Origin: a virus | Length of the DNA stretch: 64,000 nt | Virus genome (UHGV): UHGV-1376088 | Reading direction: 5' to 3' (one strand) | Shown here: positions 1-64,000 of the stretch, piece after piece | How positions within the stretch are numbered: the stretch's first letter is position 1 | Layout of the letters: every line of letters starts with the position of its first letter | The notes under the pieces: model-generated | What the model saw: the letters and a program-made list of their open reading frames with translations, nothing else | What the model was told of the DNA's origin: nothing | Databases searched by the model: none | Program-made: the position numbers and the translations under genes

Positions 1-10846: not shown

Positions 10847-11122
10847 ATGAAATTAAAGGATATCAAAGTTGGTATGACTGTCGTTGACAAATATAGTAAT
10901 GAGTATATTGTCAAAGAAGTTGACAGAGACGATAGAATTATGCCGGTTATGTTGGAATGTGTAAAATTCGTGAAAAGTATTCCTATTCGAACGGTTGGTA
11001 ATGTAAATACTGGATGTAAAGGTGAAAGTTTTTACATATATAAATCCGGCAAAGTTGCTAGAAATGACGGTTACGATATTAAATGTATCACCGTGAAATC
11101 CCTTAAACTGAAAGGTAAATAA
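10847..11122 (+). CDS. small protein, member of 'MKLxDIKVG' paralog family
   Basis: MKLKDIKVGMTVVDKYSNEYIVKEV...CITVKSLKLKGK; paralogs at 58767 and 59042. Confidence 0.5.
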   Translation: MKLKDIKVGMTVVDKYSNEYIVKEVDRDDRIMPVMLECVKFVKSIPIRTVGNVNTGCKGESFYIYKSGKVARNDGYDIKCITVKSLKLKGK

Positions 11123-11123
11123 A

Positions 11124-11537
11124 ATGGAATTAAGTCGTAATAGCTTACTATATAAATTGATGTGCTTTTATTGCACCCCGGCAGGAGATATTTGTCGATT
11201 CACTCGGCAATTGATCCCTTTGCTTATTATGTTATTGGTTCTTTTATTGGGAACAGTAGGATTCGGCATTTCTCTTTATTTAGGACTGTATGATATACCT
11301 CTTGAAAAAATGCATGGAATTCGTTTCTTCTTTCCTTTCTTTTCAGCTATAAGTCTTTTCATCCTTGCTGTAGGTATTTCTACACTTGCCATAATGTTTA
11401 TTATAGACTGGGTATTTGAAAAATTAGATAAGAAAAAAGTTGAAAATCCTAAGCTATTTAAAGAAGTGGCAAAGCGCTTAAATCCTATTAAAGCAAAGGC
11501 TGAAAAGCTCTGCATTAAAATTACTTACAAAGATTAA
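11124..11537 (+). CDS. membrane protein
   Basis: Two hydrophobic helices; terminator hairpin downstream (11543-11568). Confidence 0.45.
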   Translation: MELSRNSLLYKLMCFYCTPAGDICRFTRQLIPLLIMLLVLLLGTVGFGISLYLGLYDIPLEKMHGIRFFFPFFSAISLFILAVGISTLAIMFIIDWVFEKLDKKKVENPKLFKEVAKRLNPIKAKAEKLCIKITYKD

Positions 11538-11542
11538 TCCAT

Positions 11543-11572
11543 GGACCGGCATAATTGTCGGTCCTTTTATGA
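11543..11572 (+). terminator. rho-independent terminator
   Basis: ggaccg-gcataattgt-cggtcc hairpin plus ttttat. Confidence 0.6.
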
Positions 11573-11584
11573 TAAGGAAGAAAT

Positions 11585-12046
11585 ATGAAAAAGAATATTT
11601 TTTGGATTGAAAAGACAACATTCCCAAAATGCAAAGAAGAAGTATTTTTCTCAAAAGGCCTAAATATTATAACCGGAGATAACAACTCTGGCATTTACTC
11701 CCATGCTTCTCACCTTTCGGCTTTAGACACCAATGATCATATTGATATTTGGAGAGATTCATTTGCACATAGTCTGCATCCGACTCAATTAAAAATGGAG
11801 GCGGGCTTTATAATAGAAAATGTGGCCAGAGGTTTGCAAGCAATCGTATTTACAGACTCTCTATTTATGATGAGAGAGCTGTATCTTCTGGCACATGGAA
11901 ATAATTTCCCAATAAGATATATTAACCTTTATTTTGATAAAAACGAATTAAAGGTTGAGCAGGCCGATTCTATTGATGAGATTAACCATCTGTCTCTTCT
12001 TGACGAGAATCTTGATCAATCTGAAAGATATCTAAGAATTCCATAA
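11585..12046 (+). CDS. hypothetical protein (tandem paralog A)
   Basis: Shares 'IVFTDSLF..ELxLLA....YxNLYF' and more with the next ORF; SD 'aaggaag'. Confidence 0.5.
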   Translation: MKKNIFWIEKTTFPKCKEEVFFSKGLNIITGDNNSGIYSHASHLSALDTNDHIDIWRDSFAHSLHPTQLKMEAGFIIENVARGLQAIVFTDSLFMMRELYLLAHGNNFPIRYINLYFDKNELKVEQADSIDEINHLSLLDENLDQSERYLRIP

Positions 12047-12073
12047 TAATATAGTCAAAAATTAGAGGTAAAT

Positions 12074-12574
12074 ATGAACTATCTTGACTGTGAATATGCC
12101 AATGTTGCTGATAATGGAACTGGTGAAATAAAATTTCCACGCGACGATAAATTCAGAAAGCTGTCTTCGGCTATCAATATAGTCACAAGTGATTATATGT
12201 ATGATCTGGATAATGTTGCCGACTATCTTAGAAGATTGGATGAATTTCATATCACATATATATGGACTGACTCTAAGAACAGAATGCATCCTACAAATCT
12301 AAAAGACGAAGCCGAGCGTATAATCGCATTCGCAGAAAAAGAGTATCAATGGATTGTTTTTACTGATTCATTATTCTTTGTTAAAGAGCTTAGATTACTG
12401 GCTAAACAGAAAAAATTGGATGTGAAGTATTTTAATCTCTATTTTGAAAATGATTCATTATCTATAGAAGAGTCCGATGATATGTATTCTTTGAGAAACT
12501 TTAGTTTACTAAATGAATCTATTTCTCAATTTCAAAGGGAAATTGATTTAGTTGGCCCGTCTTTTATTGAATAA
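12074..12574 (+). CDS. hypothetical protein (tandem paralog B)
   Basis: Clear similarity to 11585..12046 across ~90 aa; SD 'agagg'. Confidence 0.5.
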   Translation: MNYLDCEYANVADNGTGEIKFPRDDKFRKLSSAINIVTSDYMYDLDNVADYLRRLDEFHITYIWTDSKNRMHPTNLKDEAERIIAFAEKEYQWIVFTDSLFFVKELRLLAKQKKLDVKYFNLYFENDSLSIEESDDMYSLRNFSLLNESISQFQREIDLVGPSFIE

Positions 12575-12589
12575 TTTCAAGGATTAAAA

Positions 12590-12814
12590 ATGACTCCAGA
12601 CACAATTGTATTAATTGGCAAAATCATTGCCGGTCTTGTTGCCGGCTTCATATTTGGCGGATATAAAAATAATTTGTATAAGGCTACATTATATAGCGCT
12701 GCGGCCTTTGTAATAATTACAGTCCTCTCAATTGAACTTGCAGATAGGCAAACGAAATATATTGAAAGCCAACAAGAGCAGTGTGTTAAGGTCTTAGAAA
12801 AGGTTGCAAAATGA
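12590..12814 (+). CDS. small membrane protein
   Basis: Hydrophobic helices; ATGA overlap with the next gene. Confidence 0.4.
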   Translation: MTPDTIVLIGKIIAGLVAGFIFGGYKNNLYKATLYSAAAFVIITVLSIELADRQTKYIESQQEQCVKVLEKVAK

Positions 12815-13239
12815 ACGAAACACAAATACTTGAAAATATTGCAAAATATATTGATAGCAATCCGAAATCCGATTTAAAGGATAAAATTGATGAACTCTTT
12901 AAACTAAATAGATCCATCAGTTCTTCAGAGGCTATTGATATTATAAATAATATCAGGCAAACATTAGGATTGGTTTCTGTACCATTGCCGTTTAGCGTCC
13001 TTTATAAATCATTTACAGAAGACTTTAACAATGCAATAAAAATTAAAATTGCAGATGTTTTTATCAAGACTCCAATTCTTTACGAAATAAATTTAATTAG
13101 ATCTTTGAATGAAGTTCTTGATAAAATTGGCTTCGAAAAATACTATATTATCAAAAAGTTTTTAGGGTCACAAGGCTTTGAGCTTATTGACATAAAAGCT
13201 GTCATCAATAACGCCAATAATAAACTCAAAAGATCTTGA
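12811..13239 (+). CDS. hypothetical protein
   Basis: ORF coupled to neighbouring genes. Confidence 0.45.
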   Translation: MNETQILENIAKYIDSNPKSDLKDKIDELFKLNRSISSSEAIDIINNIRQTLGLVSVPLPFSVLYKSFTEDFNNAIKIKIADVFIKTPILYEINLIRSLNEVLDKIGFEKYYIIKKFLGSQGFELIDIKAVINNANNKLKRS

Positions 13240-13248
13240 GGTATAAAT

Positions 13249-14913
13249 ATGTATATAGTAACAACAGCATTGCCGTATGCAAATGGAGATATCCATTTAG
13301 GTCATATATTAGAGCATATTCAAGCCGATATTTATGTTAGAAGACTTCGTCAATCTTACAATGATGTATATTTTATAGGGGCAGATGACTCCCACGGTAC
13401 TGCTATTGTTTTAGCGGCCGAAAGGGAAGGTATATCCCCAGAAGAACTGATTGAACGTTCGAGAAAAAGACATCATGAAGATATAGCTGGATTCGGCGTA
13501 GAATATGACAATTATTATACTACTCACTCTAAAGAAAATTTTGAACTTGTTAAAAATGCGTATTCTGATCTTGTTTCAAAAGGCCTGATTCGCAGAAAAA
13601 CAATTCAACAATTGTATGATCCGGAAAAAGAAATGTTTCTTCCTGATCGTTTTGTAAAAGGCGAATGTCCTGAATGCCATGCTCAAGAACAATATGGTGA
13701 CAACTGTGACTCTTGCGGTGCCGTTTATGAAGCATATAATCTGATCAATCCGAAATCGACATTAACTGGCGCCACTCCCGTATTGAAAGAGACGGAGCAT
13801 TTGTTCTTGAAAACAAGAATGAAATATAAACTGCTAAGAGAATGGGCTAAGCCTGGCTTTGAAATAAGAATGAATAGAAGTGCCAAATCCAGAATCGAAA
13901 ACTGGATTGGAGAGAATGGTGAAAACCTAAAAGAATGGTGTATCTCTAGGGATGCCCCATACTTCGGATTTAAGATTCCAAATGAAGAAAACAAATATTT
14001 TTACGTTTGGATGGATGCTCCATTTGGTTACATCGCTTCTTACCAAAACTTCCGCAATGCCGAGTTAGAAAAAGGCAACTCTCACCACAAACATGAAAAG
14101 TGTGCAAATCTTGTCCACTTTGTAGGAAAAGATATTTTACGGTTTCATACCATATTTTGGCCAATTGTTTTAGATGCTACGAATTTGAATCTGCCTTATA
14201 AAATATTTAGCCATGGTTTTGTTACTGTAAATGGCGAAAAAATGTCCAAATCGAAAGGGACATTTATTACTGCTAGAAAATTTTTGGATTCAGGAATCGA
14301 TCCGGAGCTTTTACGTTATTACTTTGCATCTAAACTTGGAAATAACGAAAAAGATGTTAACTTCGATATCGAAGACTTTGTAAGAACCATTAATGATGAT
14401 TTGATAGGAAAGCTGATAAATATTCCATCTCGCTTGGGCGCTATAATTAATAAGGCTTATGGCGGAAGAATTATAAGACCAGCCTGTTATGAAAATGATG
14501 AAAATGGTTCATATGCAATGTCGTCTTTGTCCGTTATACCTTATTTGGAGATATCAATTAATGGCGGTGATTATGCTACCGCAATCTCCCATGCATTAAA
14601 TATTGCAGCTAGAATTAATAATAGGATAGAATCTCTAAAAATATGGGAAGCAATGGATAAAAATTGTGATGACTTTAGGAAGTCTACTCTTCATGAGCAC
14701 TGCTCTGAAATGCTGATTCTGATACTTTTTGTATTTCAAGCATTAAGTCCAATTATGCCAAAGCTTTACGACAAATTTTTGCAATTTATGAACATTCTGG
14801 ATCCAAAGCTTCCATATGATCAAATCTCCGAAGATGGACACTATATCAATGAATATGAGCATTTACATAAACGGCTTGTATTGTTGGAAGTAAAATCTAA
14901 ACTTCTGGATTAA
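13249..14913 (+). CDS. metG: methionyl-tRNA synthetase (class I aaRS)
   Basis: 'ALPYANGDIHLGH' HIGH motif; zinc knuckle 'CPECHAQEQYGDNCDSCGAVY' (compare E. coli MetRS CPKC...C..CG); 'KMSKSKGT' KMSKS motif; 554 aa. Confidence 0.85.
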   Translation: MYIVTTALPYANGDIHLGHILEHIQADIYVRRLRQSYNDVYFIGADDSHGTAIVLAAEREGISPEELIERSRKRHHEDIAGFGVEYDNYYTTHSKENFELVKNAYSDLVSKGLIRRKTIQQLYDPEKEMFLPDRFVKGECPECHAQEQYGDNCDSCGAVYEAYNLINPKSTLTGATPVLKETEHLFLKTRMKYKLLREWAKPGFEIRMNRSAKSRIENWIGENGENLKEWCISRDAPYFGFKIPNEENKYFYVWMDAPFGYIASYQNFRNAELEKGNSHHKHEKCANLVHFVGKDILRFHTIFWPIVLDATNLNLPYKIFSHGFVTVNGEKMSKSKGTFITARKFLDSGIDPELLRYYFASKLGNNEKDVNFDIEDFVRTINDDLIGKLINIPSRLGAIINKAYGGRIIRPACYENDENGSYAMSSLSVIPYLEISINGGDYATAISHALNIAARINNRIESLKIWEAMDKNCDDFRKSTLHEHCSEMLILILFVFQALSPIMPKLYDKFLQFMNILDPKLPYDQISEDGHYINEYEHLHKRLVLLEVKSKLLD

Positions 14914-14948
14914 TATGAAAATCAATTCAATTTAAAAGGAAAAGCAAG

Positions 14949-16217
14949 ATGGAAAATATTTATCAAGTGGCAAATGGTGTCGTTAAGTTCGACAAGGATA
15001 TTGACCCTAATCTTTACAAAAAGAATTTGCCTGCCGGCTTTTATACAACGGCCTCATCCAGAGAGAGTGTATTCTTGAAGCAAACCGAACCTTTGACAAT
15101 TCCATCTAAGGTTTATGGCGATTCGACTGATCGTATGAATCGAATTGTTAAGTCTTTTGAAGCTTCCAATAAGAATCTTGGCGTGCTGCTTTATGGTGAA
15201 TCCGGTTCCGGTAAATCTCTATTGGCTAAACAAGTTTGCATTAAACTTTCAGAAGAATATCCGATTATTATTGTGTTGCCAGAGCATATCGATATCATTG
15301 AAAAATTCATTGAAAATATTGATGACCGATGTGTATTTTTCATTGATGAATTTGAAAAGATGTTTGAAAAGCCATCATATCAAAGCGGACTGTTGAGCGT
15401 TATTGATGGAACAAGTTCTAAAAAGAATTTATTCTTGTTCACAGCTAATGAAAAAGGCATGATTAATAAGTTCTTCTTTAATCGCCCGGGACGTATTCGT
15501 TATGCTTACGAATATGATACCTTGCCGGATTCTGTTGTTTTAGAAGTTCTGGAAGATATTCTGGATAATAAAGGTAAGGTAAAAGAAATTGCATCTATTA
15601 TCTCCTATCTGAAGGAACCATCATTCGATGTTGTTTGCAGTATTGCGCAAGAAGCAAATTTATATCCAGATTTTACTATTCAGCAGTTGATGGATGGATA
15701 TAACTCAGAGATCTACTCTGAAAGCTTAATGCATTCCGACTGTACATTATTTATAAATGGGCAAGATTTTTATTCGGCATTCAAAGAATTGTTCTCAAAA
15801 TACGGTTTAAATCTTCAAGATTGCAATCCGTCCTATATTGCCAGTGAATCTGCAATTGAATTGAAAGAACAATCTTTAAATCCGTACGAGCCAAAAACAT
15901 CACTGAATGTAATAGACTATTCTATGCGGGCATTTTGTGATGGTGCCAAACGGAGTTACATTATATGTATATACCTCGATATTTCGAAAATGGAATTAGA
16001 GGTTAAGGATAGAACCTCTATTATTAGCAATGTTCGAATTTCTGAAGAGGAAATCGGTAGCACTGCAGAAATGATCCTGCACTTAATGCAAACTCTGAAT
16101 AAAGAGGTTCCGGATTCTGTAAAAGAAGAAGTGTATAATATTCTCAGTTCAAATGATGTGAAATTGGTAAGTAAGCCTGCACAAAAGCTGAAGATTAATA
16201 CATTTGGCCGTTTTTAG
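14949..16217 (+). CDS. AAA-family ATPase
   Basis: Walker A 'GESGSGKSLLAK', Walker B 'VFFIDEFE', sensor 'NRPGRIRY'. Confidence 0.6.
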   Translation: MENIYQVANGVVKFDKDIDPNLYKKNLPAGFYTTASSRESVFLKQTEPLTIPSKVYGDSTDRMNRIVKSFEASNKNLGVLLYGESGSGKSLLAKQVCIKLSEEYPIIIVLPEHIDIIEKFIENIDDRCVFFIDEFEKMFEKPSYQSGLLSVIDGTSSKKNLFLFTANEKGMINKFFFNRPGRIRYAYEYDTLPDSVVLEVLEDILDNKGKVKEIASIISYLKEPSFDVVCSIAQEANLYPDFTIQQLMDGYNSEIYSESLMHSDCTLFINGQDFYSAFKELFSKYGLNLQDCNPSYIASESAIELKEQSLNPYEPKTSLNVIDYSMRAFCDGAKRSYIICIYLDISKMELEVKDRTSIISNVRISEEEIGSTAEMILHLMQTLNKEVPDSVKEEVYNILSSNDVKLVSKPAQKLKINTFGRF

Positions 16218-16228
16218 TTGAAATAATG

Positions 16229-16258
16229 AGCCCCGGGTTTATATCTCGGGGCTTATAA
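16229..16258 (+). terminator. rho-independent terminator
   Basis: gccccgg-gtttatatct-cggggc hairpin plus ttataat. Confidence 0.55.
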
Positions 16259-16273
16259 TATTGGAGGTAAAAA

Positions 16274-16582
16274 GTGAAAACAAGTGCATCTGGCGATAAA
16301 GATATTTTTCTTCTGGTCTTTTTCGCAGGCATTCTCTCTGCCTTTTTGCTTATTTGGCTTATCTCTACTTTAGATTCAAATGAACGCAAAAAGGATGAAG
16401 CTACAACAAACCAAACTATTGAAATAACGCAGTTGACAGATAAAGTTCAAAGATTTTCTGTTAATGGCTATAATATTAAAACCACGACTGTGTGTTTTGA
16501 GGGCAATCAAATGCTATTCGTCTTTTATCGGGGCGAACCTCAAATTGTAAATCTGAATAAAAATTGTGGAGAAATAAAATGA
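16274..16582 (+). CDS. small membrane protein (GTG start)
   Basis: SD 'ggaggt' 7 nt before GTG; one transmembrane helix. Confidence 0.4.
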   Translation: MKTSASGDKDIFLLVFFAGILSAFLLIWLISTLDSNERKKDEATTNQTIEITQLTDKVQRFSVNGYNIKTTTVCFEGNQMLFVFYRGEPQIVNLNKNCGEIK

Positions 16583-16782
16583 CACGTGAAGAATTTGAAA
16601 AGAAAATTGACGAGCTTGCCAAAACTGAAGAGCATGGCGAGTTTGCAAAAACAACCGGTCAAATCTATGGCTTGCTTTGTGATTACGTTTTATCTACATT
16701 CGAGGATGTAGAAGAAGGTTGGGATAAGATTGTAGCCTCTATGGTTAAAAAAGACGATCAGGTTAAGAAGGAAGAATCATGA
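16579..16782 (+). CDS. small hypothetical protein
   Basis: ATG with SD 'ggag'; overlaps the upstream stop. Confidence 0.4.
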   Translation: MTREEFEKKIDELAKTEEHGEFAKTTGQIYGLLCDYVLSTFEDVEEGWDKIVASMVKKDDQVKKEES

Positions 16783-17009
16783 ATAACAATCAGGACACCA
16801 GCCTTTATTCTTATCAAATGCTACTCTTAGCGGTGGAAAAGGTAGCCGGACATAAAGCTTTAGAGGAAATTGTAGATGTTATAAGGAAATATGATTCTGT
16901 TTCTTATTTGCATTTCTTACAGTCTCAAACAAAGGCAAAGAACGAAACCAGGCTCCCATATTGGGAAGTTGTAAATAATAATGGTGTGTATAACTTAACC
17001 AAATTGTAA
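16779..17009 (+). CDS. small hypothetical protein
   Basis: ATGA-coupled ORF. Confidence 0.4.
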   Translation: MNNNQDTSLYSYQMLLLAVEKVAGHKALEEIVDVIRKYDSVSYLHFLQSQTKAKNETRLPYWEVVNNNGVYNLTKL

Positions 17010-17028
17010 GAAATAAAAGGAGTTCATT

Positions 17029-17487
17029 ATGACTAAGCCAATTTACGTTTATACCGATGGTGCATGTAGTGGTAATCCAGGCCCGGGCGGCTGGGGCGTA
17101 TTGATGCAATACGAAGGCAAAGAAAAAGAATTGTATGGTAGTGAGAAAAATACTACCAATAACAGAATGGAACTCATGGCCGCAATTCAGGGTTTAAATG
17201 CGATTAAACCTAAACAGTCTGGCCTATGGGATGTGGTTCTTTGCACTGATTCAAAATATGTCCGCAATGGTATTTGTGAATGGATTAGTCGATGGAAAGA
17301 AAACGGCTGGAAAACAAGTACAAACAAGCCGGTTAAGAATGCCGATTTATGGATGGAATTACATGAAGCTGTCAAAAAACATGATGTTCGTTTCATCTGG
17401 GTTCTTGGTCATAATGGACATATTGAAAATGAACGTGCAGACAGATTGGCCTGCCGCGGAAGAGATGAAGCAAAAGTCTCTGATTAA
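17029..17487 (+). CDS. rnhA: ribonuclease HI
   Basis: '[17 protein letters not shown]', 'RMELMAAI', 'TDSKYV', '[14 protein letters not shown]' are canonical RNase H1 motifs; SD 'aaaggag'. Confidence 0.85.
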
Positions 17488-17515
17488 TCAAACAATAAAA
17501 TGCAAAGGTTATAAA

Positions 17516-17704
17516 ATGGAACTAAAAGAAAATGGAGTTTACCGCCACTATAAAGGCGGAGAATACAAATTAATAACTATTGGTGAACTTGAACACGACT
17601 TATCTCAAGTCGTTGTCTATAAAAGCATCACTAATGATAGAGTTTTTGTAAGACCTTTAGAGGAATTTGAAGATAAATTCGAATTCCTATATATGGGAGG
17701 GTAG
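17516..17704 (+). CDS. DUF1653-like small protein
   Basis: 'YRHYKGGEYKLI...VVYKS...VFVRPLEEFEDKFEF' matches the DUF1653 pattern; SD 'aaagg'; 3' end overlaps the tRNA start. Confidence 0.4.
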   Translation: MELKENGVYRHYKGGEYKLITIGELEHDLSQVVVYKSITNDRVFVRPLEEFEDKFEFLYMGG

Positions 17705-17772
17705 CTCAGTGGTCCGAGAGCGGGCGACTCATAATCGCTTGGTCACGGGTTCGAATCCCGTCCTTCCCACCA
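17695..17772 (+). tRNA. tRNA-Met/Ile2 (anticodon CAU)
   Basis: Acceptor gggaggg/ccttccc; D-arm gctc-agtggtccga-gagc; anticodon loop cuCAUaa; T-loop ttcgaat; CCA encoded. Confidence 0.8.
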
Positions 17773-17791
17773 TCTATATCTAGGAAAGCAA

Positions 17792-17965
17792 ATGTTGAAC
17801 GATAGCGATTACATGGACAACAATGGCGGCTATTACGAACTTGTTTGCATTGCCAAAATGGAATCTGATTCATCTTTAATGGCAGTCTATATCAATAAGC
17901 AGACGTATGAATATTGCGTTTGCCCTGCTTCTGAATTTGAAGAGAAGTTTAAACCCGTCCCATGA
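17792..17965 (+). CDS. DUF1653-like small protein (paralog)
   Basis: 'GGYYELVCIAKMESDSSLMAVY...EFEEKFKP' resembles the 17516 ORF; SD 'aggaaa'; below the track size cut-off (57 aa). Confidence 0.35.
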   Translation: MLNDSDYMDNNGGYYELVCIAKMESDSSLMAVYINKQTYEYCVCPASEFEEKFKPVP

Positions 17966-18304
17966 AAATCTGGAAAATCAAAAAGATACAAATCAAAGAA
18001 ATCCTTGAAACAAAAGGATATTTCTTTTGTAATAAATATAAGCATTCACATGACAAAGCAAGAAGAATTATGCGCGAGCTGTGCAAAGAGGGTTTAGCAG
18101 AAAAGTGTGCTAGCCCTGCTGGACAAGTGGATGCTGTTTGTATTAGGGCCATAAAATGAGCACAACGACTATTTTACTACTTGTTCTTGCCAGTATCGTT
18201 GGCGGAATTATTATCGGGTTTATTGTTTTTGCTTTGTATTTTGCAAAAGGTTTCAAAATTAATTTCTAAACCTTATCTTAGAATTTTTGTCTAAAGGAAA
18301 CAAA

Positions 18305-19882
18305 ATGGCATCACCATTATTTAAAACTTCTCGTATCAATGTCTCTACGGGAGCATCTGTATCTGTACAGTCCAATAAGGTTAATACAACAAATGAATCC
18401 GGCGGCACTGCTTATGCTATGACACATCAGCATGCCCTTGCGCAATATGCTGTAACCGGTATGCTTGACGGCTATCTTCATGTTGATGGTCGAACTCAGC
18501 TGTCTCGTATTATTGAGCTGGCTGAAAAATGTAACAATAAGTATGTTGCGCAAGTTGCAATTTATGCCCACGAAAAAGGCTTCATGAAAGATACTTCTGC
18601 TTTGTTGCTGGGATATCTGATGAAAAAAGACCGCGATTTGTTTAACGCAATTTTTAAACGTATCATTACAAATGGCCGAATGTTAAGAACTTTCGTTCAA
18701 ATCATTCGTTCCGGTACTTTTGGCAATCGCAGTTTTGGTACAAATGCCAAACGCCAAATCCAAGATTGGCTAAATTCCGCAACAGACAAAACAATTATTA
18801 ATGCCTCCATTGGTAATGATCCGTCTCTGAAAGACATTATCAAAATGGTTCATCCAAAAGCACCAAATGAAAATCGTAACCAACTTTATCGTTGGGTTTG
18901 CGATATGGATTACCAGGAAGATAAACTTCCTGAACAGCTTCAACTGTATTTAAAATTGAAGCGTAATCCAGAAAAAGCAGAAGAACTGCCGGATTTGCCG
19001 TTCCAAATGTATACCTCTATGGGTTTAACAACAGAAGGTTGGAAACATATTGCTAATAATGCGACATGGAATCAGACCCGTATGAACTTGGCAACATTTG
19101 AGCGACATGGTGTATTTGGTGATAAAAGTTTTGCCGACAGAATTGCTGAGAAGCTTACATCTGAGCGTGATATCATTCGAAGTAAAGCTATGCCATTTGC
19201 CATTTTCTCTGCCTTTAAAAAGGCGGGCGATATTAGCTATAATATCCGCAAGGCTTTGAATAAAGCTGCAGAAATTTCTCTGCAAAATGTTCCGAAATTG
19301 GAAGGTAAAACAGTTGTTGCTGTTGACCGTTCTGGATCTATGTCCAGTCTGATTAATAGTCGCTCAACTGTTCGTGTAATGGATGTTGCAGCTGTTCTTG
19401 TTGCTGCTTTGAAAAACAAAAATCCAGATTTGGAAATTGTTTTATTCAATGACACAGCGTCCATTTATAAGCCAAAAGGCAAAACTCTTTTTGGTATCAG
19501 CGAAGAGCTTTCTCGTATGGCAAGCGGCGGAACAGATTGTGGTGCCGCAATGAAGTTTATCAAAAACCGGTACACAGATAAAGGCATGCCCGATAATATC
19601 ATCATGATTTCAGACAATGAATCATGGTTAGGTATGAGCAAGAATTTCTGGACATCCACAGGAACAGTTGAACAACTGAAATTAATTCGTCGTTCAAATC
19701 CTAATACCCGAATGATCAATATTGACGTAACTCCAGGTTCAAGTTCACAAACAGTTCCTGAAGAATACGTACTAAATATCGGCGGCTTTAATGACGCAGT
19801 ATTCCAAATCGCATCATTGTTCTTTAATTCTAAAGGCAATAAAGACTTTTGGATTTCTGAAATTAATAAAGTAGAAATTTAA
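18305..19882 (+). CDS. rsr: Ro60 ortholog (Rsr-like; TROVE domain + C-terminal vWA/MIDAS)
   Basis: ~525 aa; C-terminal vWA with MIDAS 'VVAVDRSGSMSS'; N-terminal helical TROVE-like region; SD 'aaggaa' before ATG (the track start 18287 is a TTG); followed by tRNA-like Y-RNA candidates. Confidence 0.65.
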   Translation: MASPLFKTSRINVSTGASVSVQSNKVNTTNESGGTAYAMTHQHALAQYAVTGMLDGYLHVDGRTQLSRIIELAEKCNNKYVAQVAIYAHEKGFMKDTSALLLGYLMKKDRDLFNAIFKRIITNGRMLRTFVQIIRSGTFGNRSFGTNAKRQIQDWLNSATDKTIINASIGNDPSLKDIIKMVHPKAPNENRNQLYRWVCDMDYQEDKLPEQLQLYLKLKRNPEKAEELPDLPFQMYTSMGLTTEGWKHIANNATWNQTRMNLATFERHGVFGDKSFADRIAEKLTSERDIIRSKAMPFAIFSAFKKAGDISYNIRKALNKAAEISLQNVPKLEGKTVVAVDRSGSMSSLINSRSTVRVMDVAAVLVAALKNKNPDLEIVLFNDTASIYKPKGKTLFGISEELSRMASGGTDCGAAMKFIKNRYTDKGMPDNIIMISDNESWLGMSKNFWTSTGTVEQLKLIRRSNPNTRMINIDVTPGSSSQTVPEEYVLNIGGFNDAVFQIASLFFNSKGNKDFWISEINKVEI

Positions 19883-19996
19883 TTTTAGATTTACAAAACA
19901 AAAATGTGTGGTTTAATCACTTCTACTGAGTAAGTAGAGTAATAGGTATCTCATTTCTTGTTTTCGGGGTACCTATTGCTATGTTTACTTTAGAGT

Positions 19997-20073
19997 CTAA
20001 GTGTAGCGCAGTCCGGTAGCGCATCTGCTTTGGGAGCAGAGGGTTGCAGGTTCGAATCCTGCCTCTTAGACCA
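19997..20073 (+). tRNA. tRNA-Pro (anticodon UGG)
   Basis: D-arm gcgc-agtccggta-gcgc; anticodon loop uuUGGga; T-loop ttcgaat; one U-U mismatch in the acceptor; CCA encoded. Confidence 0.7.
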
Positions 20074-20086
20074 CATTACAATTTTC

Positions 20087-20210
20087 GGGTGGTTAGTTTA
20101 ATGGGAAAACATTAAGTAATCTTTCTACTATTGTCTGAAAAGAATGCTTGAGAGATTTACATTTCACGGCTAATGAAAAGATACAGGTTCGAGTCCTGTA
20201 CCACCCTCCA
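20087..20210 (+). ncRNA. tRNA-like RNA (Y RNA / YrlA-like candidate) with ~47-nt insert in place of anticodon arm
   Basis: Perfect 7-bp acceptor gggtggt/accaccc; D-arm gttt-aatggga-aaac; canonical T-arm acagg-ttcgagt-cctgt; CCA; 124 nt total with no canonical anticodon stem-loop. Confidence 0.5.
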
Positions 20211-20215
20211 TATAT

Positions 20216-20357
20216 GGGCTGTTGGCGAAATTGGTAGACGCAAGGGTCATTTATAACCTATCAAACTTGTCCGATAGGAATGCCGATAGGTTTACATTTT
20301 TAAATTGAAAACTTAAGGACAACCCTCGATTTGCAGGTTCGACTCCTGCACAGCCCG
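20216..20357 (+). ncRNA. tRNA-like RNA (Y RNA / YrlA-like candidate) with ~65-nt insert in place of anticodon arm
   Basis: Perfect acceptor gggctgt/acagccc; class-II-type D-arm gcg-aaattggtaga-cgc; T-arm gcagg-ttcgact-cctgc; long-range helix agggt...accct enclosing ~72 nt with internal hairpins (cctatc/gatagg, ccgatagg repeated twice). Confidence 0.5.
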
Positions 20358-20367
20358 CCCTTTTAAT

Positions 20368-20619
20368 GCGAAGATAGTTTAATTGGTAAAACGCCACGCA
20401 AATCTTAGAATAATAACCATTATGTAGAGCCAAGTGGCTCGAAGAGCATACTCTATATTAAGATAGGGCTGGGTGCAATCCCGGGTATAGGCTAACGATC
20501 TATACTGAATGTAAATATTTTATGTCGAAAGACAGATAGCTCAATCCTTTAAGGAATGGTCTAAGATGGATAATTTCCGCGGTAAAGTGGTCATGCGGTG
20601 TCGATAGCTGCTCTTCGCT
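20368..20619 (+). ncRNA. tRNA-like element with ~175-nt insertion (intron-containing tRNA or large Y-like RNA)
   Basis: 5' gcgaaga-ta-gttt-aattggta-aaac D-arm and 3' ...gcggt-gtcgata-gctgc-tcttcgc acceptor pair 7/7 across 250 nt; the insert contains repeat A. Confidence 0.35.
20419..20516 (+). repeat. repeat element A (shared with 63372-63510)
   Basis: attatgtagRgccaagtggYtcgaagMgca ... ccgggtatagRYtaacgaYctatactgaaYRtaaa is shared between the two loci. Confidence 0.6.
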
Positions 20620-20655
20620 CCCTATTTAATTAACTGAATATCCAAAGGATTTAAG

Positions 20656-21183
20656 ATGCAGACGATTGCAATAAACCTAATAGGTGCACCCGGAACGGGC
20701 AAAAGCACAATAGCATCTGAGCTCTTTGCCAAGATGAAGTGGCTTGGATATGATGTTGAGTTGGTTTCCGAATACGCAAAAGAATTGGTTTGGGAACAAA
20801 GAAACGAAACTTTCAAGAATGAACTGTATCTATTTGCAAAACAGCATCATAGAATGTTTAGATTAAATGGTAAGGTGAAGTATATTATTACAGACCGCCC
20901 ATTAATTTTGTCTATTTTTTATAATCAAAAATATGGAAATGGCAGCAAAACATTCCGGCAGCTTGTATTGGAAGAAACAAATAAGTTTCAAAATATCAAT
21001 GTATTTCTGAATAGAACCAAACCATATGTTCAAAATGGCAGAAATCAAAGTGAAGAAGAATCCAATGAATTTGCAAAAGAAATATTCGAATCTCTTGAAA
21101 AATATTGCAATGGATATCTAATTCTAGACGCTGTTGAAAACCAGGCGTCTGAACATATATTGAATTTTGCAAAACAAGAATAA
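20656..21183 (+). CDS. P-loop NTPase/kinase-like protein
   Basis: Walker A 'GAPGTGKST' at the N-terminus, 'ITDRP' Walker-B-like; 175 aa; fold resembles small nucleoside/nucleotide kinases. Confidence 0.5.
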   Translation: MQTIAINLIGAPGTGKSTIASELFAKMKWLGYDVELVSEYAKELVWEQRNETFKNELYLFAKQHHRMFRLNGKVKYIITDRPLILSIFYNQKYGNGSKTFRQLVLEETNKFQNINVFLNRTKPYVQNGRNQSEEESNEFAKEIFESLEKYCNGYLILDAVENQASEHILNFAKQE

Positions 21184-21196
21184 GAATAGGTACAAC

Positions 21197-21397
21197 ATGA
21201 AAGAGTACACATTCTCATACAGGTTTGATAATAAAGCTTGGTCTTTCAGTATTTATGCAAACAGCGAAGAAGAAGCCAAGAGAAAGTTCTGGGCTTTAAA
21301 AGAAAATGGCAAATATTGCGGCGAGATTGTATGCAAAGTGAATGCTACAAAGCCGTACAGTTTTATTAAATCCATTTTGTCGAAGTTTAAGACATAA
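21197..21397 (+). CDS. small hypothetical protein
   Basis: ATG-initiated 66-aa ORF (the track start 21167 is a TTG). Confidence 0.35.
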   Translation: MKEYTFSYRFDNKAWSFSIYANSEEEAKRKFWALKENGKYCGEIVCKVNATKPYSFIKSILSKFKT

Positions 21398-21413
21398 GTT
21401 TAAGTTTAAATGC

Positions 21414-21506
21414 GCTCCCGTACCATAAAAGGATAATGGAACTGACTTCTAATCAGTAAGCCAAACGAAGGCGAGTATGCGGGTTCGAGTCCTGCCGGGA
21501 GTGCCA
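21414..21506 (+). tRNA. class-II-shaped tRNA with anticodon UCU (Arg codon AGA), long variable arm, G73
   Basis: Acceptor gctcccg/cgggagt; D ccat/atgg; anticodon stem actga/tcagt with loop cuUCUaa; 21-nt variable arm with gcc/ggc hairpin; T-loop ttcgagt; CCA encoded. Confidence 0.6.
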
Positions 21507-21612
21507 AAATGCCACAATCTATATATTATTATGGATTTCATTAAAAATAATGTTACTATTGATGAAGTAACTGGATGTTGGAATTGGAATAAATCTGTAA
21601 CAAGTGCAGGTT

Positions 21613-21870
21613 ATGGTCAATCTTAGCCCTACCGGGCATGCCAAATATAAAGGATTCAATATGGTATATTTAAATCTATTTGTGAAATATGTGAATCCAC
21701 GTGTTAGTGGAAGTACGGTTATTCAGGTCAAAGAAGACCATTTGAATTCTGAATTTGACTATATAGTTGAAGATGCTCTTTATGAAAAATTGAAAGAGTC
21801 TCTTCAAATGCCAGAAAGAGTTATAATTGAGAATATTGTAATTCTTGGGCGTTGTGAAAAAGACGATTAA
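21613..21870 (+). CDS. hypothetical protein
   Basis: ORF after the tRNA; weak RBS; start uncertain (ATG at 21613 or 21661). Confidence 0.3.
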   Translation: MVNLSPTGHAKYKGFNMVYLNLFVKYVNPRVSGSTVIQVKEDHLNSEFDYIVEDALYEKLKESLQMPERVIIENIVILGRCEKDD

Positions 21871-22075
21871 GACATAAACTGCCTGGCATGATGCAGTTTT
21901 AACTATCTAATCTGCCATTATTATTCTCAGTCTGGCATTCGCCAAAATGTTGCCGCATTTTGAGAATGATAAAATCATAGATGGTTATTTTCTGGTCCTA
22001 GCAGTCAATTTAGTTGACCCAGTACACTGTAAGCTGGAACTAAAGATAACGATTTAAACCCTGTTCTCCCTAAGC

Positions 22076-22146
22076 AATAATGTAGTTCAGTGGTAGAGCG
22101 TCTGCAATTTGGCAGAATGGCGGTGGTTCGATTCCACCCTTTATTG
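22076..22146 (+). tRNA. tRNA-like gene with non-canonical (6- or 8-nt) anticodon loop, identity undetermined (UUU/UUG region)
   Basis: Acceptor aataatg/ctttatt (6/7 pairs); D gttc-agtggta-gagc; stem tctgc/gcaga around 'aatttg'; T-arm ggtgg-ttcgatt-ccacc; one nt shorter than canonical; possible pseudogene or frameshift-type tRNA. Confidence 0.4.
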
Positions 22147-22631
22147 ACGAGAACAGGTACTCAATTTAATAATGAATCTTTATTCAGATTCATTTAGTCT
22201 GACAATGGTGTGATGAAATCTTAAGGGCTGTTCTTTGGATATTCTTAGTCTAATATTGAAATGTGCATTTCTTTATTGGGCTCTGTTTTATTTGAAGATA
22301 AAGCTTAAAAGGTTGCGATAGCAATAAAAACAATAAGGTGTTGCACAGCGCCTGTTTGGAGTATATTGTGAATGCTTGCACGTGTGCCGCGGAGGTACAA
22401 GGTTCCCGGAGTGGGATAAGTCAGACTAAATGTATTTGAAGCTAATTAAAGCTTAAAGATTTAAGCCCTGCTGATTTCTTATATAATATTGTTTATTATG
22501 ATTATTCTTATATTAGATAAATACTATTTTATCTTTTTCATTTTTCAGCAGGCATATTTAAGCCCTATTAGTTTATTCCGCAATATAGCTAAAATATTGT
22601 TCTAAAAATTAATAGGCAAAATAAAGATTAT

Positions 22632-22706
22632 AGCGAATTGGTGTAATTGGTAACACACAGGGCTCATAACCCTGAGTTATAGGTTCGAGTCCTATGTTCG
22701 CTTCCA
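22632..22706 (+). tRNA. tRNA-Met/Ile2 (anticodon CAU), second copy
   Basis: Acceptor agcgaat/gttcgct; D gtgt-aattggta-acac; anticodon stem caggg/ccctg with loop cuCAUaa; T-loop ttcgagt; CCA. Confidence 0.8.
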
Positions 22707-23491
22707 GATCCTTTCCTAGTGAGGATAACCACTGGTGACTTTTATGGATTTTGAACAGTGAAAATTCTTTGCCCCTTATGCAATAGTTAAGGCGTTTTCC
22801 GTGATGCGAGAAGTTCACGGCGCAATCCACAACGCGATAATCGTGGCGCTGCCCTTCGAAGCGATACGTTAGGGGTCTTCCTTTAGGCTTAATAAAAGGT
22901 AGTTTTTAGAGATTTATATTAAAAGCTCTATAGTTCTGTAGAATACAGAGCAATGGGTTCGTTGCCTGTTCCCATTGCTATGTGTTTTGACTTCCCGGCG
23001 GCCACTGGTTAATGGTCTGACTTAGATTGGTTCAAAGAAATCAATCCCCAAGGTGAGGGTATCGCACCTGTTGTAGGTTGTTCATAAAACCTTCGGTCTT
23101 TTGTGCTCTTTATTCCTTAATACAGGAGCATCGATTGGGTAATGAGACATAAGGTCCCAGTGGGTTTTAGCTTTTTTAACCACGCGAGTGATGTCGCAAA
23201 AGCAAAATGCATTTATGTATTGTTTACAGTATATAAAGTGATAGGTTTCTGCAGGACCTATTGCTGTATGTATTAATATCCCGCGAACCTTCGGTAAATG
23301 GTTCACCTTGCCAAAAGGAAAATTGGAAGTCTGGCATTGCTATGGAAGAATGCTGGTTCGTTGGTCCATCCTTAAAACCGATAAGCTTTTTGTGCATTTA
23401 CGGCTTTGACGATAAATGCCCCGAACTATTAATGTGAATGTATAGCCAGAGTGAATCCTTCTGGGGAGTGATGTCCGAAAAGGATTACAAT

Positions 23492-23578
23492 GCGAATGTG
23501 GCGAAATTTGGTATACGCGCTTGTCTTAGAAGCAGGTGTCCTAGTGGCGTGTGGGTTCGATCCCCTCCATTCGCACCA
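23492..23578 (+). tRNA. tRNA-Leu (anticodon UAG)
   Basis: Class II: D gcg-aaatttggtata-cgc; loop cuUAGaa; ~14-nt variable arm; T-loop ttcgatc; A73; CCA. Confidence 0.7.
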
Positions 23579-23584
23579 ATTCAT

Positions 23585-23660
23585 GCTGGAATAGCTCAAT
23601 TGGTAGAGCAACCATTTTGTAAGCGGTAGGTTGTTAGTTCGATTCTAATTTCCAGCACCA
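23585..23660 (+). tRNA. tRNA-Thr (anticodon UGU)
   Basis: Acceptor gctggaa/ttccagc; D gctc-aattggta-gagc; loop uuUGUaa; T-loop ttcgatt; CCA. Confidence 0.75.
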
Positions 23661-23663
23661 AAT

Positions 23664-23754
23664 GGAGGGACGGCAACGACGGTGGTGTTGCGGCAGACTG
23701 TAAATCTGTTCCGAAAGGTAAACATTGTAGGTTCGACTCCTATTCCCTCCACCA
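23664..23754 (+). tRNA. tRNA-Tyr (anticodon GUA)
   Basis: Acceptor ggaggga/tccctcc; loop cuGUAaa; long variable arm; T-loop ttcgact; CCA. Confidence 0.75.
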
Positions 23755-23758
23755 AATA

Positions 23759-23847
23759 CCGCGAGTGGCGTAACAAGGCAACCGCATCAGACTTAAAATC
23801 TGAGGATCGTAATGATCGTGTGGGTTCGACTCCCACCTCGCGGACCA
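23759..23847 (+). tRNA. tRNA-Leu (anticodon UAA)
   Basis: Acceptor ccgcgag/ctcgcgg; anticodon stem tcaga/tctga with loop cuUAAaa; variable arm hairpin; T-stem gtggg/cccac; A73; CCA. Confidence 0.75.
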
Positions 23848-23893
23848 ATACTGTATTGATAAATTCAATGCTATATAAAAATAGGTTTGATTT

Positions 23894-24217
23894 ATGAAAA
23901 CAGTTAAATTATCAGATTGCTCAAAGTTCCCCAAAGCTAAAGAAGATGGGGAACTTTTTGCCAGAACAAAACTTTTCCATGAGCTTTATAAAACCGAACA
24001 TACCTTAAGAATCGATTTTGATGGTACTTATGGAATTGCTCATTCGTTTTTAGAAGGACTCTTCGGTTTTCTTATTGATTCTGGATGTTTAACAATGAAA
24101 GAGATATTCAATAGGCTAACTATTAAAGCGGATGAATATCCCTATATAATTGAGGGAATATTCTGTATATTGGTGGAATACGATGAAAGAAACTTTGATA
24201 ATAGCCCCTGTAGTTGA
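23894..24217 (+). CDS. hypothetical protein
   Basis: 107-aa ORF immediately after the tRNA block. Confidence 0.4.
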   Translation: MKTVKLSDCSKFPKAKEDGELFARTKLFHELYKTEHTLRIDFDGTYGIAHSFLEGLFGFLIDSGCLTMKEIFNRLTIKADEYPYIIEGIFCILVEYDERNFDNSPCS

Positions 24218-24350
24218 AGTTAAAAAGATCCCTTCGTTTGCCGAGTTTATAGAAATGAGAACGCGGCAACTTCTAAGAGAATTAGACAAGCATTCAAAAA
24301 ATCTAGAAAAAGAGACTAATAAGCTTGTAGATATTATCTCTAATAGTTAA
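24183..24350 (+). CDS. small hypothetical protein
   Basis: ATG with 'ggtgg' RBS; overlaps the previous ORF's 3' end; speculative. Confidence 0.3.
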   Translation: MKETLIIAPVVEVKKIPSFAEFIEMRTRQLLRELDKHSKNLEKETNKLVDIISNS

Positions 24351-24377
24351 AATTTTAAAACAATAAAGTGTAGATGT

Positions 24378-24452
24378 TGGCATGTAGCTCAGCGGCAGAG
24401 CAGACGGCTGTTAACCGTCCGGTCGTAGGTTCGATCCCTACCGTGCCAGCCA
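24378..24452 (+). tRNA. tRNA-Asn (anticodon GUU)
   Basis: D gctc-agcggcag-agc; anticodon stem gacgg/ccgtc with loop cuGUUaa; T-loop ttcgatc; CCA. Confidence 0.75.
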
Positions 24453-24646
24453 AAAGATTATGGGCAGGTAGTTTAAGAGGAAAAAACCACGTGGGTGTAT
24501 ACCTTCGACGTTATTGGAATCGAGGCCAATTCTGTCCACTAATTTCCCATTTCCCATATATTTCAATCATCAATCCTTTCCACAGTACAGGGTTAAAATA
24601 TTTTGACTAATAGCGCCAACTAGCGGTCAAAGCTAATGGGAATTTC

Positions 24647-24733
24647 ACAACCATGACGGAATTGGTAGACGTATCGGTACTTAATGTGCCGAAGCCGGAG
24701 AGTGGCGTGCAGGTTCAAATCCTGCTGGTTGTG
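24647..24733 (+). tRNA. class-II tRNA, anticodon UAA (Leu-type) with U37 and G73
   Basis: Acceptor acaacca/tggttgt; D acg-gaattggtaga-cgt; anticodon stem cggta/tgccg with loop cuUAAug; 16-nt variable arm; T-loop ttcaaat; no CCA encoded. Confidence 0.6.
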
Positions 24734-24754
24734 ATACATAACAGAGGTGTAAAC

Positions 24755-24955
24755 ATGTCCAAGAAAAGATGTTTTGTTCTTTACGAACGAGAAGGCAAAA
24801 GAAATTCGGCCTTTATTGAAATTGATGATGTCTATATTACTGGTACTTTATTTAGATCTTTGAAATCTCATGTTTCTGATAAGATAGCTGACCTATATAC
24901 GGATAGGTATGGCTATGTATTAATTTTGGATTTCAAAGTTATTGCCTCTGTTTAG
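24755..24955 (+). CDS. small hypothetical protein
   Basis: ATG with SD 'agagg' just after the tRNA; the track ORF 24653 starts inside the tRNA. Confidence 0.4.
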   Translation: MSKKRCFVLYEREGKRNSAFIEIDDVYITGTLFRSLKSHVSDKIADLYTDRYGYVLILDFKVIASV

Positions 24956-24972
24956 TTTAAACGAATTTTAAT

Positions 24973-25046
24973 GCGGGCATGGTATAGAGGTTGTGCCTTA
25001 GCCTTCCAAGCTAATGAGAGGGATTCGAGTTCCCTTGCCCGCTCCA
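24973..25046 (+). tRNA. tRNA-Gly (anticodon UCC)
   Basis: Acceptor gcgggca/tgcccgc; anticodon stem ttagc/gctaa with loop cuUCCaa; T-arm aggga-ttcgagt-tccct; CCA. Confidence 0.75.
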
Positions 25047-25231
25047 ACAATTTAAGACAGGCGCTTGCAAGTTTGAGGGAAGTCATATTAGGCCCCGTGT
25101 CCATACAGCCTCCACGCACTCTGCCTGTCTAACCCTTATGTCCTGAATGCCTGCTACGACTACATCTGACTTTTTATCGGACATTAAGTGTCGAGCTATT
25201 TTTGTCAGGACTCTCTATAAAAGGTAACAGA

Positions 25232-25669
25232 ATGTCTGACTGGGAATATCAATCTTTTATTGCAGAAGACGATTTACTTCCTACCTTCTGTTATAGAATT
25301 AAGCATAGTGGTAATACTATTTCTATTCAATTTGGGCCTGTAAAACAATACAACGGTCTGCCGGTTTATTCTGTATGTCTATCAATTTATCGAAAACGTA
25401 AGCGTATTGATATTGATTTTAGCGCTCGATCTGTAACAGGAACTATTGGGACTACAGGATTACTGTTAGCAAAGCAAAGCTTCGACTTGTTTATCAAAGA
25501 ATTCTTTGATGAAGTGGATACGGATGGTGTTATCTTATCAGTACAAGGTGCTGATGTCAGACGATATAAAGTTTATAAGCGTACCCTTGAAAGAATGGGG
25601 TATACTGAAGGTAAGCTTTTGGGCTCTTTATGTATGAGTAAAGTTTACTATCGAGAAAGTCTTAAATGA
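25232..25669 (+). CDS. hypothetical protein
   Basis: ATG with SD 'aaaagg' (the track start 25202 is a TTG). Confidence 0.45.
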   Translation: MSDWEYQSFIAEDDLLPTFCYRIKHSGNTISIQFGPVKQYNGLPVYSVCLSIYRKRKRIDIDFSARSVTGTIGTTGLLLAKQSFDLFIKEFFDEVDTDGVILSVQGADVRRYKVYKRTLERMGYTEGKLLGSLCMSKVYYRESLK

Positions 25670-25689
25670 CTAAAATTTATATATTTTTC

Positions 25690-25780
25690 ACCACCTTAGC
25701 TTAATGGTAAAGCAGCGAGCTTATACCTCGTAACGACAGATAATCGGCTGATCTGGGTTCGAGTCCCGGAGGTGGTACCA
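25690..25780 (+). tRNA. class-II-shaped tRNA with anticodon UAU (Ile AUA), long variable arm
   Basis: Acceptor accacct/aggtggt; D gctt-aatggta-aagc; anticodon stem gcgag/ctcgt with loop cuUAUac; ~21-nt variable region; T-loop ttcgagt; A73; CCA. Confidence 0.55.
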
Positions 25781-25806
25781 TTAGAAAGTGTCGAGAGAGT
25801 TAAAAT

Positions 25807-25894
25807 GGAGAAGTGGCAGAGTGGACTATTGCACCTGACTTGAAATCAGCCGATCGGAAACGGTCCGTGGGTTCGAATCCCATCTTCTCCTCCA
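25807..25894 (+). tRNA. tRNA-Ser (anticodon UGA)
   Basis: Acceptor ggagaag/cttctcc; D gca/tgc; anticodon stem ctga/tcag with loop cuUGAaa; long variable arm; T-loop ttcgaat; U73; CCA. Confidence 0.65.
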
Positions 25895-26103
25895 ATTAGG
25901 TGGCTAGCATTAATTTATCTTTTAACATCTTATGATTGTTGAAGAAATAACACTTTATCGCACCTGCTAGCTGCCTATCCCCTATTGTAAGATTGCCTCA
26001 TAGAGTAGATTTTGTCTACACTATGGGGCTTTTGTTTTCGCTTTCTAAATAGAGCTGCGAACTATAGAACTTTAAATGGTTAATAAAATAAACGGAATAT
26101 TTA

Positions 26104-26328
26104 ATGAAAATTAAAATTTATGGCAAACCGTCTTGTCCTTATTGTGAAAAAGCCAAATCTTTAGCCTCCTCTTTTGGTGAATATGAATACGTTGATATTA
26201 TTGCTGAAGGTATTAATAAAGAGAAATTGTCAGAGATTTGTGGCAAAGAGGTAAATCGAGTGCCTCAAATTTTTGTAAATGATATCTTGGTTGGTGGCTA
26301 TACAGAGTTTGCAGCCAAATATCAATAA
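26104..26328 (+). CDS. grx: glutaredoxin
   Basis: 'KIKIYGKPSCPYCEKAK' CPYC active site; 74 aa. Confidence 0.8.
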   Translation: MKIKIYGKPSCPYCEKAKSLASSFGEYEYVDIIAEGINKEKLSEICGKEVNRVPQIFVNDILVGGYTEFAAKYQ

Positions 26329-26358
26329 ATCATATAGATTAATTACGGAGCATTTTAA

Positions 26359-26511
26359 ATGAGCAAGCCTTGGATTAAAGATTGGATTTTAAGTAAGCAA
26401 GCTAAAAATCTTGGCACAGTATATAATAAGCCTACAGAAAGTAGTAAACGAATTGCGGCGGCACGTATTAAGCGCAGCATTGAACTTAGATTCAAAGAGG
26501 AGGAAATCTAA
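26359..26511 (+). CDS. small hypothetical protein (50 aa)
   Basis: SD 'ggag'; stop overlaps the folA ATG (taATG). Confidence 0.35.
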   Translation: MSKPWIKDWILSKQAKNLGTVYNKPTESSKRIAAARIKRSIELRFKEEEI

Positions 26512-27020
26512 TGTTTGCAGGAATGCATCTAAATATGATTGTCGCAATTGACAAAAAGACCGGCGGTATTGGATACAAAGGTAAATTACCTTGGCGCTGT
26601 CCTGACGATATGAGATTCTTCAGAGAGATGACTCTCGATAATATTTGTTTTTGTGGTTATAAAACATATAGAGCCATGCCGCCTTTAAATAGAAGAACTG
26701 TTGTTCCGGTAAGTAGAGATGGTAGAGGAGTTTCTTTTACCATTGAAGATTTGGAATCTGATTTGGGATTTGCGAATGCATTTAATAATGGCAGATCAAT
26801 GGGCGAACTATTCCTTATTGGCGGCGCGGAACTCTATTTAAAATTCCTAAAAGATGGCAAAGTGGATACAATCTACTTGTCAGAAATAGAATTCAAAAAT
26901 AAAGAATATGAGTATGATACATATCTCAAATATCCTTTTGATGAATTCGAAAAAGAAGAAATTCGTTCTATTTCAACGGACGATTATGAACTGAAGATTT
27001 ACAAATTAACCCTTAAATAA
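26511..27020 (+). CDS. folA: dihydrofolate reductase
   Basis: 'MIVAIDKKTGGIGYKGKLPWRCPDDMRFFREMT' and 'LIGGAELYLKFL' are DHFR motifs; SD 'gaggagg'. Confidence 0.8.
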   Translation: MFAGMHLNMIVAIDKKTGGIGYKGKLPWRCPDDMRFFREMTLDNICFCGYKTYRAMPPLNRRTVVPVSRDGRGVSFTIEDLESDLGFANAFNNGRSMGELFLIGGAELYLKFLKDGKVDTIYLSEIEFKNKEYEYDTYLKYPFDEFEKEEIRSISTDDYELKIYKLTLK

Positions 27021-27030
27021 GGAGCCTGTT

Positions 27031-27639
27031 ATGTTGGCAAAACTTAAAGCTATTTTGATGTCATTTTTCCGCACTCAAACAAATGAAATGATCTTCAATG
27101 ATCCTGATCGTGCAAAAGAATATATCAACCAAAAGATTTCTGACGTAAGCAAAGCTATCAATCAGGCTTGTGTGAACCGGGCTTCTGTTCAGCAGTCTAT
27201 TGAAGACCTCGGAAAAGAAATCGAAAATGAAGAGCCGAAAATTCAAAAAGAAGAAGAAGCTCTTCGTTCCAAAGCTGCTTCAGGAGACTTGAATAAAGAT
27301 GCCGCTTATCGTGTCTTTATGCGGAAACAAATTCTTGAAGAAAAGAAAAACTTGCTTTCAACTTACGTTGAGCAAGAATTGGACTTCGAACGACTTTGTT
27401 TCGATCTGAATTTGCAACGTGAAAAATTGCAAATGAAGAAAGGTGAAGTTGCATTGAATGTCTCTTTGGGCAAAACCTTTACTGTTGATATCGAAGCTGA
27501 TGAATTCCTTCGTGAAATTAAAATCAATACAAAAGGTAAGGCTGAAGCGGCTAAAATTATTTCCGGCAACAAGTCTGGCATCTCCGATGCTAAATTCGAT
27601 GATTTCTTTAAATCATTGAGCCCAGAAAATAAAGAATAA
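27031..27639 (+). CDS. PspA/IM30-like coiled-coil protein
   Basis: ~200-aa all-alpha coiled coil with a PspA-like heptad pattern (EALRSKAASGDLNKDAAYRVFMRKQILEEK). Confidence 0.35.
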   Translation: MLAKLKAILMSFFRTQTNEMIFNDPDRAKEYINQKISDVSKAINQACVNRASVQQSIEDLGKEIENEEPKIQKEEEALRSKAASGDLNKDAAYRVFMRKQILEEKKNLLSTYVEQELDFERLCFDLNLQREKLQMKKGEVALNVSLGKTFTVDIEADEFLREIKINTKGKAEAAKIISGNKSGISDAKFDDFFKSLSPENKE

Positions 27640-27647
27640 CTGGTATA

Positions 27648-27678
27648 GGCCCTAGAGTTAATCTAGGGCTATTGTCTT
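27648..27678 (+). terminator. rho-independent terminator
   Basis: gccctag-agttaat-ctagggc hairpin plus U-rich tail. Confidence 0.55.
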
Positions 27679-27689
27679 ATGGAGTATAT

Positions 27690-27890
27690 ATGAACTTTAC
27701 TACATTTTATTATTTGGCAATTTTGATTGCTATTGCTGCTAAGTTGTTTGGATATCTGGCTGCTTCTTGGTTATGGATTATCGGGTTTGCCGTCCTGCCA
27801 TTTTTCGTTGGGCTATTCTTAGTCTTTGTTGGAATTATTATGGCTGCTGTTTTTAATGTGAATTTATCCAATAACCGTTATCGCAGATAA
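27690..27890 (+). CDS. small membrane protein
   Basis: ATG with 'ggag'; two TM helices. Confidence 0.4.
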   Translation: MNFTTFYYLAILIAIAAKLFGYLAASWLWIIGFAVLPFFVGLFLVFVGIIMAAVFNVNLSNNRYRR

Positions 27891-27906
27891 TAGCAAGGAG
27901 AGCGGC

Positions 27907-28563
27907 ATGACTACATTCTTTATATATGAATTTAATAATAAATTTGAAATGTATCAAATGGGTCTTTCTAAATGGATTGATATTGTGAAGACCTCAACTA
28001 AGTACAAGTTCGTTTATTTGCTAGGTGCCGCTCTTTTGTGTTTGGCTATCTTTGCGCCTTGTTATATAGATATTGTCCCGGAATACGTTAAAGGCATAAT
28101 TATACTTATTGAGCTTTTAGGTGCAATATTTGTTATTCCAACAATTTTGTCTGATGACAATATTATTGTGGATAATAGAGATTCAGAACCTCAAAGAATA
28201 ATAGAGTCTAAAACCCTTTATTTCTTAAAATATTGTGGACGTGTTACTGATGCTATGTCCTTGTTCGATATTTATTATGTTCAATGGGAAGATGGCGCCG
28301 GTATTATTATTGACACCAGCTATTATCTTATTAATGATTATAAGACCCTTAAGCCCATGAACATTGCCAAAGAGAAGAGAGATGTAACACTAGTCGTAAG
28401 CGGCAATAAAGTCAGAGAAGAATATCCATTTAATATTGTGAATTCAGAACGAATTGTAGAAATCGTAAACGACTTAGGCATCATAGATAAAATATTTGCA
28501 AGCTCTATAACAAAAGAAAAGATTGGTAGAAAATTACTTGAAAATATCATGAAGGGATATTGA
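27907..28563 (+). CDS. membrane protein
   Basis: SD 'aaggaga'; hydrophobic N-terminal helices. Confidence 0.45.
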   Translation: MTTFFIYEFNNKFEMYQMGLSKWIDIVKTSTKYKFVYLLGAALLCLAIFAPCYIDIVPEYVKGIIILIELLGAIFVIPTILSDDNIIVDNRDSEPQRIIESKTLYFLKYCGRVTDAMSLFDIYYVQWEDGAGIIIDTSYYLINDYKTLKPMNIAKEKRDVTLVVSGNKVREEYPFNIVNSERIVEIVNDLGIIDKIFASSITKEKIGRKLLENIMKGY

Positions 28564-28564
28564 T

Positions 28565-29464
28565 ATGGACTTTATGAAGCTGCATAAATATAATCCTAAG
28601 AAAGACTATTCGAGATGGTATTTACAGGAAAAAGTTGATGGAGTGTTCGCAGCCATTGATGTTAATACTGGTATTGCTTATAGTCGAACTGGCAAACCTT
28701 TATTTATTCCTGAGGGCACAACATTAAGGTGCACCATGGATTATATTCGTATGTATTACTCAGTAAACAAGCAGCCGGCGAATACTTTTATTATTGCTGA
28801 AATTTTTTCTTTTGGTTTAACACTTGAACAGATGTCAGGATTGTTAAATCCGAATCGCAAAGAACCATGGGATAAAACTATCCTGACAGATTGGTCCGTT
28901 TATGCACATGACTTTGTAACACTGGTTGATGGTGTTGATAATACACCTTATAGTGAACGCTACAACAAGATTATTCGTATGCCTCAGAATTGTGTGGACT
29001 TGCGCCGTGTGTATAACATTGTATTGGAAAATGCTAAAGAGGCAGCTGCTGCAAAAATCGAAGAAGAATTTAACGATCTTATGTTGTTAAATTGTGAAGG
29101 CATTGTACTTAAAGATCCAAATGGCATCTATCGTATGGGTAAACGCGTCAATACGCAGGTTAAACGTGTTCGTGAGCATCTTGAAGATGTAAGAATCGAA
29201 CAGGTTAAATACGGTACTGGTAAACGTAATGGACAAATAGGCTCAATGTACTGTAGGTCTATTGATAATCCTGAAATAGCTTTTTGGGCAGACTTCGGAT
29301 TAAATTGGGATGACGCCAAAAGAATCGAATTGACCTCTAAATTCGAATTAGACAATAAGTCTCTTATTGGTACAATATGGACGGTTAAGGGATTGCAACA
29401 AAGTAGCACTGGTAAATCTATACGTTTGCCAAAATTAATGTATATGCGATTTGACAAGGAGTAG
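28565..29464 (+). CDS. lig: ATP-dependent DNA ligase (short T7-like nucleotidyltransferase)
   Basis: Motif I 'QEKVDGVFAAI' (KxDG), motif IV 'EGIVLKDPNGIY', motif V 'RMGKRVNTQVKRV'. Confidence 0.65.
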   Translation: MDFMKLHKYNPKKDYSRWYLQEKVDGVFAAIDVNTGIAYSRTGKPLFIPEGTTLRCTMDYIRMYYSVNKQPANTFIIAEIFSFGLTLEQMSGLLNPNRKEPWDKTILTDWSVYAHDFVTLVDGVDNTPYSERYNKIIRMPQNCVDLRRVYNIVLENAKEAAAAKIEEEFNDLMLLNCEGIVLKDPNGIYRMGKRVNTQVKRVREHLEDVRIEQVKYGTGKRNGQIGSMYCRSIDNPEIAFWADFGLNWDDAKRIELTSKFELDNKSLIGTIWTVKGLQQSSTGKSIRLPKLMYMRFDKE

Positions 29465-29467
29465 ATT

Positions 29468-30088
29468 ATGGCGAATTTGTTTGTAGATGCTAGTGGTAAA
29501 AAGCCGAAGTGCTACTGGGAAGGTTATTCCTGTCCAAAAGGTAAATGGTACAGCATTAAAACCGGCCCTGAACCCTTTTTTATATTCTTATTATTGTTTA
29601 AGCTTATAATTGGACTTTTGATATGGGCGCTTTTAGACGTAAGCTTATATATAATTGGCACTATTGTAATTATTGGTATGGCTGTCTCTTGTTTTACGTA
29701 TCACCATAGGGAAAGTTATACAATTTTACAAAAGTCCAAAAGCCTTGATGATATCCTGATTGATGATTCTCCAATTTATATTACTGTTTCTAAGAGCCTA
29801 AGGGCTATTTGTTTTATTATACCAGAAAAGAAATATATGTTTTTCAGGACTATTGGATATGGCGATGACAGGATTAATGTCACCTCTTCTATGTGGTATG
29901 TATATAAAAATAAAGAACCATATGAGATCCGTAGTAGGTATTTTGAAGATCCTATTAAAGATCTAAAATCAAAATTGAACTATAATTGCAATTTGCATTC
30001 TGTTATTAATTTGAATAGTTCTCAATTAAGTAGAGATAAAGTTTTGAAATGTTTGCAAGATCTCTCTTTTTTTATTTTTAATAAATAG
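29468..30088 (+). CDS. membrane protein
   Basis: Two TM helices near the N-terminus. Confidence 0.4.
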   Translation: MANLFVDASGKKPKCYWEGYSCPKGKWYSIKTGPEPFFIFLLLFKLIIGLLIWALLDVSLYIIGTIVIIGMAVSCFTYHHRESYTILQKSKSLDDILIDDSPIYITVSKSLRAICFIIPEKKYMFFRTIGYGDDRINVTSSMWYVYKNKEPYEIRSRYFEDPIKDLKSKLNYNCNLHSVINLNSSQLSRDKVLKCLQDLSFFIFNK

Positions 30089-30096
30089 GAGCTAAT

Positions 30097-30687
30097 ATGG
30101 CTTATACTGACTTTTTCCATATTAAGAAAGATAAAGATGGTGTTGAGCTTCGTTTTCTTAAGACGTGTATAGATACCGTTGATTGCGTTATAAACAATAA
30201 AACTGCTTCAAGGGGCGATGAACCTGGTCACTATTATGATGATAGACATGATGAAGCTCCTACAATAGATAAGCATTTTAATATAGAGGATGGCGACGTT
30301 GTATATGTCTCTAAAGAGTATAGAAGAGATAAGTATCTGTCTGATCAAAAGCTGCTGGATAATGTATCGATCTTAATTATTATCGTTTATAAGCCTGGCA
30401 AAAGCGCGGAAGTGATTTACTCTTGCAACTATTCACATTCCTTTATATTTAAAAAGGTTGTGCCTGAAAAGTTTTGCCTTTATAAAAACAGAGAAATGAT
30501 TCCATTGGATGAGTCTATGTTTAAAGCCGATATTCCTCATATTGAAAATGCTAAACTGTATATGGACCTCTTGTATGGCCGTGTTTATAGTGAAGGAATT
30601 TCCAGATATATGTGTGAATCGGTTTTAGAAAGAGCTGAAAAAATATATGATAAGCTTTTTCTGGAAATAAACGATAGCTGCATTTAA
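30097..30687 (+). CDS. hypothetical protein
   Basis: SD 'aggag'. Confidence 0.45.
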   Translation: MAYTDFFHIKKDKDGVELRFLKTCIDTVDCVINNKTASRGDEPGHYYDDRHDEAPTIDKHFNIEDGDVVYVSKEYRRDKYLSDQKLLDNVSILIIIVYKPGKSAEVIYSCNYSHSFIFKKVVPEKFCLYKNREMIPLDESMFKADIPHIENAKLYMDLLYGRVYSEGISRYMCESVLERAEKIYDKLFLEINDSCI

Positions 30688-30715
30688 ATTGTTGTTATAA
30701 TAAAAAGGAAAAGGA

Positions 30716-30937
30716 ATGACTCCAACGATTGTACTCCTGCTCAGTATTCCGATCTTTATATTGGCCTGCTTTATTATCCGTGTCAAAGATATTGATTTGC
30801 CAGGCCATGATAGAATAGATAATCTTCTCATTTTAATATTCCTATATGGAGTGTGTTTGATTTGGCCAATAAGTCTACCAGTAGTTATTATTGGATTAGT
30901 TGGCTTAGTAATTACAGGGAAGCATAAAGATTTATGA
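30716..30937 (+). CDS. small membrane protein
   Basis: Two TM helices; SD 'aaggaaaagga'. Confidence 0.4.
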   Translation: MTPTIVLLLSIPIFILACFIIRVKDIDLPGHDRIDNLLILIFLYGVCLIWPISLPVVIIGLVGLVITGKHKDL

Positions 30938-31098
30938 ATATCTATCGCGTATTAGCATTTCTTGCATATATCCTTGGAATTGGTTTTACTGGAATCTGGG
31001 TATTTAATCATGCTCCATATCCATTTTTAGGGATTCTAATTGCATTTGCAATTCCTGTACTTGTCATTAAATTTATTAAGGATATACCCAATGATTAA
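30934..31098 (+). CDS. small membrane protein (54 aa)
   Basis: ATGA-coupled; hydrophobic; overlaps the next start. Confidence 0.3.
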   Translation: MNIYRVLAFLAYILGIGFTGIWVFNHAPYPFLGILIAFAIPVLVIKFIKDIPND

Positions 31099-31876
31099 AA
31101 AGCTTTTTATTGCATTGTTTGCTTTGGTATCAATCGCAGCATGCTCTCGAGTTGAACCAAATCAGGCAGGCGTCTTGATGGAAAATTATGGACGCAATGG
31201 TAAATCAGACTTCACCATTGTTAGTGGCGTAATTTGGACGATTGCTCCCGGCACTGAATTGTATCAAGTTCCATTGTGGGAACAGCGTGGCAAGTTTGAA
31301 GAGGCCGTAACGCTGAAGGCATCAGACAATACGGATTTTGCCGCGACTCCTGTGTATACTTTCCGTGTTATGAAAGACCGCGCAGTCGATGTTGTGTTTG
31401 ACAACAAACAGCTTGGCTATGGTTCTGAATTTATCCAGTCTTTACAGGACAATATTCTTGAGCCTAAAATCCTCGACCTCATGAAAGAGGAAAGCCGCAA
31501 ATATACGACTGAAGAGCTAATGGCAAAAGGCGGAAGCTTGGCATTTGAACAAAAGGTCCAAGATGTTGTTAAATCAGAATTCAAAAATCGTGGTTTAGAA
31601 TTAATGACTTTTAGTTCACAATTGACATTCTCTAAATCTGTCACTGGGCGTATTGATAAACGAAATGAAGTTAATCAAAATATCGCTGTAATTGATCAAC
31701 AGATTGAAGAGCAGAAGAAACGTTTGGAACTGGCACGTCTTGAAGCCGAAACTAATAAGCTGAAATCAGAAGGTATTACTGAGAAACTTCTGCAACAACA
31801 GTTTATTGAAAAATGGGATGGTAAAACGCCTTTATACGGCACAACACCTGTTACATTATTTAAACAAACAAATTGA
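31091..31876 (+). CDS. lipoprotein (possible SPFH/band-7-like)
   Basis: MIKKLFIALFALVSIAACS with lipobox IAAC; C-terminal coiled coil EEQKKRLELARLEAETNKLK; the track ORF starts upstream at a non-lipoprotein M. Confidence 0.5.
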   Translation: MIKKLFIALFALVSIAACSRVEPNQAGVLMENYGRNGKSDFTIVSGVIWTIAPGTELYQVPLWEQRGKFEEAVTLKASDNTDFAATPVYTFRVMKDRAVDVVFDNKQLGYGSEFIQSLQDNILEPKILDLMKEESRKYTTEELMAKGGSLAFEQKVQDVVKSEFKNRGLELMTFSSQLTFSKSVTGRIDKRNEVNQNIAVIDQQIEEQKKRLELARLEAETNKLKSEGITEKLLQQQFIEKWDGKTPLYGTTPVTLFKQTN

Positions 31877-31886
31877 TGATAATAAG

Positions 31887-31918
31887 ACCGTCACGTTATA
31901 TACGTGGCGGTTATTTTC
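31887..31918 (+). terminator. rho-independent terminator
   Basis: ccgtcacgt-tata-tacgtggcgg hairpin followed by ttattttctt. Confidence 0.5.
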
Positions 31919-31947
31919 TTATATAAATTAGAATATCGGAGACATGT

Positions 31948-32532
31948 ATGAAATATGAAATTCATATAACAGTAGACTTGCCGTCTAAAGAAAAAATTAA
32001 AGAATTTGAAGACAAATGCAAAGAGCTCTATTGTAAGCCTTTGGTAATAGAATTGCCAAATGGAAATCATACTGTACAACCAATGCTGTCAAAAGTAATA
32101 GATTTTGACCTTATGGAAGATATGAAAATTTATGTAAGAGGATTGAATAATGCATTGAAAGATTCTGGCTTTAAAGTGTCCAGAAGTAAAATTGAAATTC
32201 CATTATTTGAATTTAATGCCTTAAGAGAAGACTACCCTCTATTTGAACATAAATATTTTGAATATCATACCAAGGTTAGATTCAGTGATACCGATATCAA
32301 AGAGCTTGAGGATTACTGCAAGAGTAAGGATTCACATTTGTCTAGGAATTCTTTAAGAGGCGAAGAAAATGTTAGATTCGTAACAGTTAGAAGTTATTCT
32401 GATATTGATAATTTTCTTGGTAAGGTAGATTCTTTAATTAAGGATATGCCGGCTAAATTTAAAATTATTAAACATCAGTTTGAATGCTGCATCTTTGATA
32501 ATAATATAGACTTAGATAAAGGATGGATTTGA
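31948..32532 (+). CDS. hypothetical protein
   Basis: SD 'ggag'. Confidence 0.45.
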   Translation: MKYEIHITVDLPSKEKIKEFEDKCKELYCKPLVIELPNGNHTVQPMLSKVIDFDLMEDMKIYVRGLNNALKDSGFKVSRSKIEIPLFEFNALREDYPLFEHKYFEYHTKVRFSDTDIKELEDYCKSKDSHLSRNSLRGEENVRFVTVRSYSDIDNFLGKVDSLIKDMPAKFKIIKHQFECCIFDNNIDLDKGWI

Positions 32533-32533
32533 T

Positions 32534-32992
32534 ATGCCTAAGCTTACAATTACAGTTGGCGTCTCTGCTTCTGGTAAAACAACCTGGGTAAAAAGTTTAG
32601 ACGAAGTAGAATTTTTCAATACAGTAAATATCAATAAAGACGATATTAGGTTTAATATCATTAAGCCCGGCGCAAATTGGAAGACATATAATCCAAGGGG
32701 AAATGAAACGAAAGTTACCCAGCTCCAAGTTGCACTTGTAGAATCTGCTGTCTCATCTAGAGAAAATATTATTATTTCTGATACAAATCTTAATCCAAAA
32801 GTTCGTAGCTTCTGGAAAGATTTTGCCCGTAAGAATTACTATGACTTTGAAATCAAAGAGTTCTCAATCTCTTTAGAAGAGGCGATTAAAAGAGACGCAA
32901 ATAGAGAAAATAGCGTAGGCGAAGAAGCCATTAAGAAACAATATCAATTATGGCTCCATTATTTAGAAACCAAAGAATCTAAGGAAATGTGA
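32534..32992 (+). CDS. pnk: polynucleotide 5'-kinase (T4 Pnk kinase-domain homolog, no phosphatase domain)
   Basis: 'LTITVGVSASGKTTWV' ~ T4 Pnk 'LTIGCPGSGKSTWA'; 'INKDDIRF' ~ 'INRDDYR'; 'IISDTNLNPKVR' ~ 'IISDTNLNPERR'. Confidence 0.75.
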   Translation: MPKLTITVGVSASGKTTWVKSLDEVEFFNTVNINKDDIRFNIIKPGANWKTYNPRGNETKVTQLQVALVESAVSSRENIIISDTNLNPKVRSFWKDFARKNYYDFEIKEFSISLEEAIKRDANRENSVGEEAIKKQYQLWLHYLETKESKEM

Positions 32993-32993
32993 T

Positions 32994-34040
32994 ATGGGCG
33001 GAAACCTATTTAAAACAGAAAGAATGAGCAGACAGGAGCATCAAGAGGTCTGTTTATTTATTTCAGGAATTTTGAAAAATTTAAATTATGCATTTCCTGC
33101 ATCTTTCTTGGATAAAGAAGATTTTGGGGATGTAGATATTATTGTTAGCAGCACGGATGCTGCAAAATCTCTTTTCTATGAATCTGGATGTGTAACTAAA
33201 ATCGATGGAACTTCATTGCTTATTAATTGCAAAGGCAAGCCTGTCCAGGTTGACTTAATCGAAAGCTCCAATGTGCCATATTCAACTATGTACTATTCAT
33301 ACGGAATGTTTGGTGCAATGGTTGGAAAACTTTTTAAATCTCAGGGATTCAAGCTGAGAGAAGACGGCCTATGTTATATTTATAACGGCAATGAAGTACT
33401 TGTTACTTCTGATTGGCAGCGGATTCTTTATGTAATTGGAATTCATAAATCTCAATTTTCAAGAGAAGAAGAGGCATTTCGGGCCATTGTTAAGTCTTTG
33501 TTTTTTGCCAAAAGAATCTTTACTGATCTACCACAAAAGAAACTTGAAAAGGCAATGAAGCGCCCAATGTATTCTAGATTTCTTGAGTATATTAAAGACG
33601 CTCGTGATATTACTCCTACTACTGATATATTAAACCACTTTTATGCCGATAAAGATTTTATTCGCAGATTGCAATGTGAAGATATAACAGCTAAGGCTAA
33701 TTCTGCATTGAGCTCATTGATAAAGACACATTATCCTTATGAAGACTTTAAAGCAAGATGTCCAGATTTAACCCCAAGAGAAGTGGCTAGAGAGTACAAT
33801 CTTCTCAAAGGATATCTTCGCTCAACACTTATGTCTTATTTTAATGATAGAAGTTCACAAATTCAAAGACCATTAAGTGATAGTCGAGAGCTTGATATGC
33901 ATATTTTCTATTTTGGATATAAAGCTGACGGCGTTGATTTTAAATATTTACCACTTGATAATCTAATAAAATTTCAAGGCATTCAACAATGTCGAGTTTA
34001 CCAAGAGCGTTATATGAGCAACGAAGATAAGGATCAATAA
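32994..34040 (+). CDS. hypothetical protein (possible nucleotidyltransferase-fold)
   Basis: 'FGDVDIIV' is weakly Pol-beta-NTase-like; otherwise unknown. Confidence 0.4.
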   Translation: MGGNLFKTERMSRQEHQEVCLFISGILKNLNYAFPASFLDKEDFGDVDIIVSSTDAAKSLFYESGCVTKIDGTSLLINCKGKPVQVDLIESSNVPYSTMYYSYGMFGAMVGKLFKSQGFKLREDGLCYIYNGNEVLVTSDWQRILYVIGIHKSQFSREEEAFRAIVKSLFFAKRIFTDLPQKKLEKAMKRPMYSRFLEYIKDARDITPTTDILNHFYADKDFIRRLQCEDITAKANSALSSLIKTHYPYEDFKARCPDLTPREVAREYNLLKGYLRSTLMSYFNDRSSQIQRPLSDSRELDMHIFYFGYKADGVDFKYLPLDNLIKFQGIQQCRVYQERYMSNEDKDQ

Positions 34041-34041
34041 G

Positions 34042-34458
34042 ATGGCGAGACATAAACATGCAGATTTAATGAAGCAGTATGCTGAAGACGCTTCAAAACA
34101 TGAATTCCCATATATATTTTGGCAATGCAAGGTTATTGATAGATGGCATGATTTGACAAAGCATCCTGAATGGGATTACAACACAGAATACCGTCGTAAA
34201 CCATTGGAGCAAAACGAATTGATTAGTGTCAGTGTAAAATTTATGAAGCCATTGACTGCGTCTGATCTTGAATTTATGGATCCTGACACAACTGTTTATT
34301 ATACTGGCTTTGGCCCTCGTGGCCGTTTTTATGCTGATAGCATGAAAATAAAAGATGTTAGCGAAAAATCAACATTCGTATATCATGCGACAGAATGGAA
34401 TGCGATAGAACACATTAGGGCTTTAAATAAAGTTTATTTTGGAGAACAAAATGATTAG
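34042..34458 (+). CDS. hypothetical protein
   Basis: ORF. Confidence 0.4.
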   Translation: MARHKHADLMKQYAEDASKHEFPYIFWQCKVIDRWHDLTKHPEWDYNTEYRRKPLEQNELISVSVKFMKPLTASDLEFMDPDTTVYYTGFGPRGRFYADSMKIKDVSEKSTFVYHATEWNAIEHIRALNKVYFGEQND

Positions 34459-34747
34459 TGCAAAAGAAGCATACGATATATCCTCACCAAATTTGGACAA
34501 ATATAAAGCATTCATCGAAAAACGTATTCGTGAAGCTGCAAATGTTGGTAAATTGAAAGTTGAAATTCGTGAAGATCCATATAGTATGTGGTTGTATGAC
34601 GAACAAAAATTGCCTAAACGAGACATGGATGGATTCAGAGTTGTAAAAGAATTGCGAGAATTAGGTTATAAAGTAAGTCAATATTATAATAGTAGTTCGT
34701 ATTTTGTTGATGTAGCTTTGGTTATCAGTTGGGATAAGGACAGCTAA
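34451..34747 (+). CDS. hypothetical protein
   Basis: ATG with SD 'ggag' (the track start 34439 is a TTG). Confidence 0.4.
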   Translation: MISAKEAYDISSPNLDKYKAFIEKRIREAANVGKLKVEIREDPYSMWLYDEQKLPKRDMDGFRVVKELRELGYKVSQYYNSSSYFVDVALVISWDKDS

Positions 34748-35614
34748 ATGAAACAGTATTTAGAATTAGTTAATGATGTTCTTGAAAATGGGACACCTAA
34801 ACCAAATCGTACGGAAATCCCTACACCATACACTGTATTTGGACGTCAGATTCGATTTGATTTGTCTGAAGGCCTACCAGTATTAACAACTAAAAAGATG
34901 GCTATTAAAGCTTGTGTAGCCGAACTGCTATGGTTTATTGAAGGCGGCACAGATGAACGTAGGCTTGCTGAAATTCAATATGGTAAGGATCGGTCAAGAT
35001 TGAAAGATAAACGAACCATTTGGTCTGATAACTATGAAGCATGGAGAGGCAAAAAAGTTAGTGAAGTTGATTATGGTTATCTTGGTTGCATTTATGGTGC
35101 TCAATGGAGAGAATTTGAAATCTCAGATTGGGGCGAGATTGCCGAATTCGATCAGTTAAAATGGCTGATTAATGAATTAAAGATAAATCCAAATAGCCGG
35201 AAGATGATTATGCTTTCTTATAGTCCGGCGCAAATTGAAGACGCAGCACTGACAGCTTGTCATACACAAGTTCAATTCCAAGTACAAAATGGTAAATTGA
35301 ATTGTATGTGGACACAAGCAAGTGTTGATTTATTTCTCGGTTTACCATTTAACATTATGTCCTACGCGATTTTGACCCATATGCTTGCCAAAGAAGCCGG
35401 CTTGGAAGTTGGCGAGCTTATTGGTTCATTGGGTGATGTGCATATCTATGAGAATGCTGTTGACAATTTAAAAGAACAATTGTCGCGCGAACCATTGCCA
35501 TTACCCAAATTGTGGTTAAATCCTGAGAAAAATATTTTCTCTTACACTGTTGACGATGTGAAGCTAATTGACTATCAGAGTCATGATGCACTTAAAGCGA
35601 AGATGGCCGTTTGA
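34748..35614 (+). CDS. thyA: thymidylate synthase
   Basis: 'LLWFIEGGT', 'CIYGAQWR', 'PAQIED...LTACHTQVQFQV', 'FLGLPFNIMSYAILTHM' are canonical ThyA motifs. Confidence 0.9.
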   Translation: MKQYLELVNDVLENGTPKPNRTEIPTPYTVFGRQIRFDLSEGLPVLTTKKMAIKACVAELLWFIEGGTDERRLAEIQYGKDRSRLKDKRTIWSDNYEAWRGKKVSEVDYGYLGCIYGAQWREFEISDWGEIAEFDQLKWLINELKINPNSRKMIMLSYSPAQIEDAALTACHTQVQFQVQNGKLNCMWTQASVDLFLGLPFNIMSYAILTHMLAKEAGLEVGELIGSLGDVHIYENAVDNLKEQLSREPLPLPKLWLNPEKNIFSYTVDDVKLIDYQSHDALKAKMAV

Positions 35615-35615
35615 C

Positions 35616-35975
35616 ATGAACATAAGGGAATTCGCTAATTCTAATGGTCTTTCAACCAAAGATATATCTGACGGCTATCATACTTTTGGTGAGCTTTATG
35701 AGCATAGAAGAATATTGTTTTCAATTATATGTCATAACAATAGAGAATTGGCCTGGAAGTCATGGAAGCACAGTGATGGTACGATGTTTGACGATTCATT
35801 CATTGTTGGTATAGAAACGCCAGAAGGCCAATATACTTATCATTATAATTCAGAGTTTTGGAATGAGTTTGATGTAAAAGAACTTAAAAATGCTCCTGAA
35901 TATGATGGCCATAAGCCAAAGGACATTAAGAGATTATTGTCCCTACCTTCAATTTTAGAAAAGGAAAAGAAATGA
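35616..35975 (+). CDS. hypothetical protein
   Basis: ATG 1 nt after the thyA stop; the track's longer ORF starts inside thyA. Confidence 0.4.
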   Translation: MNIREFANSNGLSTKDISDGYHTFGELYEHRRILFSIICHNNRELAWKSWKHSDGTMFDDSFIVGIETPEGQYTYHYNSEFWNEFDVKELKNAPEYDGHKPKDIKRLLSLPSILEKEKK

Positions 35976-36121
35976 AAAGTTTGATTTCAAAGCGCAAGGA
36001 AAAACCGGTATCTGTTAAGGCTCTTTCTATTAAAACCCTTAAGGAAATGTTGCCGAATTTGGCTCCTAAATATCGTATTAAAGCCGAAAAAGAATTGCGT
36101 CTTCGTGGTGTTGAAATTTAA
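35972..36121 (+). CDS. small basic protein (49 aa)
   Basis: ATGA overlap; below the track cut-off. Confidence 0.3.
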   Translation: MKSLISKRKEKPVSVKALSIKTLKEMLPNLAPKYRIKAEKELRLRGVEI

Positions 36122-36170
36122 AACAATCTAAGTGTTGCTAATTGAGTTTAGCCATTTATATTGAAAAATA

Positions 36171-36205
36171 GCCGGCATATGTTTTCATATGTCGGTTCTC
36201 TTTTA
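36171..36205 (+). terminator. rho-independent terminator
   Basis: ccggcatatg-tttt-catatgtcgg hairpin followed by ttctcttttatt. Confidence 0.5.
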
Positions 36206-36239
36206 TTAAAATAAGAATAATAATAATAAGGACAAATTA

Positions 36240-37463
36240 ATGTCTTCTAAATACGATTTTGAGAAATTACTGACGGTTGCGACAACTGATGCGCAACGCG
36301 AAAAACTTGAAGCGATTATTGAAACTGGTAGCGTTCGTAAAGCTGCTAGAAAACTCGGTATTTCCACCGGCACAATTGGAAATGTATTAACCTTTTTGAG
36401 TGAGAGACTAGCAAATAGTGTCGCAGTTGAGCAAAGAATTCCTGAAGATACAACTGACACCTCTGCTGTTCTCACTCTTCCTGTATCCAATGCAGAATCA
36501 GGGATTGTAGAAGAGCCAGCTAAATTATCTGTTGGCGACAGTACTTCAACCCTGTATGACTCTAAAGGCAATATTAAATTGCAATGGGTGAAGAAAGACG
36601 GCAAGAATAATGCTATTGCTGAAACAATCTATCGGGCTATGGAATCCTTTAAGGATATCATTCAGCCTGCACCATTTAATATGGCGCCAAGAGGCATTAG
36701 TGGCGAGGGGTTATTGGCTCAATATACAATCACAGATTACCATTTGGGTATGTTTGCATCTAAAGATGAATCTGGTCAAGAGTGGTCTACTAAAATTGCA
36801 ACAGAAAAAATTTATCGTGTGATTGATTCTATGGTTGAAGCGACTCCTCATACTGAGCACGCGATTATTAATATTCTTGGCGATTTCCTTCATAGTGATT
36901 CACAGCTTGCTGTTACACCTGCTTCTCGACATATTCTTGATCAGGACTCCCGCTATTCTGATTTAATTTCTATTGCAGTTAGAATCATTGCTTACTTTGT
37001 TCAACGTGCTCGCACTAAAGCAACGAATGTAACCTTGCTGATTGCACAGGGCAACCATGACCCTATTGGCTCTTTATGGCTGCAAGAGCTGTTTTCATAT
37101 TATTTTGAAAACGATCAAAATATCGCCGTAATTAAAAGTTCTTATCCATTCTATGCAATTGAATTTGGCAAAACAATGCTTGCCTATCATCATGGTGATA
37201 AAGTTCAATTTGCTAAAATGGCTGGCGTTATTCCATCCCTATTCCCTGAAATTTGGGGACGTACAAAATTCCGTTATGCACATATGGGCGATAAACATCA
37301 TCGTCGTGTAGTTGAAAGCCTCGGCATTATTGTTGAACAACACCAAACCTTAATTCCAAATGACGCTTATAGTAGCTCTCACGGTTGGACATCAGAATCT
37401 GGTACTAATGTTATCATCTATTCTCGTGAAACCGGTGAATTAAGTAGAATGACTTTTAGATAA
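36240..37463 (+). CDS. HTH domain + calcineurin-like metallophosphoesterase
   Basis: N-terminal HTH 'SVRKAARKLGISTGTIGNVL'; phosphoesterase motifs 'ILGDFLHSD', 'AQGNHDP', 'YHHGDK'. Confidence 0.5.
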   Translation: MSSKYDFEKLLTVATTDAQREKLEAIIETGSVRKAARKLGISTGTIGNVLTFLSERLANSVAVEQRIPEDTTDTSAVLTLPVSNAESGIVEEPAKLSVGDSTSTLYDSKGNIKLQWVKKDGKNNAIAETIYRAMESFKDIIQPAPFNMAPRGISGEGLLAQYTITDYHLGMFASKDESGQEWSTKIATEKIYRVIDSMVEATPHTEHAIINILGDFLHSDSQLAVTPASRHILDQDSRYSDLISIAVRIIAYFVQRARTKATNVTLLIAQGNHDPIGSLWLQELFSYYFENDQNIAVIKSSYPFYAIEFGKTMLAYHHGDKVQFAKMAGVIPSLFPEIWGRTKFRYAHMGDKHHRRVVESLGIIVEQHQTLIPNDAYSSSHGWTSESGTNVIIYSRETGELSRMTFR

Positions 37464-37474
37464 GGCAGACAAAT

Positions 37475-37672
37475 ATGGACGTACTAACAACTCCTGAAGT
37501 CTATTGCTATGATGCCAAAGAAGTTCCACCTCCAAAAAACAAAGTGGTATGGGTTGTAAGTAAATTTGGAGTTGGCCGAAAAGACGTGTTCTGCGAAGGA
37601 TTTGATGTCGCCTGGTATCCGCTTCCAAAAGTTCCATTGAGTGCAAAAATGCGTGGACTCGAAATGAGATAA
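37475..37672 (+). CDS. small hypothetical protein
   Basis: SD 'aagg'. Confidence 0.35.
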   Translation: MDVLTTPEVYCYDAKEVPPPKNKVVWVVSKFGVGRKDVFCEGFDVAWYPLPKVPLSAKMRGLEMR

Positions 37673-37803
37673 TATGCAATTTTAATTGCAGGGCAAAATA
37701 ACAAAGATCTGCATCTTTTGTAGCATACCCATTTATGTTATCTTTGCCCATCTTTAATTTATCGCTTTAAAACAATATTAAACATTTAAAGGATTTGATA
37801 CTT

Positions 37804-38283
37804 ATGAAAAAAAGACCAAATATGTGGGTTAAAGCGAACATTTCCTCTGGAAATACCTCTTTTATAAATAAAGTCTCTTACGGAAATCCGGATCTATTTT
37901 TAAAAAAGATTTTGAAAATGAGATATGCAGACTTTAATTGGACAGATGGCGATCAACTTTTCCCGAATTGTATTAATGTAAGGAAGATAGGAAATTCATT
38001 TAGAATTTTATTGCCATATGATCTAAATGGAAACCTATTTGATGATTCCATCATTGAGTTGATAAAGCTGAGATTTGATACAATCGATTATTCTGAATTG
38101 ACTAGTAATGGAAAGTCAAGGGTCAAATTTCTGTTTTTCGTTATAAAGAGTCTGCACGATTTTTTAAAACAGGGCAAAATTGATGAAGCCTTTAATTTAT
38201 TCTCGATGATATTTGACAATTATGCGTATTGGCATAATATCGCGGAATCCGGCATGATTTCGTTAAATGAATATGGACAATAA
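37804..38283 (+). CDS. hypothetical protein
   Basis: ATG with SD 'aagga' (the track start is a TTG). Confidence 0.4.
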   Translation: MKKRPNMWVKANISSGNTSFINKVSYGNPDLFLKKILKMRYADFNWTDGDQLFPNCINVRKIGNSFRILLPYDLNGNLFDDSIIELIKLRFDTIDYSELTSNGKSRVKFLFFVIKSLHDFLKQGKIDEAFNLFSMIFDNYAYWHNIAESGMISLNEYGQ

Positions 38284-38288
38284 AAACA

Positions 38289-38717
38289 ATGAAGTTGTTA
38301 AATTTTAAAAGCAAAAATTCTTTGTTTACATTTATCTTTAAAGATCAAAGGGTCTTTAAAGTAGAGTCTCTTCTTTGGGACGATAGATTTAAGACGATTG
38401 AAGTCAATTCTTTCGGTGCGAATTTGAATATACCCGAAATGATAAAGCCTTCTATTCCTGTCATAATGAATTTAGTTGGTGTAAAAAATGGCCAGGAAAT
38501 TATTCTCCATTCTATTAGATGTGATATTTTATTGACGGAGAACTTCGAAGTTAATACCTATGGTCTTACTGTTGCTATAAACAATATGATGAATCTGGTT
38601 CAAAATGTCACCATGTATTCTTATATGTCAGGACGTAAGGTAAATGAAGATTCCTATTTTATAAAAATTGAATCTCCTGTTGATCTATCAAATTGGATTC
38701 AATACAGACTTCATTGA
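38289..38717 (+). CDS. hypothetical protein
   Basis: ORF. Confidence 0.4.
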   Translation: MKLLNFKSKNSLFTFIFKDQRVFKVESLLWDDRFKTIEVNSFGANLNIPEMIKPSIPVIMNLVGVKNGQEIILHSIRCDILLTENFEVNTYGLTVAINNMMNLVQNVTMYSYMSGRKVNEDSYFIKIESPVDLSNWIQYRLH

Positions 38718-38728
38718 AAGTAAGTAAT

Positions 38729-38986
38729 ATGAGTTACATTATTATTTTCGCAGCCATTGCCTTTATTCTTTATAAGACATATCAAATGGCTCTTCTTCAT
38801 GACGCCAAATTTGCCGTCGTTGATGAAGCTAAGGTGAGAAACATGATTGCCGATTTGCGATCTAGCATGGGCAGTGAAGATTTTGAAAACAAAACAAAAG
38901 TGTTTTTAAATGAACTGGAAGCTTCGATGCTCACTCACGAAGAGAGTGTGAAGCTAATAGTGAGAAAGAGAAGTAGTTCTCTTTAA
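38729..38986 (+). CDS. small membrane protein
   Basis: N-terminal TM helix 'YIIIFAAIAFILY'; ATG start (the track start is a TTG). Confidence 0.35.
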   Translation: MSYIIIFAAIAFILYKTYQMALLHDAKFAVVDEAKVRNMIADLRSSMGSEDFENKTKVFLNELEASMLTHEESVKLIVRKRSSSL

Positions 38987-39184
38987 AATTTCATCCGGAT
39001 GGCTAGGGAGCAAACTAAAGTAATCGCTTTAGAGGCTCTGTGTGTCTGGGTGACGTTAGAACCAAGGTTCTTGTATATCATGTGGGGCCCTTCCCCAGTA
39101 ACGGTGTCTAGAATTCAACATCTAGTTATAGATAGACTTCGCTATAGACAACCGGCCTTCATCGGCAAATCTCCGAGGCTTTAA

Positions 39185-39511
39185 ATGGAAATTTACGATT
39201 ATAACTTTGAACTCTTTTTTAATAAGAGTCACAATATATATCTAGAATATGGATATATAAAACGTTGCTCTGAGTTTATTTTATCTGAACTTGGTATGCA
39301 ATGTGTAGGATATTCTGATTATGTTTTTGGTAACAGAACTATGTCTACAGGGGTTTTCTTGTTAAGCACAAGTCATTGGGCTTGGCATACATTCCCTGAA
39401 CACAAGAAGGTGTCCATATCTTTTAGCACATGTAAAGAAGAATTGGAAATTAAAGAATTTGGAAAACTTTTAAAAAAGGCGTTCGATTGTTCTTTCGTAG
39501 TATTTAAATAA
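39185..39511 (+). CDS. hypothetical protein
   Basis: ORF. Confidence 0.4.
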   Translation: MEIYDYNFELFFNKSHNIYLEYGYIKRCSEFILSELGMQCVGYSDYVFGNRTMSTGVFLLSTSHWAWHTFPEHKKVSISFSTCKEELEIKEFGKLLKKAFDCSFVVFK

Positions 39512-39548
39512 TGCCTTGTTTCGATAACTATAATAATAAAAGAAACAT

Positions 39549-40106
39549 ATGAAAAAACAAATTACACCCAAAAGAAAATCAGTATTAATTGTATCAATGC
39601 TAAATGATCAGACAACAAATCCTTCTGGTCCTAAAGCAATTCCAAATGCTAATAAAAGTTTGGAAAAGTTACAAACAGCCTTTGCTTCAGGAAATATTAA
39701 ACATGATGCCGTGATTGCAGTAGACTATTCTGGCAGTAAGAATAGCAAATGGAGCAGCGGTAAATTGATTCCGAATAGCAAAGTGATTAAAGTAGAACTT
39801 CAATCTGACAATTGGTTTGGGAAAGAAAACCTTATGCACATTCCCGAGTCAACTGGTGAAGATACTACTGTTCAATACTTTGATAATATTGATTTTCTAT
39901 TGCCGACACATGAATATGATTTAACCTTTGCTGGCATCGATTTCTTTGGAACAATGAGTGCTTCAATGAAAGAGTTGGCTAGTCGTGGTTATCGAATTCG
40001 CTATTATTCTGATTGCTCTCATTTTTATGGACGCAATCGTAAAGAAGAATTGGCTGAACTTGGAATCTATCGTCACTTCACCTCTTTTAAAAAGGAAAGT
40101 AAATAA
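39549..40106 (+). CDS. hypothetical protein
   Basis: ORF. Confidence 0.45.
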   Translation: MKKQITPKRKSVLIVSMLNDQTTNPSGPKAIPNANKSLEKLQTAFASGNIKHDAVIAVDYSGSKNSKWSSGKLIPNSKVIKVELQSDNWFGKENLMHIPESTGEDTTVQYFDNIDFLLPTHEYDLTFAGIDFFGTMSASMKELASRGYRIRYYSDCSHFYGRNRKEELAELGIYRHFTSFKKESK

Positions 40107-40513
40107 TGGATATTCAAGTTACACTATGGGAAAATTCTTCTAATGGTTCTACATTAGCTCGTGGTTTTGTTAAAATTGGCGGATTCGTTCAGATTAATAT
40201 TTCTATTTATTCTGGTCGAAATGGTCCATTTATTGCTTTCCCATCTTATAAAAAACAGGATGGAACATGGCAAGAAACTGCAGGTCCTGTAAGCAAAGAG
40301 TCCCGTGAAGCTATTACAGCGGCGGTATTGAATGCATACAATAAAGGTTCTGCGCCTGCTGGAGGAAACGGATATAACGTAGTTGAACCTCCACGTACAC
40401 AGTACCAAGGACAAGCAGCAGCCAGAAGCAATTATGACCCGAATGTAGGTAATGGTAACGGACAGCAACAAGCCAATCCGGATCATGCACCTATTGGCGG
40501 AATTCCTTTTTAA
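40106..40513 (+). CDS. hypothetical protein (Gly/Asn/Gln-rich C-terminus)
   Basis: SD 'aaaggaaag'; low-complexity tail. Confidence 0.45.
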   Translation: MDIQVTLWENSSNGSTLARGFVKIGGFVQINISIYSGRNGPFIAFPSYKKQDGTWQETAGPVSKESREAITAAVLNAYNKGSAPAGGNGYNVVEPPRTQYQGQAAARSNYDPNVGNGNGQQQANPDHAPIGGIPF

Positions 40514-40521
40514 GGTAAACT

Positions 40522-40995
40522 ATGTCTAATTATAATGTAGCAGAACAACCCTTGGAGTATGCAATTTATAAATCCAAGGCAGCGCTTCGTATGCGCTTAG
40601 TTAACCCTCGTATTAATAATTCTTCCGGAAGAGATATTCTGAATAAAGGTTTTGTTTATTTAGAAATTGCCCCTATAAAAGAAGGTTCTGGAAATCAAAA
40701 ACAATACGAATGGGAAAATAAAAAAATCGGCGTAAAACTTGGGATGCCTGATTTGTCTCAGATTGTTTATTCCATGAAACGCGGACAAGAGGCCGAAATG
40801 TTTCACGAATTTGATGGTTCAACCAAAGTTATTAAATTAACTCGAACCACCGAAGGTAAGTCTCCTTATTTTATTTCGGTAACTCAAAACAATGGCGGTG
40901 TGAAATCCCAATATTCAATTCCTATCAGCGGACAAGAAGCTGAAGTGATTTTGAATTTGGTATCTTATGCTATTCCTAAAACCCTCAATTGGTAA
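40522..40995 (+). CDS. hypothetical protein
   Basis: SD 'aaggt'. Confidence 0.45.
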   Translation: MSNYNVAEQPLEYAIYKSKAALRMRLVNPRINNSSGRDILNKGFVYLEIAPIKEGSGNQKQYEWENKKIGVKLGMPDLSQIVYSMKRGQEAEMFHEFDGSTKVIKLTRTTEGKSPYFISVTQNNGGVKSQYSIPISGQEAEVILNLVSYAIPKTLNW

Positions 40996-41001
40996 AATAT
41001 T

Positions 41002-41379
41002 ATGGCTCAAATCCAAATCGTAATTGCAGGCGAATCGACTACTGCCGAACAAATTGCTCAAGCTCTGTCTTCAGCATTTAGCACAGGTCTGGTTATTCCG
41101 AATGCTGCACAATCCGGTCCTCTGAGTGTGGATCAACTAACCCAAGCACTGGAACAAGATTCAAAAGAATTTGACGCAGAAGAAACTTTGCGTTATATCA
41201 CCGGTGACACAGAAATGCACCCTGATGATGTTTCTGCTTTTGTATCAGGCGTTGATAATCGCCTGGTTTTCGAATCGTTGGAAAAATTTAAAGTGTATGC
41301 CTCTACCAACCTGGTTAGTGGCGACAGTCTTATCATTTCCGATGTTAGTGGCCAAGTTGTAGCAACTTATCGTCGCTAA
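41002..41379 (+). CDS. hypothetical acidic protein
   Basis: ORF. Confidence 0.4.
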   Translation: MAQIQIVIAGESTTAEQIAQALSSAFSTGLVIPNAAQSGPLSVDQLTQALEQDSKEFDAEETLRYITGDTEMHPDDVSAFVSGVDNRLVFESLEKFKVYASTNLVSGDSLIISDVSGQVVATYRR

Positions 41380-41412
41380 AATTTTTAAACCTTATTACAG
41401 AAAGAAAAAACT

Positions 41413-41607
41413 ATGTCTCAAATTCGTGGCTATATTTACAACGGCGAAACCAAAACTCTGCCAAATGGCGGCACTACTACCGTTGAAAACATGTTGACTG
41501 CTTTGAAAACCAAATTTGTTGCCCTGCGCACCGACGGCTCATTCGACCATGTCGTAAACAGCGATGGCTATCTGGTTATCACAAACCGCACCGGCTCTAA
41601 AGCCTAA
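41413..41607 (+). CDS. small hypothetical protein
   Basis: ORF. Confidence 0.4.
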   Translation: MSQIRGYIYNGETKTLPNGGTTTVENMLTALKTKFVALRTDGSFDHVVNSDGYLVITNRTGSKA

Positions 41608-41772
41608 GTAAGGTTTAAATTACAATTTGCTCTTATTGAACGCTTGATTGCGTAATATGGGTCAGTGGGGCCCAAATGATTATAGGACTCCGTATTTTGC
41701 ATTTATATGCAGCGGGGTCCATTTTTCTTTTTTGCCTTGATTGGCTGTTATATTTTTGTTGGAGAGATATAT

Positions 41773-42108
41773 ATGTCTTATGTTGATGACGAGTTTTTAG
41801 CTATTCTTGGCAATGTGGAAAATACAGCAAAAGAAGCTAAAGACGAAATAGAAGCTGCTGGCGAAATGGGCGAAGATATTATTTTGAACCTTCAAAATAT
41901 CTTTGAACAAGGTGAAGATGTAGGCGTAGATGCCGAAGATTTAAAAATTATTATGGAAGCTCGTTCTACTGTCCATATTAAGCCAGAAATTATTGAACGT
42001 ATTCTCAGAAATTTTAAACCCGAGTTTTGGACTAGATCTTCTGTAACTATTGATGTTGCTATGGAAGCCATTAAAAACTCTCAAAATATCCTGGACGATT
42101 ATTATTAA
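41773..42108 (+). CDS. hypothetical acidic protein
   Basis: ATG with SD 'ggagag'; the track's longer ORF starts in an intergenic GC-rich hairpin region. Confidence 0.4.
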   Translation: MSYVDDEFLAILGNVENTAKEAKDEIEAAGEMGEDIILNLQNIFEQGEDVGVDAEDLKIIMEARSTVHIKPEIIERILRNFKPEFWTRSSVTIDVAMEAIKNSQNILDDYY

Positions 42109-42123
42109 ATCGAAGGGATAAAT

Positions 42124-42702
42124 ATGATAATTGCTAACCAGGGCCAGGCTGTTATGAGAATCCTTTTTGCAAAGCTTGCAAATGAATTGGGTTTAAAATA
42201 CAAAATTCCAAAAAAGATTAAGCCTAGAAATTTTGATGTATTTTTTAAGAATCTGCGATTTAAGACTATAAATATTGGTCGTGATCCTTCAGGTAGATAT
42301 TTTGTAGAAATAGATACCATGATTGATTTTAGAAAAACGGTTAGAGAGATTATTGATGATTATGGTTCTAGCCTATCGCTTTTATCATATGATTGCAGTC
42401 TTATTCATGTCGCCGACAGGGGTCATTTTGTAGAAATATCTTTACCGAATAGGAATGCTGTTTTGTCTATATATGACCGAGATGTAAATCAACTTGGGCA
42501 ATTCAATAGAAGCTCTTATAATAGGGAAGATGGCGAGTATGGGATAAAAGGAATATTTAGCGAAAATGGTTCCTTATATATTCGCAAGTCTTTAATTGAT
42601 GATATATACATATATTGTCGTTCCGCTGACTGTGTGCGGAGAGATCTTCTTGTTCTTCTTGATGGCAAAACTTTTGAATATATAGCAAGAAGAGGGCATT
42701 GA
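42124..42702 (+). CDS. hypothetical protein
   Basis: SD 'aaggga'. Confidence 0.45.
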   Translation: MIIANQGQAVMRILFAKLANELGLKYKIPKKIKPRNFDVFFKNLRFKTINIGRDPSGRYFVEIDTMIDFRKTVREIIDDYGSSLSLLSYDCSLIHVADRGHFVEISLPNRNAVLSIYDRDVNQLGQFNRSSYNREDGEYGIKGIFSENGSLYIRKSLIDDIYIYCRSADCVRRDLLVLLDGKTFEYIARRGH

Positions 42703-42765
42703 TATTAATAAATATATCCTAATGATATTGAAATTAATATTTATTAAATATAAATGGAGTTTTAA

Positions 42766-43275
42766 ATGGATAGAAATAAAATATATCAGAGGATTATGTT
42801 ATTAAAATTAATCGAAGGTTCTGGACTTAATACTCCATATGAGATGGACCTCGATCTAGTTGGCAATGCCTTTCTGGGCAAAGAGTATAAAATTTTCTCA
42901 GATGATATAGATAATCTTGGAAGAGTTGTTATTGTGGGTACAATGAATCTTACCCCAACAGTGATACCTAAATCATTCAGTTCAAGATTAAGAACATTCC
43001 TTTTCTTTTTCAGGAAAGAAAACGAATTGCATCTTGTGAGTATAAAAACGAGATACATAAATGCTATTACTTATAATTTTATGAAAGATATCGGCGCTAA
43101 AAAGATATACTATACGACTGACGAAAGCGAAACAAGATTGGTGTCTAGCGACTTTAATGGTATAGAAAAGATCTATTATCATCCAGTATCATCTATTCAT
43201 AGAAGCGGCATTTCATATAAAAATGTTATGGATGATTTTAGCCTAAGGTGCTCCAGTTTGATAAATTTCTTATAA
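42766..43275 (+). CDS. hypothetical protein
   Basis: SD 'ggag'. Confidence 0.45.
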   Translation: MDRNKIYQRIMLLKLIEGSGLNTPYEMDLDLVGNAFLGKEYKIFSDDIDNLGRVVIVGTMNLTPTVIPKSFSSRLRTFLFFFRKENELHLVSIKTRYINAITYNFMKDIGAKKIYYTTDESETRLVSSDFNGIEKIYYHPVSSIHRSGISYKNVMDDFSLRCSSLINFL

Positions 43276-43285
43276 GGTGTCTTAT

Positions 43286-43918
43286 ATGGATCTTATTAAT
43301 TTGAATAAGCCCTTAAATAAATTGATCATATCTAAGATTTTATTAGATGGAAACTATAAGGCGGATATTTATAAATTTAAGGAAATCATACCATATATTT
43401 ATGCCATTCGTACTAACAATAGAGGGCAAATTTTTCTTGAATTCGTAACAGAAGTCGACATGGGATTTGATGTAATGGCTCGAGACACTGGAAGGGCATT
43501 TATTAGTCGTTCCGTCTGGAATCTTTTATGTTATGGTGATTTAGGAAATTTTATAAATTTATCGTGTGAACTGTATAATGAAAATCAAAGATATCTTAGC
43601 TATCTTATGAGCCATCTGCCCAATCATTACAATGATATAATAGAGGTTCAATACCGAGAAGGGCAAAAATATTTTATTTATTACTTAGTTGAATTTATAG
43701 CCGGCTCGAAAGAAAATCTATATTCAAAAATTCATAATATAAGCTCCAATAAGATGGAAGCTTTTCGAACTATGCAAGGTGAAGTATTTAATTCCCTTAC
43801 ATACAATATGAAGCGTAATGAAAAATACGATATGAAAATTTCAGGCAAGAGCTCGTATATAAGTCATATGGATGAATACACATTTTTCGAATTTTATGAT
43901 AGATATCGAAACATTTAA
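43286..43918 (+). CDS. hypothetical protein
   Basis: ATG with SD 'aaggtg'. Confidence 0.45.
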   Translation: MDLINLNKPLNKLIISKILLDGNYKADIYKFKEIIPYIYAIRTNNRGQIFLEFVTEVDMGFDVMARDTGRAFISRSVWNLLCYGDLGNFINLSCELYNENQRYLSYLMSHLPNHYNDIIEVQYREGQKYFIYYLVEFIAGSKENLYSKIHNISSNKMEAFRTMQGEVFNSLTYNMKRNEKYDMKISGKSSYISHMDEYTFFEFYDRYRNI

Positions 43919-43929
43919 AGGAAGTAAAT

Positions 43930-44649
43930 ATGCAAGGCAAAATTAATATTGAAGTTTTGAGTCAAGACAAAGCTATTATCCATGTTCAGGATCTGCAAGG
44001 TAAATGCACATCTAAAATGGTTACAACAAAAGCTGCCGCTGCGGCTCTGGCTGGCCCTAATGGTGAAGCTAAAGATTCTGGATTGATCCCCCAAAACATT
44101 TTAAGAATTTGGGAGAATTCACAATACAAGGGCTATTTGATTTATCAGCCGTCTAGAATGTTTGGCATTAAATATGAAGGAAGGTCATTGCGCCAAGTCA
44201 AACTTCCTGGAATTGTTATGAAAGCAGTTGTGAATTCAAGAGGGCAATTTATCGGCGATAGAAGCTCTATCTTTATTTGTAATGGCGATGAAATCAAACC
44301 CGATACAAAACTTTGGCATTTACGAATGAACAATTATAGCTCCGGTTATGGTATTTGCTGGGGCGATAATAAGAATATTGCAAATTCGATTCTAGCTAGT
44401 GGAAACCTATTTGATATTGAGCAGCTCCCGCAATTATTCTTTGGATCAACATTTAACTCGGATTTGGATAATACATATATCTTTGACAATTCCATGTTAA
44501 GAAGAATTAATGAAAATCCTTCAATTCCTAATCATAGAAATTTAACAGTTCAATTTTTTACATTGAAAGGGTTAGAGAATGAAGATTATAATCTGGAATC
44601 CGAATTAATGACCGAATATGATGCGGTTCTTAGCGGCATTATGATGTAA
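43930..44649 (+). CDS. hypothetical protein
   Basis: SD 'aaaggaag'. Confidence 0.45.
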   Translation: MQGKINIEVLSQDKAIIHVQDLQGKCTSKMVTTKAAAAALAGPNGEAKDSGLIPQNILRIWENSQYKGYLIYQPSRMFGIKYEGRSLRQVKLPGIVMKAVVNSRGQFIGDRSSIFICNGDEIKPDTKLWHLRMNNYSSGYGICWGDNKNIANSILASGNLFDIEQLPQLFFGSTFNSDLDNTYIFDNSMLRRINENPSIPNHRNLTVQFFTLKGLENEDYNLESELMTEYDAVLSGIMM

Positions 44650-44677
44650 ATTTGCGAAATAATTAAAGGAAAATATT

Positions 44678-46054
44678 ATGAGTTTGAGCGTTGCTGATCT
44701 GATGGGCGAAATGGATTTTCGTTTGCCGAAGGTTGTACAAAGCAAAGAAGAAGCAGAAGATGGCGATTCTATTGTAGCTGAAGACGGTATCTATAAATTG
44801 GTCCGCGCCATTATTGGTGACTTCTGGATTAAGGCAGAAAGCTTTAAGACTAAGATGGTTGGAATGCCGCAGCTGTCAGAAAGCTTTACACAGTCATCTG
44901 AAATTCCTAAAATCCCAGGTGAATTGTTTTACGGTATTATCAGATTCTACCGTAAAATTTACGAAACAAATAAAAATGAAGTGATGGCCCAGATTTGGTG
45001 GGATAAAGAAGAGCGCAAATTCCTGGTTGAAGTTCCAGAACAAGAAGTTGCAGGTGCTTCTATTACTTATCAAAGAACCGGCGGATGGTATGATGATCCT
45101 AATAAGGTCCTTGTATTGACATCTCACTCACATCATACAATGGGTGCATTCTATTCATCCGTAGACAATTCAGATGAAAAAGGCAAACATGGAATTTACT
45201 CATTTGTATTTGGCAATTTAGTAAATAAGCCTGACGGAACATTTACATATAAAACCGTTCAGCGCGTATGCTGTGCAGACGCATTAATTCCATTACAGCT
45301 GGAAGATATTTTTGATTTTACCGAAGGTTGCGAATTTCTTTTCGAAATCCCAGAAGAGGATTACGCAAAAGTTAAAGCTAAAGTTTATAACTATGGAGCT
45401 TATGCTAATTATGGCAAATCTAAATCAAAGGGGTTTCCTTACACGGGCGGCCAATCAACTCCCGCAAACGTCTCAAAAATCGAAGACAACTATGAATTTT
45501 ACTCAGGATATCTGGGTTATTCTTACGGGAGTTATGACAGCGCTTGGGATTCTGTGGATTATCCTAACAATGCTTCAACTGTAGGATCAAGCGCTATAGA
45601 AAAACGATGGCAAACTGGTGCTGAAGCCACGGTTGACAGAGTTAAATATGGATATATTTCCTCTATACTGAGAGGAATGTCCAAGCCTGGCGATGAGCTC
45701 CTGTATAACTATTTTGAATTCAAAGAAATTGAATCTATTGTTTCTGATTTTGTAAATGCTGTAAGCCTGCCGGAAACACATCCGTATTATATGTTCGCAG
45801 AGCTTCTGAACTCATTTATGTCTAATCTTTTGGAAGGTCTTTCAGATGTACAATATGGTGATCGTGAAGGGCTTAGCAAAATTGAAGATCCATCAAAAGC
45901 ATTTGCCGTTGTGATTGCATCTGCTATTAGTGGTGTGGAGGATTCTTTTAATAGTATGGCTTCTCCTAATAGCGCTGTTGACCTTATGAAAGACCATAAT
46001 TTGAGCTTTTTGTATCTACCAGAACGAATTGCCGCTTATTTAAAAGATTTTTAA
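44678..46054 (+). CDS. JAB/MPN (JAMM) metalloprotease-domain protein
   Basis: 'SHSHHTMGAFYSSVD' = JAMM motif HxHx7Sx2D; 458 aa with an uncharacterised C-terminal half. Confidence 0.6.
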   Translation: MSLSVADLMGEMDFRLPKVVQSKEEAEDGDSIVAEDGIYKLVRAIIGDFWIKAESFKTKMVGMPQLSESFTQSSEIPKIPGELFYGIIRFYRKIYETNKNEVMAQIWWDKEERKFLVEVPEQEVAGASITYQRTGGWYDDPNKVLVLTSHSHHTMGAFYSSVDNSDEKGKHGIYSFVFGNLVNKPDGTFTYKTVQRVCCADALIPLQLEDIFDFTEGCEFLFEIPEEDYAKVKAKVYNYGAYANYGKSKSKGFPYTGGQSTPANVSKIEDNYEFYSGYLGYSYGSYDSAWDSVDYPNNASTVGSSAIEKRWQTGAEATVDRVKYGYISSILRGMSKPGDELLYNYFEFKEIESIVSDFVNAVSLPETHPYYMFAELLNSFMSNLLEGLSDVQYGDREGLSKIEDPSKAFAVVIASAISGVEDSFNSMASPNSAVDLMKDHNLSFLYLPERIAAYLKDF

Positions 46055-46066
46055 AGGAAATACCTT

Positions 46067-46969
46067 ATGCAAAATGCTGTACTTGGCAGAAAGAAAATTG
46101 AATTTATTTCAACTCAAGATGAAATCAATAAGCATCAGAAAGAAGTTGAAGATTACGAAATGACAAAATTAATGCAACGTCTTTCGTCCGCCGAAACTAA
46201 TGCTCCTAAAAAGCCGCTTGACCGCATTGTTGTTGTTGGTTGTGGCGGAACTGGCTCTTGGTTAATTCCAAAACTTGCAAAAACCATCAATGATATGAAG
46301 CGCAAGAAATTACTTGCTAATCATTTTTCTTTGATTCTTGTTGATGGCGACCAAATTGAACCTAAAAATTTGATTCGGCAGAACTTTGTTGAATCAGATA
46401 TTGGTAAAAATAAAGCGGAAATCATGGCTCTTCGATATGGGGCAACGCTTAAAGATATTAATGTCCAATATATCGACAAGTATTTGACCGATAAGTCAAG
46501 TTTTGACACTAATCACTTTTCCCATATCAATGTTTTGCAGAATATGATTTACGATGACAATTATTGTGTCATATTCAATCTTGTTGATAACCAAAATGCA
46601 AGACGCGCGGTTCACTCATTACAGTTCTGCGGCTGGATTGTTGATATTGGTAATGAACTGGCACATGGCCAATTGTTTGCAACTCCATATGGTTTGACTA
46701 GTGGCTTTATTGGATCATTAAGCTTCTTCACTATGTCTCCGGAAACGTTGACGGCAGATGAAGAAGTGAAAATTTATTCTTGCGCCGAAGCCGATGCGGA
46801 TACAGAGCTGGAAGAACAGTTCTTGGTTGCCAACGATACAGCTGCTTTGGTTGGACATAACTGGCTATGCTCTTTAATGAGCGGTCCAGATGTAGTTCCT
46901 GCAAGAATTAATTTTACATGCTTGCCAATTCCGACCGTAGAAACAGTGTTGAAAACAATCCGGTTTTAA
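46067..46969 (+). CDS. E1-like (ThiF/MoeB family) adenylyltransferase
   Basis: Rossmann 'RIVVVGCGGTGSWLI'; 'LILVDGDQIEPKNLIRQ' matches the E1 DxD...NLxRQ motif. Confidence 0.6.
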   Translation: MQNAVLGRKKIEFISTQDEINKHQKEVEDYEMTKLMQRLSSAETNAPKKPLDRIVVVGCGGTGSWLIPKLAKTINDMKRKKLLANHFSLILVDGDQIEPKNLIRQNFVESDIGKNKAEIMALRYGATLKDINVQYIDKYLTDKSSFDTNHFSHINVLQNMIYDDNYCVIFNLVDNQNARRAVHSLQFCGWIVDIGNELAHGQLFATPYGLTSGFIGSLSFFTMSPETLTADEEVKIYSCAEADADTELEEQFLVANDTAALVGHNWLCSLMSGPDVVPARINFTCLPIPTVETVLKTIRF

Positions 46970-46977
46970 TGTATATG

Positions 46978-47010
46978 GTCGACATTAAATATGTCGACCG
47001 TTCTTTACTT
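46978..47010 (+). terminator. rho-independent terminator
   Basis: ggtcgacat-taaat-atgtcgacc hairpin followed by gttctttactttc. Confidence 0.5.
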
Positions 47011-47024
47011 TCAAGGAAGTTAAA

Positions 47025-48566
47025 ATGGAAGATAAAAATTTGTGTTTGAGCTTTTTAGCGCCTATGATGAATTTGTCTCAAACATTTTTAAATATTATCG
47101 AAAAAATTGAAAACGAAGAATGCTCTATTGACTCTTCGTTTCCTGAAAAGTTATTCAATAAGACGCCAAAAGAAGATGTTTTAAACGCGATTGAAACTCT
47201 CATTGATTATAATAATTTATTTTTGATTGACTTTGATGAGTATTCGAAAAAAGTAAAAACCTTATCAGATTTCGTTGGTAATTGTAACAACACAATTCTT
47301 TTCAGAAACTTTAGAACTGATAAGGGTCGTGAAGTTTGCTATATCAATAAGCAGATCCCAGACATTTATTCAGATAGGATTAAAGAGATCCATTCTAATA
47401 TTAGACCCTTAATAGGCCGCCTAACTCCTAGACTGAATTTAATTAAAAATCAGAATTCTACAGATTCATATGTAGACATTAATTACGATCAGATGGCCAT
47501 CAAATCAGATATTTCTTCGTTCTTTCGCTCTGTAAGATTTGAAAATGTTATTAAATACCTCTCTAAGACTTTCCTTGTTAAAAATATACTTATGTATAGC
47601 AAAAGTCAAACTGAAAACAAAGAGCTTAGAGTATTTGAGCGAATTGAAATTGCTTTATGGGGATTTATTAGTTGTCTATTCCATAATGGTATTATCCCTA
47701 CTGGAGCTAGATATGCAAATGATTTAGCCGCCTGCTATTTGAATAATCTTGTTTTTAATACCTTTAGAAAGGACATGCTATATTCGAATCGTGCAAGAAT
47801 CTATGTATATGTAGATGACCTGCTCTTTCTCGGAGAGGAAGGCAATGTTAAAGAATTTTATGCGGAATTCGAAAAGGCTATCAATAAAGGCGGACTATAT
47901 CTGAATTATAAGAAGACTCAATATTTTTATCCTAAAAATGGAATTCTTGAGTATTCTTCTTTGGGCAGAACTAGAAAATTTGACTTCACAACTGGTTTTG
48001 TTTCTAAAGTTGATTCGAAAGCCCGCAAAAAATGTTTGGATATTATTAAAGAGCGCCGCGAATACGATGCCTCTGAGAAGGGTATCATTAATTATGCATT
48101 ATATATGAGGCATGGAGCCAATAAGATTGTCAATCCAGATATATTAATGCATTCTTATTTTAATGATAAATCCGAACTGTGGGATAAACTTATAGCAGGT
48201 GAATTGAATCTGAAATTGAATAAGAGTATTTTTGATCCCACTAATCTGAAATATAAGGATATATGTATAATGTCAAAAGATATTGATGTCGGTTTTCTTT
48301 CCGCTCATCAATTCCTTGACATTACAGATGCGATAGCAGAATTTGTAAAACTGTTTATCCTCGACAATCCTTTTGGTCTTAACCTATATGGAATTAATCT
48401 AACAGAATCCAATGAGGGTAATTATAATTTAATTCTGAATTTGGTAAGACAACGATCCAGAGGCACTGCGAATATAATCCCATGTCCTTTAATTTTCAGA
48501 AAAGATTTCCTAAACGGACTTTATGTAGAAGGCAAAGATGAAAGCGCTTTAAATGGATGGATATAA
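47025..48566 (+). CDS. reverse transcriptase (standalone, unclassified)
   Basis: Motif A 'IKSDISSFFRSV', motif B' 'GIIPTGARYANDLAACYLNNL', motif C 'YVYVDDLLFLG', motif D 'LYLNYKKTQY'; extra N- and C-terminal regions; SD 'aaggaag'. Confidence 0.7.
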   Translation: MEDKNLCLSFLAPMMNLSQTFLNIIEKIENEECSIDSSFPEKLFNKTPKEDVLNAIETLIDYNNLFLIDFDEYSKKVKTLSDFVGNCNNTILFRNFRTDKGREVCYINKQIPDIYSDRIKEIHSNIRPLIGRLTPRLNLIKNQNSTDSYVDINYDQMAIKSDISSFFRSVRFENVIKYLSKTFLVKNILMYSKSQTENKELRVFERIEIALWGFISCLFHNGIIPTGARYANDLAACYLNNLVFNTFRKDMLYSNRARIYVYVDDLLFLGEEGNVKEFYAEFEKAINKGGLYLNYKKTQYFYPKNGILEYSSLGRTRKFDFTTGFVSKVDSKARKKCLDIIKERREYDASEKGIINYALYMRHGANKIVNPDILMHSYFNDKSELWDKLIAGELNLKLNKSIFDPTNLKYKDICIMSKDIDVGFLSAHQFLDITDAIAEFVKLFILDNPFGLNLYGINLTESNEGNYNLILNLVRQRSRGTANIIPCPLIFRKDFLNGLYVEGKDESALNGWI

Positions 48567-48615
48567 TCTATTGAATTGCAGCTTTCAATTAAATTATTAA
48601 AATAAGGATAATAAT

Positions 48616-49476
48616 ATGCATAATATGATTTATGTAGTGAGTAGACGTGTAACTTCTCAAGAGTCTGAAGCAATTAAACGTATTTTTTCTTTAGCCCATA
48701 TTAGCCCAGAGTTTGTACGAATTATTGATATCGATTCTGAAGATCTGAATGTTTCTGGTAAATCTATTTTCCTATGCTTCAATGAGACGTCCGGGAAAGT
48801 AACTATGCCGCTGTCTAAAGAACGAGGATATCCGGGATATGCATTTCTTAAAGACTTTACTGATGATGTACAAAAGGTTGCGGTTTGTATCTTATCAGAA
48901 TCTATTTCCCATTATGCATTGCCACATTGCTTGGTATCTGATAAGGCTATGCTCTGGAATTGCGTCCAAAAGATTGCAGCTAAATTCTCCGAATGGTATC
49001 CGAGTTTAGTTCAACATAGTCAGCCTCAGCCTCAAGTCCAAGAGACTAAGCAAGTAGAGACCAAGCAGGAACCTGTTGATAATGTTACCCATAAGGCGCC
49101 TGAGAATGTACAGGAACTCCCTAAAGAGGCTGAACCTGAGCAACCCTATGTCCGACCTGATAATGCTCCTACAGCATTCTCTGTAGTCCAGGAAACGGCA
49201 GATGGAACCGAAGTCTCATTTCAGGTTGACGAAATGATTGACCGTATGATTGACTCGATGAAGCTGAGCGACCCTGGATTAGGTAAATCTTTAAAACTTA
49301 TGGAATCTGTTGTGTTGGAATCCAACAGTGGTCAGCGGATTACAGTGTATCCTGGAAATATCGTTAAAGACCCAAGCGAAGGTGTACATATATCCTTTAA
49401 GGATGTTTGCTCATTAGTTAAGCTTGCATTAATTTCAGAGTCAGATAGAATTCGTTTTATTTTGAGAAGAGAGTAA
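48616..49476 (+). CDS. hypothetical protein with acidic/Gln-Pro-rich linker
   Basis: ORF with 'QPQPQVQETKQVETKQEP' low-complexity segment. Confidence 0.45.
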   Translation: MHNMIYVVSRRVTSQESEAIKRIFSLAHISPEFVRIIDIDSEDLNVSGKSIFLCFNETSGKVTMPLSKERGYPGYAFLKDFTDDVQKVAVCILSESISHYALPHCLVSDKAMLWNCVQKIAAKFSEWYPSLVQHSQPQPQVQETKQVETKQEPVDNVTHKAPENVQELPKEAEPEQPYVRPDNAPTAFSVVQETADGTEVSFQVDEMIDRMIDSMKLSDPGLGKSLKLMESVVLESNSGQRITVYPGNIVKDPSEGVHISFKDVCSLVKLALISESDRIRFILRRE

Positions 49477-49477
49477 T

Positions 49478-49795
49478 ATGAAATACAAGAATCTAGAAGA
49501 AACAACAGAAAGCGAAGTTATGACCACTAGCGGGCCAGTCTTCAAAGAAAGATCAGATCCAGATAAGTTTAATGCTCCTATTTCTGAAGAAAGAGAAGAT
49601 CCTGAACGGTCGGATGAAAAAATGATCGTAATTAAAGAAAAAGATGGTTCGATCTCTTTCTCTATTGACGATAATTGGGCCGCATATGAAGTTATTGGCG
49701 CATTGGAAATGGTCAAGAGCACTGTTTTAAACAGAGTTAATCCACAGGCTCCAAGCATTATGGACAGAATCTTGATGAAATCTGGAATCAAATAA
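49478..49795 (+). CDS. hypothetical acidic protein
   Basis: ORF. Confidence 0.4.
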   Translation: MKYKNLEETTESEVMTTSGPVFKERSDPDKFNAPISEEREDPERSDEKMIVIKEKDGSISFSIDDNWAAYEVIGALEMVKSTVLNRVNPQAPSIMDRILMKSGIK

Positions 49796-49835
49796 ATCTC
49801 ATTTTTTATAATGAGCCATGTAAAGGATATTAAAT

Positions 49836-50384
49836 ATGGGACCCTATTTACTAAGACGCCTAATTTTATGTCTAATATCTCAAATGTCAGGAAAAGATTT
49901 TACATTTGATGAGGATAATTTTAGCTGGCGAATTAAAAATGAAATAGGGTCTTTCCTTGGCATGAACGAAATGGACGTAGTGGTAGATAGAATAACATAC
50001 GATTCTAGAAACATGAATATAGGTTTAAAGATTCCTGACTTCAAAATCTATAGGCATTCAAATGTTCCATCTAATATTATGAAAAGCTATTATTTTCTAT
50101 ATTTATGGTTAAAAGAGAATAATATGAACTTTGCTGAATGGAACAAATTAAATTTCAAAAATTTGGAAATGGTAAACTATATTCATGTTGATAAAAGCAT
50201 GAAACATGATAGGGTTCATCCTGGTGAGTTTTTCTTACTTACGATGCCTTCTAGTCGTTTATACTTTCCTATTTATTTATTCTTTAATAAAGACTTTTTG
50301 GAAATACTTCGTATATTGTACATCGATATTCATAACCAATGCGTTAGCGATTGTGACGATTTAGATTCATATCGATTAAATTAA
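49836..50384 (+). CDS. hypothetical protein
   Basis: SD 'aaagga'. Confidence 0.45.
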   Translation: MGPYLLRRLILCLISQMSGKDFTFDEDNFSWRIKNEIGSFLGMNEMDVVVDRITYDSRNMNIGLKIPDFKIYRHSNVPSNIMKSYYFLYLWLKENNMNFAEWNKLNFKNLEMVNYIHVDKSMKHDRVHPGEFFLLTMPSSRLYFPIYLFFNKDFLEILRILYIDIHNQCVSDCDDLDSYRLN

Positions 50385-50401
50385 AACAGAAAGATATTAA
50401 C

Positions 50402-51163
50402 ATGTCCCCTTTGGAAAATGAAATTTTTTTGCGTGCAGCTGTTTCAAATGTTGCAGAATTGCGTAACACAAAAGTAAAATTTAAGGATTTTACTATTGAT
50501 AGTTATCGCAGATCTTTAAATACCCATCTCAGAAAACTCTTGCCAGGCACTACCGTAACATTTAATAATAATAGAATGAGAGTTGTTATTCCTAATTTGA
50601 GGCTTTTCGATAAAGAGTATATGAATGAGGCTACAAATAGGGTTTCAGAAATTATCCGTGCTCCTTATTTAACCGGAGAAATAGATGTAAGATTTCATGC
50701 ATTTTTTGCATATAATGCAAGCGAAATCATTTCGAAACTATTTAAGCTTCGTAATTATATGATTTCTAACAGCTATCTAGCTGACTCCGTAGATGGTATT
50801 GATGATTATGTTTTCGGTTCGTATTTGACCAATATAAGATATGAATTTGAAGAGGATGAAATCAAACCGCTAATGTCTACTGACAGAGAAGAGTATCATA
50901 AGTTTGTTAGATCTCTGGCATTTGAACATCCTGCAGGTCAACATATCAGTAATAACTATACCCCGATACTAACCAATCATAATACATATATTTATCATCA
51001 TAGTGAAAATATGTTTTTGGTTAACTTGGCAACTACTGTGTTTGATCCTAATAGAAGATCTGGAAGATTCGTACTTTCAATTCCAATTCAAGGGGTCCTT
51101 GATAAAAACTTTTTGACACTCCTTGCGGGTGTATTTGAAAGTTTAAATAATGATAACGGTTAA
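50402..51163 (+). CDS. hypothetical protein
   Basis: ORF. Confidence 0.45.
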   Translation: MSPLENEIFLRAAVSNVAELRNTKVKFKDFTIDSYRRSLNTHLRKLLPGTTVTFNNNRMRVVIPNLRLFDKEYMNEATNRVSEIIRAPYLTGEIDVRFHAFFAYNASEIISKLFKLRNYMISNSYLADSVDGIDDYVFGSYLTNIRYEFEEDEIKPLMSTDREEYHKFVRSLAFEHPAGQHISNNYTPILTNHNTYIYHHSENMFLVNLATTVFDPNRRSGRFVLSIPIQGVLDKNFLTLLAGVFESLNNDNG

Positions 51164-51165
51164 TT

Positions 51166-51741
51166 ATGAGCGTTTATTTTTGTGGTATTGACTTATCTGT
51201 TACCAATACTGGATTAGCAGTTGTTGAGTACCTGGGTGATAGTAAATTTAATCTAATTGATATTAAGTCTATTACGCCCAATCCGAGGACAAAAGGTTTT
51301 AATAAGAAATTAGAATCTTTAGAATGTTTTATTTTTGCGACAGAGTCCTTTAGTTCAATTAAGGACTCTAAATTTTTTGTATTAGAAAACTATAGCTTTG
51401 GTTCACCAGGACGATTAACTGATCTTGCAGAATTGGCGGGATTGTATAAGGGACATATTATACGTGGACTTGGTAAAAGCTATGATGTAATTGCACCGCA
51501 AACAGTTAAAAAAATAATTACAGGCTCTGGAAGAGCCGATAAAAATGAGGTTCAAGAATCATTAAAAAATTTTGTTGTAAATATTGAGAATTTCACATTC
51601 AACAATTACGATGAATCTGATGCTGTTGCGGTTGCCGTGTCATACGGCTTGCAAATGGAAGAAATACAAAATGGAAATAAAGAAAATAAAAAAGATATTA
51701 GCGAAGTTAAACAAAGTAATAGAAGAAGAAAGTCCAACTAA
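51166..51741 (+). CDS. RuvC-like Holliday-junction resolvase (RNase H-fold)
   Basis: 'VYFCGIDLSVTNTGLAVV' matches the RuvC/YqgF N-terminal catalytic motif; acidic residues downstream; Lys-rich tail. Confidence 0.55.
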   Translation: MSVYFCGIDLSVTNTGLAVVEYLGDSKFNLIDIKSITPNPRTKGFNKKLESLECFIFATESFSSIKDSKFFVLENYSFGSPGRLTDLAELAGLYKGHIIRGLGKSYDVIAPQTVKKIITGSGRADKNEVQESLKNFVVNIENFTFNNYDESDAVAVAVSYGLQMEEIQNGNKENKKDISEVKQSNRRRKSN

Positions 51742-51964
51742 TGCCGAGTTTATTTTATCTGTTGCTAATTTGCTGCGAGTCTTTTCGCTTGCGCATATAG
51801 TATTAGATGCCAATATTCCTAAATTTAATTATAACGATAGCTTTGAAGTTGAAAAAATGTGTTTAACCTATCCGGATAATTTTGGATTGCAACTTATGCT
51901 TCAGGTTCATGTTCTAATTAAAATGTCTGAACGTTTTTCCGATTCACCCGAAATAGAGAAATAA
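51671..51964 (+). CDS. hypothetical protein
   Basis: ATG with 'ggaag' RBS; overlaps the resolvase 3' end in another frame (the track start 51584 is a TTG). Confidence 0.35.
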   Translation: MEIKKIKKILAKLNKVIEEESPTNAEFILSVANLLRVFSLAHIVLDANIPKFNYNDSFEVEKMCLTYPDNFGLQLMLQVHVLIKMSERFSDSPEIEK

Positions 51965-51965
51965 T

Positions 51966-52484
51966 ATGTCTGAAACTATTGAAACGTCCATGATTGGGTA
52001 TCGCAATTATGATGAGTATGTTTCTTCTTTTATGGAAAATGTTCCATTTAGAGGAAAGTCTTTGACCGAATGGGAAAGGGAAGTTCAACTTCCGATTGTT
52101 AATGAACATTCGGACACTGCTGATTTACGGGCTGCAAATGCAAGGTTTATAGAAATTCTTCGCATTGTTAACTCTAATTATGCTTATGCAAAAGCGGCAT
52201 ACAAAACCTGTGAAGTTCATTATCAAGCTGCAATGCTGGCATCTAAAAAAGAAATTATGGAGCGTTTCGAAGCTCAAGAAGTTAAGCGCAGACCCAGCAT
52301 TGAGGCATTGAACTCTATGGCTATGGAAGAATGCAAGACAAAATATATTGCAATGAATATAGCAGAATCATTTTTAGATTATTGGCATATTCAAAATGAA
52401 AAAATTAAAATTTTCGATTCAAGACTTGGTGGTCTTGGATACTTGGTATCTCTAGAGGAGAGATACTCTACTAGAGGTCAATAA
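51966..52484 (+). CDS. hypothetical protein
   Basis: ORF. Confidence 0.45.
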   Translation: MSETIETSMIGYRNYDEYVSSFMENVPFRGKSLTEWEREVQLPIVNEHSDTADLRAANARFIEILRIVNSNYAYAKAAYKTCEVHYQAAMLASKKEIMERFEAQEVKRRPSIEALNSMAMEECKTKYIAMNIAESFLDYWHIQNEKIKIFDSRLGGLGYLVSLEERYSTRGQ

Positions 52485-52513
52485 TAACTCTAATTTAAAA
52501 GGACAACGCAGAA

Positions 52514-53176
52514 GTGTCTAAAATAGAAATGAACGTTTCGCCCGACGTCAAAAGGGCAATGACTAACTTTAAGACTGCAATGAATAAGAAGTATGGAGAA
52601 GGTAGTGATATTTTTGCCAACGGGCAGTATCAGAATTTTGAGTCTATCTCTTCTGGTTCTGCCATTCTTGATGGTCTTCTTGGTAATGGAGGATGGGTCA
52701 GGGGCCGTGTTCACGAAATCTTTGGCGCGTCCGGTTCTGGCAAATCCACTATTGTATCTTTGACTTGTGCAAATGCACGTCGACAATATCCGGATAAATA
52801 CATTTTATATGTGGACGCCGAACAAGCGCAAAACCATGCCTATATGAAAAAATTGGGGCTTGATTGCGAGAACGATGAAGGTGTCGTATTCCTCCAGATG
52901 CAGGAAGCTGAGAATGTCTTTGAAGTTATTGACGGTGCGGTTGCTACCGGCGCCTTTAGTTTGGTTGTCGTTGATAGTGTTCCAGCGTTAATGACTAAAC
53001 GCGAATTGAATGGCGATTACGACAAAGAAACGATGGCCGAGAAAGCTCGCTTCCTGTCTAAAGCTTTGCCCAAGCTTTTGGAATCTTTGAAGAAAGCTAA
53101 TACCACTATGATTTTTGTGAATCAGGTAAGGGACAAGATGGATATGTGGGGCGGAGTTACTACCCCTGGTAATAGT
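52514..53176 (+). CDS. recA: RecA/UvsX-family recombinase, exon 1 (N-terminal core up to the loop-2 region)
   Basis: 'ISSGSAILDGLLGNGGWVRGRVHEIFGASGSGKSTI' (Walker A), 'LVVVDSVPAL', 'IFVNQVRDKM...TTPGNS'; GTG start with SD 'aaagga'; homology stops at ...TTPGNS, then 14 junk codons to a stop. Confidence 0.75.
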
Positions 53177-53470
53177 ATCTATGGTTACTATTTAGTAACT
53201 GTAGATTTCTGCCGTTCATAGTGGAAACATTATGAATCATGATAGCGGAATTAAGCGAGAAAATCCTCCCTCTTAGATAGGACAACTCGAACCGAAGGCT
53301 GGCCCTAACGGCCCAGTCAGGGGCAACGCATAGAAGCTGAAACTAATAATAGAATATAATGCTTCCACGAGGCCGCTACACCTAAGTCCTTTGGATATGG
53401 TGAAAAAGTATGCTGAACTGCATTGTAATGATGCAGAGGCAGAGATAAAAAGCTCTGCGATAACAAAATG
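53177..53470 (+). other. intervening sequence in recA (candidate self-splicing intron, ~294 nt, no ORF)
   Basis: RecA homology resumes in the same frame at 53471; exon 1 ends in U and the intervening sequence ends in G; the segment is locally GC-richer (ggctggccctaacggcccagtcaggggcaacgc) than flanking DNA. Confidence 0.5.
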
Positions 53471-53905
53471 GGAAAAGCCATTCCGTTTTATTGCTCAAGT
53501 CGTGTTAAAGTAAATTCGACCCCGTCAATGCGAATTAAAAATTCAGCCGGCGATGGATTCATTGGTCAAACCGTGGACTTTACTATAATTAAGAATAAAG
53601 TCGGTAGTCCTTTTGGTGTTGGTGAATCTAATCTTTATTTTGGTGTTGGTTTTAATAAAGTTGAAGAACTTATTGAAGCTGCTATTGCCAAAGATGTTTT
53701 TGAAAAGGGCGGAGCCTGGTACACATTACCTTATTGTACTGAAGATGGCGAAGTTTTAAAATTTCAAGGTAAAACTGGCCTTAAATCATATTATGAAGCC
53801 AATCCTTCCGAATTAGATAAACTTCAAGAACTTGTTAACAATGCGGGACGTGATGATGAAATTCAAGTAGTTGGGGCGCCCGGTACAGTTGAGGATGGAT
53901 ATTAA
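53471..53905 (+). CDS. recA: RecA/UvsX-family recombinase, exon 2 (C-terminal part)
   Basis: 'KAIPFYCSSRVKV...IIKNKVGSPFGVGESNLYFGVGFNK...GGAWYTL' aligns to RecA '...KFYASVRLDIRR...[24 protein letters not shown]...AGAWYSY'. Confidence 0.7.
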   Translation, partial: GKAIPFYCSSRVKVNSTPSMRIKNSAGDGFIGQTVDFTIIKNKVGSPFGVGESNLYFGVGFNKVEELIEAAIAKDVFEKGGAWYTLPYCTEDGEVLKFQGKTGLKSYYEANPSELDKLQELVNNAGRDDEIQVVGAPGTVEDGY

Positions 53906-54450
53906 TGTTTTTCTATCAAGTATGGATGATTGGTAATCTTATGATGTGTAAATTTGCAAAACTGTTTGGCATTAAAAGTCATACAGAAAAAGTTAAACAG
54001 TTTATGACTATTGCAGGCCAGACTGTAAACGAGAAGGCGACTATTCCGTCTTCTGCTGATTCTCTTCTTCGTGTCCAATTGACTCTCGAAGAAACAATTG
54101 AAATGGCCGAAGCTATCTTATCCGATGAGGCTAAGAATAATAATAATGCCAAAGAGGTTCTTGATACTCTAAATCTCGGATTGAAAAAGCTTAAAGATCT
54201 TTCTTTTGAATTGAAAGACAAGGATCTTAATGTTGATCTGGTTGGCGTCTATGATGCCATTGTTGATATCGACTACGTAAATACCGGCGCTGCTATTACA
54301 TTTGGCCTGGACCTTGAATCTGGATTCAATGAGGTTCATGCCTCTAATATGTCTAAATTTGTTGATGGCAAAGCCGTCAAAAATGAATTAGGTAAAGTCA
54401 TTAAGGGTCCTAATTATTGGAAACCTGATTTGACCCAATATATTAAATAA
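53905..54450 (+). CDS. MazG-like all-alpha NTP pyrophosphohydrolase (N-terminal extension uncertain)
   Basis: 'LEETIEMAEAI', 'EVLDTLNLGL', 'EVHASNMSKF' resemble the MazG/HisE EExxE...D motifs; an alternative start ATG lies at 54004. Confidence 0.45.
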   Translation: MFFYQVWMIGNLMMCKFAKLFGIKSHTEKVKQFMTIAGQTVNEKATIPSSADSLLRVQLTLEETIEMAEAILSDEAKNNNNAKEVLDTLNLGLKKLKDLSFELKDKDLNVDLVGVYDAIVDIDYVNTGAAITFGLDLESGFNEVHASNMSKFVDGKAVKNELGKVIKGPNYWKPDLTQYIK

Positions 54451-54475
54451 CTGCTTAAGTAAGAAAGGACTATTA

Positions 54476-56233
54476 ATGGACTTTGTATCCACTCCTGAAA
54501 ATCCAAATGGTGATATTAAACCCGAAGATATCGGGAAGTATACGAATTTACATGCTCATAGCATTTATAGTCCTTTAGATGGCTTCGGTAAGCTTGAAGA
54601 ATATTGCGAACGGGTAAAAGCTCTAGGGATGAAAGGCTTATGCCTTTCTGAACATGGCAATATGATTGGTCATCATGAACAGGCTAAGATTTGTGCTAAG
54701 CATGGCATTAAGCCTATTTTTGCTAATGAAGGGTATATGACTCTTCATGCCGGATCTATTAAAGAAAAGATAGAGGGTTATAAGGCGAACTATCATATTT
54801 TGCTTATTGCTATTAATGAGCAGGGTTATAGAAACCTTATGAAAGCTACATCTATTGCTTGGACACGTTATAAATATTATAAGCCACGCTTTGATTTAGC
54901 ACTTCTTGAAGAATGCAACGAGGGCCTGATTTGTACATCTGCTTGTCTTGGCGGACCAATTAATCAGTTATATTTAGATGGCCGACCTGAAGAGGCTGAA
55001 CAGGTTGCGCTAAAGCTGAAAGAGATTTTCGGCGATAGATTTTATTTGGAAAAAACTTATACCGGCTTAGAAGAGCAAGATATTGCTAATAAGAATTTGG
55101 TTGAGATTTCTAAAAAGCATAATATACCTATGATTATTACTTGTGATAGTCATTATGTTTATCCTTGGCAATCTGATAGTCATGCAAAATTGGTTATGGT
55201 TAATACTGGCGGTCAAATCAATAAAGCGATTAAGGCTGCCGGCTTAACTGACTCTAGCAAAGAAGATGCTGACGTAGATAGCAACTCTATGTTCTATCAG
55301 CCTAGTCAGTATTATGTTAAACCACATCATGTATTGGTTGAAGAATATTATTCTAATCCTGAAGATGAAGAAGCCTTTGCCAATACTAATAAAATTGCAG
55401 ATATGTGCAATGTGGTTTTACCTAAAAATGAAGACATCATTTTTCCTTCACCATATTCTGATCCCGATTCTGTTTTAAGAGGACGGGCAATGCAATGGTA
55501 TTCGGAATACTCTAAAAAACTTTCTGATGAACAAAAAGCATTGTATTTAGATAGGCTGGAAGAAGAGCTGGATATGTATTCTAAAATGGGCTTTAGTTCT
55601 TATCCTTTGGTGCTGCAAGAGATTCTTGATGAAGCCAAAGCGAAAGGCATTATGATTGGCCCTGGCCGAGGATGCCTATTTGAGGGAACTAAAGTTCTAA
55701 TTAATAGATCCGGATCCATATATTATTGTCCGATTGAATTTGTCAAAGTCGGCGATATGGTATGGACACATAATAGCAGATGGAAGTCTGTATATCATAC
55801 CACTAAATATGTTGTAGACTATAGAGATATGGTTACTCTCGAGACAGAATATGGTATGATGCACCTCACAGAAGACCATAAAGTAAAAACAAAAAACCAT
55901 GGATTTATCCCTGCTATTGAATTAGACGGACAAATACACACACTGGATAGAGGAACTTTATCCGATGAAATTCTGTCTAAAGTTGAAGATTATAAAACCG
56001 ATTCAATCGAAAATTTTGAACTTTCTAGCTTCTATAATGAGGATGAACCTGTAAGGGTTTATGATCTTATGGTTGATGAAGATTGTTCTTTTAGAACTAA
56101 TATCTGTATGGTGCACAATAGTGCCGCGGGGTCTTTACTCTCTTATGCATTAGGTATTACTGCTATTGACCCTATACCATATGGACTAATGTTCAGTCGT
56201 TATCTTAACGCCGGACGCGCAAAACTACCGGTT
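54476..56233 (+). CDS. dnaE: DNA polymerase III alpha (DnaE) exon 1: PHP domain through the GPGRG...SAAGS...LNAGRAKLPV region, containing a mini-intein
   Basis: PHP 'NLHAHSIYSPLDGFG...CLSEHGNMIGH'; 'GIMIGPGRG[intein]SAAGSLLSYALGITAIDPIPYGLMFSRYLN'; homology to E. coli '...ERVSMPDFDVDFC' ends at ...KLPV; the ORF then reads 18 non-homologous codons to a stop at 56287. Confidence 0.8.
55673..56119 (+). other. mini-intein (Hint domain, 149 aa, no homing endonuclease) in DnaE
   Basis: Inserted between GPGRG and SAAGS; begins 'CLFEG' (Cys1) and ends 'VHN' followed by Ser+1; length consistent with a mini-intein. Confidence 0.7.
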
Positions 56234-56290
56234 ATTGAAATTAAAGGCTACCCATTAAAAGAGTGGCTAACAACAGAAAGAAAATAAAAA

Positions 56291-56776
56291 ATGTCTTTAC
56301 AATACCTTCAAAATGAATTGCTACCAAAATTAAATACTTCAACATTTGCATGCTATTCTGCTTATACCAACTTGTCGGTAAAAGAAAAGTATGAATTCAT
56401 TAAAGAAGTAGTTAAATCCGGCTTTGATCATAATTGGATGTCCTTTATGGACACGTTAAATATTTCCTGTGATGAAGACGATTTGCTATTAAGCTGTTTG
56501 CCAGAAGTAGTTAATCCGAGTGTTTATTTTACAGCTCGTAAAAATGGTAACATGAATTTAAATGAAATTACCAATATTTATGGACTAACAGCCAGAATCC
56601 TTGAAATGGAAGACGGCGAAAAACGTTTAGATTCTCTTATTCTTAATGATAGGTTAAATGCAGGAATAGTGTGGCATGTACATCAACCGGATTCCTTATT
56701 GGAATTAGCTGCGGTTTTATATTTTATGCTAGTGTCTAATGCTGCATATATACGAATTGAAGGTAGTAAAGGATAA
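56291..56776 (+). CDS. hypothetical protein
   Basis: First ORF inside the dnaE-interrupting block. Confidence 0.45.
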   Translation: MSLQYLQNELLPKLNTSTFACYSAYTNLSVKEKYEFIKEVVKSGFDHNWMSFMDTLNISCDEDDLLLSCLPEVVNPSVYFTARKNGNMNLNEITNIYGLTARILEMEDGEKRLDSLILNDRLNAGIVWHVHQPDSLLELAAVLYFMLVSNAAYIRIEGSKG

Positions 56777-56802
56777 AATCTTATTGTAAAATATACTATA
56801 CC

Positions 56803-56835
56803 TATAATGATATAGGTTGTTTTTTACAAGAAAGG
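56803..56835 (+). terminator. rho-independent terminator
   Basis: cctata-atga-tatagg hairpin followed by ttgtttttta. Confidence 0.5.
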
Positions 56836-56841
56836 ATTTCT

Positions 56842-57054
56842 ATGCCAGAAACTAGTTCTCCTACAGGCTTTTCAGTTCCTCAATGGACTAATGGCTCAGG
56901 ACAGGAAGCTTTACCGTTTGGGAATGGTGTTTCTAGACGGGTAACTACAGATGATGATATCAGTGTACGTGACATTAACGACATTCGTCGTGTCATTGAA
57001 GCACTGATGATTCATACACATTCGCATCAAGACGTAGTTGGAGGTGGTTGCTAA
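56842..57054 (+). CDS. small peptide (70 aa), candidate RiPP precursor
   Basis: SD 'agaaagga'; ends 'HTHSHQDVVGGGC'; first gene of a tight operon with a radical-SAM/SPASM enzyme. Confidence 0.45.
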   Translation: MPETSSPTGFSVPQWTNGSGQEALPFGNGVSRRVTTDDDISVRDINDIRRVIEALMIHTHSHQDVVGGGC

Positions 57055-57653
57055 TGGCGATCAGCTTTTTTGAACTCAATAACACGATGACGGTCGCCGA
57101 AGGCAATTATGATAAAGCGCTTGAAGTTCTAGAGGTTTCCGAAGTTGGATCCTTAGAAAGAGCAGAAAAGATTTTTTATTTTGCCTCCAACATTGAAGAT
57201 GATGAATATTCTCTTTATGCTTATAATGCTCTTAAAGAGGTTATCGATAAAGAGCTTGAATTTATTGATGTTGAGTCTGAACAATATCCGCTTCTGAGAT
57301 TCTCTCAATTTTATTGTGAGAAATATGCATTGCCAAGAAATGATAAAGATTTGGCTGCGCTTGACCTTAGAGGTTTGCGAGAGTTTGTAGATCATTTGTA
57401 TAAATGTTACGTTGCACTTGACGGAATTCAAGAGTCTGATTTTAAATATCTTAAATACCAATTCGCATTCGATTATGAGACAGATTGGTTATGGGCGTAT
57501 ATAAAAGATATTTACGAAAAGATTAAATCGTATAAAACCCGATTTGGTTATAATGATTATATTATGGGATTCTTTGATGTGGATGATTCTGCTCGTAAAG
57601 CAATTCCATCTCAGATTCAAGCTTATTTTAGAGACAATCCGGTGAAAGATTAA
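57054..57653 (+). CDS. hypothetical protein (operon partner; possible peptide chaperone)
   Basis: taATG coupling to the peptide gene; ATGA coupling to the rSAM gene (the track start 57048 is a TTG). Confidence 0.45.
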   Translation: MAISFFELNNTMTVAEGNYDKALEVLEVSEVGSLERAEKIFYFASNIEDDEYSLYAYNALKEVIDKELEFIDVESEQYPLLRFSQFYCEKYALPRNDKDLAALDLRGLREFVDHLYKCYVALDGIQESDFKYLKYQFAFDYETDWLWAYIKDIYEKIKSYKTRFGYNDYIMGFFDVDDSARKAIPSQIQAYFRDNPVKD

Positions 57654-57654
57654 A

Positions 57655-58770
57655 ATGTATATTCTTAGTATTGTATTCAGTAATCATTGTGATTTGGATT
57701 GTTCTTATTGCTGCATACAGTCTAAGAATATGTCTCCTGTATTGGCGAATTTAGAACAGATTAAAGATTTCATTAGAAAATATGCAAAGACAGGATCCAT
57801 TGTTGAATTTTATGGAGGTGAACCTACCCTTCATAAAAAAGAGCTATTTGATATCATCAATTTCTGTAGCTCTCTTGATATGGACATTGGCACTAGGCTA
57901 TATACTAATGGATTATTTGCTAACTGGACAGAGGAAGAGATTCTTTCTCTGTCTTACATTTTAGATGAAGTTCTCATTTCTCTTGATGGATCTACATTTG
58001 AAGAGAATAAACAGCGCTTTGAAAATCAGGCCCAGTTTGATGCTGTCCTGAATAATATTAAAACAATGCGAAAATCTGAGGATTTGAACATTACTTTAAG
58101 TTCTGTTTTATATGGTCGATCCAAATTTGAGAATATGTTCTCTAATTACAAATTCTTTTCGGCGCTTGGTGTTGATACCTTTAGCTATGAGCCGGTCACT
58201 ATATATAGGACAGACAAAGCTGTTATTATCCCTAGGGATTTCTTTGGTGCTTTATTTAAGGGCATTATGGAAATTTCTAGGGACATTTTTATTTCCGGAA
58301 AAGAGCGATCTTTGTTTGTAGCAAAAGAACTGTTAGCTGCTTCTTGGTATCATCAGGGAGACAAGGATTTATGTTCTAAGAACGTAAGAGCCATTTCTCC
58401 GCGCGGCAATATTTATATGTGTCGTGATCATGCAGCTAATGAAGAAGAGATGTTTTATTCTCCTAAAGTTATTCAGTTCTTTAATAAGAATAACCTGAAG
58501 TCAGATAATGAATCATTCCCACTAGTGGAAGAAAACGAAAAAGACTTAACGCATTGTCCTGTTAAAAATATACAATACAGACAAGCTGGTGTTGAAAAGG
58601 ATCTATACTGGTTATCTGATTCGTGGCAAGATTTTGTAGTAAAACCTATGTATTCTACGATTCTTGCTGTAAACTCTCAGGCCGATAATCTGTCTGAAAT
58701 AATTGATTATTTTTATCCTAAAGTTGATGAGTTATTAAAAATAGCTATTAGTCAGGAAGGAATTAAATGA
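57655..58770 (+). CDS. radical SAM / SPASM-domain enzyme (anSME/PqqE-like peptide-modifying maturase family)
   Basis: 'SNHCDLDCSYCC' = CX3CX2C; 'VEFYGGEPTLH' SAM-binding GGE motif; additional C-terminal Cys cluster (CSKN...CRDH...HCPV); 371 aa. Confidence 0.7.
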   Translation: MYILSIVFSNHCDLDCSYCCIQSKNMSPVLANLEQIKDFIRKYAKTGSIVEFYGGEPTLHKKELFDIINFCSSLDMDIGTRLYTNGLFANWTEEEILSLSYILDEVLISLDGSTFEENKQRFENQAQFDAVLNNIKTMRKSEDLNITLSSVLYGRSKFENMFSNYKFFSALGVDTFSYEPVTIYRTDKAVIIPRDFFGALFKGIMEISRDIFISGKERSLFVAKELLAASWYHQGDKDLCSKNVRAISPRGNIYMCRDHAANEEEMFYSPKVIQFFNKNNLKSDNESFPLVEENEKDLTHCPVKNIQYRQAGVEKDLYWLSDSWQDFVVKPMYSTILAVNSQADNLSEIIDYFYPKVDELLKIAISQEGIK

Positions 58771-59045
58771 AGTTGGAAGATATTAAAGTCGGCCAAATTG
58801 TTAAAGATAAGTTTGACAATGAATATATTGTCAAGGAAATTATTGAAGATGACTCAATGCCGGTTAAATTGAAATGTACTAAATTTTTGAAACCAATTAA
58901 TGTTCAAAAAATTGGTGACATATATTTTAAGGAGGCTGGCATAAGTTTTTGGATTTATAAATCTGGAAAAGATGCACGAGTATGCGGCTGTGATGTTGAT
59001 TGTATTACCGTTGAATCTCTCAAACTGAAAGGTGAATCAAAATGA
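58767..59045 (+). CDS. small protein, 'MKLxDIKVG' paralog family
   Basis: MKLEDIKVGQIVKDKFDNEYIVKEI...CITVESLKLKGESK; paralog of 10847..11122. Confidence 0.5.
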   Translation: MKLEDIKVGQIVKDKFDNEYIVKEIIEDDSMPVKLKCTKFLKPINVQKIGDIYFKEAGISFWIYKSGKDARVCGCDVDCITVESLKLKGESK

Positions 59046-59683
59046 AACTTGAAAATGTCAAAGTCGGTATGCTTCTTAAGGACAAATTCGGCAACGAATA
59101 TGAAGTTATTGAAATTAATAGAAATGACGACTTTCAACCTGTTCGAGTAAAATGTGTTAAATTTGTAAAAAGAGTTTGCTTCAAAACTGAACGCGATGTC
59201 ATTTATCGCGCCGGGTCTATGGCATGGCTATTAAAAGACCATTCACATGTATTGTCCATTGATGATGACTATGGAAGATTTATAAAGGAAACCTTTTATC
59301 CAGATCTTTCTGATGCAATGTTTAATGAAGCGGTATCTGTCAAATTAAGTATTTCTAATTACAATTATCGCAATTTTGTGCTCGGAACTCAGGAAGCAAT
59401 CAGCAGAATTGAAATCACACTAAGAGATTTGAGTCTTGCTGAAAACTTTTTGCATAGAGGTAATGTCAGCCTATATGATACTGTGTTTGATCAGGCTTAT
59501 ACTCCATATGAGGTATTGGCATTTACGGACGACAAAGTTTGCTTAAGGGTTAAGACGAGATTCCGTAACACTGACAATAAGACTAAATACATGGAGTCTA
59601 TGGCATGGATACCATTTTATGATGGTAAAAGTCCAGACAGTGATGATGTTACCACAAAAGATTTCATGATTATGAAAGGTTAA
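59042..59683 (+). CDS. 'MKLxDIKVG' family protein with C-terminal extension
   Basis: MKLENVKVGMLLKDKFGNEYEVIEI... N-terminal 90 aa paralogous to 58767 and 10847. Confidence 0.5.
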   Translation: MKLENVKVGMLLKDKFGNEYEVIEINRNDDFQPVRVKCVKFVKRVCFKTERDVIYRAGSMAWLLKDHSHVLSIDDDYGRFIKETFYPDLSDAMFNEAVSVKLSISNYNYRNFVLGTQEAISRIEITLRDLSLAENFLHRGNVSLYDTVFDQAYTPYEVLAFTDDKVCLRVKTRFRNTDNKTKYMESMAWIPFYDGKSPDSDDVTTKDFMIMKG

Positions 59684-59687
59684 TTGA

Positions 59688-60281
59688 ATGGTTTTAGTGC
59701 GAAAAGCAACAGAGGCAGACTTTGAATGGCTCGTAGAGTGCTCAAATAAAGATTGGGTTATTAACGATTACAGCGGAACCTTTAGGGACTGGCTAAAAAG
59801 CTTTGGTGTTGCAGACGAAGAATTGGATAAATGTTATAACTTTGATTGGTTTAAAAAATACATTTATCCAAAAGCTCCTCAGGATTTATATATAGTAAAT
59901 AACGGACAAAAGGACGTTGGATTTTTCTGTCAAGATTTGGATCAAACAAATTCAATTATTGGCGGAACCGTATTCTTACATCCTCGTTCATGTAAAATGT
60001 CTATCCTTAAAGCTATTAAGGCTATCTGTATTCGGGCTTGTTTAATCCAAGATGAATTCGATGCGTGTGAGGTAAATACATGGACTCCACTTATCGTTTC
60101 TACTGCCCAATCCGTTGTTCCTTGCTTAAAAGAGAGCATGATCGCTGAAGAGTACCGAATTCTTTACGGTGAAACAAGAAACTTCCCAACAAAGGAAGAT
60201 ATTATTAAAAAATATAACGTTACAGATATCGATAAGGATAACTGTTTTGTTTTTGATGAGGTAAGAAGACATGGAGCTTGA
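59688..60281 (+). CDS. hypothetical protein (possible GNAT-like)
   Basis: ORF overlapping the next gene by 11 nt; weak acetyltransferase-like features only. Confidence 0.4.
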   Translation: MVLVRKATEADFEWLVECSNKDWVINDYSGTFRDWLKSFGVADEELDKCYNFDWFKKYIYPKAPQDLYIVNNGQKDVGFFCQDLDQTNSIIGGTVFLHPRSCKMSILKAIKAICIRACLIQDEFDACEVNTWTPLIVSTAQSVVPCLKESMIAEEYRILYGETRNFPTKEDIIKKYNVTDIDKDNCFVFDEVRRHGA

Positions 60282-60945
60282 ATTTAAAAAGGGTCCGGGC
60301 GGATCTTTCGGTTACTATATTGACGGTATGATCCAATGGGCTACTGGTCGCGATTATTTTAAATATCCACGAATGTTCCATAAGGTCTATCAAAGAATGT
60401 TCCCTGACAATAAGGCGCCAGAAGAATGGAACAATATCCTTGTTATTGGCGGCGGCGATTTTCAATTAATCAGTGAATGCACATTCCTGTCATATGATAA
60501 CCGTATAACAATCGTAGATCCTAGTATCACAGAATACTTTACCAAGTTTAAACCTCATCACACTGCCGCCAATGGCCAATTTAAAAAGCAATATGCCGCT
60601 ATGACTGGTAAAGCATTCCTAAATATTGTAGAAAAAGATATCCAAACCTTTTTGTCAGAACATAATGAACAATCTGAAACTTATGATTTGATTGTCTGTG
60701 ATTTGACAGACGAACTTGCTTTTGATCCTACGAATATTTATTCGACTCAAGTTTATGATAAACTTCTTCGTCCTGGCGGCATTATGATTGGATACGGCGG
60801 ACTTTCTACTAAAAGCTTCTTTGAAGAATTTCCACTATTGGCTATGGATATCACTGAGCTCCATGTTATTGCAGAAAAATTCCAAAGCTGGAATGGCGAC
60901 ACTGGAGTATTTTATGGTTTAGCAAAAGCTGGCCTGTACGAATGA
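60271..60945 (+). CDS. spermidine-synthase-like aminopropyltransferase (SpeE family)
   Basis: 'NILVIGGGDFQL' ~ SpeE 'VLIIGGGDGGVLRE'; 'DLIVCDLTDELAFDPTNIYSTQVYDKLLRPGGIM' ~ SpeE 'YDVIIVDSSDPIGPAETLF...FY..L...LKPGG'. Confidence 0.5.
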   Translation: MELEFKKGPGGSFGYYIDGMIQWATGRDYFKYPRMFHKVYQRMFPDNKAPEEWNNILVIGGGDFQLISECTFLSYDNRITIVDPSITEYFTKFKPHHTAANGQFKKQYAAMTGKAFLNIVEKDIQTFLSEHNEQSETYDLIVCDLTDELAFDPTNIYSTQVYDKLLRPGGIMIGYGGLSTKSFFEEFPLLAMDITELHVIAEKFQSWNGDTGVFYGLAKAGLYE

Positions 60946-61469
60946 TTATAACCGAACTGGTCTCCTCTTCTAGAAATAGACTATGGAGGAGATTTAATGA
61001 ACGCTTTTTATACTCTGCGAAATTCGAAGATTTCATTGGCATAAAATGTAAACCAATTGCAGATATTATTTTTCAAGAATATGAAAAGCCTTATTTAGAT
61101 CCTTCTTTATTTATATCTTTTGTTGTTCTTGGTGAAAATTTTTTAGATCATAATTTTGATTTTGTAGTCCGTTCTACTTGTATTCCTCCTGAGTATTTTT
61201 ACATCGTTCCAGTTATAGATTCTAAATTATTTATAAACGATAAATACATAGAATTAAAGGAGGGTGAACTTATTCGGATAAAAAGAGGCTCAAAAATTCA
61301 GTCTGCGAATTGTATTAATATAGTCTCAATCATAGAGGCTGTGCCTGGAATCTCAAAATTATCTAGGATTCACGAAGTAAAAAATAAAGAAGAAGAGGTC
61401 GTATATATAACATACGATGAAATGATAAAGGAATTAGAAAATGAAAGACTCACCAATATACATGCTTAG
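60942..61469 (+). CDS. hypothetical protein
   Basis: ATGA-coupled ORF. Confidence 0.4.
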   Translation: MIITELVSSSRNRLWRRFNERFLYSAKFEDFIGIKCKPIADIIFQEYEKPYLDPSLFISFVVLGENFLDHNFDFVVRSTCIPPEYFYIVPVIDSKLFINDKYIELKEGELIRIKRGSKIQSANCINIVSIIEAVPGISKLSRIHEVKNKEEEVVYITYDEMIKELENERLTNIHA

Positions 61470-62508
61470 AAGTGTGTATGCAGATATTAAATATTCTGAT
61501 CTCGGTAAATATGGGTACTTTGGAAATGTAAATGAGAAGCCTGGGGATTTTGGAATGAAGATCGCCCAAGAGCTTGCTGAAGGCTATGAAGTCTGCGAAG
61601 AGGGTCTGAATGCCCTATGTGGAATTTGGATTCCTGGAAAATCCGGAGAACTCAAAGGTCATCCTTATGGTTATGAACCTCCAGGCACTGTAAGTTTTCT
61701 GATTCCTTTATTTCAATCTTCTTTAAAATACAACGGCAAGCATTACGAATCAAAAGCTACTGAGCTTTGTTTTGAAATTAATCGTAATACCGATTTTGAA
61801 CATATCGGCGGCGCTGGTATTTATGCTTTTATTGTCGCTTGTCCTCCTGATAGAAGCTATAACTCAGGTTTCTTTAAACCAAATATGAGCTATACAGAAG
61901 TTATTGAAGGTAGCTTTATTTATACTGATAGTTGTGACTCTGGTCATGTTCGTGTTCCTGATTTTAAACTGTTCAAAAATCCAGGACTTCTAGATTCTAT
62001 TGTTGAGTCCATTGGTATGTATCCTAACAGTATGGATAAACTCTCCGGAGTTTGGAATACAAACTTCCTATATGCAGCAGGATTAGTTAATCCTAAAACA
62101 CATAGAACGCCACTTTCTCATCTGACCATGGTCGGATTCGAAATGCAAATTGAACAATACAATGCGTCAAACGATTATATTGTTGCCGGTGTTGAGGTTG
62201 AAGAATTTGAAGATTGTGTGGTTTCTGAGCATACAGATACTATAAACTTTGACACTAGACGCATTCGTTTATTTGTTCCAGTTGGTGAAGTTCAAGATGG
62301 AAGCTACGTTAAGTTTGGCGAAAAGATAATACCTCTCGTATCGGCCGAGCCAATTGCTTTTGATTGCACCAAGCCCCATTCTGCTGAAATTAAAGGAAAG
62401 ATGAAAGCTTTAATTGTAGATTTATTGCCAAAAGAATCGAATATTGAAGACAGAGTCGCTTATATTGTTCAGCCATTGATGTATTATATGAGCAAAGAAA
62501 ATGGATAA
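61441..62508 (+). CDS. hypothetical protein
   Basis: ORF. Confidence 0.45.
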   Translation: MKDSPIYMLRSVYADIKYSDLGKYGYFGNVNEKPGDFGMKIAQELAEGYEVCEEGLNALCGIWIPGKSGELKGHPYGYEPPGTVSFLIPLFQSSLKYNGKHYESKATELCFEINRNTDFEHIGGAGIYAFIVACPPDRSYNSGFFKPNMSYTEVIEGSFIYTDSCDSGHVRVPDFKLFKNPGLLDSIVESIGMYPNSMDKLSGVWNTNFLYAAGLVNPKTHRTPLSHLTMVGFEMQIEQYNASNDYIVAGVEVEEFEDCVVSEHTDTINFDTRRIRLFVPVGEVQDGSYVKFGEKIIPLVSAEPIAFDCTKPHSAEIKGKMKALIVDLLPKESNIEDRVAYIVQPLMYYMSKENG

Positions 62509-63001
62509 ATATGTCATAGACTGTTCTAGTCCTAGGCGAAAAACGCGAAATAGAATTAGAAGGTTTGAAAAATCTATTCTTATGCTGGAAGGATTGAGGT
62601 ATTTTGCATTTCCTAAAGATTTGGCCAATATAGAAAAAAGAATTCAACAATATAAAGATAAGATCCGAGAAAAGGAACTTAGATATGGCGATTTTTTACA
62701 CCTTTGCGGCATTAAAAAAGATATTAGCGAAACCCAAAGGAAGATACACTTTAATAAAATCCAATTTAGAGAGCTTAATGAAAAAATTAACTCTATAAAC
62801 AGCTATATCGAAAGTGCTATAAATCCCTTTGATTTTGATTATATCGAATTGAGAATTATCAAATCGAAAAAGGAAATGCAACGCCTTAAGGATTTGCGAA
62901 TTGCTCTTGGAAAAGAACAATATGGTCTAAAGAAAAGGCTCAAAGAGGGTTATCGTTCTTTAGCAAATCTCCATAATGATACAGGTAAAGAAAATGGCTG
63001 A
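62501..63001 (+). CDS. hypothetical basic coiled-coil protein
   Basis: ORF overlapping the upstream stop. Confidence 0.4.
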   Translation: MDKYVIDCSSPRRKTRNRIRRFEKSILMLEGLRYFAFPKDLANIEKRIQQYKDKIREKELRYGDFLHLCGIKKDISETQRKIHFNKIQFRELNEKINSINSYIESAINPFDFDYIELRIIKSKKEMQRLKDLRIALGKEQYGLKKRLKEGYRSLANLHNDTGKENG

Positions 63002-63257
63002 ATATAAAACATTAAGAGAATTAGTTTTATCCTTTTCTGACACCGATTGGTTTAAAGAACATAGAGCAAATATTATGTTTGAATTAAACCATTGTGAACT
63101 TCATCATATTGATTCCTATTATTTGAATTTATACAATGCAGGCGTTAAAGGTATAGAGGAAAATGAAGCTAATTCTTCTATTGCATATTTACTCGGAATT
63201 GTAACAACCCCGCCAAATGGTAAAGTTCATACTGTTGGCGGAGGTTTCCCGGATTAA
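62994..63257 (+). CDS. hypothetical protein
   Basis: ATG with 'aggtaaag' RBS (the track start 62976 is an upstream ATG). Confidence 0.4.
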   Translation: MAEYKTLRELVLSFSDTDWFKEHRANIMFELNHCELHHIDSYYLNLYNAGVKGIEENEANSSIAYLLGIVTTPPNGKVHTVGGGFPD

Positions 63258-63371
63258 AGAAATAGTCCCTTTGTTAAGAAATTGACAACAGAAAACTCTG
63301 TGAAAACGGTGGAACTCTCTAGAAGACAATGCCGTGCGAAAGTTTGCGAAAGCGAAAGACGTGTAACGACT

Positions 63372-63510
63372 ATTATGTAGGGCCAAGTGGTTCGAAGCGC
63401 AGAGCACCTAAATCCTTATGGACATGGTGATGAGATAGTCTGGTCTCTATGGCGACATAGAGCTGGTTTTGTACCGGGTATAGATTAACGACCTATACTG
63501 AACATAAACG
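63372..63510 (+). repeat. repeat element B (shares termini with 20419-20516); candidate intron 3' core abutting dnaE exon 2
   Basis: attatgtagggccaagtggttcgaagcgca ... ccgggtatagattaacgacctatactgaacataaacg; contains 'gagatagtc' resembling a group I P7/S-element; ends in G immediately before the exon. Confidence 0.5.
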
Positions 63511-64000
63511 ATTGATTCCGATGTAGAAAAAGAAAGACGCGCTGAAGTATTTGAAATGCTTAAAGATAAGTATGGAGAAGGATTTGCGCATCTTGGTACA
63601 CTAACCTATACTGGCGGCAAAAAGGCATTTAAAGATGCTGCACGTATTCATGGTATGGGTTTTGATAAAGCAAATAAGATATCGTCCATGATGCCTGAAA
63701 TTGGATGTCCTCCACTTGACGTATTACTCAAAGAAGACGATGAAATCAAGGCATTGTATGACTCAGACCCCGAAGTAAAAGAGGTCTGGGACGATGCAAT
63801 TAAGCTCAGTGACTGTTTATCCAGTCAAGGGGTTCATGCATGTGGAGTTGCATTGTCTGATCGTCCACTATGGGAAGATGTTCCACTTTGGGATAGCAAA
63901 GGCGTTCCTGTTATTCAGTGGGAAGGTAATAAAATTGAAGAAACGTCAAATGTTGTAAAATTAGATGTGCTTGGGTTAAAAACGCTTACAGTTCTTAACT
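63511..64000 (+). CDS. dnaE: DnaE exon 2 (partial; continues beyond the window)
   Basis: 'IDSDVEKERRAEVFEMLKDKYGEGFAHLGTLTYTGGKKAFKDAARIHGMGF...GVHACGVALSD...VKLDVLGLKTLTVL' aligns with E. coli DnaE '...[21 protein letters not shown]...AGKHAGGVVIAP...VKFDFLGLRTLTII'; no start codon; in-frame stop 6 nt upstream. Confidence 0.75.
   Translation, partial: MDSDVEKERRAEVFEMLKDKYGEGFAHLGTLTYTGGKKAFKDAARIHGMGFDKANKISSMMPEIGCPPLDVLLKEDDEIKALYDSDPEVKEVWDDAIKLSDCLSSQGVHACGVALSDRPLWEDVPLWDSKGVPVIQWEGNKIEETSNVVKLDVLGLKTLTVLN

Follow-up and report, generated by a model that had tools for sequence, protein, structure and literature searches.

We found that the open reading frame at 13249-14913 of virus genome UHGV-1376088 encodes a genuine methionyl-tRNA synthetase (MetRS), a class Ia enzyme of the E. 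coli/proteobacterial single-zinc-knuckle type. Our favoured explanation, which we hold to be likely, is that the gene specifies a competent core-type MetRS that was acquired once by oral phages and is of conditional benefit to phage translation. Throughout, the window is the whole stretch of DNA that was analysed, 64,000 nucleotides (64 kb) in length. The features of the MetRS locus are as follows.

12811-13239, + strand: upstream ORF of 142 aa, left edge of the MetRS presence/absence polymorphism
13238-13241, + strand: GAGG Shine-Dalgarno (SD), 7 nt before the MetRS ATG and overlapping the TGA stop of the upstream ORF
13249-14913, + strand: MetRS coding sequence, 554 aa plus stop, ATG start, monomeric core type
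13294-13305, + strand: HIGH signature H16-L17-G18-H19, equivalent to E. coli H21-H24 and invariant in the alignment
13666-13716, + strand: zinc knuckle C140-P-E-C143 ... C153-D-S-C156, equivalent to E. coli C145/C148/C158/C161
14239-14253, + strand: KMSKS signature K331-M-S-K-S335, equivalent to E. coli 332-336
14368-14910, + strand: helical anticodon-binding domain, residues ~374-554, with N391, R395, N457 and W466
14949-16217, + strand: AAA ATPase gene (phrog_2376), right edge of the MetRS presence/absence polymorphism

A promoter scan returned 29 sites against 32 expected by chance, i.e. no excess. The sole strong terminator-like hairpin nearby lies at 11543-11564, upstream of the MetRS gene block.

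Alignment to MetRS families, which the initial annotation had proposed as a check, gave scores above the cut-offs of all three profiles: 457.9 bits (3.3e-137) against a cut-off of 20.1 for PF09334 (tRNA-synt_1g), 491.5 bits against a curated cut-off of 336.35 for TIGR00398 (NCBIfam) and 596.3 bits against a curated cut-off of 587 for NF001100 (NCBIfam). Using phmmer, residues 3-549 were matched to residues 8-540 of E. coli MetRS (E = 5e-141), and end-to-end alignment with the E. coli MetRS crystal constructs gave ~42% identity. The protein itself is already known, as it exactly matches DAD57452.1, deposited in GenBank under the label of a phage MetRS. The HIGH and KMSKS motifs and the MetRS zinc knuckle, which had been read from the letters alone, all aligned on their E. 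coli counterparts; HIGH and KMSKS showed no change across the phage clade or in 16 aligned homologues, and all four zinc-ligand cysteines were kept. In the window protein and five others (P0001-P0005), 28 of the 29 functional positions were identical to those of E. coli, and the catalytic residues, whose loss had been raised as a concern, are thus retained. The lone differing position is E. coli D456, one of the CAU-recognition residues, which is replaced by E clade-wide (E461 in the window protein). All nine residues corresponding to E. coli L13, Y15, D52, W253, A256, P257, Y260, H301 and W305, which we take from the crystal structures to have methionine-pocket roles, were identical, and the anticodon contacts N391, R395, N457 and W466 correspond to E. 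coli N391, R395, N452 and W461. A Pfam search of the protein returned no separate match to an anticodon-binding domain. In the AlphaFold model (pLDDT 84.1, pTM 0.85), the stretch from residue 374 to 553 is folded into helices, for the most part with pLDDT >85, and can be superposed on E. coli MetRS. The best Foldseek matches to the model were all E. coli MetRS, covering the full length with TM 0.85-0.87. Judged from its sequence, the phage enzyme is apparently catalytically competent.

The gene had initially been described as a full-length MetRS. The assignment to MetRS stands (it passes both NCBIfam cut-offs), but phage MetRS is full-length in the sense of the monomeric core only, because the C-terminal tRNA-binding/dimerisation domain is absent. 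The NF001100 match spans only profile positions 7-532 of 676, and the protein ends near residue 540-550 in the numbering of E. coli MetRS (677 aa) and opposite residues 550-555 of homologues of 684-707 aa. PF01588 (Trbp111/EMAPII-like tRNA-binding/dimerisation) was detected in 0 phage-clade members and in all full-length cellular neighbours listed. The question of truncation relative to functional MetRS therefore has a divided answer, as the protein is shorter than its closest relatives yet reaches the end of the monomeric M547/M551 core. We conclude that it is, by sequence, a monomeric core like the M547/M551 crystallography constructs, trimmed when compared to its closest relatives. What it retains is a Rossmann catalytic domain, a connective peptide that bears the zinc knuckle, the KMSKS region and the helical anticodon-binding domain. 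With the E. coli core (M547/M551; 1QQT, 1F4L, 3H9C) it shares the domain order, the single functional zinc knuckle, HIGH and KMSKS, and the methionine-pocket and anticodon-binding residues, and it ends where the engineered or proteolytic monomer ends. Whereas the E. coli core is an artificial truncation, the trimming of the phage protein is natural and conserved in the clade, and the phage copy exemplifies a naturally minimised MetRS; it further differs from the E. coli core by D456E and by the loops at residues 276-284 and 415-425. Mellot et al. in 1989 and Crepin et al. in 2002 reportedly found the truncated MetRS monomer to be still active. In some MetRS the C-terminal domain promotes dimerisation and tRNA binding, and E. 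coli 1QQT represents the monomeric form (PMC13215547). According to that source, which cites Crepin 2002, a weaker tRNA affinity than that of the host enzyme would be expected without the C-terminal domain (PMC13215547).

MetRS is encoded by a genuine phage and not by host DNA, which bears out the initial assignment. The window carries rIIA, an rIIB homologue, a Ro60-like gene, DHFR, ThyA, RecA, RuvC and Pol III alpha, and 80 of its 81 ORFs share one strand; virion genes were not found within the 64 kb window. The same gene order around MetRS recurs on many human-oral contigs of 173-189 kb, including IMG/VR entries. On the tRNA-like RNAs beside Ro60, Rfam YrlA gave sub-threshold matches only (17.8 bits versus a gathering score of 69). 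A MetRS match of any kind was present in 25 of 50,697 deposited phage records, four of which apparently carry host metG; MetRS is rare among deposited phages, as had been claimed. The accompanying suggestion of giant-virus-like translational autonomy gains no support from this case: no other aminoacyl-tRNA synthetase (aaRS) was found in the 64 kb window or in loci of ~20 kb around MetRS in relatives, the gene is missing or broken in many sisters, and it occurs independently of the initiator tRNA. A search of the window's ~50 largest ORFs found no formyltransferase, deformylase or TilS.

The two CAU tRNAs reported for the region are indeed present. Both belong to a 14-gene tRNA array, and neither adjoins MetRS, the distances downstream of that gene being 2.8 and 7.7 kb.

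17695-17772, + strand: CAU tRNA #1, elongator type, G1:C72, A73, encoded CCA
22632-22706, + strand: CAU tRNA #2, initiator type, G29-G31:C39-C41, encoded CCA

Naming these tRNAs by database labels was abandoned, as near-identical tRNAs are called tRNA-Met or tRNA-Ile depending on the record. The first is probably a tRNA-Ile2, with an elongator tRNA-Met as the alternative. It agrees with E. coli ileX (tRNA-Ile2) at every one of positions 27-48 (22/22), which take in the anticodon stem-loop and variable loop, and it carries CAU, A37, A38, C29:G41, U12:A23 and A73, the IleRS identity set of tRNA-Ile2 as reportedly established by Nureki et al. in 1994. Overall identity was nearly equal for ileX (0.74) and metT (0.71). 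The tRNA lacks C4:G69 and C5:G68, the E. coli TilS determinants, and has A4:U69 and G5-U68 instead; this is not decisive against tRNA-Ile2, because TilS determinants vary among bacteria.

The second tRNA is, by its sequence, initiator-type. Known initiator features include three consecutive G:C pairs in the anticodon stem and the 2:71 and 3:70 pairs that are used by formyltransferase (PMC5389676). Of the two hallmarks put forward in the initial annotation, the GGG/CCC anticodon stem is present and the 1:72 mismatch is not. Like bacterial tRNA-fMet, the tRNA has the three G:C anticodon-stem pairs together with G2:C71, C3:G70 and G4:C69, and G29-G31:C39-C41 occurs in the initiator tRNA of the window, of L004, L018 and L026 and of all nine other family members. 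The anticodon loop CUCAUAA is that of E. coli tRNA-fMet, and the L004 orthologue agrees with that E. coli tRNA throughout the anticodon stem-loop (17/17). Unlike bacterial tRNA-fMet, it has A1:U72, a Watson-Crick but weak pair, and carries U73 and U11:A24 in place of A73 and A11:U24, which are typical of initiator tRNAs. Among the distinct family members of other phages, position 1:72 is a mismatch in eight of nine and U1:A72 in the ninth, and A73 is present.

The presence of MetRS does not track that of the initiator tRNA. L151 and L152, the contigs that underlie L018 and L026, carry the initiator tRNA and lack MetRS, while the contigs of L001, L110 and L111 have MetRS with no match to the tRNA pattern; in L003, no CAU tRNA was found between Ro60 and DHFR. 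We accordingly rejected co-adaptation, whereby the U73/A1:U72 initiator tRNA would need phage MetRS, given that this tRNA exists without MetRS in L151 and L152 and that several MetRS-bearing contigs yielded no tRNA match.

Under the favoured reading, MetRS would probably be co-transcribed with the surrounding early/middle genes during infection. The enzyme would activate methionine with ATP and load it on every tRNA that bears a CAU anticodon, its presumptive substrates being tRNA-fMet and tRNA-Met of the host plus, in phages that have one, the phage initiator-type tRNA. In this way the supply of Met-tRNA could be raised or sustained, favouring initiation and elongation of phage protein synthesis. 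Such a benefit would be conditional and not essential, as intact copies are constrained and several sister lineages have no working gene. Phage-encoded aaRS are known, and a role in charging phage tRNAs has been proposed for them (PMC7162821).

Among the alternatives, we considered a broader idea in which the trimmed MetRS and the A1:U72/U73 tRNA form a toolkit with which the phage takes over translation initiation or protects it, which we regard as unlikely. If true, the toolkit might replenish Met-tRNA(i) in cells whose initiator tRNA is destroyed or blocked by host toxins, or might allow initiation with a tRNA that is handled differently by formyltransferase, EF-Tu or peptidyl-tRNA hydrolase. 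Its parts would be kept only under matching host pressure, giving a mosaic of presence and absence. Host actions of this kind exist: VapC-type nucleases cut tRNA-fMet, and acetyltransferase toxins modify Met-tRNA-fMet. The narrower version, in which MetRS and the phage initiator tRNA act as a counter-defence module that sustains initiation in hosts that deplete or block their own initiator tRNA or Met-tRNA-fMet, and that is of benefit only there, appears decidedly unlikely. It can draw on the location of an initiator-type tRNA in the same early region as MetRS, on the patchy presence of MetRS, which a host-dependent benefit would fit, and on the published proposal that phage tRNAs counter host tRNA nucleases (PMC10264068). 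The phage initiator tRNA is also unusual in itself, because phages are reported to generally avoid encoding tRNA-fMet (PMC10264068). However, the two components occur independently of each other, formyltransferase and deformylase were not found in the ~50 largest window ORFs, and nuclease-escape mutations are not seen, because the anticodon loop of the phage tRNA is the same as that of E. coli tRNA-fMet.

The evolutionary record of the gene combines constraint with repeated loss. The ratio dN/dS was 0.07-0.09 between the window MetRS and those of L001, L002 and L004, and 0.07 for L001/L002, an unsaturated recent pair with dS 0.17, which indicates strong purifying selection on intact copies. 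In five related phages (L149, L151-L154), MetRS is absent beside the AAA ATPase gene. We placed the left edge of the polymorphism at the 142-aa upstream ORF, because its orthologue directly adjoins the AAA ATPase gene in L149 and L151, which lack MetRS. Three of the five deletion phages retain MetRS remnants: L151 has kept the 3' end of the gene, and L149 and L153 have each kept the SD and codons 1-3. Other copies are broken, by a -1/+1 frameshift pair in L008, by conversion of Q146 to TAA in L011 and by replacement of the 5' ~600 nt in L009/L010. Of nine IMG/VR group members examined, five have no MetRS and one more has a truncated copy. MetRS is thus a dispensable, optional auxiliary gene of this phage group. 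Any benefit must be small or context-dependent, because a large share of related phages have lost or inactivated the gene, and since sister phages repeatedly deleted or broke it, we regard MetRS as an optional helper and not as a sign of viral translational independence. The same losses, which in close relatives comprise at least two types of remnant left by deletion and three types of inactivating lesion, could also suggest a decaying relic that served an ancestor but has since become functionless and is drifting to loss. We consider this very unlikely: dN/dS is ~0.07 even for the recent pair, where neutral drift predicts ~1, 28 of 29 functional residues are kept in intact copies down to 57% identity, and intact alleles were found on dozens of contigs from different samples.

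Proteins of the phage clade measure 554-557 aa and form one isolated cluster at 50% identity, with a drop in score from 943 bits to 476 bits for the next match. In a neighbour-joining (NJ) tree, the clade was monophyletic in 50 of 50 bootstraps and sits on a long stem as sister to the dimeric MetRS of beta/gamma-proteobacteria. These dimeric enzymes (NF001100/PRK00133; for example Neisseriaceae, Vitreoscilla, Sulfuricella, Vibrio) are its nearest cellular kin at 41-47% identity, and they measure 680-710 aa and possess PF01588, in contrast to the phage proteins, which have no PF01588. A scan of 185,579 species genomes gave a best MetRS relative of 44% identity and many beta/gamma-proteobacteria at 41-44%. 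A Neisseriaceae donor, initially indicated by word-indexed best matches, was dismissed, as the species-genome scan returned mixed beta/gamma-proteobacteria and the NJ tree showed no nesting; the donor is not nameable, because the phage clade nests in no single bacterial family. We envisage a single acquisition from a beta/gamma-proteobacterial lineage by an ancestor of the human-oral phage group with genomes of ~175-190 kb. All phage copies lack the C-terminal tRNA-binding/dimerisation domain.

The long branch of the phage clade, its specific loops at residues 276-284 and 415-425, the clade-wide E for D456 and the lost accessory domain raise the question of whether the protein has taken on a different job, as a tRNA-binding decoy, a regulator, or an inhibitor-resistant or methionine-analogue variant enzyme. 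The two loops are of low confidence in the model, the latter being located inside the anticodon-binding domain. Leaving D456E aside, all checked methionine-pocket, ATP-signature and anticodon-contact residues are unchanged, and the predicted fold can be superposed from end to end on E. coli MetRS, with no pointer to altered specificity, which makes such moonlighting highly improbable. The last alternative, a bacterial gene introduced by misassembly or by host DNA in a viral bin, takes its only example from four Escherichia phage records of ~108 kb that have a MetRS match and appear to carry host metG, and it is effectively refuted here by the recovery of MetRS at the same position with the same phage flanks in independent JGI, ENA, Logan and IMG/VR assemblies, by a composition matching that of the phage (MetRS versus rest of window: GC 0.356 versus 0.353, GC3 0.288 versus 0.295, RSCU r = 0.83) and by the finding of nothing above 44% identity in any cellular genome scanned. 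In the one of these four records that was checked, phage Cyrano, a 677 aa gene lies beside a divergent Mrp/MinD-family ATPase gene, an arrangement we take to be the native E. coli metG-apbC order. By size and neighbour this gene is host DNA, and we did not retain the ~108 kb records as a precedent for phage aaRS.

We view the apparently competent, core-type phage MetRS as an ordinary further case of a known class, the phage-encoded aaRS. To our knowledge, members of this class come mostly from genomes >200 kb, and functional evidence for them is almost nil. Like the aaRS of huge phages (Al-Shayeb et al. 2020, PMC7162821) and metG of Microcystis phage MaAM05, it is a cellular-type aaRS accompanied by a tRNA array, and is related to bacterial enzymes yet distinct from them. 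Unlike in huge phages, the genome is <200 kb, and MetRS is the sole aaRS in the 64 kb window and the ~20 kb loci. Its acquisition was independent, because identity to the MetRS of MaAM05 and of 635 kb phages is only 23-27%. A further difference from huge-phage aaRS is that natural presence/absence and pseudogene variants are documented for the oral-phage MetRS. The gene is carried by a ~185 kb phage group that is very common in the human mouth and in which intact, frameshifted, nonsense, 5'-deleted and cleanly deleted MetRS occur among close genomes, with and without the initiator-type tRNA. This amounts to a natural experiment, and because such variants coexist, the usefulness of a viral aaRS is directly testable by competition or metagenomic association. 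As a separate observation, a YadA-like protein had its best cellular matches in Moraxella, Bartonella and Campylobacter (31-39%).

The MetRS gene lies exactly where the initial annotation had placed it:

13249-14913, + strand: methionyl-tRNA synthetase (MetRS) open reading frame, ATG start, 554 aa
7 nt upstream of this ATG, + strand: GAGG Shine-Dalgarno sequence of MetRS, overlapping the stop codon of the preceding ORF

The family assignment is clear: Pfam tRNA-synt_1g covers residues 2-395 (3.3e-137), both NCBIfam cut-offs are exceeded (TIGR00398, 491.5 bits against 336; NF001100, 596.3 bits against 587), and the best PDB-sequence matches are monomeric constructs of E. coli MetRS (residues 3-549 against 8-540, E ~5e-141). 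Using the E. coli sequence from the PDB-sequence alignment, we located 29 positions whose roles are known in the E. coli enzyme: the HIGH and KMSKS motifs, the four cysteines that bind zinc, the residues of the methionine pocket and those that contact the anticodon. Of these, 28 were identical in the window MetRS and in five members of its clade, a phage-only group on 173-189 kb human-oral contigs, at a divergence down to 57% identity; the sole exception, E. coli D456, is conservatively changed to E in the whole clade. The HIGH, KMSKS and zinc-knuckle motifs claimed at first reading are all kept. Pfam gave no separate anticodon-domain match, and we therefore modelled the MetRS structure. In the predicted model (pLDDT 84.1, pTM 0.85) residues 374-553 are helical, and when it was compared with the PDB using Foldseek, E. 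coli MetRS structures ranked first over the full length (TM 0.85-0.87).

The earlier description of the enzyme as full-length holds for the core, which is complete with its motifs, but not for the C-terminal tRNA-binding domain. Of the 676 positions in the NF001100 profile, the match spans 7-532, and the phage protein stops level with residues 550-555 of cellular neighbours that are 684-707 aa long. PF01588 is absent from every phage protein and present in all full-length cellular neighbours listed. Since this domain is missing and the truncated E. coli MetRS monomer is active, the phage protein, shorter than its cellular neighbours and similar in predicted fold to the E. coli monomeric constructs, is a natural equivalent of the minimal functional core and not of its relatives' full-length enzyme. 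Some MetRS enzymes dimerise and bind tRNA more strongly by means of such a domain; 1QQT, an E. coli crystal form, is monomeric (PMC13215547).

MetRS is a phage gene. Among window ORFs of at least 70 aa, 80 of 81 lie on the + strand, and the window encodes rIIA, a Ro60-like protein, DHFR, thymidylate synthase, DNA ligase, RecA, RuvC, a Whirly-like ssDNA-binding protein, a repair exonuclease and a Pol III alpha PHP fragment; orthologues of ORF 6249-7016 in related contigs have the T4 rIIB Pfam domain. The order around MetRS is conserved (rIIA, rIIB, YadA-like, small ORFs, MetRS, AAA ATPase, NAMPT, RNase H, Ro60, then tRNAs) and was found on 174-186 kb contigs from Logan, JGI (a Human Microbiome Project sample) and ENA, and also in IMG/VR; one related record is explicitly labelled human oral metagenome. 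Composition and codon usage of MetRS are close to those of the rest of the window (GC 0.356 vs 0.353, GC3 0.288 vs 0.295, RSCU r = 0.83). At the DNA level, the window showed no similarity to deposited phages apart from tRNA genes. The YadA-like neighbour occurs in over 100 sequence variants on contigs of 177-192 kb, and this phage group is therefore very common.

At 7083-9385 (+) this neighbour, a hypervariable trimeric autotransporter adhesin that has a head, a stalk and an anchor, precedes a BamE-like lipoprotein; the adhesin's variants show 89-96% identity, and its nearest cellular matches are Moraxella, Bartonella and Campylobacter adhesins (31-39%). A strong terminator-like hairpin (11543-11564) lies just upstream of two adjacent small paralogues (11585-12046 and 12074-12574, +) with the common motif IVFTDSLF..ELxLLA and no Pfam match. 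Downstream of MetRS in the related loci L002, L003 and L004, the stretch that separates the AAA ATPase (or MetRS) from Ro60 carries a PRPP-synthetase-like ORF, nicotinamide phosphoribosyltransferase (NAMPT) and RNase H (e.g. L002 12985-15368); the window interval corresponding to NAMPT holds no ORF of sufficient length. This NAD salvage set is a second variable accessory module in the MetRS region.

In an exhaustive HMMER scan covering 1.84 billion representatives, the phage clade formed a single 50%-identity cluster at 943 bits, the next match scoring 476 bits at 46% identity, and among 185,579 species genomes the closest match reached 44%, the matches being distributed among many beta- and gammaproteobacteria. 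A neighbour-joining tree recovered phage MetRS as monophyletic (50/50 bootstraps) on a long stem, sister to a group that includes Neisseriaceae, Methyloversatilis, Casimicrobiaceae and E. coli sequences. The isolated cluster, the species-genome matches of at most 44% and the monophyly on a long stem indicate that MetRS was acquired once, long ago, from a beta/gamma-proteobacterial lineage; in the tree the clade is nested in no single bacterial family. Four 'Escherichia phage' records of ~108 kb have ~41%-identical matches, which appear to be host metG and were rejected as phage aminoacyl-tRNA synthetases: in phage Cyrano, the one record checked, the 677-aa gene adjoins a divergently transcribed Mrp/MinD-family ATPase gene, as in the native E. 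coli metG-apbC arrangement. The ~41% matches in isolate-derived IMG/VR prophage predictions are taken to be host metG too.

Intact MetRS copies are strongly constrained: the unsaturated pair L001/L002, with dS 0.17, gives a dN/dS of 0.073, and comparing the window with L001, L002 and L004 gives 0.07-0.09. The 90%-identity clusters also include fragments on full-length contigs, with lesions of three kinds: L008 has a -1/+1 frameshift pair (nt 129 and 436; allele on 5 contigs), L011 a CAA to TAA change at codon 146, and L009/L010 a replacement of the 5' ~600 nt including HIGH (allele on 4 contigs). Scored at the locus anchored on the AAA ATPase gene, MetRS was absent from five related IMG/VR phages (171-188 kb), and a conserved-motif scan of their whole contigs found it nowhere. 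The window's upstream ORF has its orthologue immediately beside the AAA ATPase gene in L149 and L151. Remnants of MetRS survive at three of the five empty sites. L151 still has ~27 nt from the 3' coding end along with the downstream spacer, and L149 and L153 still have the Shine-Dalgarno sequence, codons 1-3 (ATG-TAT-ATC) and a 13-codon ORF that ends in VKLN*. Among the four sites tested (L149, L151, L152, L153), these three gave alignment scores above all 200 shuffles, and L152 held no significant remnant. The pattern of empty sites and remnants favours repeated deletion of an ancestral gene, which makes MetRS an accessory gene that is useful under some conditions.

Both CAU tRNAs reported near MetRS are real and lie 2.8 and 7.7 kb downstream of it, within a 14-gene tRNA array:

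17695-17772, + strand: tRNA #1, CAU, non-initiator, G1:C72, without GGG:CCC stem
22632-22706, + strand: tRNA #2, CAU, initiator-type, G29-G31:C39-C41

Of the initiator features proposed for checking, tRNA #2 has the GGG:CCC anticodon stem, the universal initiator hallmark (PMC5389676), but an A1:U72 pair instead of the 1:72 mismatch. It also has G2:C71, C3:G70 and G4:C69, and departs further at U73 and U11:A24. Its L004 orthologue matches the E. coli tRNA-fMet anticodon stem-loop at 17/17 positions, with a fully covaried T stem. The GGG:CCC stem and pairs 2:71 to 4:69 are conserved in all 13 distinct family members that a pattern scan of IMG/VR yielded. A73 is present in each of the nine members found in other phages, eight of which have a 1:72 mismatch (C-A, C-U, A-A or G-A) and one U:A; A1:U72 with U73 occurs only in the four from this phage group. 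We conclude that tRNA #2 is of the initiator type and that its acceptor end is atypical. With G1:C72 and no GGG:CCC stem, tRNA #1 is not an initiator. It agrees fully with E. coli ileX over positions 27-48 and carries C29:G41, U12:A23 and A73, but lacks C4:G69 and C5:G68; overall identity is nearly equal to ileX (0.74) and metT (0.71). It is probably tRNA-Ile2, and database labels for such CAU tRNAs are inconsistent. An Ile2 tRNA left unmodified would likewise be a substrate of MetRS.

MetRS and initiator tRNA are uncoupled, and all four combinations occur: both are present in the window and L004; MetRS occurs without a match to the initiator-tRNA pattern, which demanded an exact match at 22 specified bases, on the contigs of L001, L110 and L111; L151 and L152 have the tRNA without MetRS; and L149, L153 and L154 have neither. 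L003, which shares its contig with L110, lacks a CAU tRNA from Ro60 to DHFR. These combinations, scored with that exact-match pattern, reject the idea of a co-adapted MetRS-initiator tRNA pair, and with MetRS lost or broken in sister phages and uncoupled from the initiator tRNA, the initial framing as translational autonomy is not supported.

We consider it probable that the gene is an accessory phage gene for an active MetRS. Most likely, the monomeric enzyme would perform ordinary MetRS chemistry, be expressed with early/middle genes (11585-16217 contains no convincing terminator) and charge any tRNA with a CAU anticodon. Such charging would supplement Met-tRNA supply in infection, the physiological benefit that we infer, which is compatible with the published view of phage aminoacyl-tRNA synthetases (PMC7162821). 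A more interesting but less likely alternative (context in PMC10264068) is that MetRS and the initiator tRNA would form an initiation-protection module against tRNA-fMet-targeting toxins; it is weakened by their independent distribution and by the unchanged anticodon loop of the initiator tRNA. Phage aminoacyl-tRNA synthetases are a known kind (PMC7162821; PMC13359090), and an identical protein is already deposited and correctly annotated in NCBI nr (DAD57452.1, 'MAG TPA: methionyl-tRNA synthetase [Bacteriophage sp.]'). New are a naturally trimmed MetRS clade that is specific to phages and occurs in a common oral phage below 200 kb, its documented series of loss and decay, and the atypical initiator-type tRNA.

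Several other features of the window were recorded. Just downstream of the Ro60/vWA gene (18305-19882) and tRNA-Pro (19997-20073) lie two tandem tRNA-like RNAs (20087-20207 and about 20216-20357, +) with normal acceptor, D and T arms and ~45-65 nt in place of the anticodon loop; both inserts share the motif TTGTC...GAATGC...TTTACATTT. The first is kept in L001, L003 and L004 with compensatory acceptor and T-stem changes (fold z = -2.8). These RNAs, to which Rfam YrlA gave only sub-threshold matches (17.8 bits), are candidates for Y-RNA-like partners of the phage Ro60, or for tRNAs that contain an unusual intron. Long variable arms are found in tRNA-Arg(UCU) (21414-21506, +, 93 nt; 92 nt in L003/L004, 77 nt in L001) and tRNA-Ile(UAU) (25690-25780, +, 91 nt), a class II-like architecture unusual for these isotypes in bacteria; the latter and an Ile2-type CAU tRNA would have overlapping functions. 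ARAGORN assigns no anticodon ('tt') to tRNA 22075-22148 (+), whose loop is apparently 6 nt (AATTTG), flanked by the stem strands TCTGC and GCAGA; the corresponding tRNA of L004 is a normal tRNA-Lys(UUU), and the window copy may be a defective or frameshift-prone tRNA-Lys. Prok-E2_D-like (43930-44649), JAB-like (44678-46054) and ThiF/E1-like (46067-46969) genes, followed by a reverse-transcriptase-domain ORF (47025-48566; PF00078, 5e-9), all on the + strand, look like a ubiquitin-like conjugation set plus reverse transcriptase inside a phage. In the Pol III alpha homologue (54476-56287, +) the PHP domain is accompanied by no more than the beginning of the polymerase core (PF07733 positions 66-106 of 260), so that the polymerase looks split or interrupted. 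Within the replication module, a radical SAM enzyme and a spermidine-synthase-like methyltransferase-fold protein (57655-58770 and 60271-60945, +) could act in nucleotide or DNA modification.

What the first reader, a model, noticed from the sequence alone, without database searches (positions are those of the whole stretch)
18305..20357. Phage-encoded Ro60 (Rsr) ortholog followed by two tandem tRNA-like RNAs lacking anticodon arms (Y-RNA/YrlA-like)
The 525-aa protein has Ro60 architecture: a TROVE-like helical N-terminus plus a C-terminal vWA with a DxSGS MIDAS. Downstream of its gene, after an intervening tRNA-Pro, come two RNAs with perfect acceptor stems, D-arms and canonical T-arms/CCA.

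In both, 47-65-nt structured inserts replace the anticodon arm. This is the architecture described for bacterial and phage YrlA Y RNAs that tether Ro60.

Such modules in phages are rare and their roles (RNA quality control, tRNA mimicry, anti-defence) are open.
Basis: partly seen in the sequence, partly recalled or inferred. Interest (0 to 1): 0.8.

Follow-up and report, generated by a model that had tools for sequence, protein, structure and literature searches.

The report
Phage Ro60 with tRNA-embedded Y RNAs
An uncultured ~185-kb phage encodes a Ro60 RNA-binding ring protein followed by tRNA-shaped RNAs that carry the Ro60-docking motif of Y RNAs as an extra arm, which is a known partnership in a layout not described before.

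Summary
The protein (18305-19882) is a genuine Ro60. An alignment profile hits five solved Ro60 structures over their full length (E 1e-17 to 1e-21). The AlphaFold model's 13 best PDB matches are all Ro60.

Downstream of tRNA-Pro lie three tRNA-shaped RNAs, not two. RNA1 and RNA2 share a 44-46-nt module: helix, internal loop UUG/AUGC, and a short capped hairpin. Covariation supports this structure in relatives.

The module matches the conserved stem and internal loop of bacterial YrlA/YrlB consensus sequences (the presumed Ro60 site). The difference is that the stem normally formed by the RNA ends is closed by a tetraloop. A model built only from Y-like RNAs beside distant phage Ro60 genes, closed in silico, finds exactly these two sites in 64 kb (36 bits, E ~3e-6; next best 17 bits).

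RNA1 keeps an anticodon-like arm, and only RNA1 encodes CCA. Element order equals YrlA circularly permuted back to native tRNA topology, so Rfam YrlA fails (17.8 bits against a threshold of 69).

Verdict: a real Ro60/Y-RNA system and a new variant of a known kind. Ro60 binding itself is untested.

The parts
18305..19882 (+). Ro60 (TROVE ring plus vWA/MIDAS) gene, 525 aa
   Evidence: Pfam vWA_Ro60 6e-12. Profile against PDB: phiRo60 1.2e-21, Ro60 about 3e-19, Rsr 1.3e-17, all full length. AF2 pLDDT 81. Foldseek top 13 hits are all Ro60, TM 0.64-0.76. Homologues at about 40% identity carry Pfam TROVE and are named 60 kDa SS-A/Ro.
19921..19995 (+). Long imperfect hairpin between the Ro60 stop codon and tRNA-Pro. 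It has no Y-RNA motif. Probably an mRNA 3' stabiliser or RNase III-type processing site (inferred).
   Evidence: z = -4.6. Conserved in relatives, with 10 pairs showing changes on both sides.
19997..20073 (+). Ordinary tRNA-Pro(UGG) with encoded CCA
   Evidence: ARAGORN. Rfam tRNA 66.5 bits.
20087..20210 (+). RNA1: tRNA-shaped RNA (acceptor, D-arm, anticodon-like arm, T-arm, CCA) with a Y-RNA module inserted after nucleotide 26
   Evidence: Rfam tRNA 46.8 bits. Acceptor and T-arm scan. Covariation in alignment A1. Deleting the insert in silico gives a 74-nt cloverleaf.
20116..20161 (+). Closed Y-RNA module of RNA1: P1 GUAAUCUUUC/GAGAGAUUUAC, loop UACUAUUG / AUGCUU, P2 UCU-GAAA-AGA
   Evidence: R1 49.5 bits. 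R2, built from distant Y RNAs only, 36.2 bits, E 2.7e-6. Pair counts.
20162..20178 (+). Anticodon-like arm of RNA1 (TTTCA CGGCTAA TGAAA). It has G33 instead of U33.
20216..20357 (+). RNA2: tRNA-shaped RNA with a class-II-type D-arm and a closed anticodon stem (20243-20247 / 20322-20326). Inside that stem are the Y module and a second hairpin with loop AUUGAAAAC. The 3' tail is GCCC.
   Evidence: The near-identical copy in L004 scores 39.3 bits with Rfam tRNA.
20253..20296 (+). Closed Y-RNA module of RNA2: P1 AUAACCUAUC/GAUAGGUUUAC, loop AAACUUG / AUGCC, P2 UCC-GAUA-GGA
   Evidence: R1 60.4 bits. R2 35.9 bits, E 3.1e-6.
20368..20619 (+). RNA3: third tRNA-shaped RNA. Its body is paralogous to the type C body, its T-arm is degenerate, and its roughly 190-nt structured insert has no Y motif. 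Function unknown.
   Evidence: Covariation. No Rfam family matched.
25140..25211 (+). Standalone open-form Y-like RNA (YrlB-like, 72 nt): GUCCUGA AUGC C UGCUACGAC UACAU ... GUCGAGC UAUUUUUG UCAGGAC
   Evidence: Sequence. Conserved in clade genomes with compensatory changes in the terminal stem and helix. Classified as open form.

Best explanation
RNA1 and RNA2 are Y-RNA-type partners of the phage Ro60, built as tRNA/Y-RNA chimeras. They sit on the same strand as Ro60 inside a tRNA array with 6-13-nt spacers.

Inferred steps:
- They are cut out like tRNAs by RNase P and 3'-end processing, leaving native tRNA ends. RNA1 has an encoded CCA.
- The inserted module folds into a helix (P1), an asymmetric internal loop (5'-..UUG / 5'-AUGC..) and a short hairpin (P2, UCY/RGA, mostly with a GNRA loop).
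- This module is the presumed Ro60-docking element of Y RNAs. The only difference is that the stem normally made by the RNA's 5' and 3' ends is capped by a tetraloop.
- Ro60 binds this element on the outside of its ring, as in known Ro60-Y RNA complexes.
- The intact tRNA body (acceptor/T minihelix and D/T-loop elbow) serves as the effector or tether domain. By analogy with RYPER complexes it may also gate access to the Ro60 cavity.

Shown here: the Ro60 fold, the tRNA shape, the structure and conservation of the module, its match to Y-RNA consensus elements, and its linkage to Ro60.

Not shown: physical binding, processing, and the biological role (structured-RNA decay, tRNA quality control or anti-defence).
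For: 1. Protein. Full-length profile hits to phiRo60, human and Xenopus Ro60 and Rsr. Foldseek top 13 hits are all Ro60.

2. Module structure. 90.5% of cells are paired, against 79% in shuffles. Covariation score is 0.423 against 0.19 in shuffles and at most 0.12 with slid partners.

3. Invariant nucleotides. UUGUC, GAAUGC and UUUACA are invariant in the 17-20 representative copies aligned, across four tRNA bodies whose acceptor stems differ; the 35 copies were retrieved with a pattern that requires these three blocks.

4. Match to known Y RNAs. Rfam consensus YrlA reads cggCgaAUGCu..CUAc...cUuGucGcc. YrlB reads GcGaAUGCUgGcCgGGAUUACA...AUUUGuCgcgC. These share both loop strands, the closing G-C and A-U pairs and the UACA end with the module.

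5. Distant Ro60 loci (33-41% identity). The motif RAUGC-N8-10-UACAU occurs 34 times on the Ro60 strand and once on the other strand. Shuffles give a mean of 2.2. The RNAs fold as open Y RNAs. L162 5509-5648 scores 43.7 bits with YrlA.

6. Independent model. R2 was built only from those distant RNAs, closed in silico. In both strands of the 64-kb window it finds exactly the two modules, at 36.2 and 35.9 bits, E about 3e-6. The next hit scores 17.1 bits.

7. Standalone Y-like RNA with the same motif in the same window and across the clade.

8. Linkage. Every related locus with enough flank has Ro60 (55-100% identity) upstream on the same strand, within about 0.2-1.5 kb.

9. Recurrence. L164, whose Ro60 is 36% identical, has a tRNA with a closed module in its anticodon loop.
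Against: - No binding or expression data exist.
- The GNC part of the published GNCGAAN0-1G motif is not conserved here. Only GAAUG is.
- The Rfam YrlA model does not recognise the RNAs (17.8 and 15.8 bits against a threshold of 69). Those weak hits are the tandem-tRNA artefact that Chen et al. 2014 warned about.
- Linkage to Ro60 within one syntenic clade cannot be separated from membership of the same tRNA array.
- The GAAA loop used to close the training sequences for R2 was my choice. It favours RNA1 by a few bits. RNA2, with GAUA, scores the same.
- Removing the insert leaves a canonical-size cloverleaf, which is also what an intron would leave.
Confidence: 0.72

Rival explanations
1. They are ordinary decoding tRNA genes interrupted by a small intron-like insertion. 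The insert is removed, by itself or by a protein, to give 73-75-nt tRNAs. Ro60 is merely a neighbour in the array.
For: - Deleting the insert in silico, from after nucleotide 26 to the end of UUUACA, gives cloverleaves that ARAGORN calls as tRNAs in 25 of 25 copies.
- True group I introns interrupt a tRNA just upstream of Ro60 in L006 and L008.
- Some copies have canonical anticodon loops: CUGAUAA, CUGGUAU and AUUCCAA.
Against: - The insert is 44-46 nt, far below any self-splicing intron, and hits no Rfam intron or ribozyme family.
- No RNA ligase or splicing endonuclease was seen nearby.
- No insert-free allele exists in about 20 genomes.
- The commonest loop, CGGCUAA, lacks U33 and would give a class-I tRNA-Ser.
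- The anticodon-like loop varies among copies with the same acceptor stem: UCC, GGU and AUCC.
- CCA is encoded in almost all normal tRNAs of the array (two odd ones excepted) but only in some of these RNAs.
- The insert matches the Y-RNA consensus element.
Confidence: 0.07
2. The module is a Ro60-type site, but the RNAs are not tethers or gates for the phage Ro60. They could be decoys that titrate a host Rsr, PNPase or other tRNA-binding factors. They could also be Ro60 clients, that is, odd tRNAs that Ro60 chaperones or marks.
For: - The module matches the Y-RNA consensus element.
- The free NCCA 3' end resembles the single-stranded ends that Ro60 threads through its cavity. This rests on established knowledge summarised in PMC12135203, not on a test here.
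- phiRo60 and its Yrl RNAs attenuate host PNPase (PMC12135203).
Against: - Strict co-occurrence with the phage's own Ro60 gene.
- A standalone Y RNA is also present, so the phage already encodes a classical partner.
- Nothing is known about the host or whether it has an Rsr.
Confidence: 0.15
3. They are decaying tRNA pseudogenes with chance insertions, and the resemblance to Y RNAs is coincidental.
For: The T-arm of RNA3 and of its short homologue is degenerate. CCA is lost in several copies.
Against: - Compensatory changes occur in the acceptor, T, anticodon-like and module helices.
- Loop nucleotides are invariant across 35 copies.
- The R2 hits have E about 3e-6, with nothing else in the window above 17 bits.
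Confidence: 0.02

Closest known systems
YrlA Y RNA (Rfam RF02553; S. Typhimurium, M. smegmatis, mycobacteriophages; Chen et al. 2014, PMC4201824)
   Same: - Encoded within 4 kb of Ro60 on the same strand.
- Modular: a Ro60-site stem and internal loop (GA AUGC ... / ...UUG UC) plus a tRNA-like domain with T-arm, acceptor stem and D-arm and conserved elbow nucleotides.
- A stem-loop lies between the Ro60-site helix and the T-arm (the V arm in YrlA, the anticodon-like arm here).
- M. smegmatis YrlA is even cut by RNase P and receives CCA.
   Different: - Circularly permuted relative to YrlA. Here the acceptor stem carries the 5' and 3' ends, as in a real tRNA, and the Ro60-type stem is capped by a tetraloop.
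- The genes sit as units of a tRNA array.
- The GNC of GNCGAAN0-1G is not conserved.
- Rfam gives 17.8 bits against a threshold of 69.
YrlB (Rfam RF02565) and the short Y-like RNAs beside phage Ro60 genes (L159, L160, L162, L163, L170 here)
   Same: The same 5' strand (GaAUGC-N8-10-UUACA) and the same 3' strand (AUUUG-UC). The standalone RNA at 25140-25211 is of this kind.
   Different: RNA1 and RNA2 carry the element as an internal arm of a tRNA, not as the stem formed by the RNA ends.
Yrl1/Yrl2 of Thermus phage phiLo with phiRo60 (PDB 9KOP, 9L5Y; PMC12135203)
   Same: The closest solved structure to this protein (E 1e-21). It is a phage Ro60 with adjacent Y-like RNAs, and binding and PNPase recruitment were shown experimentally.
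   Different: The phiLo RNAs are stem-bulge-stem Y RNAs upstream of the gene, with no tRNA body. The proteins are only about 20-23% identical.
D. radiodurans Yrn1
   Same: According to Chen et al. 2014, it has the native order D-like element, anticodon-like arm, T-arm. It is therefore not permuted as YrlA is.
   Different: In Yrn1 the Ro60-binding stem takes the place of the acceptor stem and the D-arm is doubtful. Here the acceptor stem is intact and the Ro60-type element is an extra arm.

Membership tests
Ro60 / Rsr (TROVE) protein family | Ring of HEAT-like helices (TROVE) capped by a vWA domain | tested here: met
   AF2 model pLDDT 81, pTM 0.79. The 13 best Foldseek hits against PDB are all Ro60, Rsr or phiRo60, with 500-530 aligned columns, TM 0.64-0.76 and E 1e-13 to 3e-18.
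Ro60 / Rsr (TROVE) protein family | Sequence homology over the full length | tested here: met
   Profile against PDB gives 1.2e-21 to 1.3e-17. PHROG 850 3.6e-37. Pfam vWA_Ro60 6e-12. Pfam TROVE reaches only 16.6 bits, below its cut-off of 23, in this sequence, but it is present in the 40%-identical homologues.
Ro60 / Rsr (TROVE) protein family | MIDAS motif DxSxS...T...D in the vWA domain | tested here: met
   D341, S343, G344, S345, T410 and D437 are invariant in 22 homologues.
Ro60 / Rsr (TROVE) protein family | Binds Y RNA and misfolded RNA | not testable with these tools
   Needs biochemistry.
YrlA (Rfam RF02553) | Reaches the family's gathering score | tested here: not met
   17.8 and 15.8 bits against 69. 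Both hits span the T-arm of one unit and the D-arm of the next. Nothing reaches the gathering score anywhere in the window.
YrlA (Rfam RF02553) | 5' and 3' ends pair to form the Ro60-binding stem, and the acceptor stem is a closed hairpin (order T, acceptor, D) | tested here: not met
   The ends lie in the acceptor stem and the order is native: acceptor, D, module, anticodon-like arm, T. The Ro60-type stem is closed by GAAA or GAUA.
YrlA (Rfam RF02553) | GNCGAAN0-1G motif on the 5' strand of the Ro60 site | tested here: inconclusive
   GAAUG(C) is invariant. The preceding GNC is replaced by variable paired or loop nucleotides. Many distant phage Y-like RNAs have the full motif, for example GCCGAAUG and GUCGAAUG.
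YrlA (Rfam RF02553) | tRNA-like domain with T-arm, D-arm, acceptor stem and elbow nucleotides | tested here: met
   U8, A14, G18G19 and T-loop UUCGAGU are present. Rfam tRNA 46.8 bits.
YrlA (Rfam RF02553) | Encoded within 4 kb of Ro60 on the same strand | tested here: met
   205 and 334 nt downstream of the stop codon, and the same in all relatives.
Y RNA (functional class) | Shares the conserved stem and internal-loop element of RNAs encoded beside Ro60 homologues | tested here: met
   Strand-specific motif enrichment, 34 against 1. R2, built from distant loci only, hits both modules at E about 3e-6.
Y RNA (functional class) | Physically bound by Ro60 | not testable with these tools
   Needs RIP, EMSA or a structure.
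tRNA (decoding) | Canonical anticodon loop (U33, purine 37) that is conserved among orthologues | tested here: not met
   RNA1 has CGGCUAA, with G33. The loop differs among copies that share an acceptor stem. RNA2 has no 7-nt anticodon loop.
Group I intron in a tRNA | Match to the group I catalytic core | tested here: not met
   No Intron_gpI hit at E up to 10 in 19880-20660. The same model finds true introns in L006 and L008 at 84-95 bits.

The most novel reading that the evidence does not exclude
RNA1-type molecules are both working tRNA-like substrates and Ro60 adaptors. They would be processed, given CCA, and possibly aminoacylated or bound by EF-Tu, synthetases or the ribosome, so that Ro60 is delivered to the tRNA and translation machinery or tRNAs are delivered to Ro60. 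They would also represent the un-permuted ancestral form from which YrlA-type Y RNAs arose, by opening the Ro60 stem and closing the acceptor stem.
Probability: 0.2. Interest if true: 0.8.

Novelty: new variant of a known kind. Interest (0 to 1): 0.58.

Why it matters
Bacterial and phage Y RNAs were proposed in 2014 to derive from tRNAs. All described YrlA RNAs, however, are permuted, with a closed acceptor hairpin.

Here the same Ro60-type element sits as an extra arm inside otherwise native tRNA genes of a phage tRNA array, next to Ro60 and alongside a classical small Y RNA. This provides:
- a natural un-permuted form that makes the tRNA-origin hypothesis testable;
- a compact consensus for the presumed Ro60 site in a large, mostly unannotated group of phage Ro60 loci, which Rfam models largely miss;
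- candidates for asking what the tRNA-like half of a Y RNA recruits.

The motif RAUGC-N8-10-UACAU paired with YUUG gives a simple way to annotate Y RNAs beside phage Ro60 genes.

Tried and rejected
- **Rfam YrlA and Y_RNA on the region and the whole window.** Only sub-threshold tandem-tRNA artefacts appeared.
- **Group I or other ribozyme identity for the inserts.** No Rfam hit.
- **TTTACA as a -35 box.** No matching -10 element, and promoter-like sites are not enriched.
- **An alternative helix CATTA/TAATG enclosing the whole RNA1 insert.** It is not conserved in paralogues (reading).
- **R1, the module model built from the clade, on 18 distant Ro60 loci.** No hits. This at first suggested a clade-only oddity. 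The link appeared only after comparison with the YrlA/YrlB consensus lines and after allowing for permutation.
- **First pattern scan of viral contigs.** Saturated by chance hits; a tighter pattern was then used.
- **Genome scan.** Two chance matches only, so there is no host clue.
- **Search through a neighbouring AAA gene for relatives lacking Ro60.** Uninformative.
- **Hairpin 19921-19995 as the Y RNA.** Conserved, but it lacks the motif.
- **GUCGAAAG in RNA3 as a Ro60 motif.** It is a GAAA-capped hairpin without the other features.
- **Literature searches for short tRNA inserts in phages and for T4 stable RNAs.** Nothing relevant was found.
- **Myxococcus phage Mx1, the closest cultured Ro60 at 35% identity.** Only a doubtful motif match.
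Full report
**What is at the site**

All genes in the region are on the + strand. The ORF from ATG 18305 to the stop at 19880-19882 encodes 525 aa. ARAGORN finds tRNA-Pro(UGG) at 19997-20073, one of a 14-gene tRNA array spanning 17695-25894.

A scan for T-arms with complementary 7-bp acceptor strands finds three long tRNA-shaped units directly after tRNA-Pro, separated by 5-13 nt:
- 20087-20207, 121 nt, tail TCCA.
- 20216-20357, 142 nt, tail GCCC.
- 20368-20619, 252 nt, tail TCCC.

Rfam's tRNA model scores the first at 46.8 bits (E 9e-9) with a 63-nt insertion.

**The protein is a Ro60**

- Pfam gives vWA_Ro60 at 6e-12 and a sub-threshold TROVE hit.
- phmmer hits the Thermus phage phiLo Ro60 (9KOP, 9L5Y) over residues 32-518.
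- A profile of seven clade proteins hits phiRo60 (1.2e-21), human and Xenopus Ro60 (about 3e-19) and D. radiodurans Rsr (1.3e-17), all over the full length.
- Of 3268 homologues with E below 1e-10, those at about 40% identity carry Pfam TROVE plus vWA_Ro60 and are named "60 kDa SS-A/Ro ribonucleoprotein".
- An AlphaFold2 model from 22 sequences has pLDDT 81 and pTM 0.79. Its 13 best Foldseek matches in the PDB are all Ro60 structures, with TM 0.64-0.76.
- The MIDAS residues D341, S343, G344, S345, T410 and D437 are invariant.

The refutation criterion "protein lacking the TROVE fold" is therefore not met.

**Anatomy of RNA1 and RNA2**

Related phage contigs were retrieved in three ways: through the protein, through DNA patterns and through exact-protein look-ups. 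They yield 35 distinct copies of insert-bearing tRNA-shaped RNAs. All come from one clade of 170-190-kb uncultured phages.

The copies fall into four body types, A to D, with different acceptor stems. All contain one shared 44-46-nt module:
- Helix P1 of 10-11 bp with a bulged U.
- An asymmetric internal loop whose 5' side ends in UUG and whose 3' side begins with AUGC.
- Helix P2 of 3-4 bp (UCY/RGA), capped mostly by GNRA tetraloops.
- The 3' strand of P1 ends in UUUACA.

Pair counting supports this structure. Of all cells, 90.5% are paired, against 79% in shuffles. The covariation score is 0.423, against 0.19 in shuffles and at most 0.12 when partners are slid. A covariance model of the module (R1) hits the window only at 20116-20161 and 20253-20296.

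In RNA1 the module lies between nucleotide 26 and a retained 5-bp/7-nt anticodon-like arm. That arm covaries, reading TTTCA/TGAAA, TTTCT/AGAAG, TTTCC/GGAAG or TTCTA/TAGAG in different copies. In RNA2 the module and a second hairpin lie inside a closed anticodon stem. That stem reads AGGGT/ACCCT here and AGGAG/CTCCT in L003.

**Are they interrupted tRNAs?**

Removing the insert in silico gives 73-75-nt cloverleaves that ARAGORN accepts in 25 of 25 cases. Several observations argue that the module is the functional centre rather than an intron:
- The commonest loop, CGGCUAA, has G33 and would make a class-I tRNA-Ser.
- The loop differs among copies with the same acceptor stem: UCC, GGU and AUCC.
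- No insert-free allele exists.
- CCA is encoded in almost all normal tRNAs of the array (two odd ones excepted) but only in some of these RNAs.
- The module loop is more conserved than the anticodon-like loop.

**The link to Y RNAs**

Rfam YrlA does not recognise the RNAs, scoring 17.8 and 15.8 bits against a threshold of 69. Both weak hits run from the T-arm of one unit to the D-arm of the next. This is the "dimeric tRNA" artefact described by Chen et al. 2014 (PMC4201824).

The consensus lines printed by cmscan are informative, however. YrlA reads cggCgaAUGCu-uggGgaaCUAc...AcUuGucGcc. YrlB reads GcGaAUGCUgGcCgGGAUUACA...AUUUGuCgcgC. The module reads ...UUUG-UCY-[loop]-RGA-AUGC-N-[P1 strand]-UUUACA. 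The module and the Y RNAs thus share:
- Both strands of the internal loop.
- The two closing pairs, G-C and A-U.
- The UACA end of the helix strand.

GAAUG is the 3' part of the GNCGAAN0-1G motif that Chen et al. link to Rsr recognition.

**Independent comparative evidence**

I fetched 18 loci with phage Ro60 genes 33-41% identical to this one. In these loci the motif RAUGC-N8-10-UACAU occurs 34 times on the Ro60 strand and once on the other strand. Shuffled sequences give a mean of 2.2.

These sites fold as classical open Y RNAs of 60-150 nt. They have a terminal stem ending ..GA/UC.., a loop AUGC(N) opposite N3-8 YUUG, an 8-10-bp helix and then UACAU. Two of them carry YrlA-type tRNA-like domains:
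- L162 5509-5648, which scores 43.7 bits with YrlA.
- L170 5535-5668.

**The formal test**

I took 15 of these distant RNAs and joined the last three terminal-stem pairs with GAAA, which closes and permutes the element. I aligned them (A10) and built model R2 without using any sequence from the clade.

Searched with filters off against both strands of the 64-kb window, R2 finds exactly the two modules. They score 36.2 and 35.9 bits, E about 3e-6. The next hit scores 17.1 bits, E 0.12.

There is one caveat. The GAAA cap was my choice and matches the loop of RNA1. RNA2, which has GAUA, scores the same.

**More of the system**

The same motif search finds a standalone open-form Y-like RNA in the window at 25140-25211, between tRNA-Gly and the next ORF. 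It is conserved in the clade, with compensatory changes in the terminal stem (UCCUGA/UCAGGA, CCUCGA/UCGAGG) and in the helix.

The phage therefore encodes Ro60, one classical small Y RNA and two tRNA/Y chimeras.

In every related locus with enough flank, Ro60 (55-100% identity) lies upstream on the same strand. The chimeras start about 0.2-1.5 kb after its stop codon. Each genome has one to three chimeras, in varying combinations of body types.

Outside the clade, L164 (Ro60 36% identical) has a 130-nt tRNA with a closed module in its anticodon loop, UUUG-UUUC-AACUC-GAAA-AUGC-UAUAUUGAAC-UACAU. It is flanked by two open Y RNAs. The architecture thus recurs.

**Topology**

Read 5' to 3', RNA1 runs as follows: acceptor 5' strand, D-arm, P1 5' strand, loop ..UUG, UCY, cap, RGA, AUGC, P1 3' strand ending UACA, stem-loop, T-arm, acceptor 3' strand.

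This is exactly the order obtained by cutting YrlA open in its acceptor hairpin loop and closing its terminal stem. The RNAs are circular permutations of YrlA that restore native tRNA ends. The anticodon-like arm occupies the place of YrlA's "V" stem-loop.

It is an inference that this reflects the ancestral state. An alternative is secondary re-permutation.

**Mechanism**

The following are inferred from established Ro60/Y-RNA biology (PMC4201824, PMC12135203), not shown here:
- Co-transcription with Ro60 and the tRNA array. No enrichment of promoter-like or terminator-like sites separates them.
- Excision by RNase P and 3' processing.
- Docking of the module on the outer face of the Ro60 ring.
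- Use of the tRNA body as an effector or tether domain, or as a gate.

**RNA3 and the hairpin**

RNA3 has a body paralogous to type C, a degenerate T-arm and a roughly 190-nt insert with several covarying helices and GNRA loops. Short forms of 151 nt occur in L002 and L143. It carries no Y motif and matches no Rfam family, and it remains unexplained.

The conserved hairpin at 19921-19995 lacks the motif. It is most simply a 3' stabiliser or processing site for the Ro60 mRNA, left in place once RNase P cuts at tRNA-Pro.

**Comparison and novelty**

Ro60 genes are annotated in at least 116 deposited phage genomes. Y RNAs beside phage Ro60 genes were reported in 2014 and again in 2025, so the partnership itself is known.

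What is not in Rfam or in the papers I could read is the un-permuted, tRNA-embedded form. The simple motif that marks Y RNAs across this large group of phage Ro60 loci is also absent from those sources. The closest cultured phage Ro60, from Myxococcus phage Mx1, is only 35% identical.

I rate this a new variant of a known kind. Confidence that the module is a Ro60 site is about 0.7.

Noticed in passing
window 20368-20619: Third tRNA-shaped RNA (RNA3) with a roughly 190-nt structured insert unrelated to the Y module. It has GNRA-capped hairpins and a conserved GGAUAAYUUCCGCGGUAAA stretch. Homologues of 246 nt (L004) and 151 nt (L002, L143) exist. No Rfam match. Function unknown.
   Followed up: partly
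window 25140-25211: Standalone 72-nt open-form Y-like RNA inside the tRNA array, 5.3 kb downstream of Ro60. The listed TTG-start ORF at 25202 overlaps it, so the real start of that gene is probably the ATG at 25233.
   Followed up: yes
window 21414-21506 and 25690-25780: tRNA-Arg(UCU) and tRNA-Ile(UAU) carry roughly 18-nt extra arms in the variable region, which is unusual for these isoacceptors. The Arg insert is present or absent among relatives: 89-93 nt in the window, L001, L002, L006 and L008, against 76-77 nt in L003, L004 and L005.
   Followed up: no
window 22075-22148: tRNA-like gene that ARAGORN calls tRNA-??? with a shortened anticodon loop (anticodon 'tt'). Rfam tRNA scores it 51 bits.
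   Followed up: no
L006 3609-3918 and L008 3608-3916: A tRNA just upstream of Ro60 is interrupted by a genuine group I intron (Rfam 84-95 bits). The window has an uninterrupted tRNA-Met at the corresponding place.
   Followed up: partly
L004 9146-9292: Another long tRNA (147 nt, with ACCA end) carrying a roughly 78-nt anticodon-loop insert of yet another kind, with no Y motif. Insert-bearing tRNAs of several types occur in these arrays.
   Followed up: no
L171 6160-7290 and L170 5535-6036: Distant phage Ro60 loci carry five to eight tandem Y-like RNAs directly downstream of Ro60. In L171 one copy runs straight into a D-arm (GUAGCUCAAUA), which suggests further tRNA/Y arrangements.
   Followed up: partly
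window 13249-14913: The phage encodes a full-length class I methionyl-tRNA synthetase (Pfam tRNA-synt_1g, 3e-137) 3.4 kb upstream of Ro60. RNase H (17029-17487) and tRNA-Met lie between them, so the region forms a block of RNA- and translation-related genes.
   Followed up: no
window 7083-8876: ORF with YadA head, stalk and anchor domains, that is, a trimeric autotransporter adhesin. This hints at a Gram-negative host. No host could be assigned.
   Followed up: no
L004 about 5038-5041; L008 about 6095: The Ro60 gene in L004 and the dTMP-kinase-like gene in L008 each contain an apparent frameshift. The L008 shift is in an A-run. These could be assembly errors or pseudogenes. In L004 the chimeric RNAs are intact.
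   Followed up: no

What the first reader, a model, noticed from the sequence alone, without database searches (positions are those of the whole stretch)
20368..20619. Third tRNA-like module whose halves pair across ~250 nt, with an insert related to the dnaE-interrupting element
The 5' acceptor + D-arm and the 3' T-arm + acceptor pair 7/7 around a ~175-nt insert containing repeat A.

This could be an intron-containing tRNA (the intron sharing ancestry with the dnaE intervening sequence) or a larger Y-like RNA.
Basis: seen in the sequence. Interest (0 to 1): 0.55.

Follow-up and report, generated by a model that had tools for sequence, protein, structure and literature searches.

The report
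Five-armed tRNA mimic beside phage Ro60
The 250-base element is a real tRNA-shaped non-coding RNA gene, the third of three tandem copies just downstream of a phage Ro60 gene, and it is long only because a dead fragment of the phage's own dnaE group I intron sits inside an extra arm shared by the whole family.

Summary
Positions 20368-20618 have a 7/7 acceptor pairing, a canonical D-arm and a paired but atypical T-arm. Forty shuffles of the window gave no such frame. About 110 nt of the insert (20415-20524) matches the 3' half of the dnaE group I intron (63255-63510).

It is not a self-splicing intron-containing tRNA. The fragment lacks P1-P6, P8 and the 3' strand of P7. It gets no Rfam group I hit, it is absent from orthologues in related phages, and it evolves at the synonymous rate.

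Module 3 belongs to a family not in Rfam. Its members are tRNA-derived RNAs of about 120-142 nt with a conserved fifth arm of about 46 nt after the D-arm. Covariation supports this structure. Two or three copies follow Ro60 and tRNA-Pro in every related 170-190 kb phage contig examined, down to 58% Ro60 identity.

Outside the intron fragment the modules evolve about 7-10 times slower than synonymous sites, so they are functional. Degenerate anticodon and T loops and a missing encoded CCA argue against decoding.

The best reading is a Y-RNA-like partner of the phage Ro60. This is inferred from gene linkage, tRNA mimicry and an invariant UCGAAAG motif; binding is untested.

The parts
18287..19882 (+). 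Ro60/TROVE (Rsr-like) RNA-binding protein gene, 531 aa, immediately upstream of the RNA array
   Evidence: Pfam vWA_Ro60 6e-12. Full-length phmmer match to Thermus phage phiLo phiRo60 9KOP/9L5Y, E 9e-15, plus Ro60 and Rsr chains. NCBIfam Rsr 5e-9, well below its curated cut-off. PHROG 850 'RNA-binding protein' 3e-37.
19997..20073 (+). Canonical tRNA-Pro(TGG) between Ro60 and the modules
   Evidence: ARAGORN and Rfam tRNA 66.5 bits. The order Ro60, tRNA-Pro, modules is conserved in relatives.
20087..20210 (+). Module 1: tRNA-like RNA with a fifth arm (20116-20160) between the D-arm and a local anticodon-type arm (20162-20178, loop CGGCTAA). It ends in CCA.
   Evidence: Rfam tRNA 46.8 bits with a 63-nt insertion. 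Family covariance model 126 bits. Five-arm fold with covariation. It resembles tRNA-Ile(GAT), which follows tRNA-Pro in E. coli phage ECO340P1.
20216..20356 (+). Module 2: Leu-type D-arm, closing helix AGGGT/ACCCT (20243-20247 with 20322-20326) that encloses the family arm (20255-20292). It has no canonical anticodon loop and ends GCCC.
   Evidence: It scores 67.4 bits (E 6.5e-14) against a model built only from module 1/3-type sequences, with the arm aligned. The closing helix covaries with AGGAG/CTCCT in L003/L131 (sequences).
20368..20619 (+). Module 3, the finding: a 251-nt tRNA-like RNA plus discriminator. Acceptor 20368-20374 pairs with 20612-20618. D-arm 20377-20392. T-arm 20595-20611.
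   Evidence: The homology-derived structure is 96% paired across 5 variants, with 7 pairs showing compensatory change. Excluding the nested piece there is 1 difference in 141 nt from L203, against 36/532 at Ro60 third codon positions.
20394..20397 (+). 5' strand (CCAC) of the closing helix. It pairs with GTGG at 20587-20590 and takes the place of an anticodon stem.
   Evidence: 100% paired in 5 variants, with C-G changing to U-G in L002/L199.
20402..20409 (+). 5' strand (ATCTTAGA) of the family arm. It pairs with TCTAAGAT at 20560-20567.
   Evidence: Two adjacent compensatory pairs relative to L004/L002/L199. It is homologous to the arm helix of modules 1 and 2.
20415..20524 (+). Nested fragment derived from the dnaE group I intron. 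It contains the P7 5' strand, the IA-type hairpin GAGCC-AAGT-GGCTC (20427-20440), a P3'-like GAGC (20444-20447), a P9-like hairpin (20451-20468), two post-P9 hairpins (20469-20484 and 20485-20505) and an intron 3'-end-like tail. P8, J8/7 and P7' are deleted.
   Evidence: blastn. Alignment A3 shows a 41-column gap. The piece is absent from L002/L199. There are 6 differences in 110 nt from L203, about the synonymous rate.
20524..20533 (+). Hairpin GTC-GAAA-GAC carrying GUCGAAAG (20524-20531), which fits the YrlA motif GNCGAAN0-1G and the phiRo60 CGAA motif.
   Evidence: UCGAAAG is invariant in all 5 long or intermediate module 3 variants. The motif definitions come from PMC4201824 and PMC12135203.
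20545..20559 (+). Family-signature small hairpin plus GGAAUG (TCCTTTAAGGAATGG)
   Evidence: It is homologous to TCY-loop-RGA-ATGC in all modules, and the stem covaries as TCT/AGA, TCC/GGA and TCCC/GGGA. It is deleted in L004.
63255..63510 (+). Source-type element: a 256-nt ORF-less group I intron that splits dnaE
   Evidence: Rfam Intron_gpI 67.2 bits against a gathering score of 50. blastn hits to T4-like td introns. Splicing in silico joins the reading frame ...GGGFPD|IDSDVEKERR.... Seven related or other viral contigs carry it at the same site.

Best explanation
Module 3 is a functional, tRNA-derived but non-decoding small RNA gene.

Shown:
- It is the third paralogue of a phage-specific family of tRNA mimics. 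These keep the acceptor, D and T arms of a tRNA and carry a conserved fifth arm inserted after the D-arm. The arm is a helix, then UUGUC, a small hairpin, GGAAUGC, and the returning strand ending GGUUUACAUUU.
- In this phage and its closest relatives, the arm of module 3 has also captured about 110 nt copied from the 3' half of the phage's dnaE group I intron. That copy lacks the catalytic core and drifts at about the neutral rate. It cannot splice, and it probably just rides in a tolerant loop while keeping its hairpins.

Inferred mechanism:
- The array Ro60, tRNA-Pro, modules 1-3 is co-transcribed.
- RNase P and 3' processing release each module at its tRNA-like ends.
- The L-shaped tRNA-like body provides stability and contact with tRNA-handling enzymes.
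- The conserved arm, and in module 3 the invariant UCGAAAG hairpin, is the docking site for the adjacent Ro60 protein. The result would be a Y-RNA-like RNP that acts in RNA surveillance, RNA repair or counter-defence during infection.
For: Structure. RNAalifold on 12 family members gives a cloverleaf plus a fifth arm. Cells are 97.5% paired, 15 of 30 pairs show compensatory change, 0/500 shuffles reach that, and slid controls give about 50%. The module 3 model across 5 variants is 96% paired with 7 compensatory pairs.

Family membership. A covariance model built from the 120-nt members scores module 2 at 67 bits. It scores the 147-nt module 3 orthologues at 57-62 bits. Ordinary tRNAs reach at most 46 bits.

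tRNA origin. Deleting the arm in silico yields ARAGORN tRNA calls. Module 1 aligns with an ordinary tRNA-Ile(GAT) that follows tRNA-Pro in E. coli phage ECO340P1.

Selection. Between the window and L203, the module cores differ at 4/406 sites, against 36/532 Ro60 third codon positions (Fisher p 5e-6). The module 3 core differs at 1/141 (p 0.003). The nested fragment differs at 6/110 (p 0.83 against third positions).

Not decoding. Module 3 has T-loop GTCGATA, no anticodon stem-loop and ends TCCC. Rfam and ARAGORN do not call it. In the window 12 of 14 tRNAs encode CCA, but modules 2 and 3 do not. Anticodon loops in the family break the U33/R37 rules or differ between orthologues.

Not a ribozyme. 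There is no Intron_gpI hit at E<=10. P8, J8/7 and P7' are deleted and P1-P6 are absent.

Ro60 link. Every related locus with enough flank has the Ro60 homologue (58-100% identity) next to the modules. The window has no canonical YrlA. Known Y RNAs lie within 4 kb of Ro60 on the same strand and mimic tRNA (PMC4201824). The best solved relative, phage phiRo60, binds adjacent CGAA-bearing Y-like RNAs (PMC12135203). Authors of the Bas63 study speculate that some 'tRNAs' downstream of a Ro60-like gene are Y RNAs (PMC11482910).
Against: - No binding or expression data exist. The Ro60 link rests on gene adjacency, and Ro60 sits at the head of a 6-kb tRNA array, so adjacency could reflect general clustering of RNA genes.
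- The CGAA/GNCGAA motif is invariant only in the long and intermediate forms of module 3. In most other modules the corresponding hairpin loop varies.
- The topology differs from YrlA: the ends are at the acceptor stem rather than at the anticodon side. The Rfam YrlA score is 17.8 bits against a gathering score of 69, and that hit spans two modules.
- L004 has lost the family hairpin-GGAAUG motif in its module 3, so that motif is dispensable at least there.
- Some family members have perfect anticodon loops (L002 module 1 CTGATAA, L003 CTGGTAT, L174 ATTCCAA), so a decoding role for some paralogues is not excluded.
- More distant Ro60-encoding phages (Mx1, L006) have neither the modules nor YrlA nearby.
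Confidence: 0.5

Rival explanations
1. Module 3 is a tRNA gene interrupted by a self-splicing group I intron related to the dnaE intron. Splicing would give a tRNA of about 76 nt.
For: About 110 nt are homologous to the dnaE group I intron. Group I introns do occur in bacterial tRNA genes (PMC3984707 and PMC13011429).
Against: - There is no Intron_gpI match at E<=10, whereas the dnaE copy scores 67 bits.
- P1-P6, P8, J8/7 and P7' are absent.
- The homology runs about 6-10 nt into dnaE exon 2 in L004, which points to a DNA-level copy rather than a homing or reverse-splicing product.
- The fragment lies inside the family arm, not in an anticodon loop, and orthologues lack it.
- It evolves at the neutral rate.
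- No deletion of the insert gives a recognisable tRNA.
Confidence: 0.03
2. The modules are working, decoding tRNAs. The conserved arm of about 46 nt at position 26/27 is either a permanent fifth arm or a new kind of protein-removed intron, cut and then resealed by phage end-healing and sealing enzymes.
For: - Deleting the arm gives ARAGORN tRNAs: Ser-GCT, Ile-GAT, Thr-GGT, Gly-TCC.
- The anticodon stem covaries and its loop is always 7 nt.
- Module 1 resembles a normal phage tRNA-Ile.
- These anticodons are not duplicated in the window's array.
- The phage encodes a polynucleotide-kinase-like protein (PHROG 505, 1e-37) and an ATP-dependent ligase.
Against: - Module 3 (long form) and module 2 lack an anticodon stem-loop altogether.
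- The commonest module 1 loop, CGGCTAA, has G33 and is conserved across the clade. Several module 3 loops have C33 or Y37.
- Orthologues switch 'anticodon' freely.
- CCA is not conserved.
- No arm-less allele was found in any locus examined.
- By eye there is no bulge-helix-bulge motif or defined 5' junction, and the linker varies from 5 to 11 nt.
- No splicing endonuclease was detected among the ORFs scanned.
Confidence: 0.15
3. The modules are tRNA-like RNAs that act without Ro60, for example as decoys for host anticodon nucleases and other tRNA-targeting defences, or as RNase P punctuation for the operon.
For: tRNA mimicry with altered anticodon loops resembles known phage strategies against tRNA-targeting defences (general knowledge). 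The modules sit at the start of a large phage tRNA array. There is strong purifying selection without features of decoding.
Against: This does not explain the highly conserved sequence motifs of the fifth arm. It does not explain the strict linkage with Ro60 across 58-100% protein identity. Punctuation would not need three paralogues with a conserved arm.
Confidence: 0.2
4. Module 3 is a decaying pseudogene: a dead tRNA-like copy disrupted by illegitimate insertion of an intron fragment.
For: The T-loop is degenerate and the anticodon arm is lost. The intron fragment evolves neutrally, and L004 has deleted the family hairpin.
Against: The module 3 core differs from L203 at 1/141 sites against 6.8% at synonymous sites (p 0.003). 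There are compensatory changes in the D-stem, arm helix and T-stem across variants. UCGAAAG and the flanking arm sequence are invariant across variants whose Ro60 proteins are only 82% identical.
Confidence: 0.08

Closest known systems
YrlA-type bacterial and phage Y RNAs (Rfam RF02553; Chen et al. 2014, PMC4201824)
   Same: Both are small RNAs encoded within 4 kb of a Ro60 gene on the same strand. Both have tRNA-like T and D arms with an A15:U48-type Levitt pair possible. Both carry a stem with a GNCGAA-type motif, which is present in module 3.
   Different: YrlA is circularly permuted relative to tRNA. Its ends form the Ro60-binding stem at the anticodon side, and its acceptor stem is closed by a loop. 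Here the ends are at a normal 7-bp acceptor stem, an anticodon-type arm or closing helix is retained, and the candidate protein-binding arm is a fifth arm after the D-arm. The Rfam score is far below gathering (17.8 against 69 bits).
Thermus phage phiLo phiRo60 with Yrl1/Yrl2 (PDB 9KOP/9L5Y; PMC12135203)
   Same: It is the closest solved relative of the window's Ro60 (E 9e-15, full length). Its partner RNAs are encoded next to the gene and depend on a CGAA motif.
   Different: Yrl1 and Yrl2 are simple stem-bulge-stem RNAs upstream of the gene and are not tRNA-shaped. Binding is demonstrated there and not here.
Group I intron-containing bacterial tRNA genes (for example tRNA-Leu UAA; Patescibacteria tRNA-Asn/Asp, PMC13011429)
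   Same: A tRNA-type gene carries sequence of group I intron origin.
   Different: Those introns are complete ribozymes of about 200-300 nt in the anticodon loop, and they splice. Here there is only a core-less 3' fragment, nested in a non-anticodon arm and absent from orthologues.
T4 td-type (subgroup IA) phage group I introns
   Same: The dnaE intron at 63255-63510 is a member. The nested piece of module 3 shares its P7-proximal hairpin and its P9 and post-P9 hairpins at 88-90% identity.
   Different: Module 3 lacks P1-P6, P8 and P7'. Subgroup and helix names beyond the Rfam alignment are assigned from my own knowledge of IA introns and were not tested.
Ro60-like gp130 upstream of the tRNA array in E. 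coli phage Bas63 (PMC11482910)
   Same: The gene order is the same (Ro60-like gene, then a tRNA array). The authors speculate that some annotated tRNAs are Y RNAs, and gp130 counters the Ppl defence system.
   Different: No RNA was characterised there. Sequence similarity to the window's Ro60 was not detected by tblastn, and no fifth arm is reported.
Class II tRNAs and archaeal tRNAs with non-canonical introns
   Same: Both have an extra helical element emerging from the tRNA core, or an intervening sequence outside the anticodon loop.
   Different: The class II extra arm is at positions 44-48, not at 26/27. Archaeal non-canonical introns use bulge-helix-bulge motifs and a splicing endonuclease, and I found neither here.

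Membership tests
Group I intron (Rfam RF00028) | Covariance-model match at or near the gathering score | tested here: not met
   No Intron_gpI hit in 19900-20750 at E<=10 with permissive filters. The dnaE copy scores 67.2 bits in the same type of search.
Group I intron (Rfam RF00028) | Complete catalytic core: P3-P8, P4-P6 and both strands of P7 (the G-binding site) | tested here: not met
   Alignment A3 shows a 41-column deletion that removes P8, J8/7 and P7'. Homology starts only at the P7 5' strand, so P1-P6 are absent.
Group I intron (Rfam RF00028) | Splicing restores a functional host gene | tested here: not met
   None of 1265 single deletions of module 3 produced an ARAGORN tRNA. Orthologues without the fragment are still 120-147 nt non-canonical RNAs.
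Canonical tRNA (Rfam RF00005 / ARAGORN) | Detection by tRNA covariance model or ARAGORN | tested here: not met
   Module 3 is not reported by ARAGORN. Rfam does not report it at gathering or at E<=10.
Canonical tRNA (Rfam RF00005 / ARAGORN) | 7-bp acceptor stem, U8, and a D-arm with G18G19 | tested here: met
   GCGAAGA/TCTTCGC pairs 7/7. TA follows, then GTTT-AATTGGTA-AAAC. Zero of 40 shuffles contained such a frame.
Canonical tRNA (Rfam RF00005 / ARAGORN) | T-loop T54-Psi55-C56-R57-A58 with G53-C61; anticodon stem with a 7-nt loop (U33, R37); 3' CCA | tested here: not met
   The T-loop is GTCGATA with a U-G closing pair. The local stem TTTCC/AGTGG pairs at only 3 of 5 positions, and CCAC/GTGG closes the whole insert instead. 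The 3' end is TCCC.
YrlA / Y RNA | Encoded within about 4 kb of a Ro60 orthologue on the same strand | tested here: met
   Ro60 ends at 19882 and module 3 starts at 20368 on the same strand. The linkage is conserved in all relatives with enough flank.
YrlA / Y RNA | Match to the YrlA covariance model, with permuted tRNA-like topology (5'/3' stem at the anticodon side, closed acceptor-like stem) | tested here: not met
   The best YrlA hit is 17.8 bits against a gathering score of 69. It spans the T-arm of module 2 and the D-arm of module 3. The modules have open acceptor ends.
YrlA / Y RNA | GNCGAAN0-1G / CGAA Ro60-recognition motif in the stem | tested here: inconclusive
   GUCGAAAG at 20524-20531 fits the motif, and UCGAAAG is invariant in 5 module 3 variants. 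However, it lies in a small internal hairpin rather than near the 5' end, and it is not conserved in modules 1 and 2.
YrlA / Y RNA | Physical binding to Ro60 | not testable with these tools
   Needs EMSA or RIP.
Five-arm tRNA-like module family (defined here) | tRNA acceptor, D and T arms, plus an arm after the D-arm made of a covarying helix, a small hairpin plus GGAAUG, and a 3' strand ending (G)GWUWA(C)AUUU | tested here: met
   All elements are identified in module 3 by homology. The helices stay paired and show compensatory changes. The 147-nt orthologues score 57-62 bits on the family model, against at most 46 bits for ordinary tRNAs. The long form itself aligns only partly (17.8 bits) because of the 110-nt nested insertion.

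The most novel reading that the evidence does not exclude
These five-armed tRNA mimics are a new structural class of Ro60 partner RNA (phage Y RNAs). They are built on an unpermuted tRNA cloverleaf, with the protein-binding arm inserted at position 26/27. Module 3 would then show a fragment of a self-splicing intron being absorbed into a functional non-coding RNA.

A still bolder reading is not excluded: the conserved arm may be a protein-removed tRNA intron at a non-anticodon position, which would be the first of its kind in the bacterial or phage world. I put that at about 0.1.
Probability: 0.35. Interest if true: 0.7.

Novelty: new variant of a known kind. Interest (0 to 1): 0.6.

Why it matters
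Y RNAs and Ro60 are poorly understood in bacteria and almost unexplored in phages. Known bacterial Y RNAs mimic tRNA in a permuted form.

A clade of 170-190 kb phages seems to have solved the same problem differently, by grafting a conserved arm onto intact tRNA genes. If so, that widens the definition of Y RNAs. It gives a concrete, testable set of Ro60 ligands: three paralogues with natural variants. It also warns that tRNA-like genes missed or mis-called by tRNA finders in phage arrays may be regulatory RNAs.

The intron fragment nested in module 3 is a clean natural example of intron-derived sequence being tolerated inside a constrained RNA. For annotation, the result shows that the 250-nt 'split tRNA' is not a spliced tRNA.

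Tried and rejected
1. Rfam at E<=10 over 19900-20750 gave no tRNA, group I, ribozyme or Y RNA match for module 3. The only YrlA hits are sub-threshold artefacts of neighbouring T and D arms.
2. A brute-force single-deletion scan with ARAGORN gave nothing for module 3. On control modules the same scan was far too permissive, with more than 500 calls of many identities, so it cannot locate the insert.
Refined patterns worked.
4. RNAalifold on module 2 gave a non-cloverleaf consensus caused by alignment problems at the 3' closing helix, so I did not use it.
5. The family hairpin sometimes reads GUCCGA, like the metazoan Ro60 site GGUCCGA. I rejected this as evidence because the loop varies and forms a local covarying hairpin.
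6. By eye the family hairpin-AAUGC resembles group I P5-J5/4-P4' or P8-J8/7-P7'. No significant similarity was found and the order of elements is inconsistent, so I dropped it.
7. I looked for the family or for YrlA next to more distant phage Ro60 genes (L006 at 38% identity, Myxococcus phage Mx1 at 35%). Neither was found.
8. The promoter and terminator scan was uninformative, with counts no higher than in shuffles.
9. Literature searches found no description of tRNA-like RNAs with an arm at position 26/27 next to Ro60. Two reviews I wanted were not held.
10. The ORF just downstream is thymidylate-kinase-like, not an RNA repair enzyme.

Full report
**Setting.** The window is phage-like, with nearly all long ORFs on the + strand. 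It carries a 14-gene tRNA array, a MetRS and a reverse transcriptase, RecA, thymidylate synthase and a polynucleotide-kinase-like ORF, and a dnaE gene split near the right end.

The finding lies at the head of the tRNA array. Upstream is ORF 18287-19882. Then come tRNA-Pro (19997-20073) and three tRNA-like 'modules' at 20087-20210, 20216-20356 and 20368-20619.

- Module 3 has a 7/7 Watson-Crick acceptor pairing (GCGAAGA with TCTTCGC) and a textbook U8-A9 and D-arm.
- Its T-arm stem pairs (GCGGT/GCTGC, two G-U pairs), but its loop (GTCGATA) departs from consensus.
- A scan of both strands for a T-arm, an acceptor complement within 450 nt and a D-arm found only eight real tRNAs plus modules 1 and 3. 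It found nothing in 40 dinucleotide shuffles.
- Two blocks of the insert match the dnaE intervening sequence at 88-90% (E about 1e-5). These are the only other copies in the window.

**The dnaE element is a real group I intron.**
- Rfam Intron_gpI scores 67.2 bits against a gathering score of 50.
- blastn finds T4-like td introns.
- Removing 63255-63510 joins ...GGGFPD to IDSDVEKERR... in frame.
- The same intron sits at the same site in seven other viral contigs. Its P7-proximal hairpin motif also recurs in other phage group I introns.

**The copy in module 3 is a dead fragment.**
- Alignment A3 shows homology from the P7 5' strand to the intron's 3' end. In L004 it continues a few bases into dnaE exon 2.
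- A 41-column gap removes P8, J8/7 and the P7 3' strand. Nothing corresponds to P1-P6.
- Rfam finds no group I signal at E<=10.
- The fragment is polymorphic among orthologues. The window (identical to L179), L203 and L004 carry it. L002 and L199 have a 147-nt module 3 with a simple hairpin in its place. L001, L005, L177, L181, L174 and others have a 119-122-nt version.
- Between the window and L203 the fragment differs at 6/110 sites. That matches Ro60 third codon positions (36/532; p 0.83).
- Its hairpins stay paired, and one shows a double change (GTATAG/CTATAC to GCATAG/CTATGC). This could reflect weak structural selection or exchange with an intron variant.

**What module 3 is.**
- Related 170-190 kb viral and metagenomic contigs were recovered through the Ro60 protein and through DNA patterns. 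All have two or three such modules after Ro60 and tRNA-Pro.
- Thirty-two distinct 120-142-nt modules share a conserved insert of about 46 nt after the D-arm.
- RNAalifold on 12 of the roughly 120-nt members gives an ordinary cloverleaf plus a fifth arm between the D-arm and the anticodon arm.
- On that structure 97.5% of cells pair and 15 of 30 pairs show compensatory change. No shuffle reaches this, and slid registers drop to about 50%.
- Deleting the arm in silico makes ARAGORN call tRNA-Ser(GCT), Ile(GAT), Thr(GGT) or Gly(TCC).
- Module 1 aligns with the ordinary tRNA-Ile(GAT) that follows tRNA-Pro in E. coli phage ECO340P1. The family therefore derives from tRNA genes.
- A covariance model built from the 120-nt members scores module 2 at 67 bits, although module 2 was not in the training set. 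It scores the 147-nt module 3 orthologues at 57-62 bits, while ordinary tRNAs stay at or below 46 bits.
- The long form aligns only partly to the model because of the nested 110 nt. Its orthology to the 147-nt form is plain from alignment A5.
- A homology-based structure for module 3 comprises the acceptor, D-arm, closing helix CCAC/GTGG, family arm ATCTTAGA/TCTAAGAT, nested hairpins, the GUC-GAAA-GAC hairpin, the family hairpin and the T-arm. It is 96% paired across five variants, with seven compensatory pairs.

**The modules are functional but probably do not decode.**
- Module cores evolve about 7-10 times slower than synonymous sites. Modules 1-3 together differ at 4/406 sites (p 5e-6), and the module 3 core differs at 1/141 (p 0.003).
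- Module 3 and module 2 lack an anticodon stem-loop.
- The dominant module 1 loop (CGGCTAA) has G33 and is conserved across the clade. Other loops carry C33 or a pyrimidine at position 37, and orthologues change 'anticodon'.
- In the window 12 of 14 tRNAs encode CCA, but modules 2 and 3 end CCC.

**Link to Ro60.**
- The upstream protein is a full-length, divergent Ro60/TROVE homologue. Its best solved relative is Thermus phage phiLo phiRo60 (E 9e-15). Other matches are Pfam vWA_Ro60, PHROG 850 and a sub-threshold NCBIfam Rsr hit.
- tblastn finds it beside the modules in every locus with enough flank, from 100% down to 58% identity.
- The window has no canonical YrlA.
- Published work places bacterial and phage Y RNAs within 4 kb of Ro60 on the same strand and shows that they mimic tRNA (PMC4201824).
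- It also shows that phiRo60 binds adjacent CGAA-bearing RNAs (PMC12135203).
- For phage Bas63, authors speculate that 'tRNAs' downstream of a Ro60-like anti-defence gene are Y RNAs (PMC11482910).
- Module 3 carries GUCGAAAG (20524-20531), and UCGAAAG is invariant in all five long or intermediate variants.
- These points make a Y-RNA-like role the most coherent mechanism, but it is an inference. The motif is not conserved in modules 1 and 2. The topology is not that of YrlA. More distant Ro60 phages lack the family. Adjacency to a tRNA array could be incidental.

**Verdict.**
- The 'intron-containing tRNA' reading is wrong in mechanism but right about ancestry. The 'Y-like RNA' alternative is the better lead.
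- I am about 85% confident in the structural and evolutionary description: a tRNA-derived five-arm family, a nested dead intron fragment, and no self-splicing.
- I am about 35-40% confident that Ro60 is the partner.
- I found no description of this architecture in Rfam 15 or in the searchable literature. I rate it a new variant of a known kind (tRNA-mimicking, Ro60-linked RNAs).

Noticed in passing
window 22150-22631 and 22707-23491: Two long ORF-free stretches inside the tRNA array are 75-85% identical at the nucleotide level to relatives whose Ro60 is only 58-82% identical. They fold better than shuffles (z -4.6 and -3.1). They have no Rfam match at E<=1. They may be further structured non-coding RNAs.
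   Followed up: partly
window 24462-24541: This is a degenerate tRNA-like element (GGGCAGG-TA-GTTTAAGAGGAAAAAC ... TCTGTCC, acceptor 7/7 with two G-U pairs). ARAGORN and Rfam do not call it. It scores 25.6 bits (E 4.5e-4) on the family covariance model.
   Followed up: partly
window 21414-21506 and 25690-25780: tRNA-Arg(TCT) at 93 nt and tRNA-Ile(TAT) at 91 nt carry long variable-arm-like hairpins that are unusual for these isotypes. Some relatives have 76-77-nt tRNA-Arg genes (L003, L004, L005) and others 92-93 nt (L001, L002). Extra arms seem to come and go in this phage group's tRNAs.
   Followed up: no
window 63255-63510 (also L218, L221-L223, L225, L228, L229): dnaE is split by a 256-nt ORF-less T4 td-like group I intron at a conserved ...GGxGGxTTYCCGGAT|TAA... 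site. A separate PHP / Pol III alpha ORF lies at 54476-56287, so the polymerase gene may be fragmented or duplicated.
   Followed up: partly
window 22075-22148: ARAGORN reports a tRNA with an undetermined two-base 'anticodon' (tt), and Rfam tRNA scores it at 51 bits. It lacks an encoded CCA. Orthologous positions in relatives are called Ser(gga), Tyr(ata) or Lys(ttt).
   Followed up: no
window 43930-46969 and 47025-48566: A prokaryotic E2-like, JAB-like and ThiF/E1-like gene trio (a ubiquitin-like conjugation set) lies next to a reverse-transcriptase ORF (RVT_1).
   Followed up: no
window 32534-32992 and 28565-29464: A polynucleotide-kinase-like ORF (PHROG 505, 1e-37; kinase domain only) and an ATP-dependent ligase are present. 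These are end-healing and sealing enzymes that could act on RNA.
   Followed up: no
L130 5770-7157; L181 471-873: More distant relatives (Ro60 58-64% identical) also carry three modules, in a different order or spacing. In L130 one copy lies about 1 kb further downstream.
   Followed up: partly

Follow-up and report, generated by a model that had tools for sequence, protein, structure and literature searches.

Y RNAs are tRNA mimics encoded on the same strand as the gene for Ro60 and within about 4 kb of it, and they harbor the motif GNCGAAN0-1G (PMC4201824). The Yrl RNAs of phage phiLo carry CGAA (PMC12135203). The known YrlA RNAs are circularly permuted such that the "acceptor" is closed and the ends lie in the Ro60-binding stem (PMC4201824; PMC12135203). 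Bacteria that lack tilS, such as Mycoplasma mobile, read AUA without lysidine by means of a tRNA-Ile(UAU) termed Ile3. Ordinary bacterial IleRS charges UAU poorly (the E. coli enzyme at about 1% of LAU), and the remedy in M. mobile is an IleRS substitution, Arg865 (PMC3575796).

The window analyzed here is a stretch of 64,000 nucleotides from a phage of roughly 175-190 kb with a GC content of 36%, which encodes MetRS and an ortholog of Ro60. Four odd features of its tRNA island, pointed out in a preliminary description, are real: ARAGORN and Rfam place all four where they had been described (Table 1). Since the same features recur in orthologs from independent assemblies (ENA, Logan, JGI, and IMG/VR), an origin in sequencing artefacts is rejected. 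The island probably harbors two different kinds of unusual gene, normal decoders with an extra hairpin and non-decoding tRNA mimics.

Table 1. Features of the tRNA island and the adjoining Ro60 gene (Rfam scores refer to tRNA, RF00005).
Feature	Position	Strand	Basis
Phage Ro60 ortholog (TROVE + vWA), directly upstream of the tRNA island	18305-19882	+	Pfam, phmmer
tRNA-ended element 1, large internal insertion	20087-20210	+	Rfam (20087-20207, 46.8 bits), orthologs, ARAGORN intron mode
tRNA-ended element 2, large internal insertion	20214-20362	+	Orthologs, ARAGORN intron mode
tRNA-ended element 3, large internal insertion	20367-20626	+	Orthologs, ARAGORN intron mode, motif match
21414: tRNA-Arg(UCU), argU type, CCA encoded, G73, 16-nt hairpin insertion in variable region	21414-21506	+	ARAGORN tRNA-Arg(tct), 93 nt; Rfam 53.7 bits
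Extra hairpin of tRNA-Arg, GCC-AAACGAA-GGC	21460-21472	+	Family stems and loops; motif match at 21464
22076: tRNA-shaped RNA, predicted non-decoding, no CCA, C-1:G73 pair	22075-22148	+	ARAGORN tRNA-???(tt); Rfam 51.0 bits
24647: predicted tRNA-Leu-derived, non-decoding tRNA mimic, no CCA, C-1:G73 pair	24646-24734	+	ARAGORN tRNA-Leu(taa); Rfam 42.0 bits; fold z = -4.1
25690: tRNA-Ile(UAU), CCA encoded, A73, hairpin inserted in variable region	25690-25780	+	ARAGORN tRNA-Ile(tat), 91 nt; Rfam 61.5 bits
Extra hairpin of tRNA-Ile, CGA-CAGAUAA-UCG	25734-25746	+	Long-V tRNA(UAU) comparison

Inserted hairpins of the Arg and Ile tRNAs

At both 21414 and 25690, the tRNA body is of the ordinary class-I kind, and the variable loop has received a 16-nt hairpin on its 5′ side. 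As previously described, 21414 combines a UCU anticodon, a 21-nt variable arm (AAGCCAAACGAAGGCGAGUAU, containing a 3-bp hairpin), and G73. However, G73 and the long arm had been taken as serine identity features, and this assignment fails: G73 is native to argU-type tRNA-Arg(UCU), and an arm in which a 3-4 bp hairpin with a loop of 6-7 nt is followed on the 3′ side by a 5-7-nt spacer is not of the Ser type. On alignment, the acceptor stem and G73 agree with E. coli argU, and the hairpin stands out as a clean 16-nt insertion when argU or the 76-nt L011 ortholog is taken as reference; one relative has the 76-nt version at the same locus.

The cloverleaf of the Arg family is 98.5% paired, with covariation, among 14 members, 12 of which have an A after G18G19 (position 20). 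The hairpin stems vary (GCC/GGC, GCU/GGC, CCC/GGG, UCCC/GGGA, GGCC/GGCC, and UGCC/GGCA), and the loops (AAACGAA, AAUCGAA, AACGAA, AUCGAA, and GUCGAA) have the general form (N)NCGAA, with CGAA unchanged in all members located by synteny. CGAA followed by G corresponds to the anticodon loop of CGN-type tRNA-Arg and also to the Y-RNA Ro60 motif. The hairpin may be a docking site for a loop-reading protein, the candidates being ArgRS and the Ro60 of the phage, whose gene lies 1.5 kb upstream. C35 and U36 of the UCU anticodon are already recognized by ArgRS; therefore, a pseudo-anticodon in this tRNA is not obviously needed. CGAA-loop Arg tRNAs are also found on three contigs (L081, L115, and L116) outside the 80 Ro60 loci listed, and other Ro60 phages lack them.

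The second gene, 25690, has the described UAU anticodon and a variable region of exactly 21 nt, AACGACAGAUAAUCGGCUGAU (ARAGORN). In a segment comprising the anticodon arm, the V region, and some of the T arm, it is 93% identical to the tRNA-Ile from Acinetobacter phage qsb1. Its hairpin loop, CAGAUAA, is the anticodon loop of tRNA-Ile(GAU), CUGAUAA, but for U33A. The hairpin-bearing family is widespread in phages and bacteria, with about 95-98 distinct sequences, and includes a chromosomal, syntenic gene in Actinomyces. Among long-V tRNA(UAU) genes collected without any constraint on the V region, a 7-nt NNGAUNN loop closed by a stem of at least 3 bp is present in 65 of 67 distinct viral and in all 33 bacterial genes, with 15 different stems closing it. 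The family alignment is 99.2% paired, with a covariation score of 0.745 versus 0.21 in shuffles and covariation at all three pairs of the V-helix. The same loop occurs in two independent lineages (L593 and L620), whose anticodon stems differ. A literature search found no description of a GAU-loop variable-region hairpin in tRNA-Ile(UAU).

IleRS prefers a GAU anticodon loop, and a hairpin reproducing this loop could serve as a docking site with IleRS as the candidate reader. Class-I synthetases grip the anticodon at a site distant from the V-arm loop, so the geometry leaves cis recognition by IleRS or ArgRS unproven. In addition, V hairpins that lack a pseudo-anticodon occur in other class-II-shaped phage tRNAs, namely Gly-UCC of Vibrio phage Pontus and the Ile-GAU and Asn-GUU tRNAs of L115. 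The two hairpins are sequence-specific modules and not Ser/Leu/Tyr-type arms. Both tRNAs are predicted to be functional elongators that read AGA as Arg and AUA as Ile in the ordinary way, supplying A-ending codons heavily used by this 36% GC phage (AGA accounts for 38% of Arg codons and AUA for 17% of Ile codons).

tRNA-like genes downstream of Ro60

For 22076, an anticodon loop of 6 or 8 nt had been proposed; ARAGORN finds 6 nt (AAUUUG, 22106-22111). Ortholog loops (CUUUUGU, GCGGAUG, and UGUGU) are unrelated in sequence and of 5, 6, or 7 nt, and one ortholog resembles a tRNA-Lys(UUU). Owing to these differences in loop length and sequence and to the missing CCA, the suggested role in frameshifting is unlikely. 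In 24647, U37 and G73 are both present as described; the anticodon arm is better read as a 7-bp helix, including a C32:G38 pair, that closes a 5-nt loop, UUAAU. Among the orthologs, covariation maintains the body of both RNAs, and the anticodon arm varies, ending in a tetraloop or in a loop of 5, 6, or 7 nt. On this comparative evidence, neither gene is a decoder: the loops are variable or disabled, CCA is not encoded, and positions -1 and 73 form a covarying pair. The L-shaped body would be under selection and the anticodon arm disabled.

The Ro60 ortholog matches Pfam vWA_Ro60 (E=6e-12) and, weakly, TROVE. A full-length phmmer match is obtained to the Ro60 of Thermus phage phiLo (9KOP/9L5Y, E=9e-15), along with matches to human Ro60 and D. 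radiodurans Rsr, and the gene is kept at the same position in all relatives examined. A motif of the GNCGAA(N)G type is found in the Arg hairpin, in 24647 (GCCGAAG, 24688-24694, immediately 5′ of the V arm), and in the third tRNA-ended element (GUCGAAAG), all on the same strand downstream of Ro60; CGAA is absent from 22076. The three tRNA-ended elements lie between tRNA-Pro and an ATPase gene and have orthologs in two relatives (L009 and L005) with covarying acceptor and T stems. Because [GA]NCGAA(N)G has 57 chance occurrences on the + strand of the window, only conservation of the motif across relatives counts as evidence, and its conservation in the 24647 family amounts to about two independent observations.

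Tracts of tRNA genes accompany other phage Ro60 loci: 56 of 78 lie in tRNA clusters, several of which include tRNAs with 6- or 8-nt loops. In Streptomyces phage Coruscant, a tRNA-like gene 2.5 kb downstream of Ro60 has the anticodon arm CCUCC-GUCGAA-GGAGG, the same hairpin as the CCC-GUCGAA-GGG of the Arg V arm in relatives. An Rfam scan gave no Y-RNA match. The genes 22076 and 24647 are most likely Y-RNA-like tRNA mimics and putative partners of the adjacent Ro60. The best overall reading, which we regard as probable, is that of cognate Arg and Ile tRNAs whose accessory hairpins would dock a protein, together with Y-RNA-like mimics; the identity of the binding protein and the effect of its binding are inferred from sequence comparison.

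Alternative explanations

The preliminary description had also offered decoys for host anticodon nucleases. Its direction, decoys or mimics in place of adaptors, fits 22076 and 24647, since both behave as conserved non-decoding tRNA mimics, and the evidence favors Ro60 and Y RNAs over nuclease decoys as their context. A role independent of Ro60, in which the mimics and perhaps the extra arms counter tRNA-targeting defenses (PrrC, PARIS, retron, and Septu nucleases) as uncleavable decoys or nuclease-resistant tRNAs, is possible but unlikely. Phage tRNAs with altered anticodon loops do evade anticodon nucleases (PMC10264068; PMC11464382; PMC11555353), the Lys(UUU)-like ortholog of 22076 resembles a classic PrrC/PARIS target, and hypervariable loops fit an arms race. 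However, known evaders retain 7-nt loops and still decode, whereas the mimics have 4-6-nt loops and no CCA; nothing in the window indicates a target nuclease; and the syntenic chromosomal gene in Actinomyces argues against a purely anti-defense role for the Ile hairpin.

Expanded V arms are common among the tRNAs of large phages, and the hairpins could be neutral or stabilizing insertions, with the tRNA-like genes as mere RNase P/Z processing punctuation of a polycistronic island. Consistent with this, the 76-nt Arg(UCU) ortholog shows that a tRNA can do without the arm, and in other phage tRNAs with a long V region the hairpins are unrelated and have loops of the GNRA type. This explanation is rendered rather doubtful by the invariance of G-A-U across the Ile family, in which the stem, flanks, and whole acceptor arm vary, and by that of CGAA in the syntenic Arg tRNAs. 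In addition, punctuation calls for no more than the acceptor and T arms, whereas the D arm, anticodon helix, and V arm are maintained too.

Disabled anticodon loops that vary freely between relatives, lack of CCA, and lower Rfam scores would also be expected of functionless decaying pseudogenes or assembly errors, an improbable origin for 22076 and 24647. Compensatory changes keep the stems paired: the 24647 family (five members) is 99.3% paired with eight pairs changed on both sides and CG/UA at -1:73, and the 22076 family is 94.6% paired with five such pairs and CG/GC covariation at -1:73. Moreover, the genes recur in independent assemblies, and the anticodon arm of one 24647 homolog (L098) has been rebuilt as a perfect 7-bp helix with a GAAG tetraloop instead of decaying.

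Although the four genes are truly unusual, nematode tRNAs of class-II shape that bear Ile or Gly anticodons receive Leu (PMC3333845), and allo-tRNAs mis-decode (PMC5389517), codon reassignment or programmed mis-incorporation (SerRS charging the UCU tRNA on account of its long arm and G73, so that AGA means Ser; LeuRS charging the UAU tRNA as in the nematode nev-tRNAs, so that AUA means Leu; and the Leu(UAA)-like 24647, with its G73, placing Ser at UUA) is highly improbable, because in ortholog alignments AGA corresponds to R/K/S at 56%/18%/3.8%, AUA to I/V/L at 53%/15%/11% (an L share similar to that of ATT), and UUA to L at 80%. The reassignment suggested earlier is thus rejected. The MetRS alignment agrees with standard decoding, as do the argU-like acceptor stem and G73 of 21414, the short hairpin stems with long 3′ spacers, the class-I D arms with 4-bp stems, and the lack of G73 conservation in the 24647 family (A73 in three of five members). 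Low-level mis-incorporation is compatible with the sequence data.

Comparison with described systems

The nematode nev-tRNAs and bacterial allo-tRNAs (PMC3333845; PMC5389517) likewise combine a long variable arm with non-Leu/Ser/Tyr anticodons, including UAU. Those molecules are descendants of tRNA-Leu or tRNA-Ser with genuine class-II arms, and they accept Leu or Ser, whereas the codons concerned here behave as Arg and Ile. The allo-tRNAs have 8/4 or 9/3 stems, in contrast to the 7/5 class-I bodies with short, sequence-specific hairpins of the present genes. The nuclease-evading phage tRNAs (PMC10264068; PMC11464382) are similarly phage-encoded, lie in tRNA islands, and have non-canonical anticodon loops, but these are 7-nt decoding loops, unlike the disabled, CCA-less arms of 22076 and 24647.

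Y RNAs (YrlA/Yrn1 and phiLo Yrl1/2) share with the window's RNAs the strand of the adjoining Ro60 gene, tRNA-like D, T, and V arms, and the GNCGAA(N)G or CGAA motif, which in 24647 occupies the same place as in YrlA, on the strand directly 5′ of the V arm; a 6-nt "anticodon" loop is a feature of Yrn1, too. In contrast, the window's RNAs are not permuted, having an open acceptor and the 5′ and 3′ ends of a real tRNA, and they have no long Ro60-binding stem from their termini. The motif is missing from 22076 and, in 21414, lies on the additional arm of what seems to be a working tRNA.

In its acceptor stem, G73, A at position 20, and anticodon loop (CUUCUAA), 21414 resembles E. coli argU and, like argU and the T4-type AGA/AUA supplementary tRNAs, would supply a rare A-ending codon heavily used by the phage; it differs by the inserted CGAA-loop hairpin. 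M. mobile Ile3 shares with 25690 the UAU anticodon for AUA and the same IleRS charging problem. However, M. mobile changes its IleRS, whereas in the phage the tRNA itself bears a second hairpin displaying GAU.

The tRNA island and its genetic code

Fourteen tRNA genes, all on the plus strand, are predicted by ARAGORN within positions 17695–25894 of the window, and a Ro60 ortholog is encoded directly upstream of this island. The best-supported account of its unusual members is that two are cognate tRNAs with accessory sequence-specific hairpins in the variable (V) region, namely tRNA-Arg(UCU) at 21414 and tRNA-Ile(UAU) at 25690, and that two, at 22076 and 24647, are putative Ro60-associated, Y-RNA-like tRNA mimics. 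[quoted passage not shown] About 1.3 kb of the island (22150–22630 and 22710–23490) consists of GC-richer, structured-looking patches with no ORF of at least 80 aa and no Rfam match.

The window has a GC content of 36%, carries all genes on one strand, and also encodes rIIA/rIIB-like proteins and Pol III alpha. The related phages are represented by contigs of 172–188 kb, drawn from metagenomes of human-associated and other origin. The phage methionyl-tRNA synthetase (MetRS) is closest to Neisseriaceae MetRS (43–47% identity), is devoid of their C-terminal tRNA-binding domain, and is kept in the relatives (57–74% identity).

Features of the window, with coordinates and the basis of their assignment
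Feature	Coordinates	Strand	Basis
YadA-like trimeric autotransporter adhesin	7083-8876		
Methionyl-tRNA synthetase, full	13249-14913		Pfam tRNA-synt_1g, E=3e-137
AAA/STAND-like NTPase	14949-16217		
Ro60 ortholog	18305-19882	+	Pfam vWA_Ro60; full-length match to Thermus phage phiLo Ro60 (9KOP)
Three tRNA-ended elements, consecutive	20087-20210, 20214-20362, 20367-20626		
Arg(tct)	21414-21506 (93 nt)	+	ARAGORN + Rfam tRNA model
'???(tt)' (22076)	22075-22148	+	ARAGORN + Rfam tRNA model
Leu(taa) (24647)	24646-24734	+	ARAGORN + Rfam tRNA model
Ile(tat)	25690-25780 (91 nt)	+	ARAGORN + Rfam tRNA model
Reverse transcriptase (RVT_1)	47025-48566		

The preliminary description proposed that the odd tRNAs could mediate codon reassignment, mis-incorporation, or frameshifting. 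Reassignment would be conspicuous because AGA, at 38%, leads the Arg codons and AUA accounts for 17% of the Ile codons. When window proteins were aligned with orthologs from seven related contigs (120 gene-locus pairs), AGA stood opposite R (56%), K (18%), and S (3.8%), compared with 80% R for CGT, and AUA stood opposite I (53%), V (15%), L (11%), and M (7%), compared with 68% I, 16% V, and 6% L for ATT. UUA, for which there is no comparison codon, stood opposite L (80%). Among the aligned AGA positions, 57 are opposite CGN codons and 13 are opposite Ser residues. AGA thus behaves as R/K, AUA as I/V, and UUA as L, and the alignment of the phage MetRS with the Neisseriaceae enzymes agrees. Decoding of AGA or AUA as Ser or Leu was rejected, the corresponding signal being absent from the ortholog alignment. 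The genetic code is not changed, and the recoding interpretations are not supported.

The architecture of 21414 and 25690 leads away from known recoding tRNAs as well. Allo-tRNAs and nev-tRNAs were recognized by an acceptor/T configuration of 8/4 or 9/3, or by a body derived from tRNA-Leu/Ser, together with Ser or Leu charging in conflict with the anticodon; both genes instead have a 7/5 configuration and a class-I body. Class II tRNAs (Ser, Leu, Tyr) have a V stem of 4–7 bp, a loop of 3–5 nt, and 0–2 unpaired flanking nucleotides, with a 3-bp D stem in Leu and Ser. In both 21414 and 25690, a 3-bp V stem closes a 7-nt loop and is followed by a 3′ spacer of 6 nt, and class II identity is also contradicted by their 4-bp D stems. 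For annotation, a class-II shape or an odd loop in a predicted phage tRNA does not equate to recoding.

Large phages have further tRNAs of class-II shape whose anticodons are not those of Leu, Ser, or Tyr, with V loops that are GNRA-like or other. They were seen in Vibrio phage Pontus (L004 838–924), in a 488-kb IMG/VR contig (L115), and in L620, L588, and L624, and comprise Gly(UCC) (87 nt), Ile(GAU) (87), Asn(GUU) (83), Thr(UGU) (85), Cys(GCA) (86), and Pro(UGG) (85). The converse oddity, Leu anticodons on tRNAs of class-I length, is found in Felix-O1-like phages, whose tRNA-Leu genes are just 77–79 nt long (L002 3652–3728, 4146–4223, and 4887–4965).

Variable-region hairpins of tRNA-Ile(UAU) and tRNA-Arg(UCU)

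The 21-nt variable regions reported for both tRNAs, and G73 in 21414, are borne out by the sequence and its folding. For 25690, the features expected of a tRNA-Ile reading AUA are present: A73, the anticodon loop CUUAUAC with A35-U36-A37, and AUA codons that align as Ile, from which assignment to this type is predicted. No counterpart was found in the related phages, and 25690 shares 93% identity with the tRNA-Ile of Acinetobacter phage qsb1 over the anticodon arm, the V region, and part of the T arm, and is similar to the tRNA-Ile of Vibrio Thalassavirus phages; therefore, it looks recently acquired.

The hairpin itself belongs to a family that is widespread in phages and chromosomal in some bacteria. 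A scan of IMG/VR, in which only the 3′ half of the anticodon arm and the T loop were fixed, returned 67 distinct tRNA(UAU) genes with a long V region and no short ones. In 65 of the 67, a stem of at least 3 bp closes a 7-nt loop of the form NNGAUNN (CAGAUAA in 51, CAGAUUA in 9, CUGAUAA in 2, and UAGAU-containing in three). The same pattern, applied to one bacterial genome per species, gave 33 true tRNAs among the 120 matches listed, every one with a GAU loop; their hosts, among the matches listed, include Microbulbifer, Actinomyces, Nitrospirales, Planctomycetota, Verrucomicrobiales, and Flavonifractor. The chromosomal DNA around the gene is syntenic between Actinomyces oris and A. acetigenes, and the Microbulbifer copies have only the tRNA itself in common. 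The viral set and the bacterial matches listed together contain 15 different V stems. An alignment of 32 family members shows 99.2% pairing across the cloverleaf, with two-sided changes at all three V-helix pairs. Two more lineages with other anticodon stems, met by chance near phage Ro60, also have GAU loops, which read CUGAUAA in L593 and, together with the stem, GGG-CAGAUAA-CCC in L620.

The loop of the hairpin equals the anticodon loop of tRNA-Ile(GAU), CUGAUAA, mostly with U33 replaced by A. The idea that the GAU loop pairs with the T loop or the anticodon of the same tRNA was rejected because the partner sequences vary without covariation. The IleRS of Escherichia coli charges the UAU anticodon at ~1% of the efficiency for LAU (PMC3575796); an auxiliary display of GAU therefore has an obvious possible use. 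We infer that it may aid IleRS, with a geometry that is unproven. In the literature searched, long variable arms are described neither for tRNA-Ile(UAU) nor for phage tRNAs, and the GAU “pseudo-anticodon” hairpin of this widespread family appears undescribed there. It is the most interesting lead of the analysis.

For 21414, G73 had been taken as a serine-identity feature. It is native to the Arg(UCU) isoacceptor and not a serine signal because the alignment with E. coli argU shares it. The gene has C35, U36, A20, G73 (A or G being admissible), and an argU-like acceptor stem, the determinants used to define an argU-type tRNA-Arg(UCU). Phage Arg(UCU) genes and argU have the acceptor type and G73-CCA in common, and the long form is set apart by a clean 16-nt insertion. 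The base after G18G19 is A in 12 of 14 family members, and pairing across the cloverleaf reaches 98.5%, with covariation. The first acceptor pair is most often a G1·U72 wobble in the alignments of Ile(UAU) (13/32) and Arg(UCU) (8/14) alike.

In six related phages, an Arg(UCU) gene of 92–93 nt follows closely after Ro60 and tRNA-Pro; at the same site, the gene of one relative (L011) is 76 nt long, and blastn of this short form against E. coli gave no match. The hairpin stem is 3–4 bp and variable (GCC/GGC, GCU/GGC, CCC/GGG, UCCC/GGGA, GGCC/GGCC, and UGCC/GGCA), and the loops are AAACGAA, AAUCGAA, AACGAA, AUCGAA, or GUCGAA, always followed by GG. The IMG/VR members were retrieved with a pattern that already contained CGAAGG; the six syntenic genes were free of this constraint. 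An unbiased scan for long-V Arg(UCU) genes yielded, among the matches listed, mostly unrelated tRNAs.

Another long-V tRNA-Arg(UCU), without the CGAA loop, was seen in an IMG/VR contig (L315), where an ORF a few kb away (6355–7629) is RtcB (RNA ligase)-like by eye. An unannotated tRNA-like element with a UCU anticodon also lies at ~2985–3068 of the Felix-O1-like Escherichia phage ESCO45 (L002), as well as in Salmonella and Campylobacter phage records. It has an acceptor stem, an anticodon arm, a 23-nt variable region, a T arm identical to that of 21414, and CCA. As a counterpart of 21414 it was rejected, having no CGAA loop and apparently no D arm.

A further proposal, which we consider improbable at present, is that these genes represent a previously undescribed tRNA class that uncouples synthetase recognition from decoding through a second, pseudo-anticodon V hairpin. 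In tRNA-Ile(UAU), IleRS would meet the G-A-U loop that it prefers and AUA would be read by the true UAU anticodon, so that the AUA problem would be solved without lysidine; the Arg(UCU) hairpin (NCG-AA) would be an analogous device. Alternatively, the Arg(UCU) gene may be a working tRNA that doubles as a Ro60-bound Y RNA. Should IleRS benefit from the GAU hairpin, nature would have a third way of decoding AUA, next to lysidine/agmatidine and a mutated IleRS. tRNA identity would then also reside outside the anticodon and acceptor, by copying the anticodon loop of another isoacceptor, and the GAU element would be useful in engineering orthogonal tRNAs.

tRNA-shaped RNAs with disabled anticodon arms

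The anticodon loop of 22076, described as 6 or 8 nt, proves to be the 6-nt AAUUUG, and U37 and G73 of 24647 stand as reported. The lack of an encoded CCA and a −1:73 base pair, both seen in the two genes, are additions to the preliminary description. Orthologs of 22076 at the same position retain the acceptor, D arm, anticodon stem, and T arm; their T stems covary (GGUGG/CCACC, GACGG/CCGUC, and CCAGG/CCUGG), the −1:73 pair is CG in three sequences and GC in two, and the loops are AAUUUG, CUUUUGU, GCGGAUG, and UGUGU. 24647 has a tRNA-Leu-type body. Its five-member family is 99.3% paired, with 8 pairs changed on both sides, a −1:73 pair that covaries (C:G and U:A), and A73 instead of G73 in three members. 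A 7-bp helix forms the “anticodon arm” and closes a 5-nt loop, or a GAAG tetraloop in L098.

A frameshift suppressor is expected to have an expanded or contracted loop of conserved length on an otherwise chargeable tRNA. The suggestion of frameshifting fails here, as ortholog loops are 5, 6, or 7 nt, CCA is lacking, and −1:73 is paired. At the level of sequence, a conserved body with a free or disabled loop means that 22076 and 24647 are neither decoders nor pseudogenes. A BLAST search of cultured phages with 24647 gave no match, and the D-arm and anticodon-stem framework of 22076 was discarded as a search probe since it matched common Val, Ala, and Gly tRNAs. Other tRNA-like genes of the relatives are disabled too, among them one that resembles Ile(GAU) but has no U33 and a “Val(gac)” with a 6-nt loop.

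The three tRNA-ended elements combine the acceptor, D, and T arms of a tRNA with insertions of 50–190 nt that replace the anticodon arm. Two terminate in CCC, not CCA. Stems covary in the orthologs of the elements from L009 and L005. The elements may be Y-RNA-like RNAs or intron-bearing tRNAs.

Ro60 and a possible relation to Y RNAs

Bacterial and phage Y RNAs are tRNA mimics encoded within ~4 kb of Ro60 on the same strand, with the motif GNCGAAN0-1G, and Yrn1 of Deinococcus radiodurans has a 6-nt “anticodon” loop (PMC4201824). The Yrl RNAs of Thermus phage phiLo are recognized through a CGAA motif (PMC12135203). YrlA-like RNAs were accordingly defined by a same-strand Ro60 within ~4 kb, this motif, tRNA-like D and T arms with tertiary-pair nucleotides, and permuted topology or a match to a Y-RNA covariance model.

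Downstream of the Ro60 end, 21414, 22075, and 24646 follow at 1.5, 2.2, and 4.8 kb, giving the same-strand proximity seen in Y RNAs, and tRNA-like D and T arms are present (Rfam tRNA model 42–51 bits, covarying cloverleaf bodies). The Ro60 motif is found at three island sites, the Arg hairpin loop, 24647, and the 260-nt element 20367–20626, with 57 occurrences window-wide by chance; 22076 contains none. In the Arg hairpin it reads AACGAAGG in the window and GUCGAAGG or AUCGAAGG in relatives. In 24647, GCCGAAG occupies the strand just 5′ of the V arm, a position corresponding to that of the motif in YrlA, and the L098 homolog, whose arm is rebuilt, keeps ACGAAGG. Rfam gave no Y-RNA family match at E ≤ 1.

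In sampled IMG/VR phage loci, tRNAs lie within 6 kb of Ro60 in 56 of 78 (mean 6.5), and several of the sampled loci carry tRNAs with 6- or 8-nt loops. CGAA-loop Arg tRNAs also occur on contigs without a demonstrated Ro60, and other Ro60 phages are without them. The Felix-O1 “vWFA protein” before the tRNA island of that phage was rejected as a Ro60, being a DUF2828/DUF7788 protein not detectably homologous to that of the window.

In Streptomyces phage Coruscant, a gene annotated as “tRNA-OTHER” (L568 14076–14149) lies 2.5 kb downstream of a Ro60/Ro-like gene. Its anticodon arm, CCUCC-GUCGAA-GGAGG, has a 6-nt loop that constitutes the Ro60 motif of Y RNAs; some relatives carry this same hairpin as their Arg V arm. 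Judged by sequence, it is probably an unrecognized Y RNA in tRNA topology. Binding of the CGAA hairpin and the disabled mimics by phage Ro60, if real, would join Ro60/Y-RNA biology to phage tRNA islands and bring non-permuted members of tRNA topology into the Y-RNA family. YrlA is permuted, with a closed acceptor-like stem-loop and its termini in the Ro60-binding stem, whereas 22076 and 24647 have their termini at the acceptor stem.
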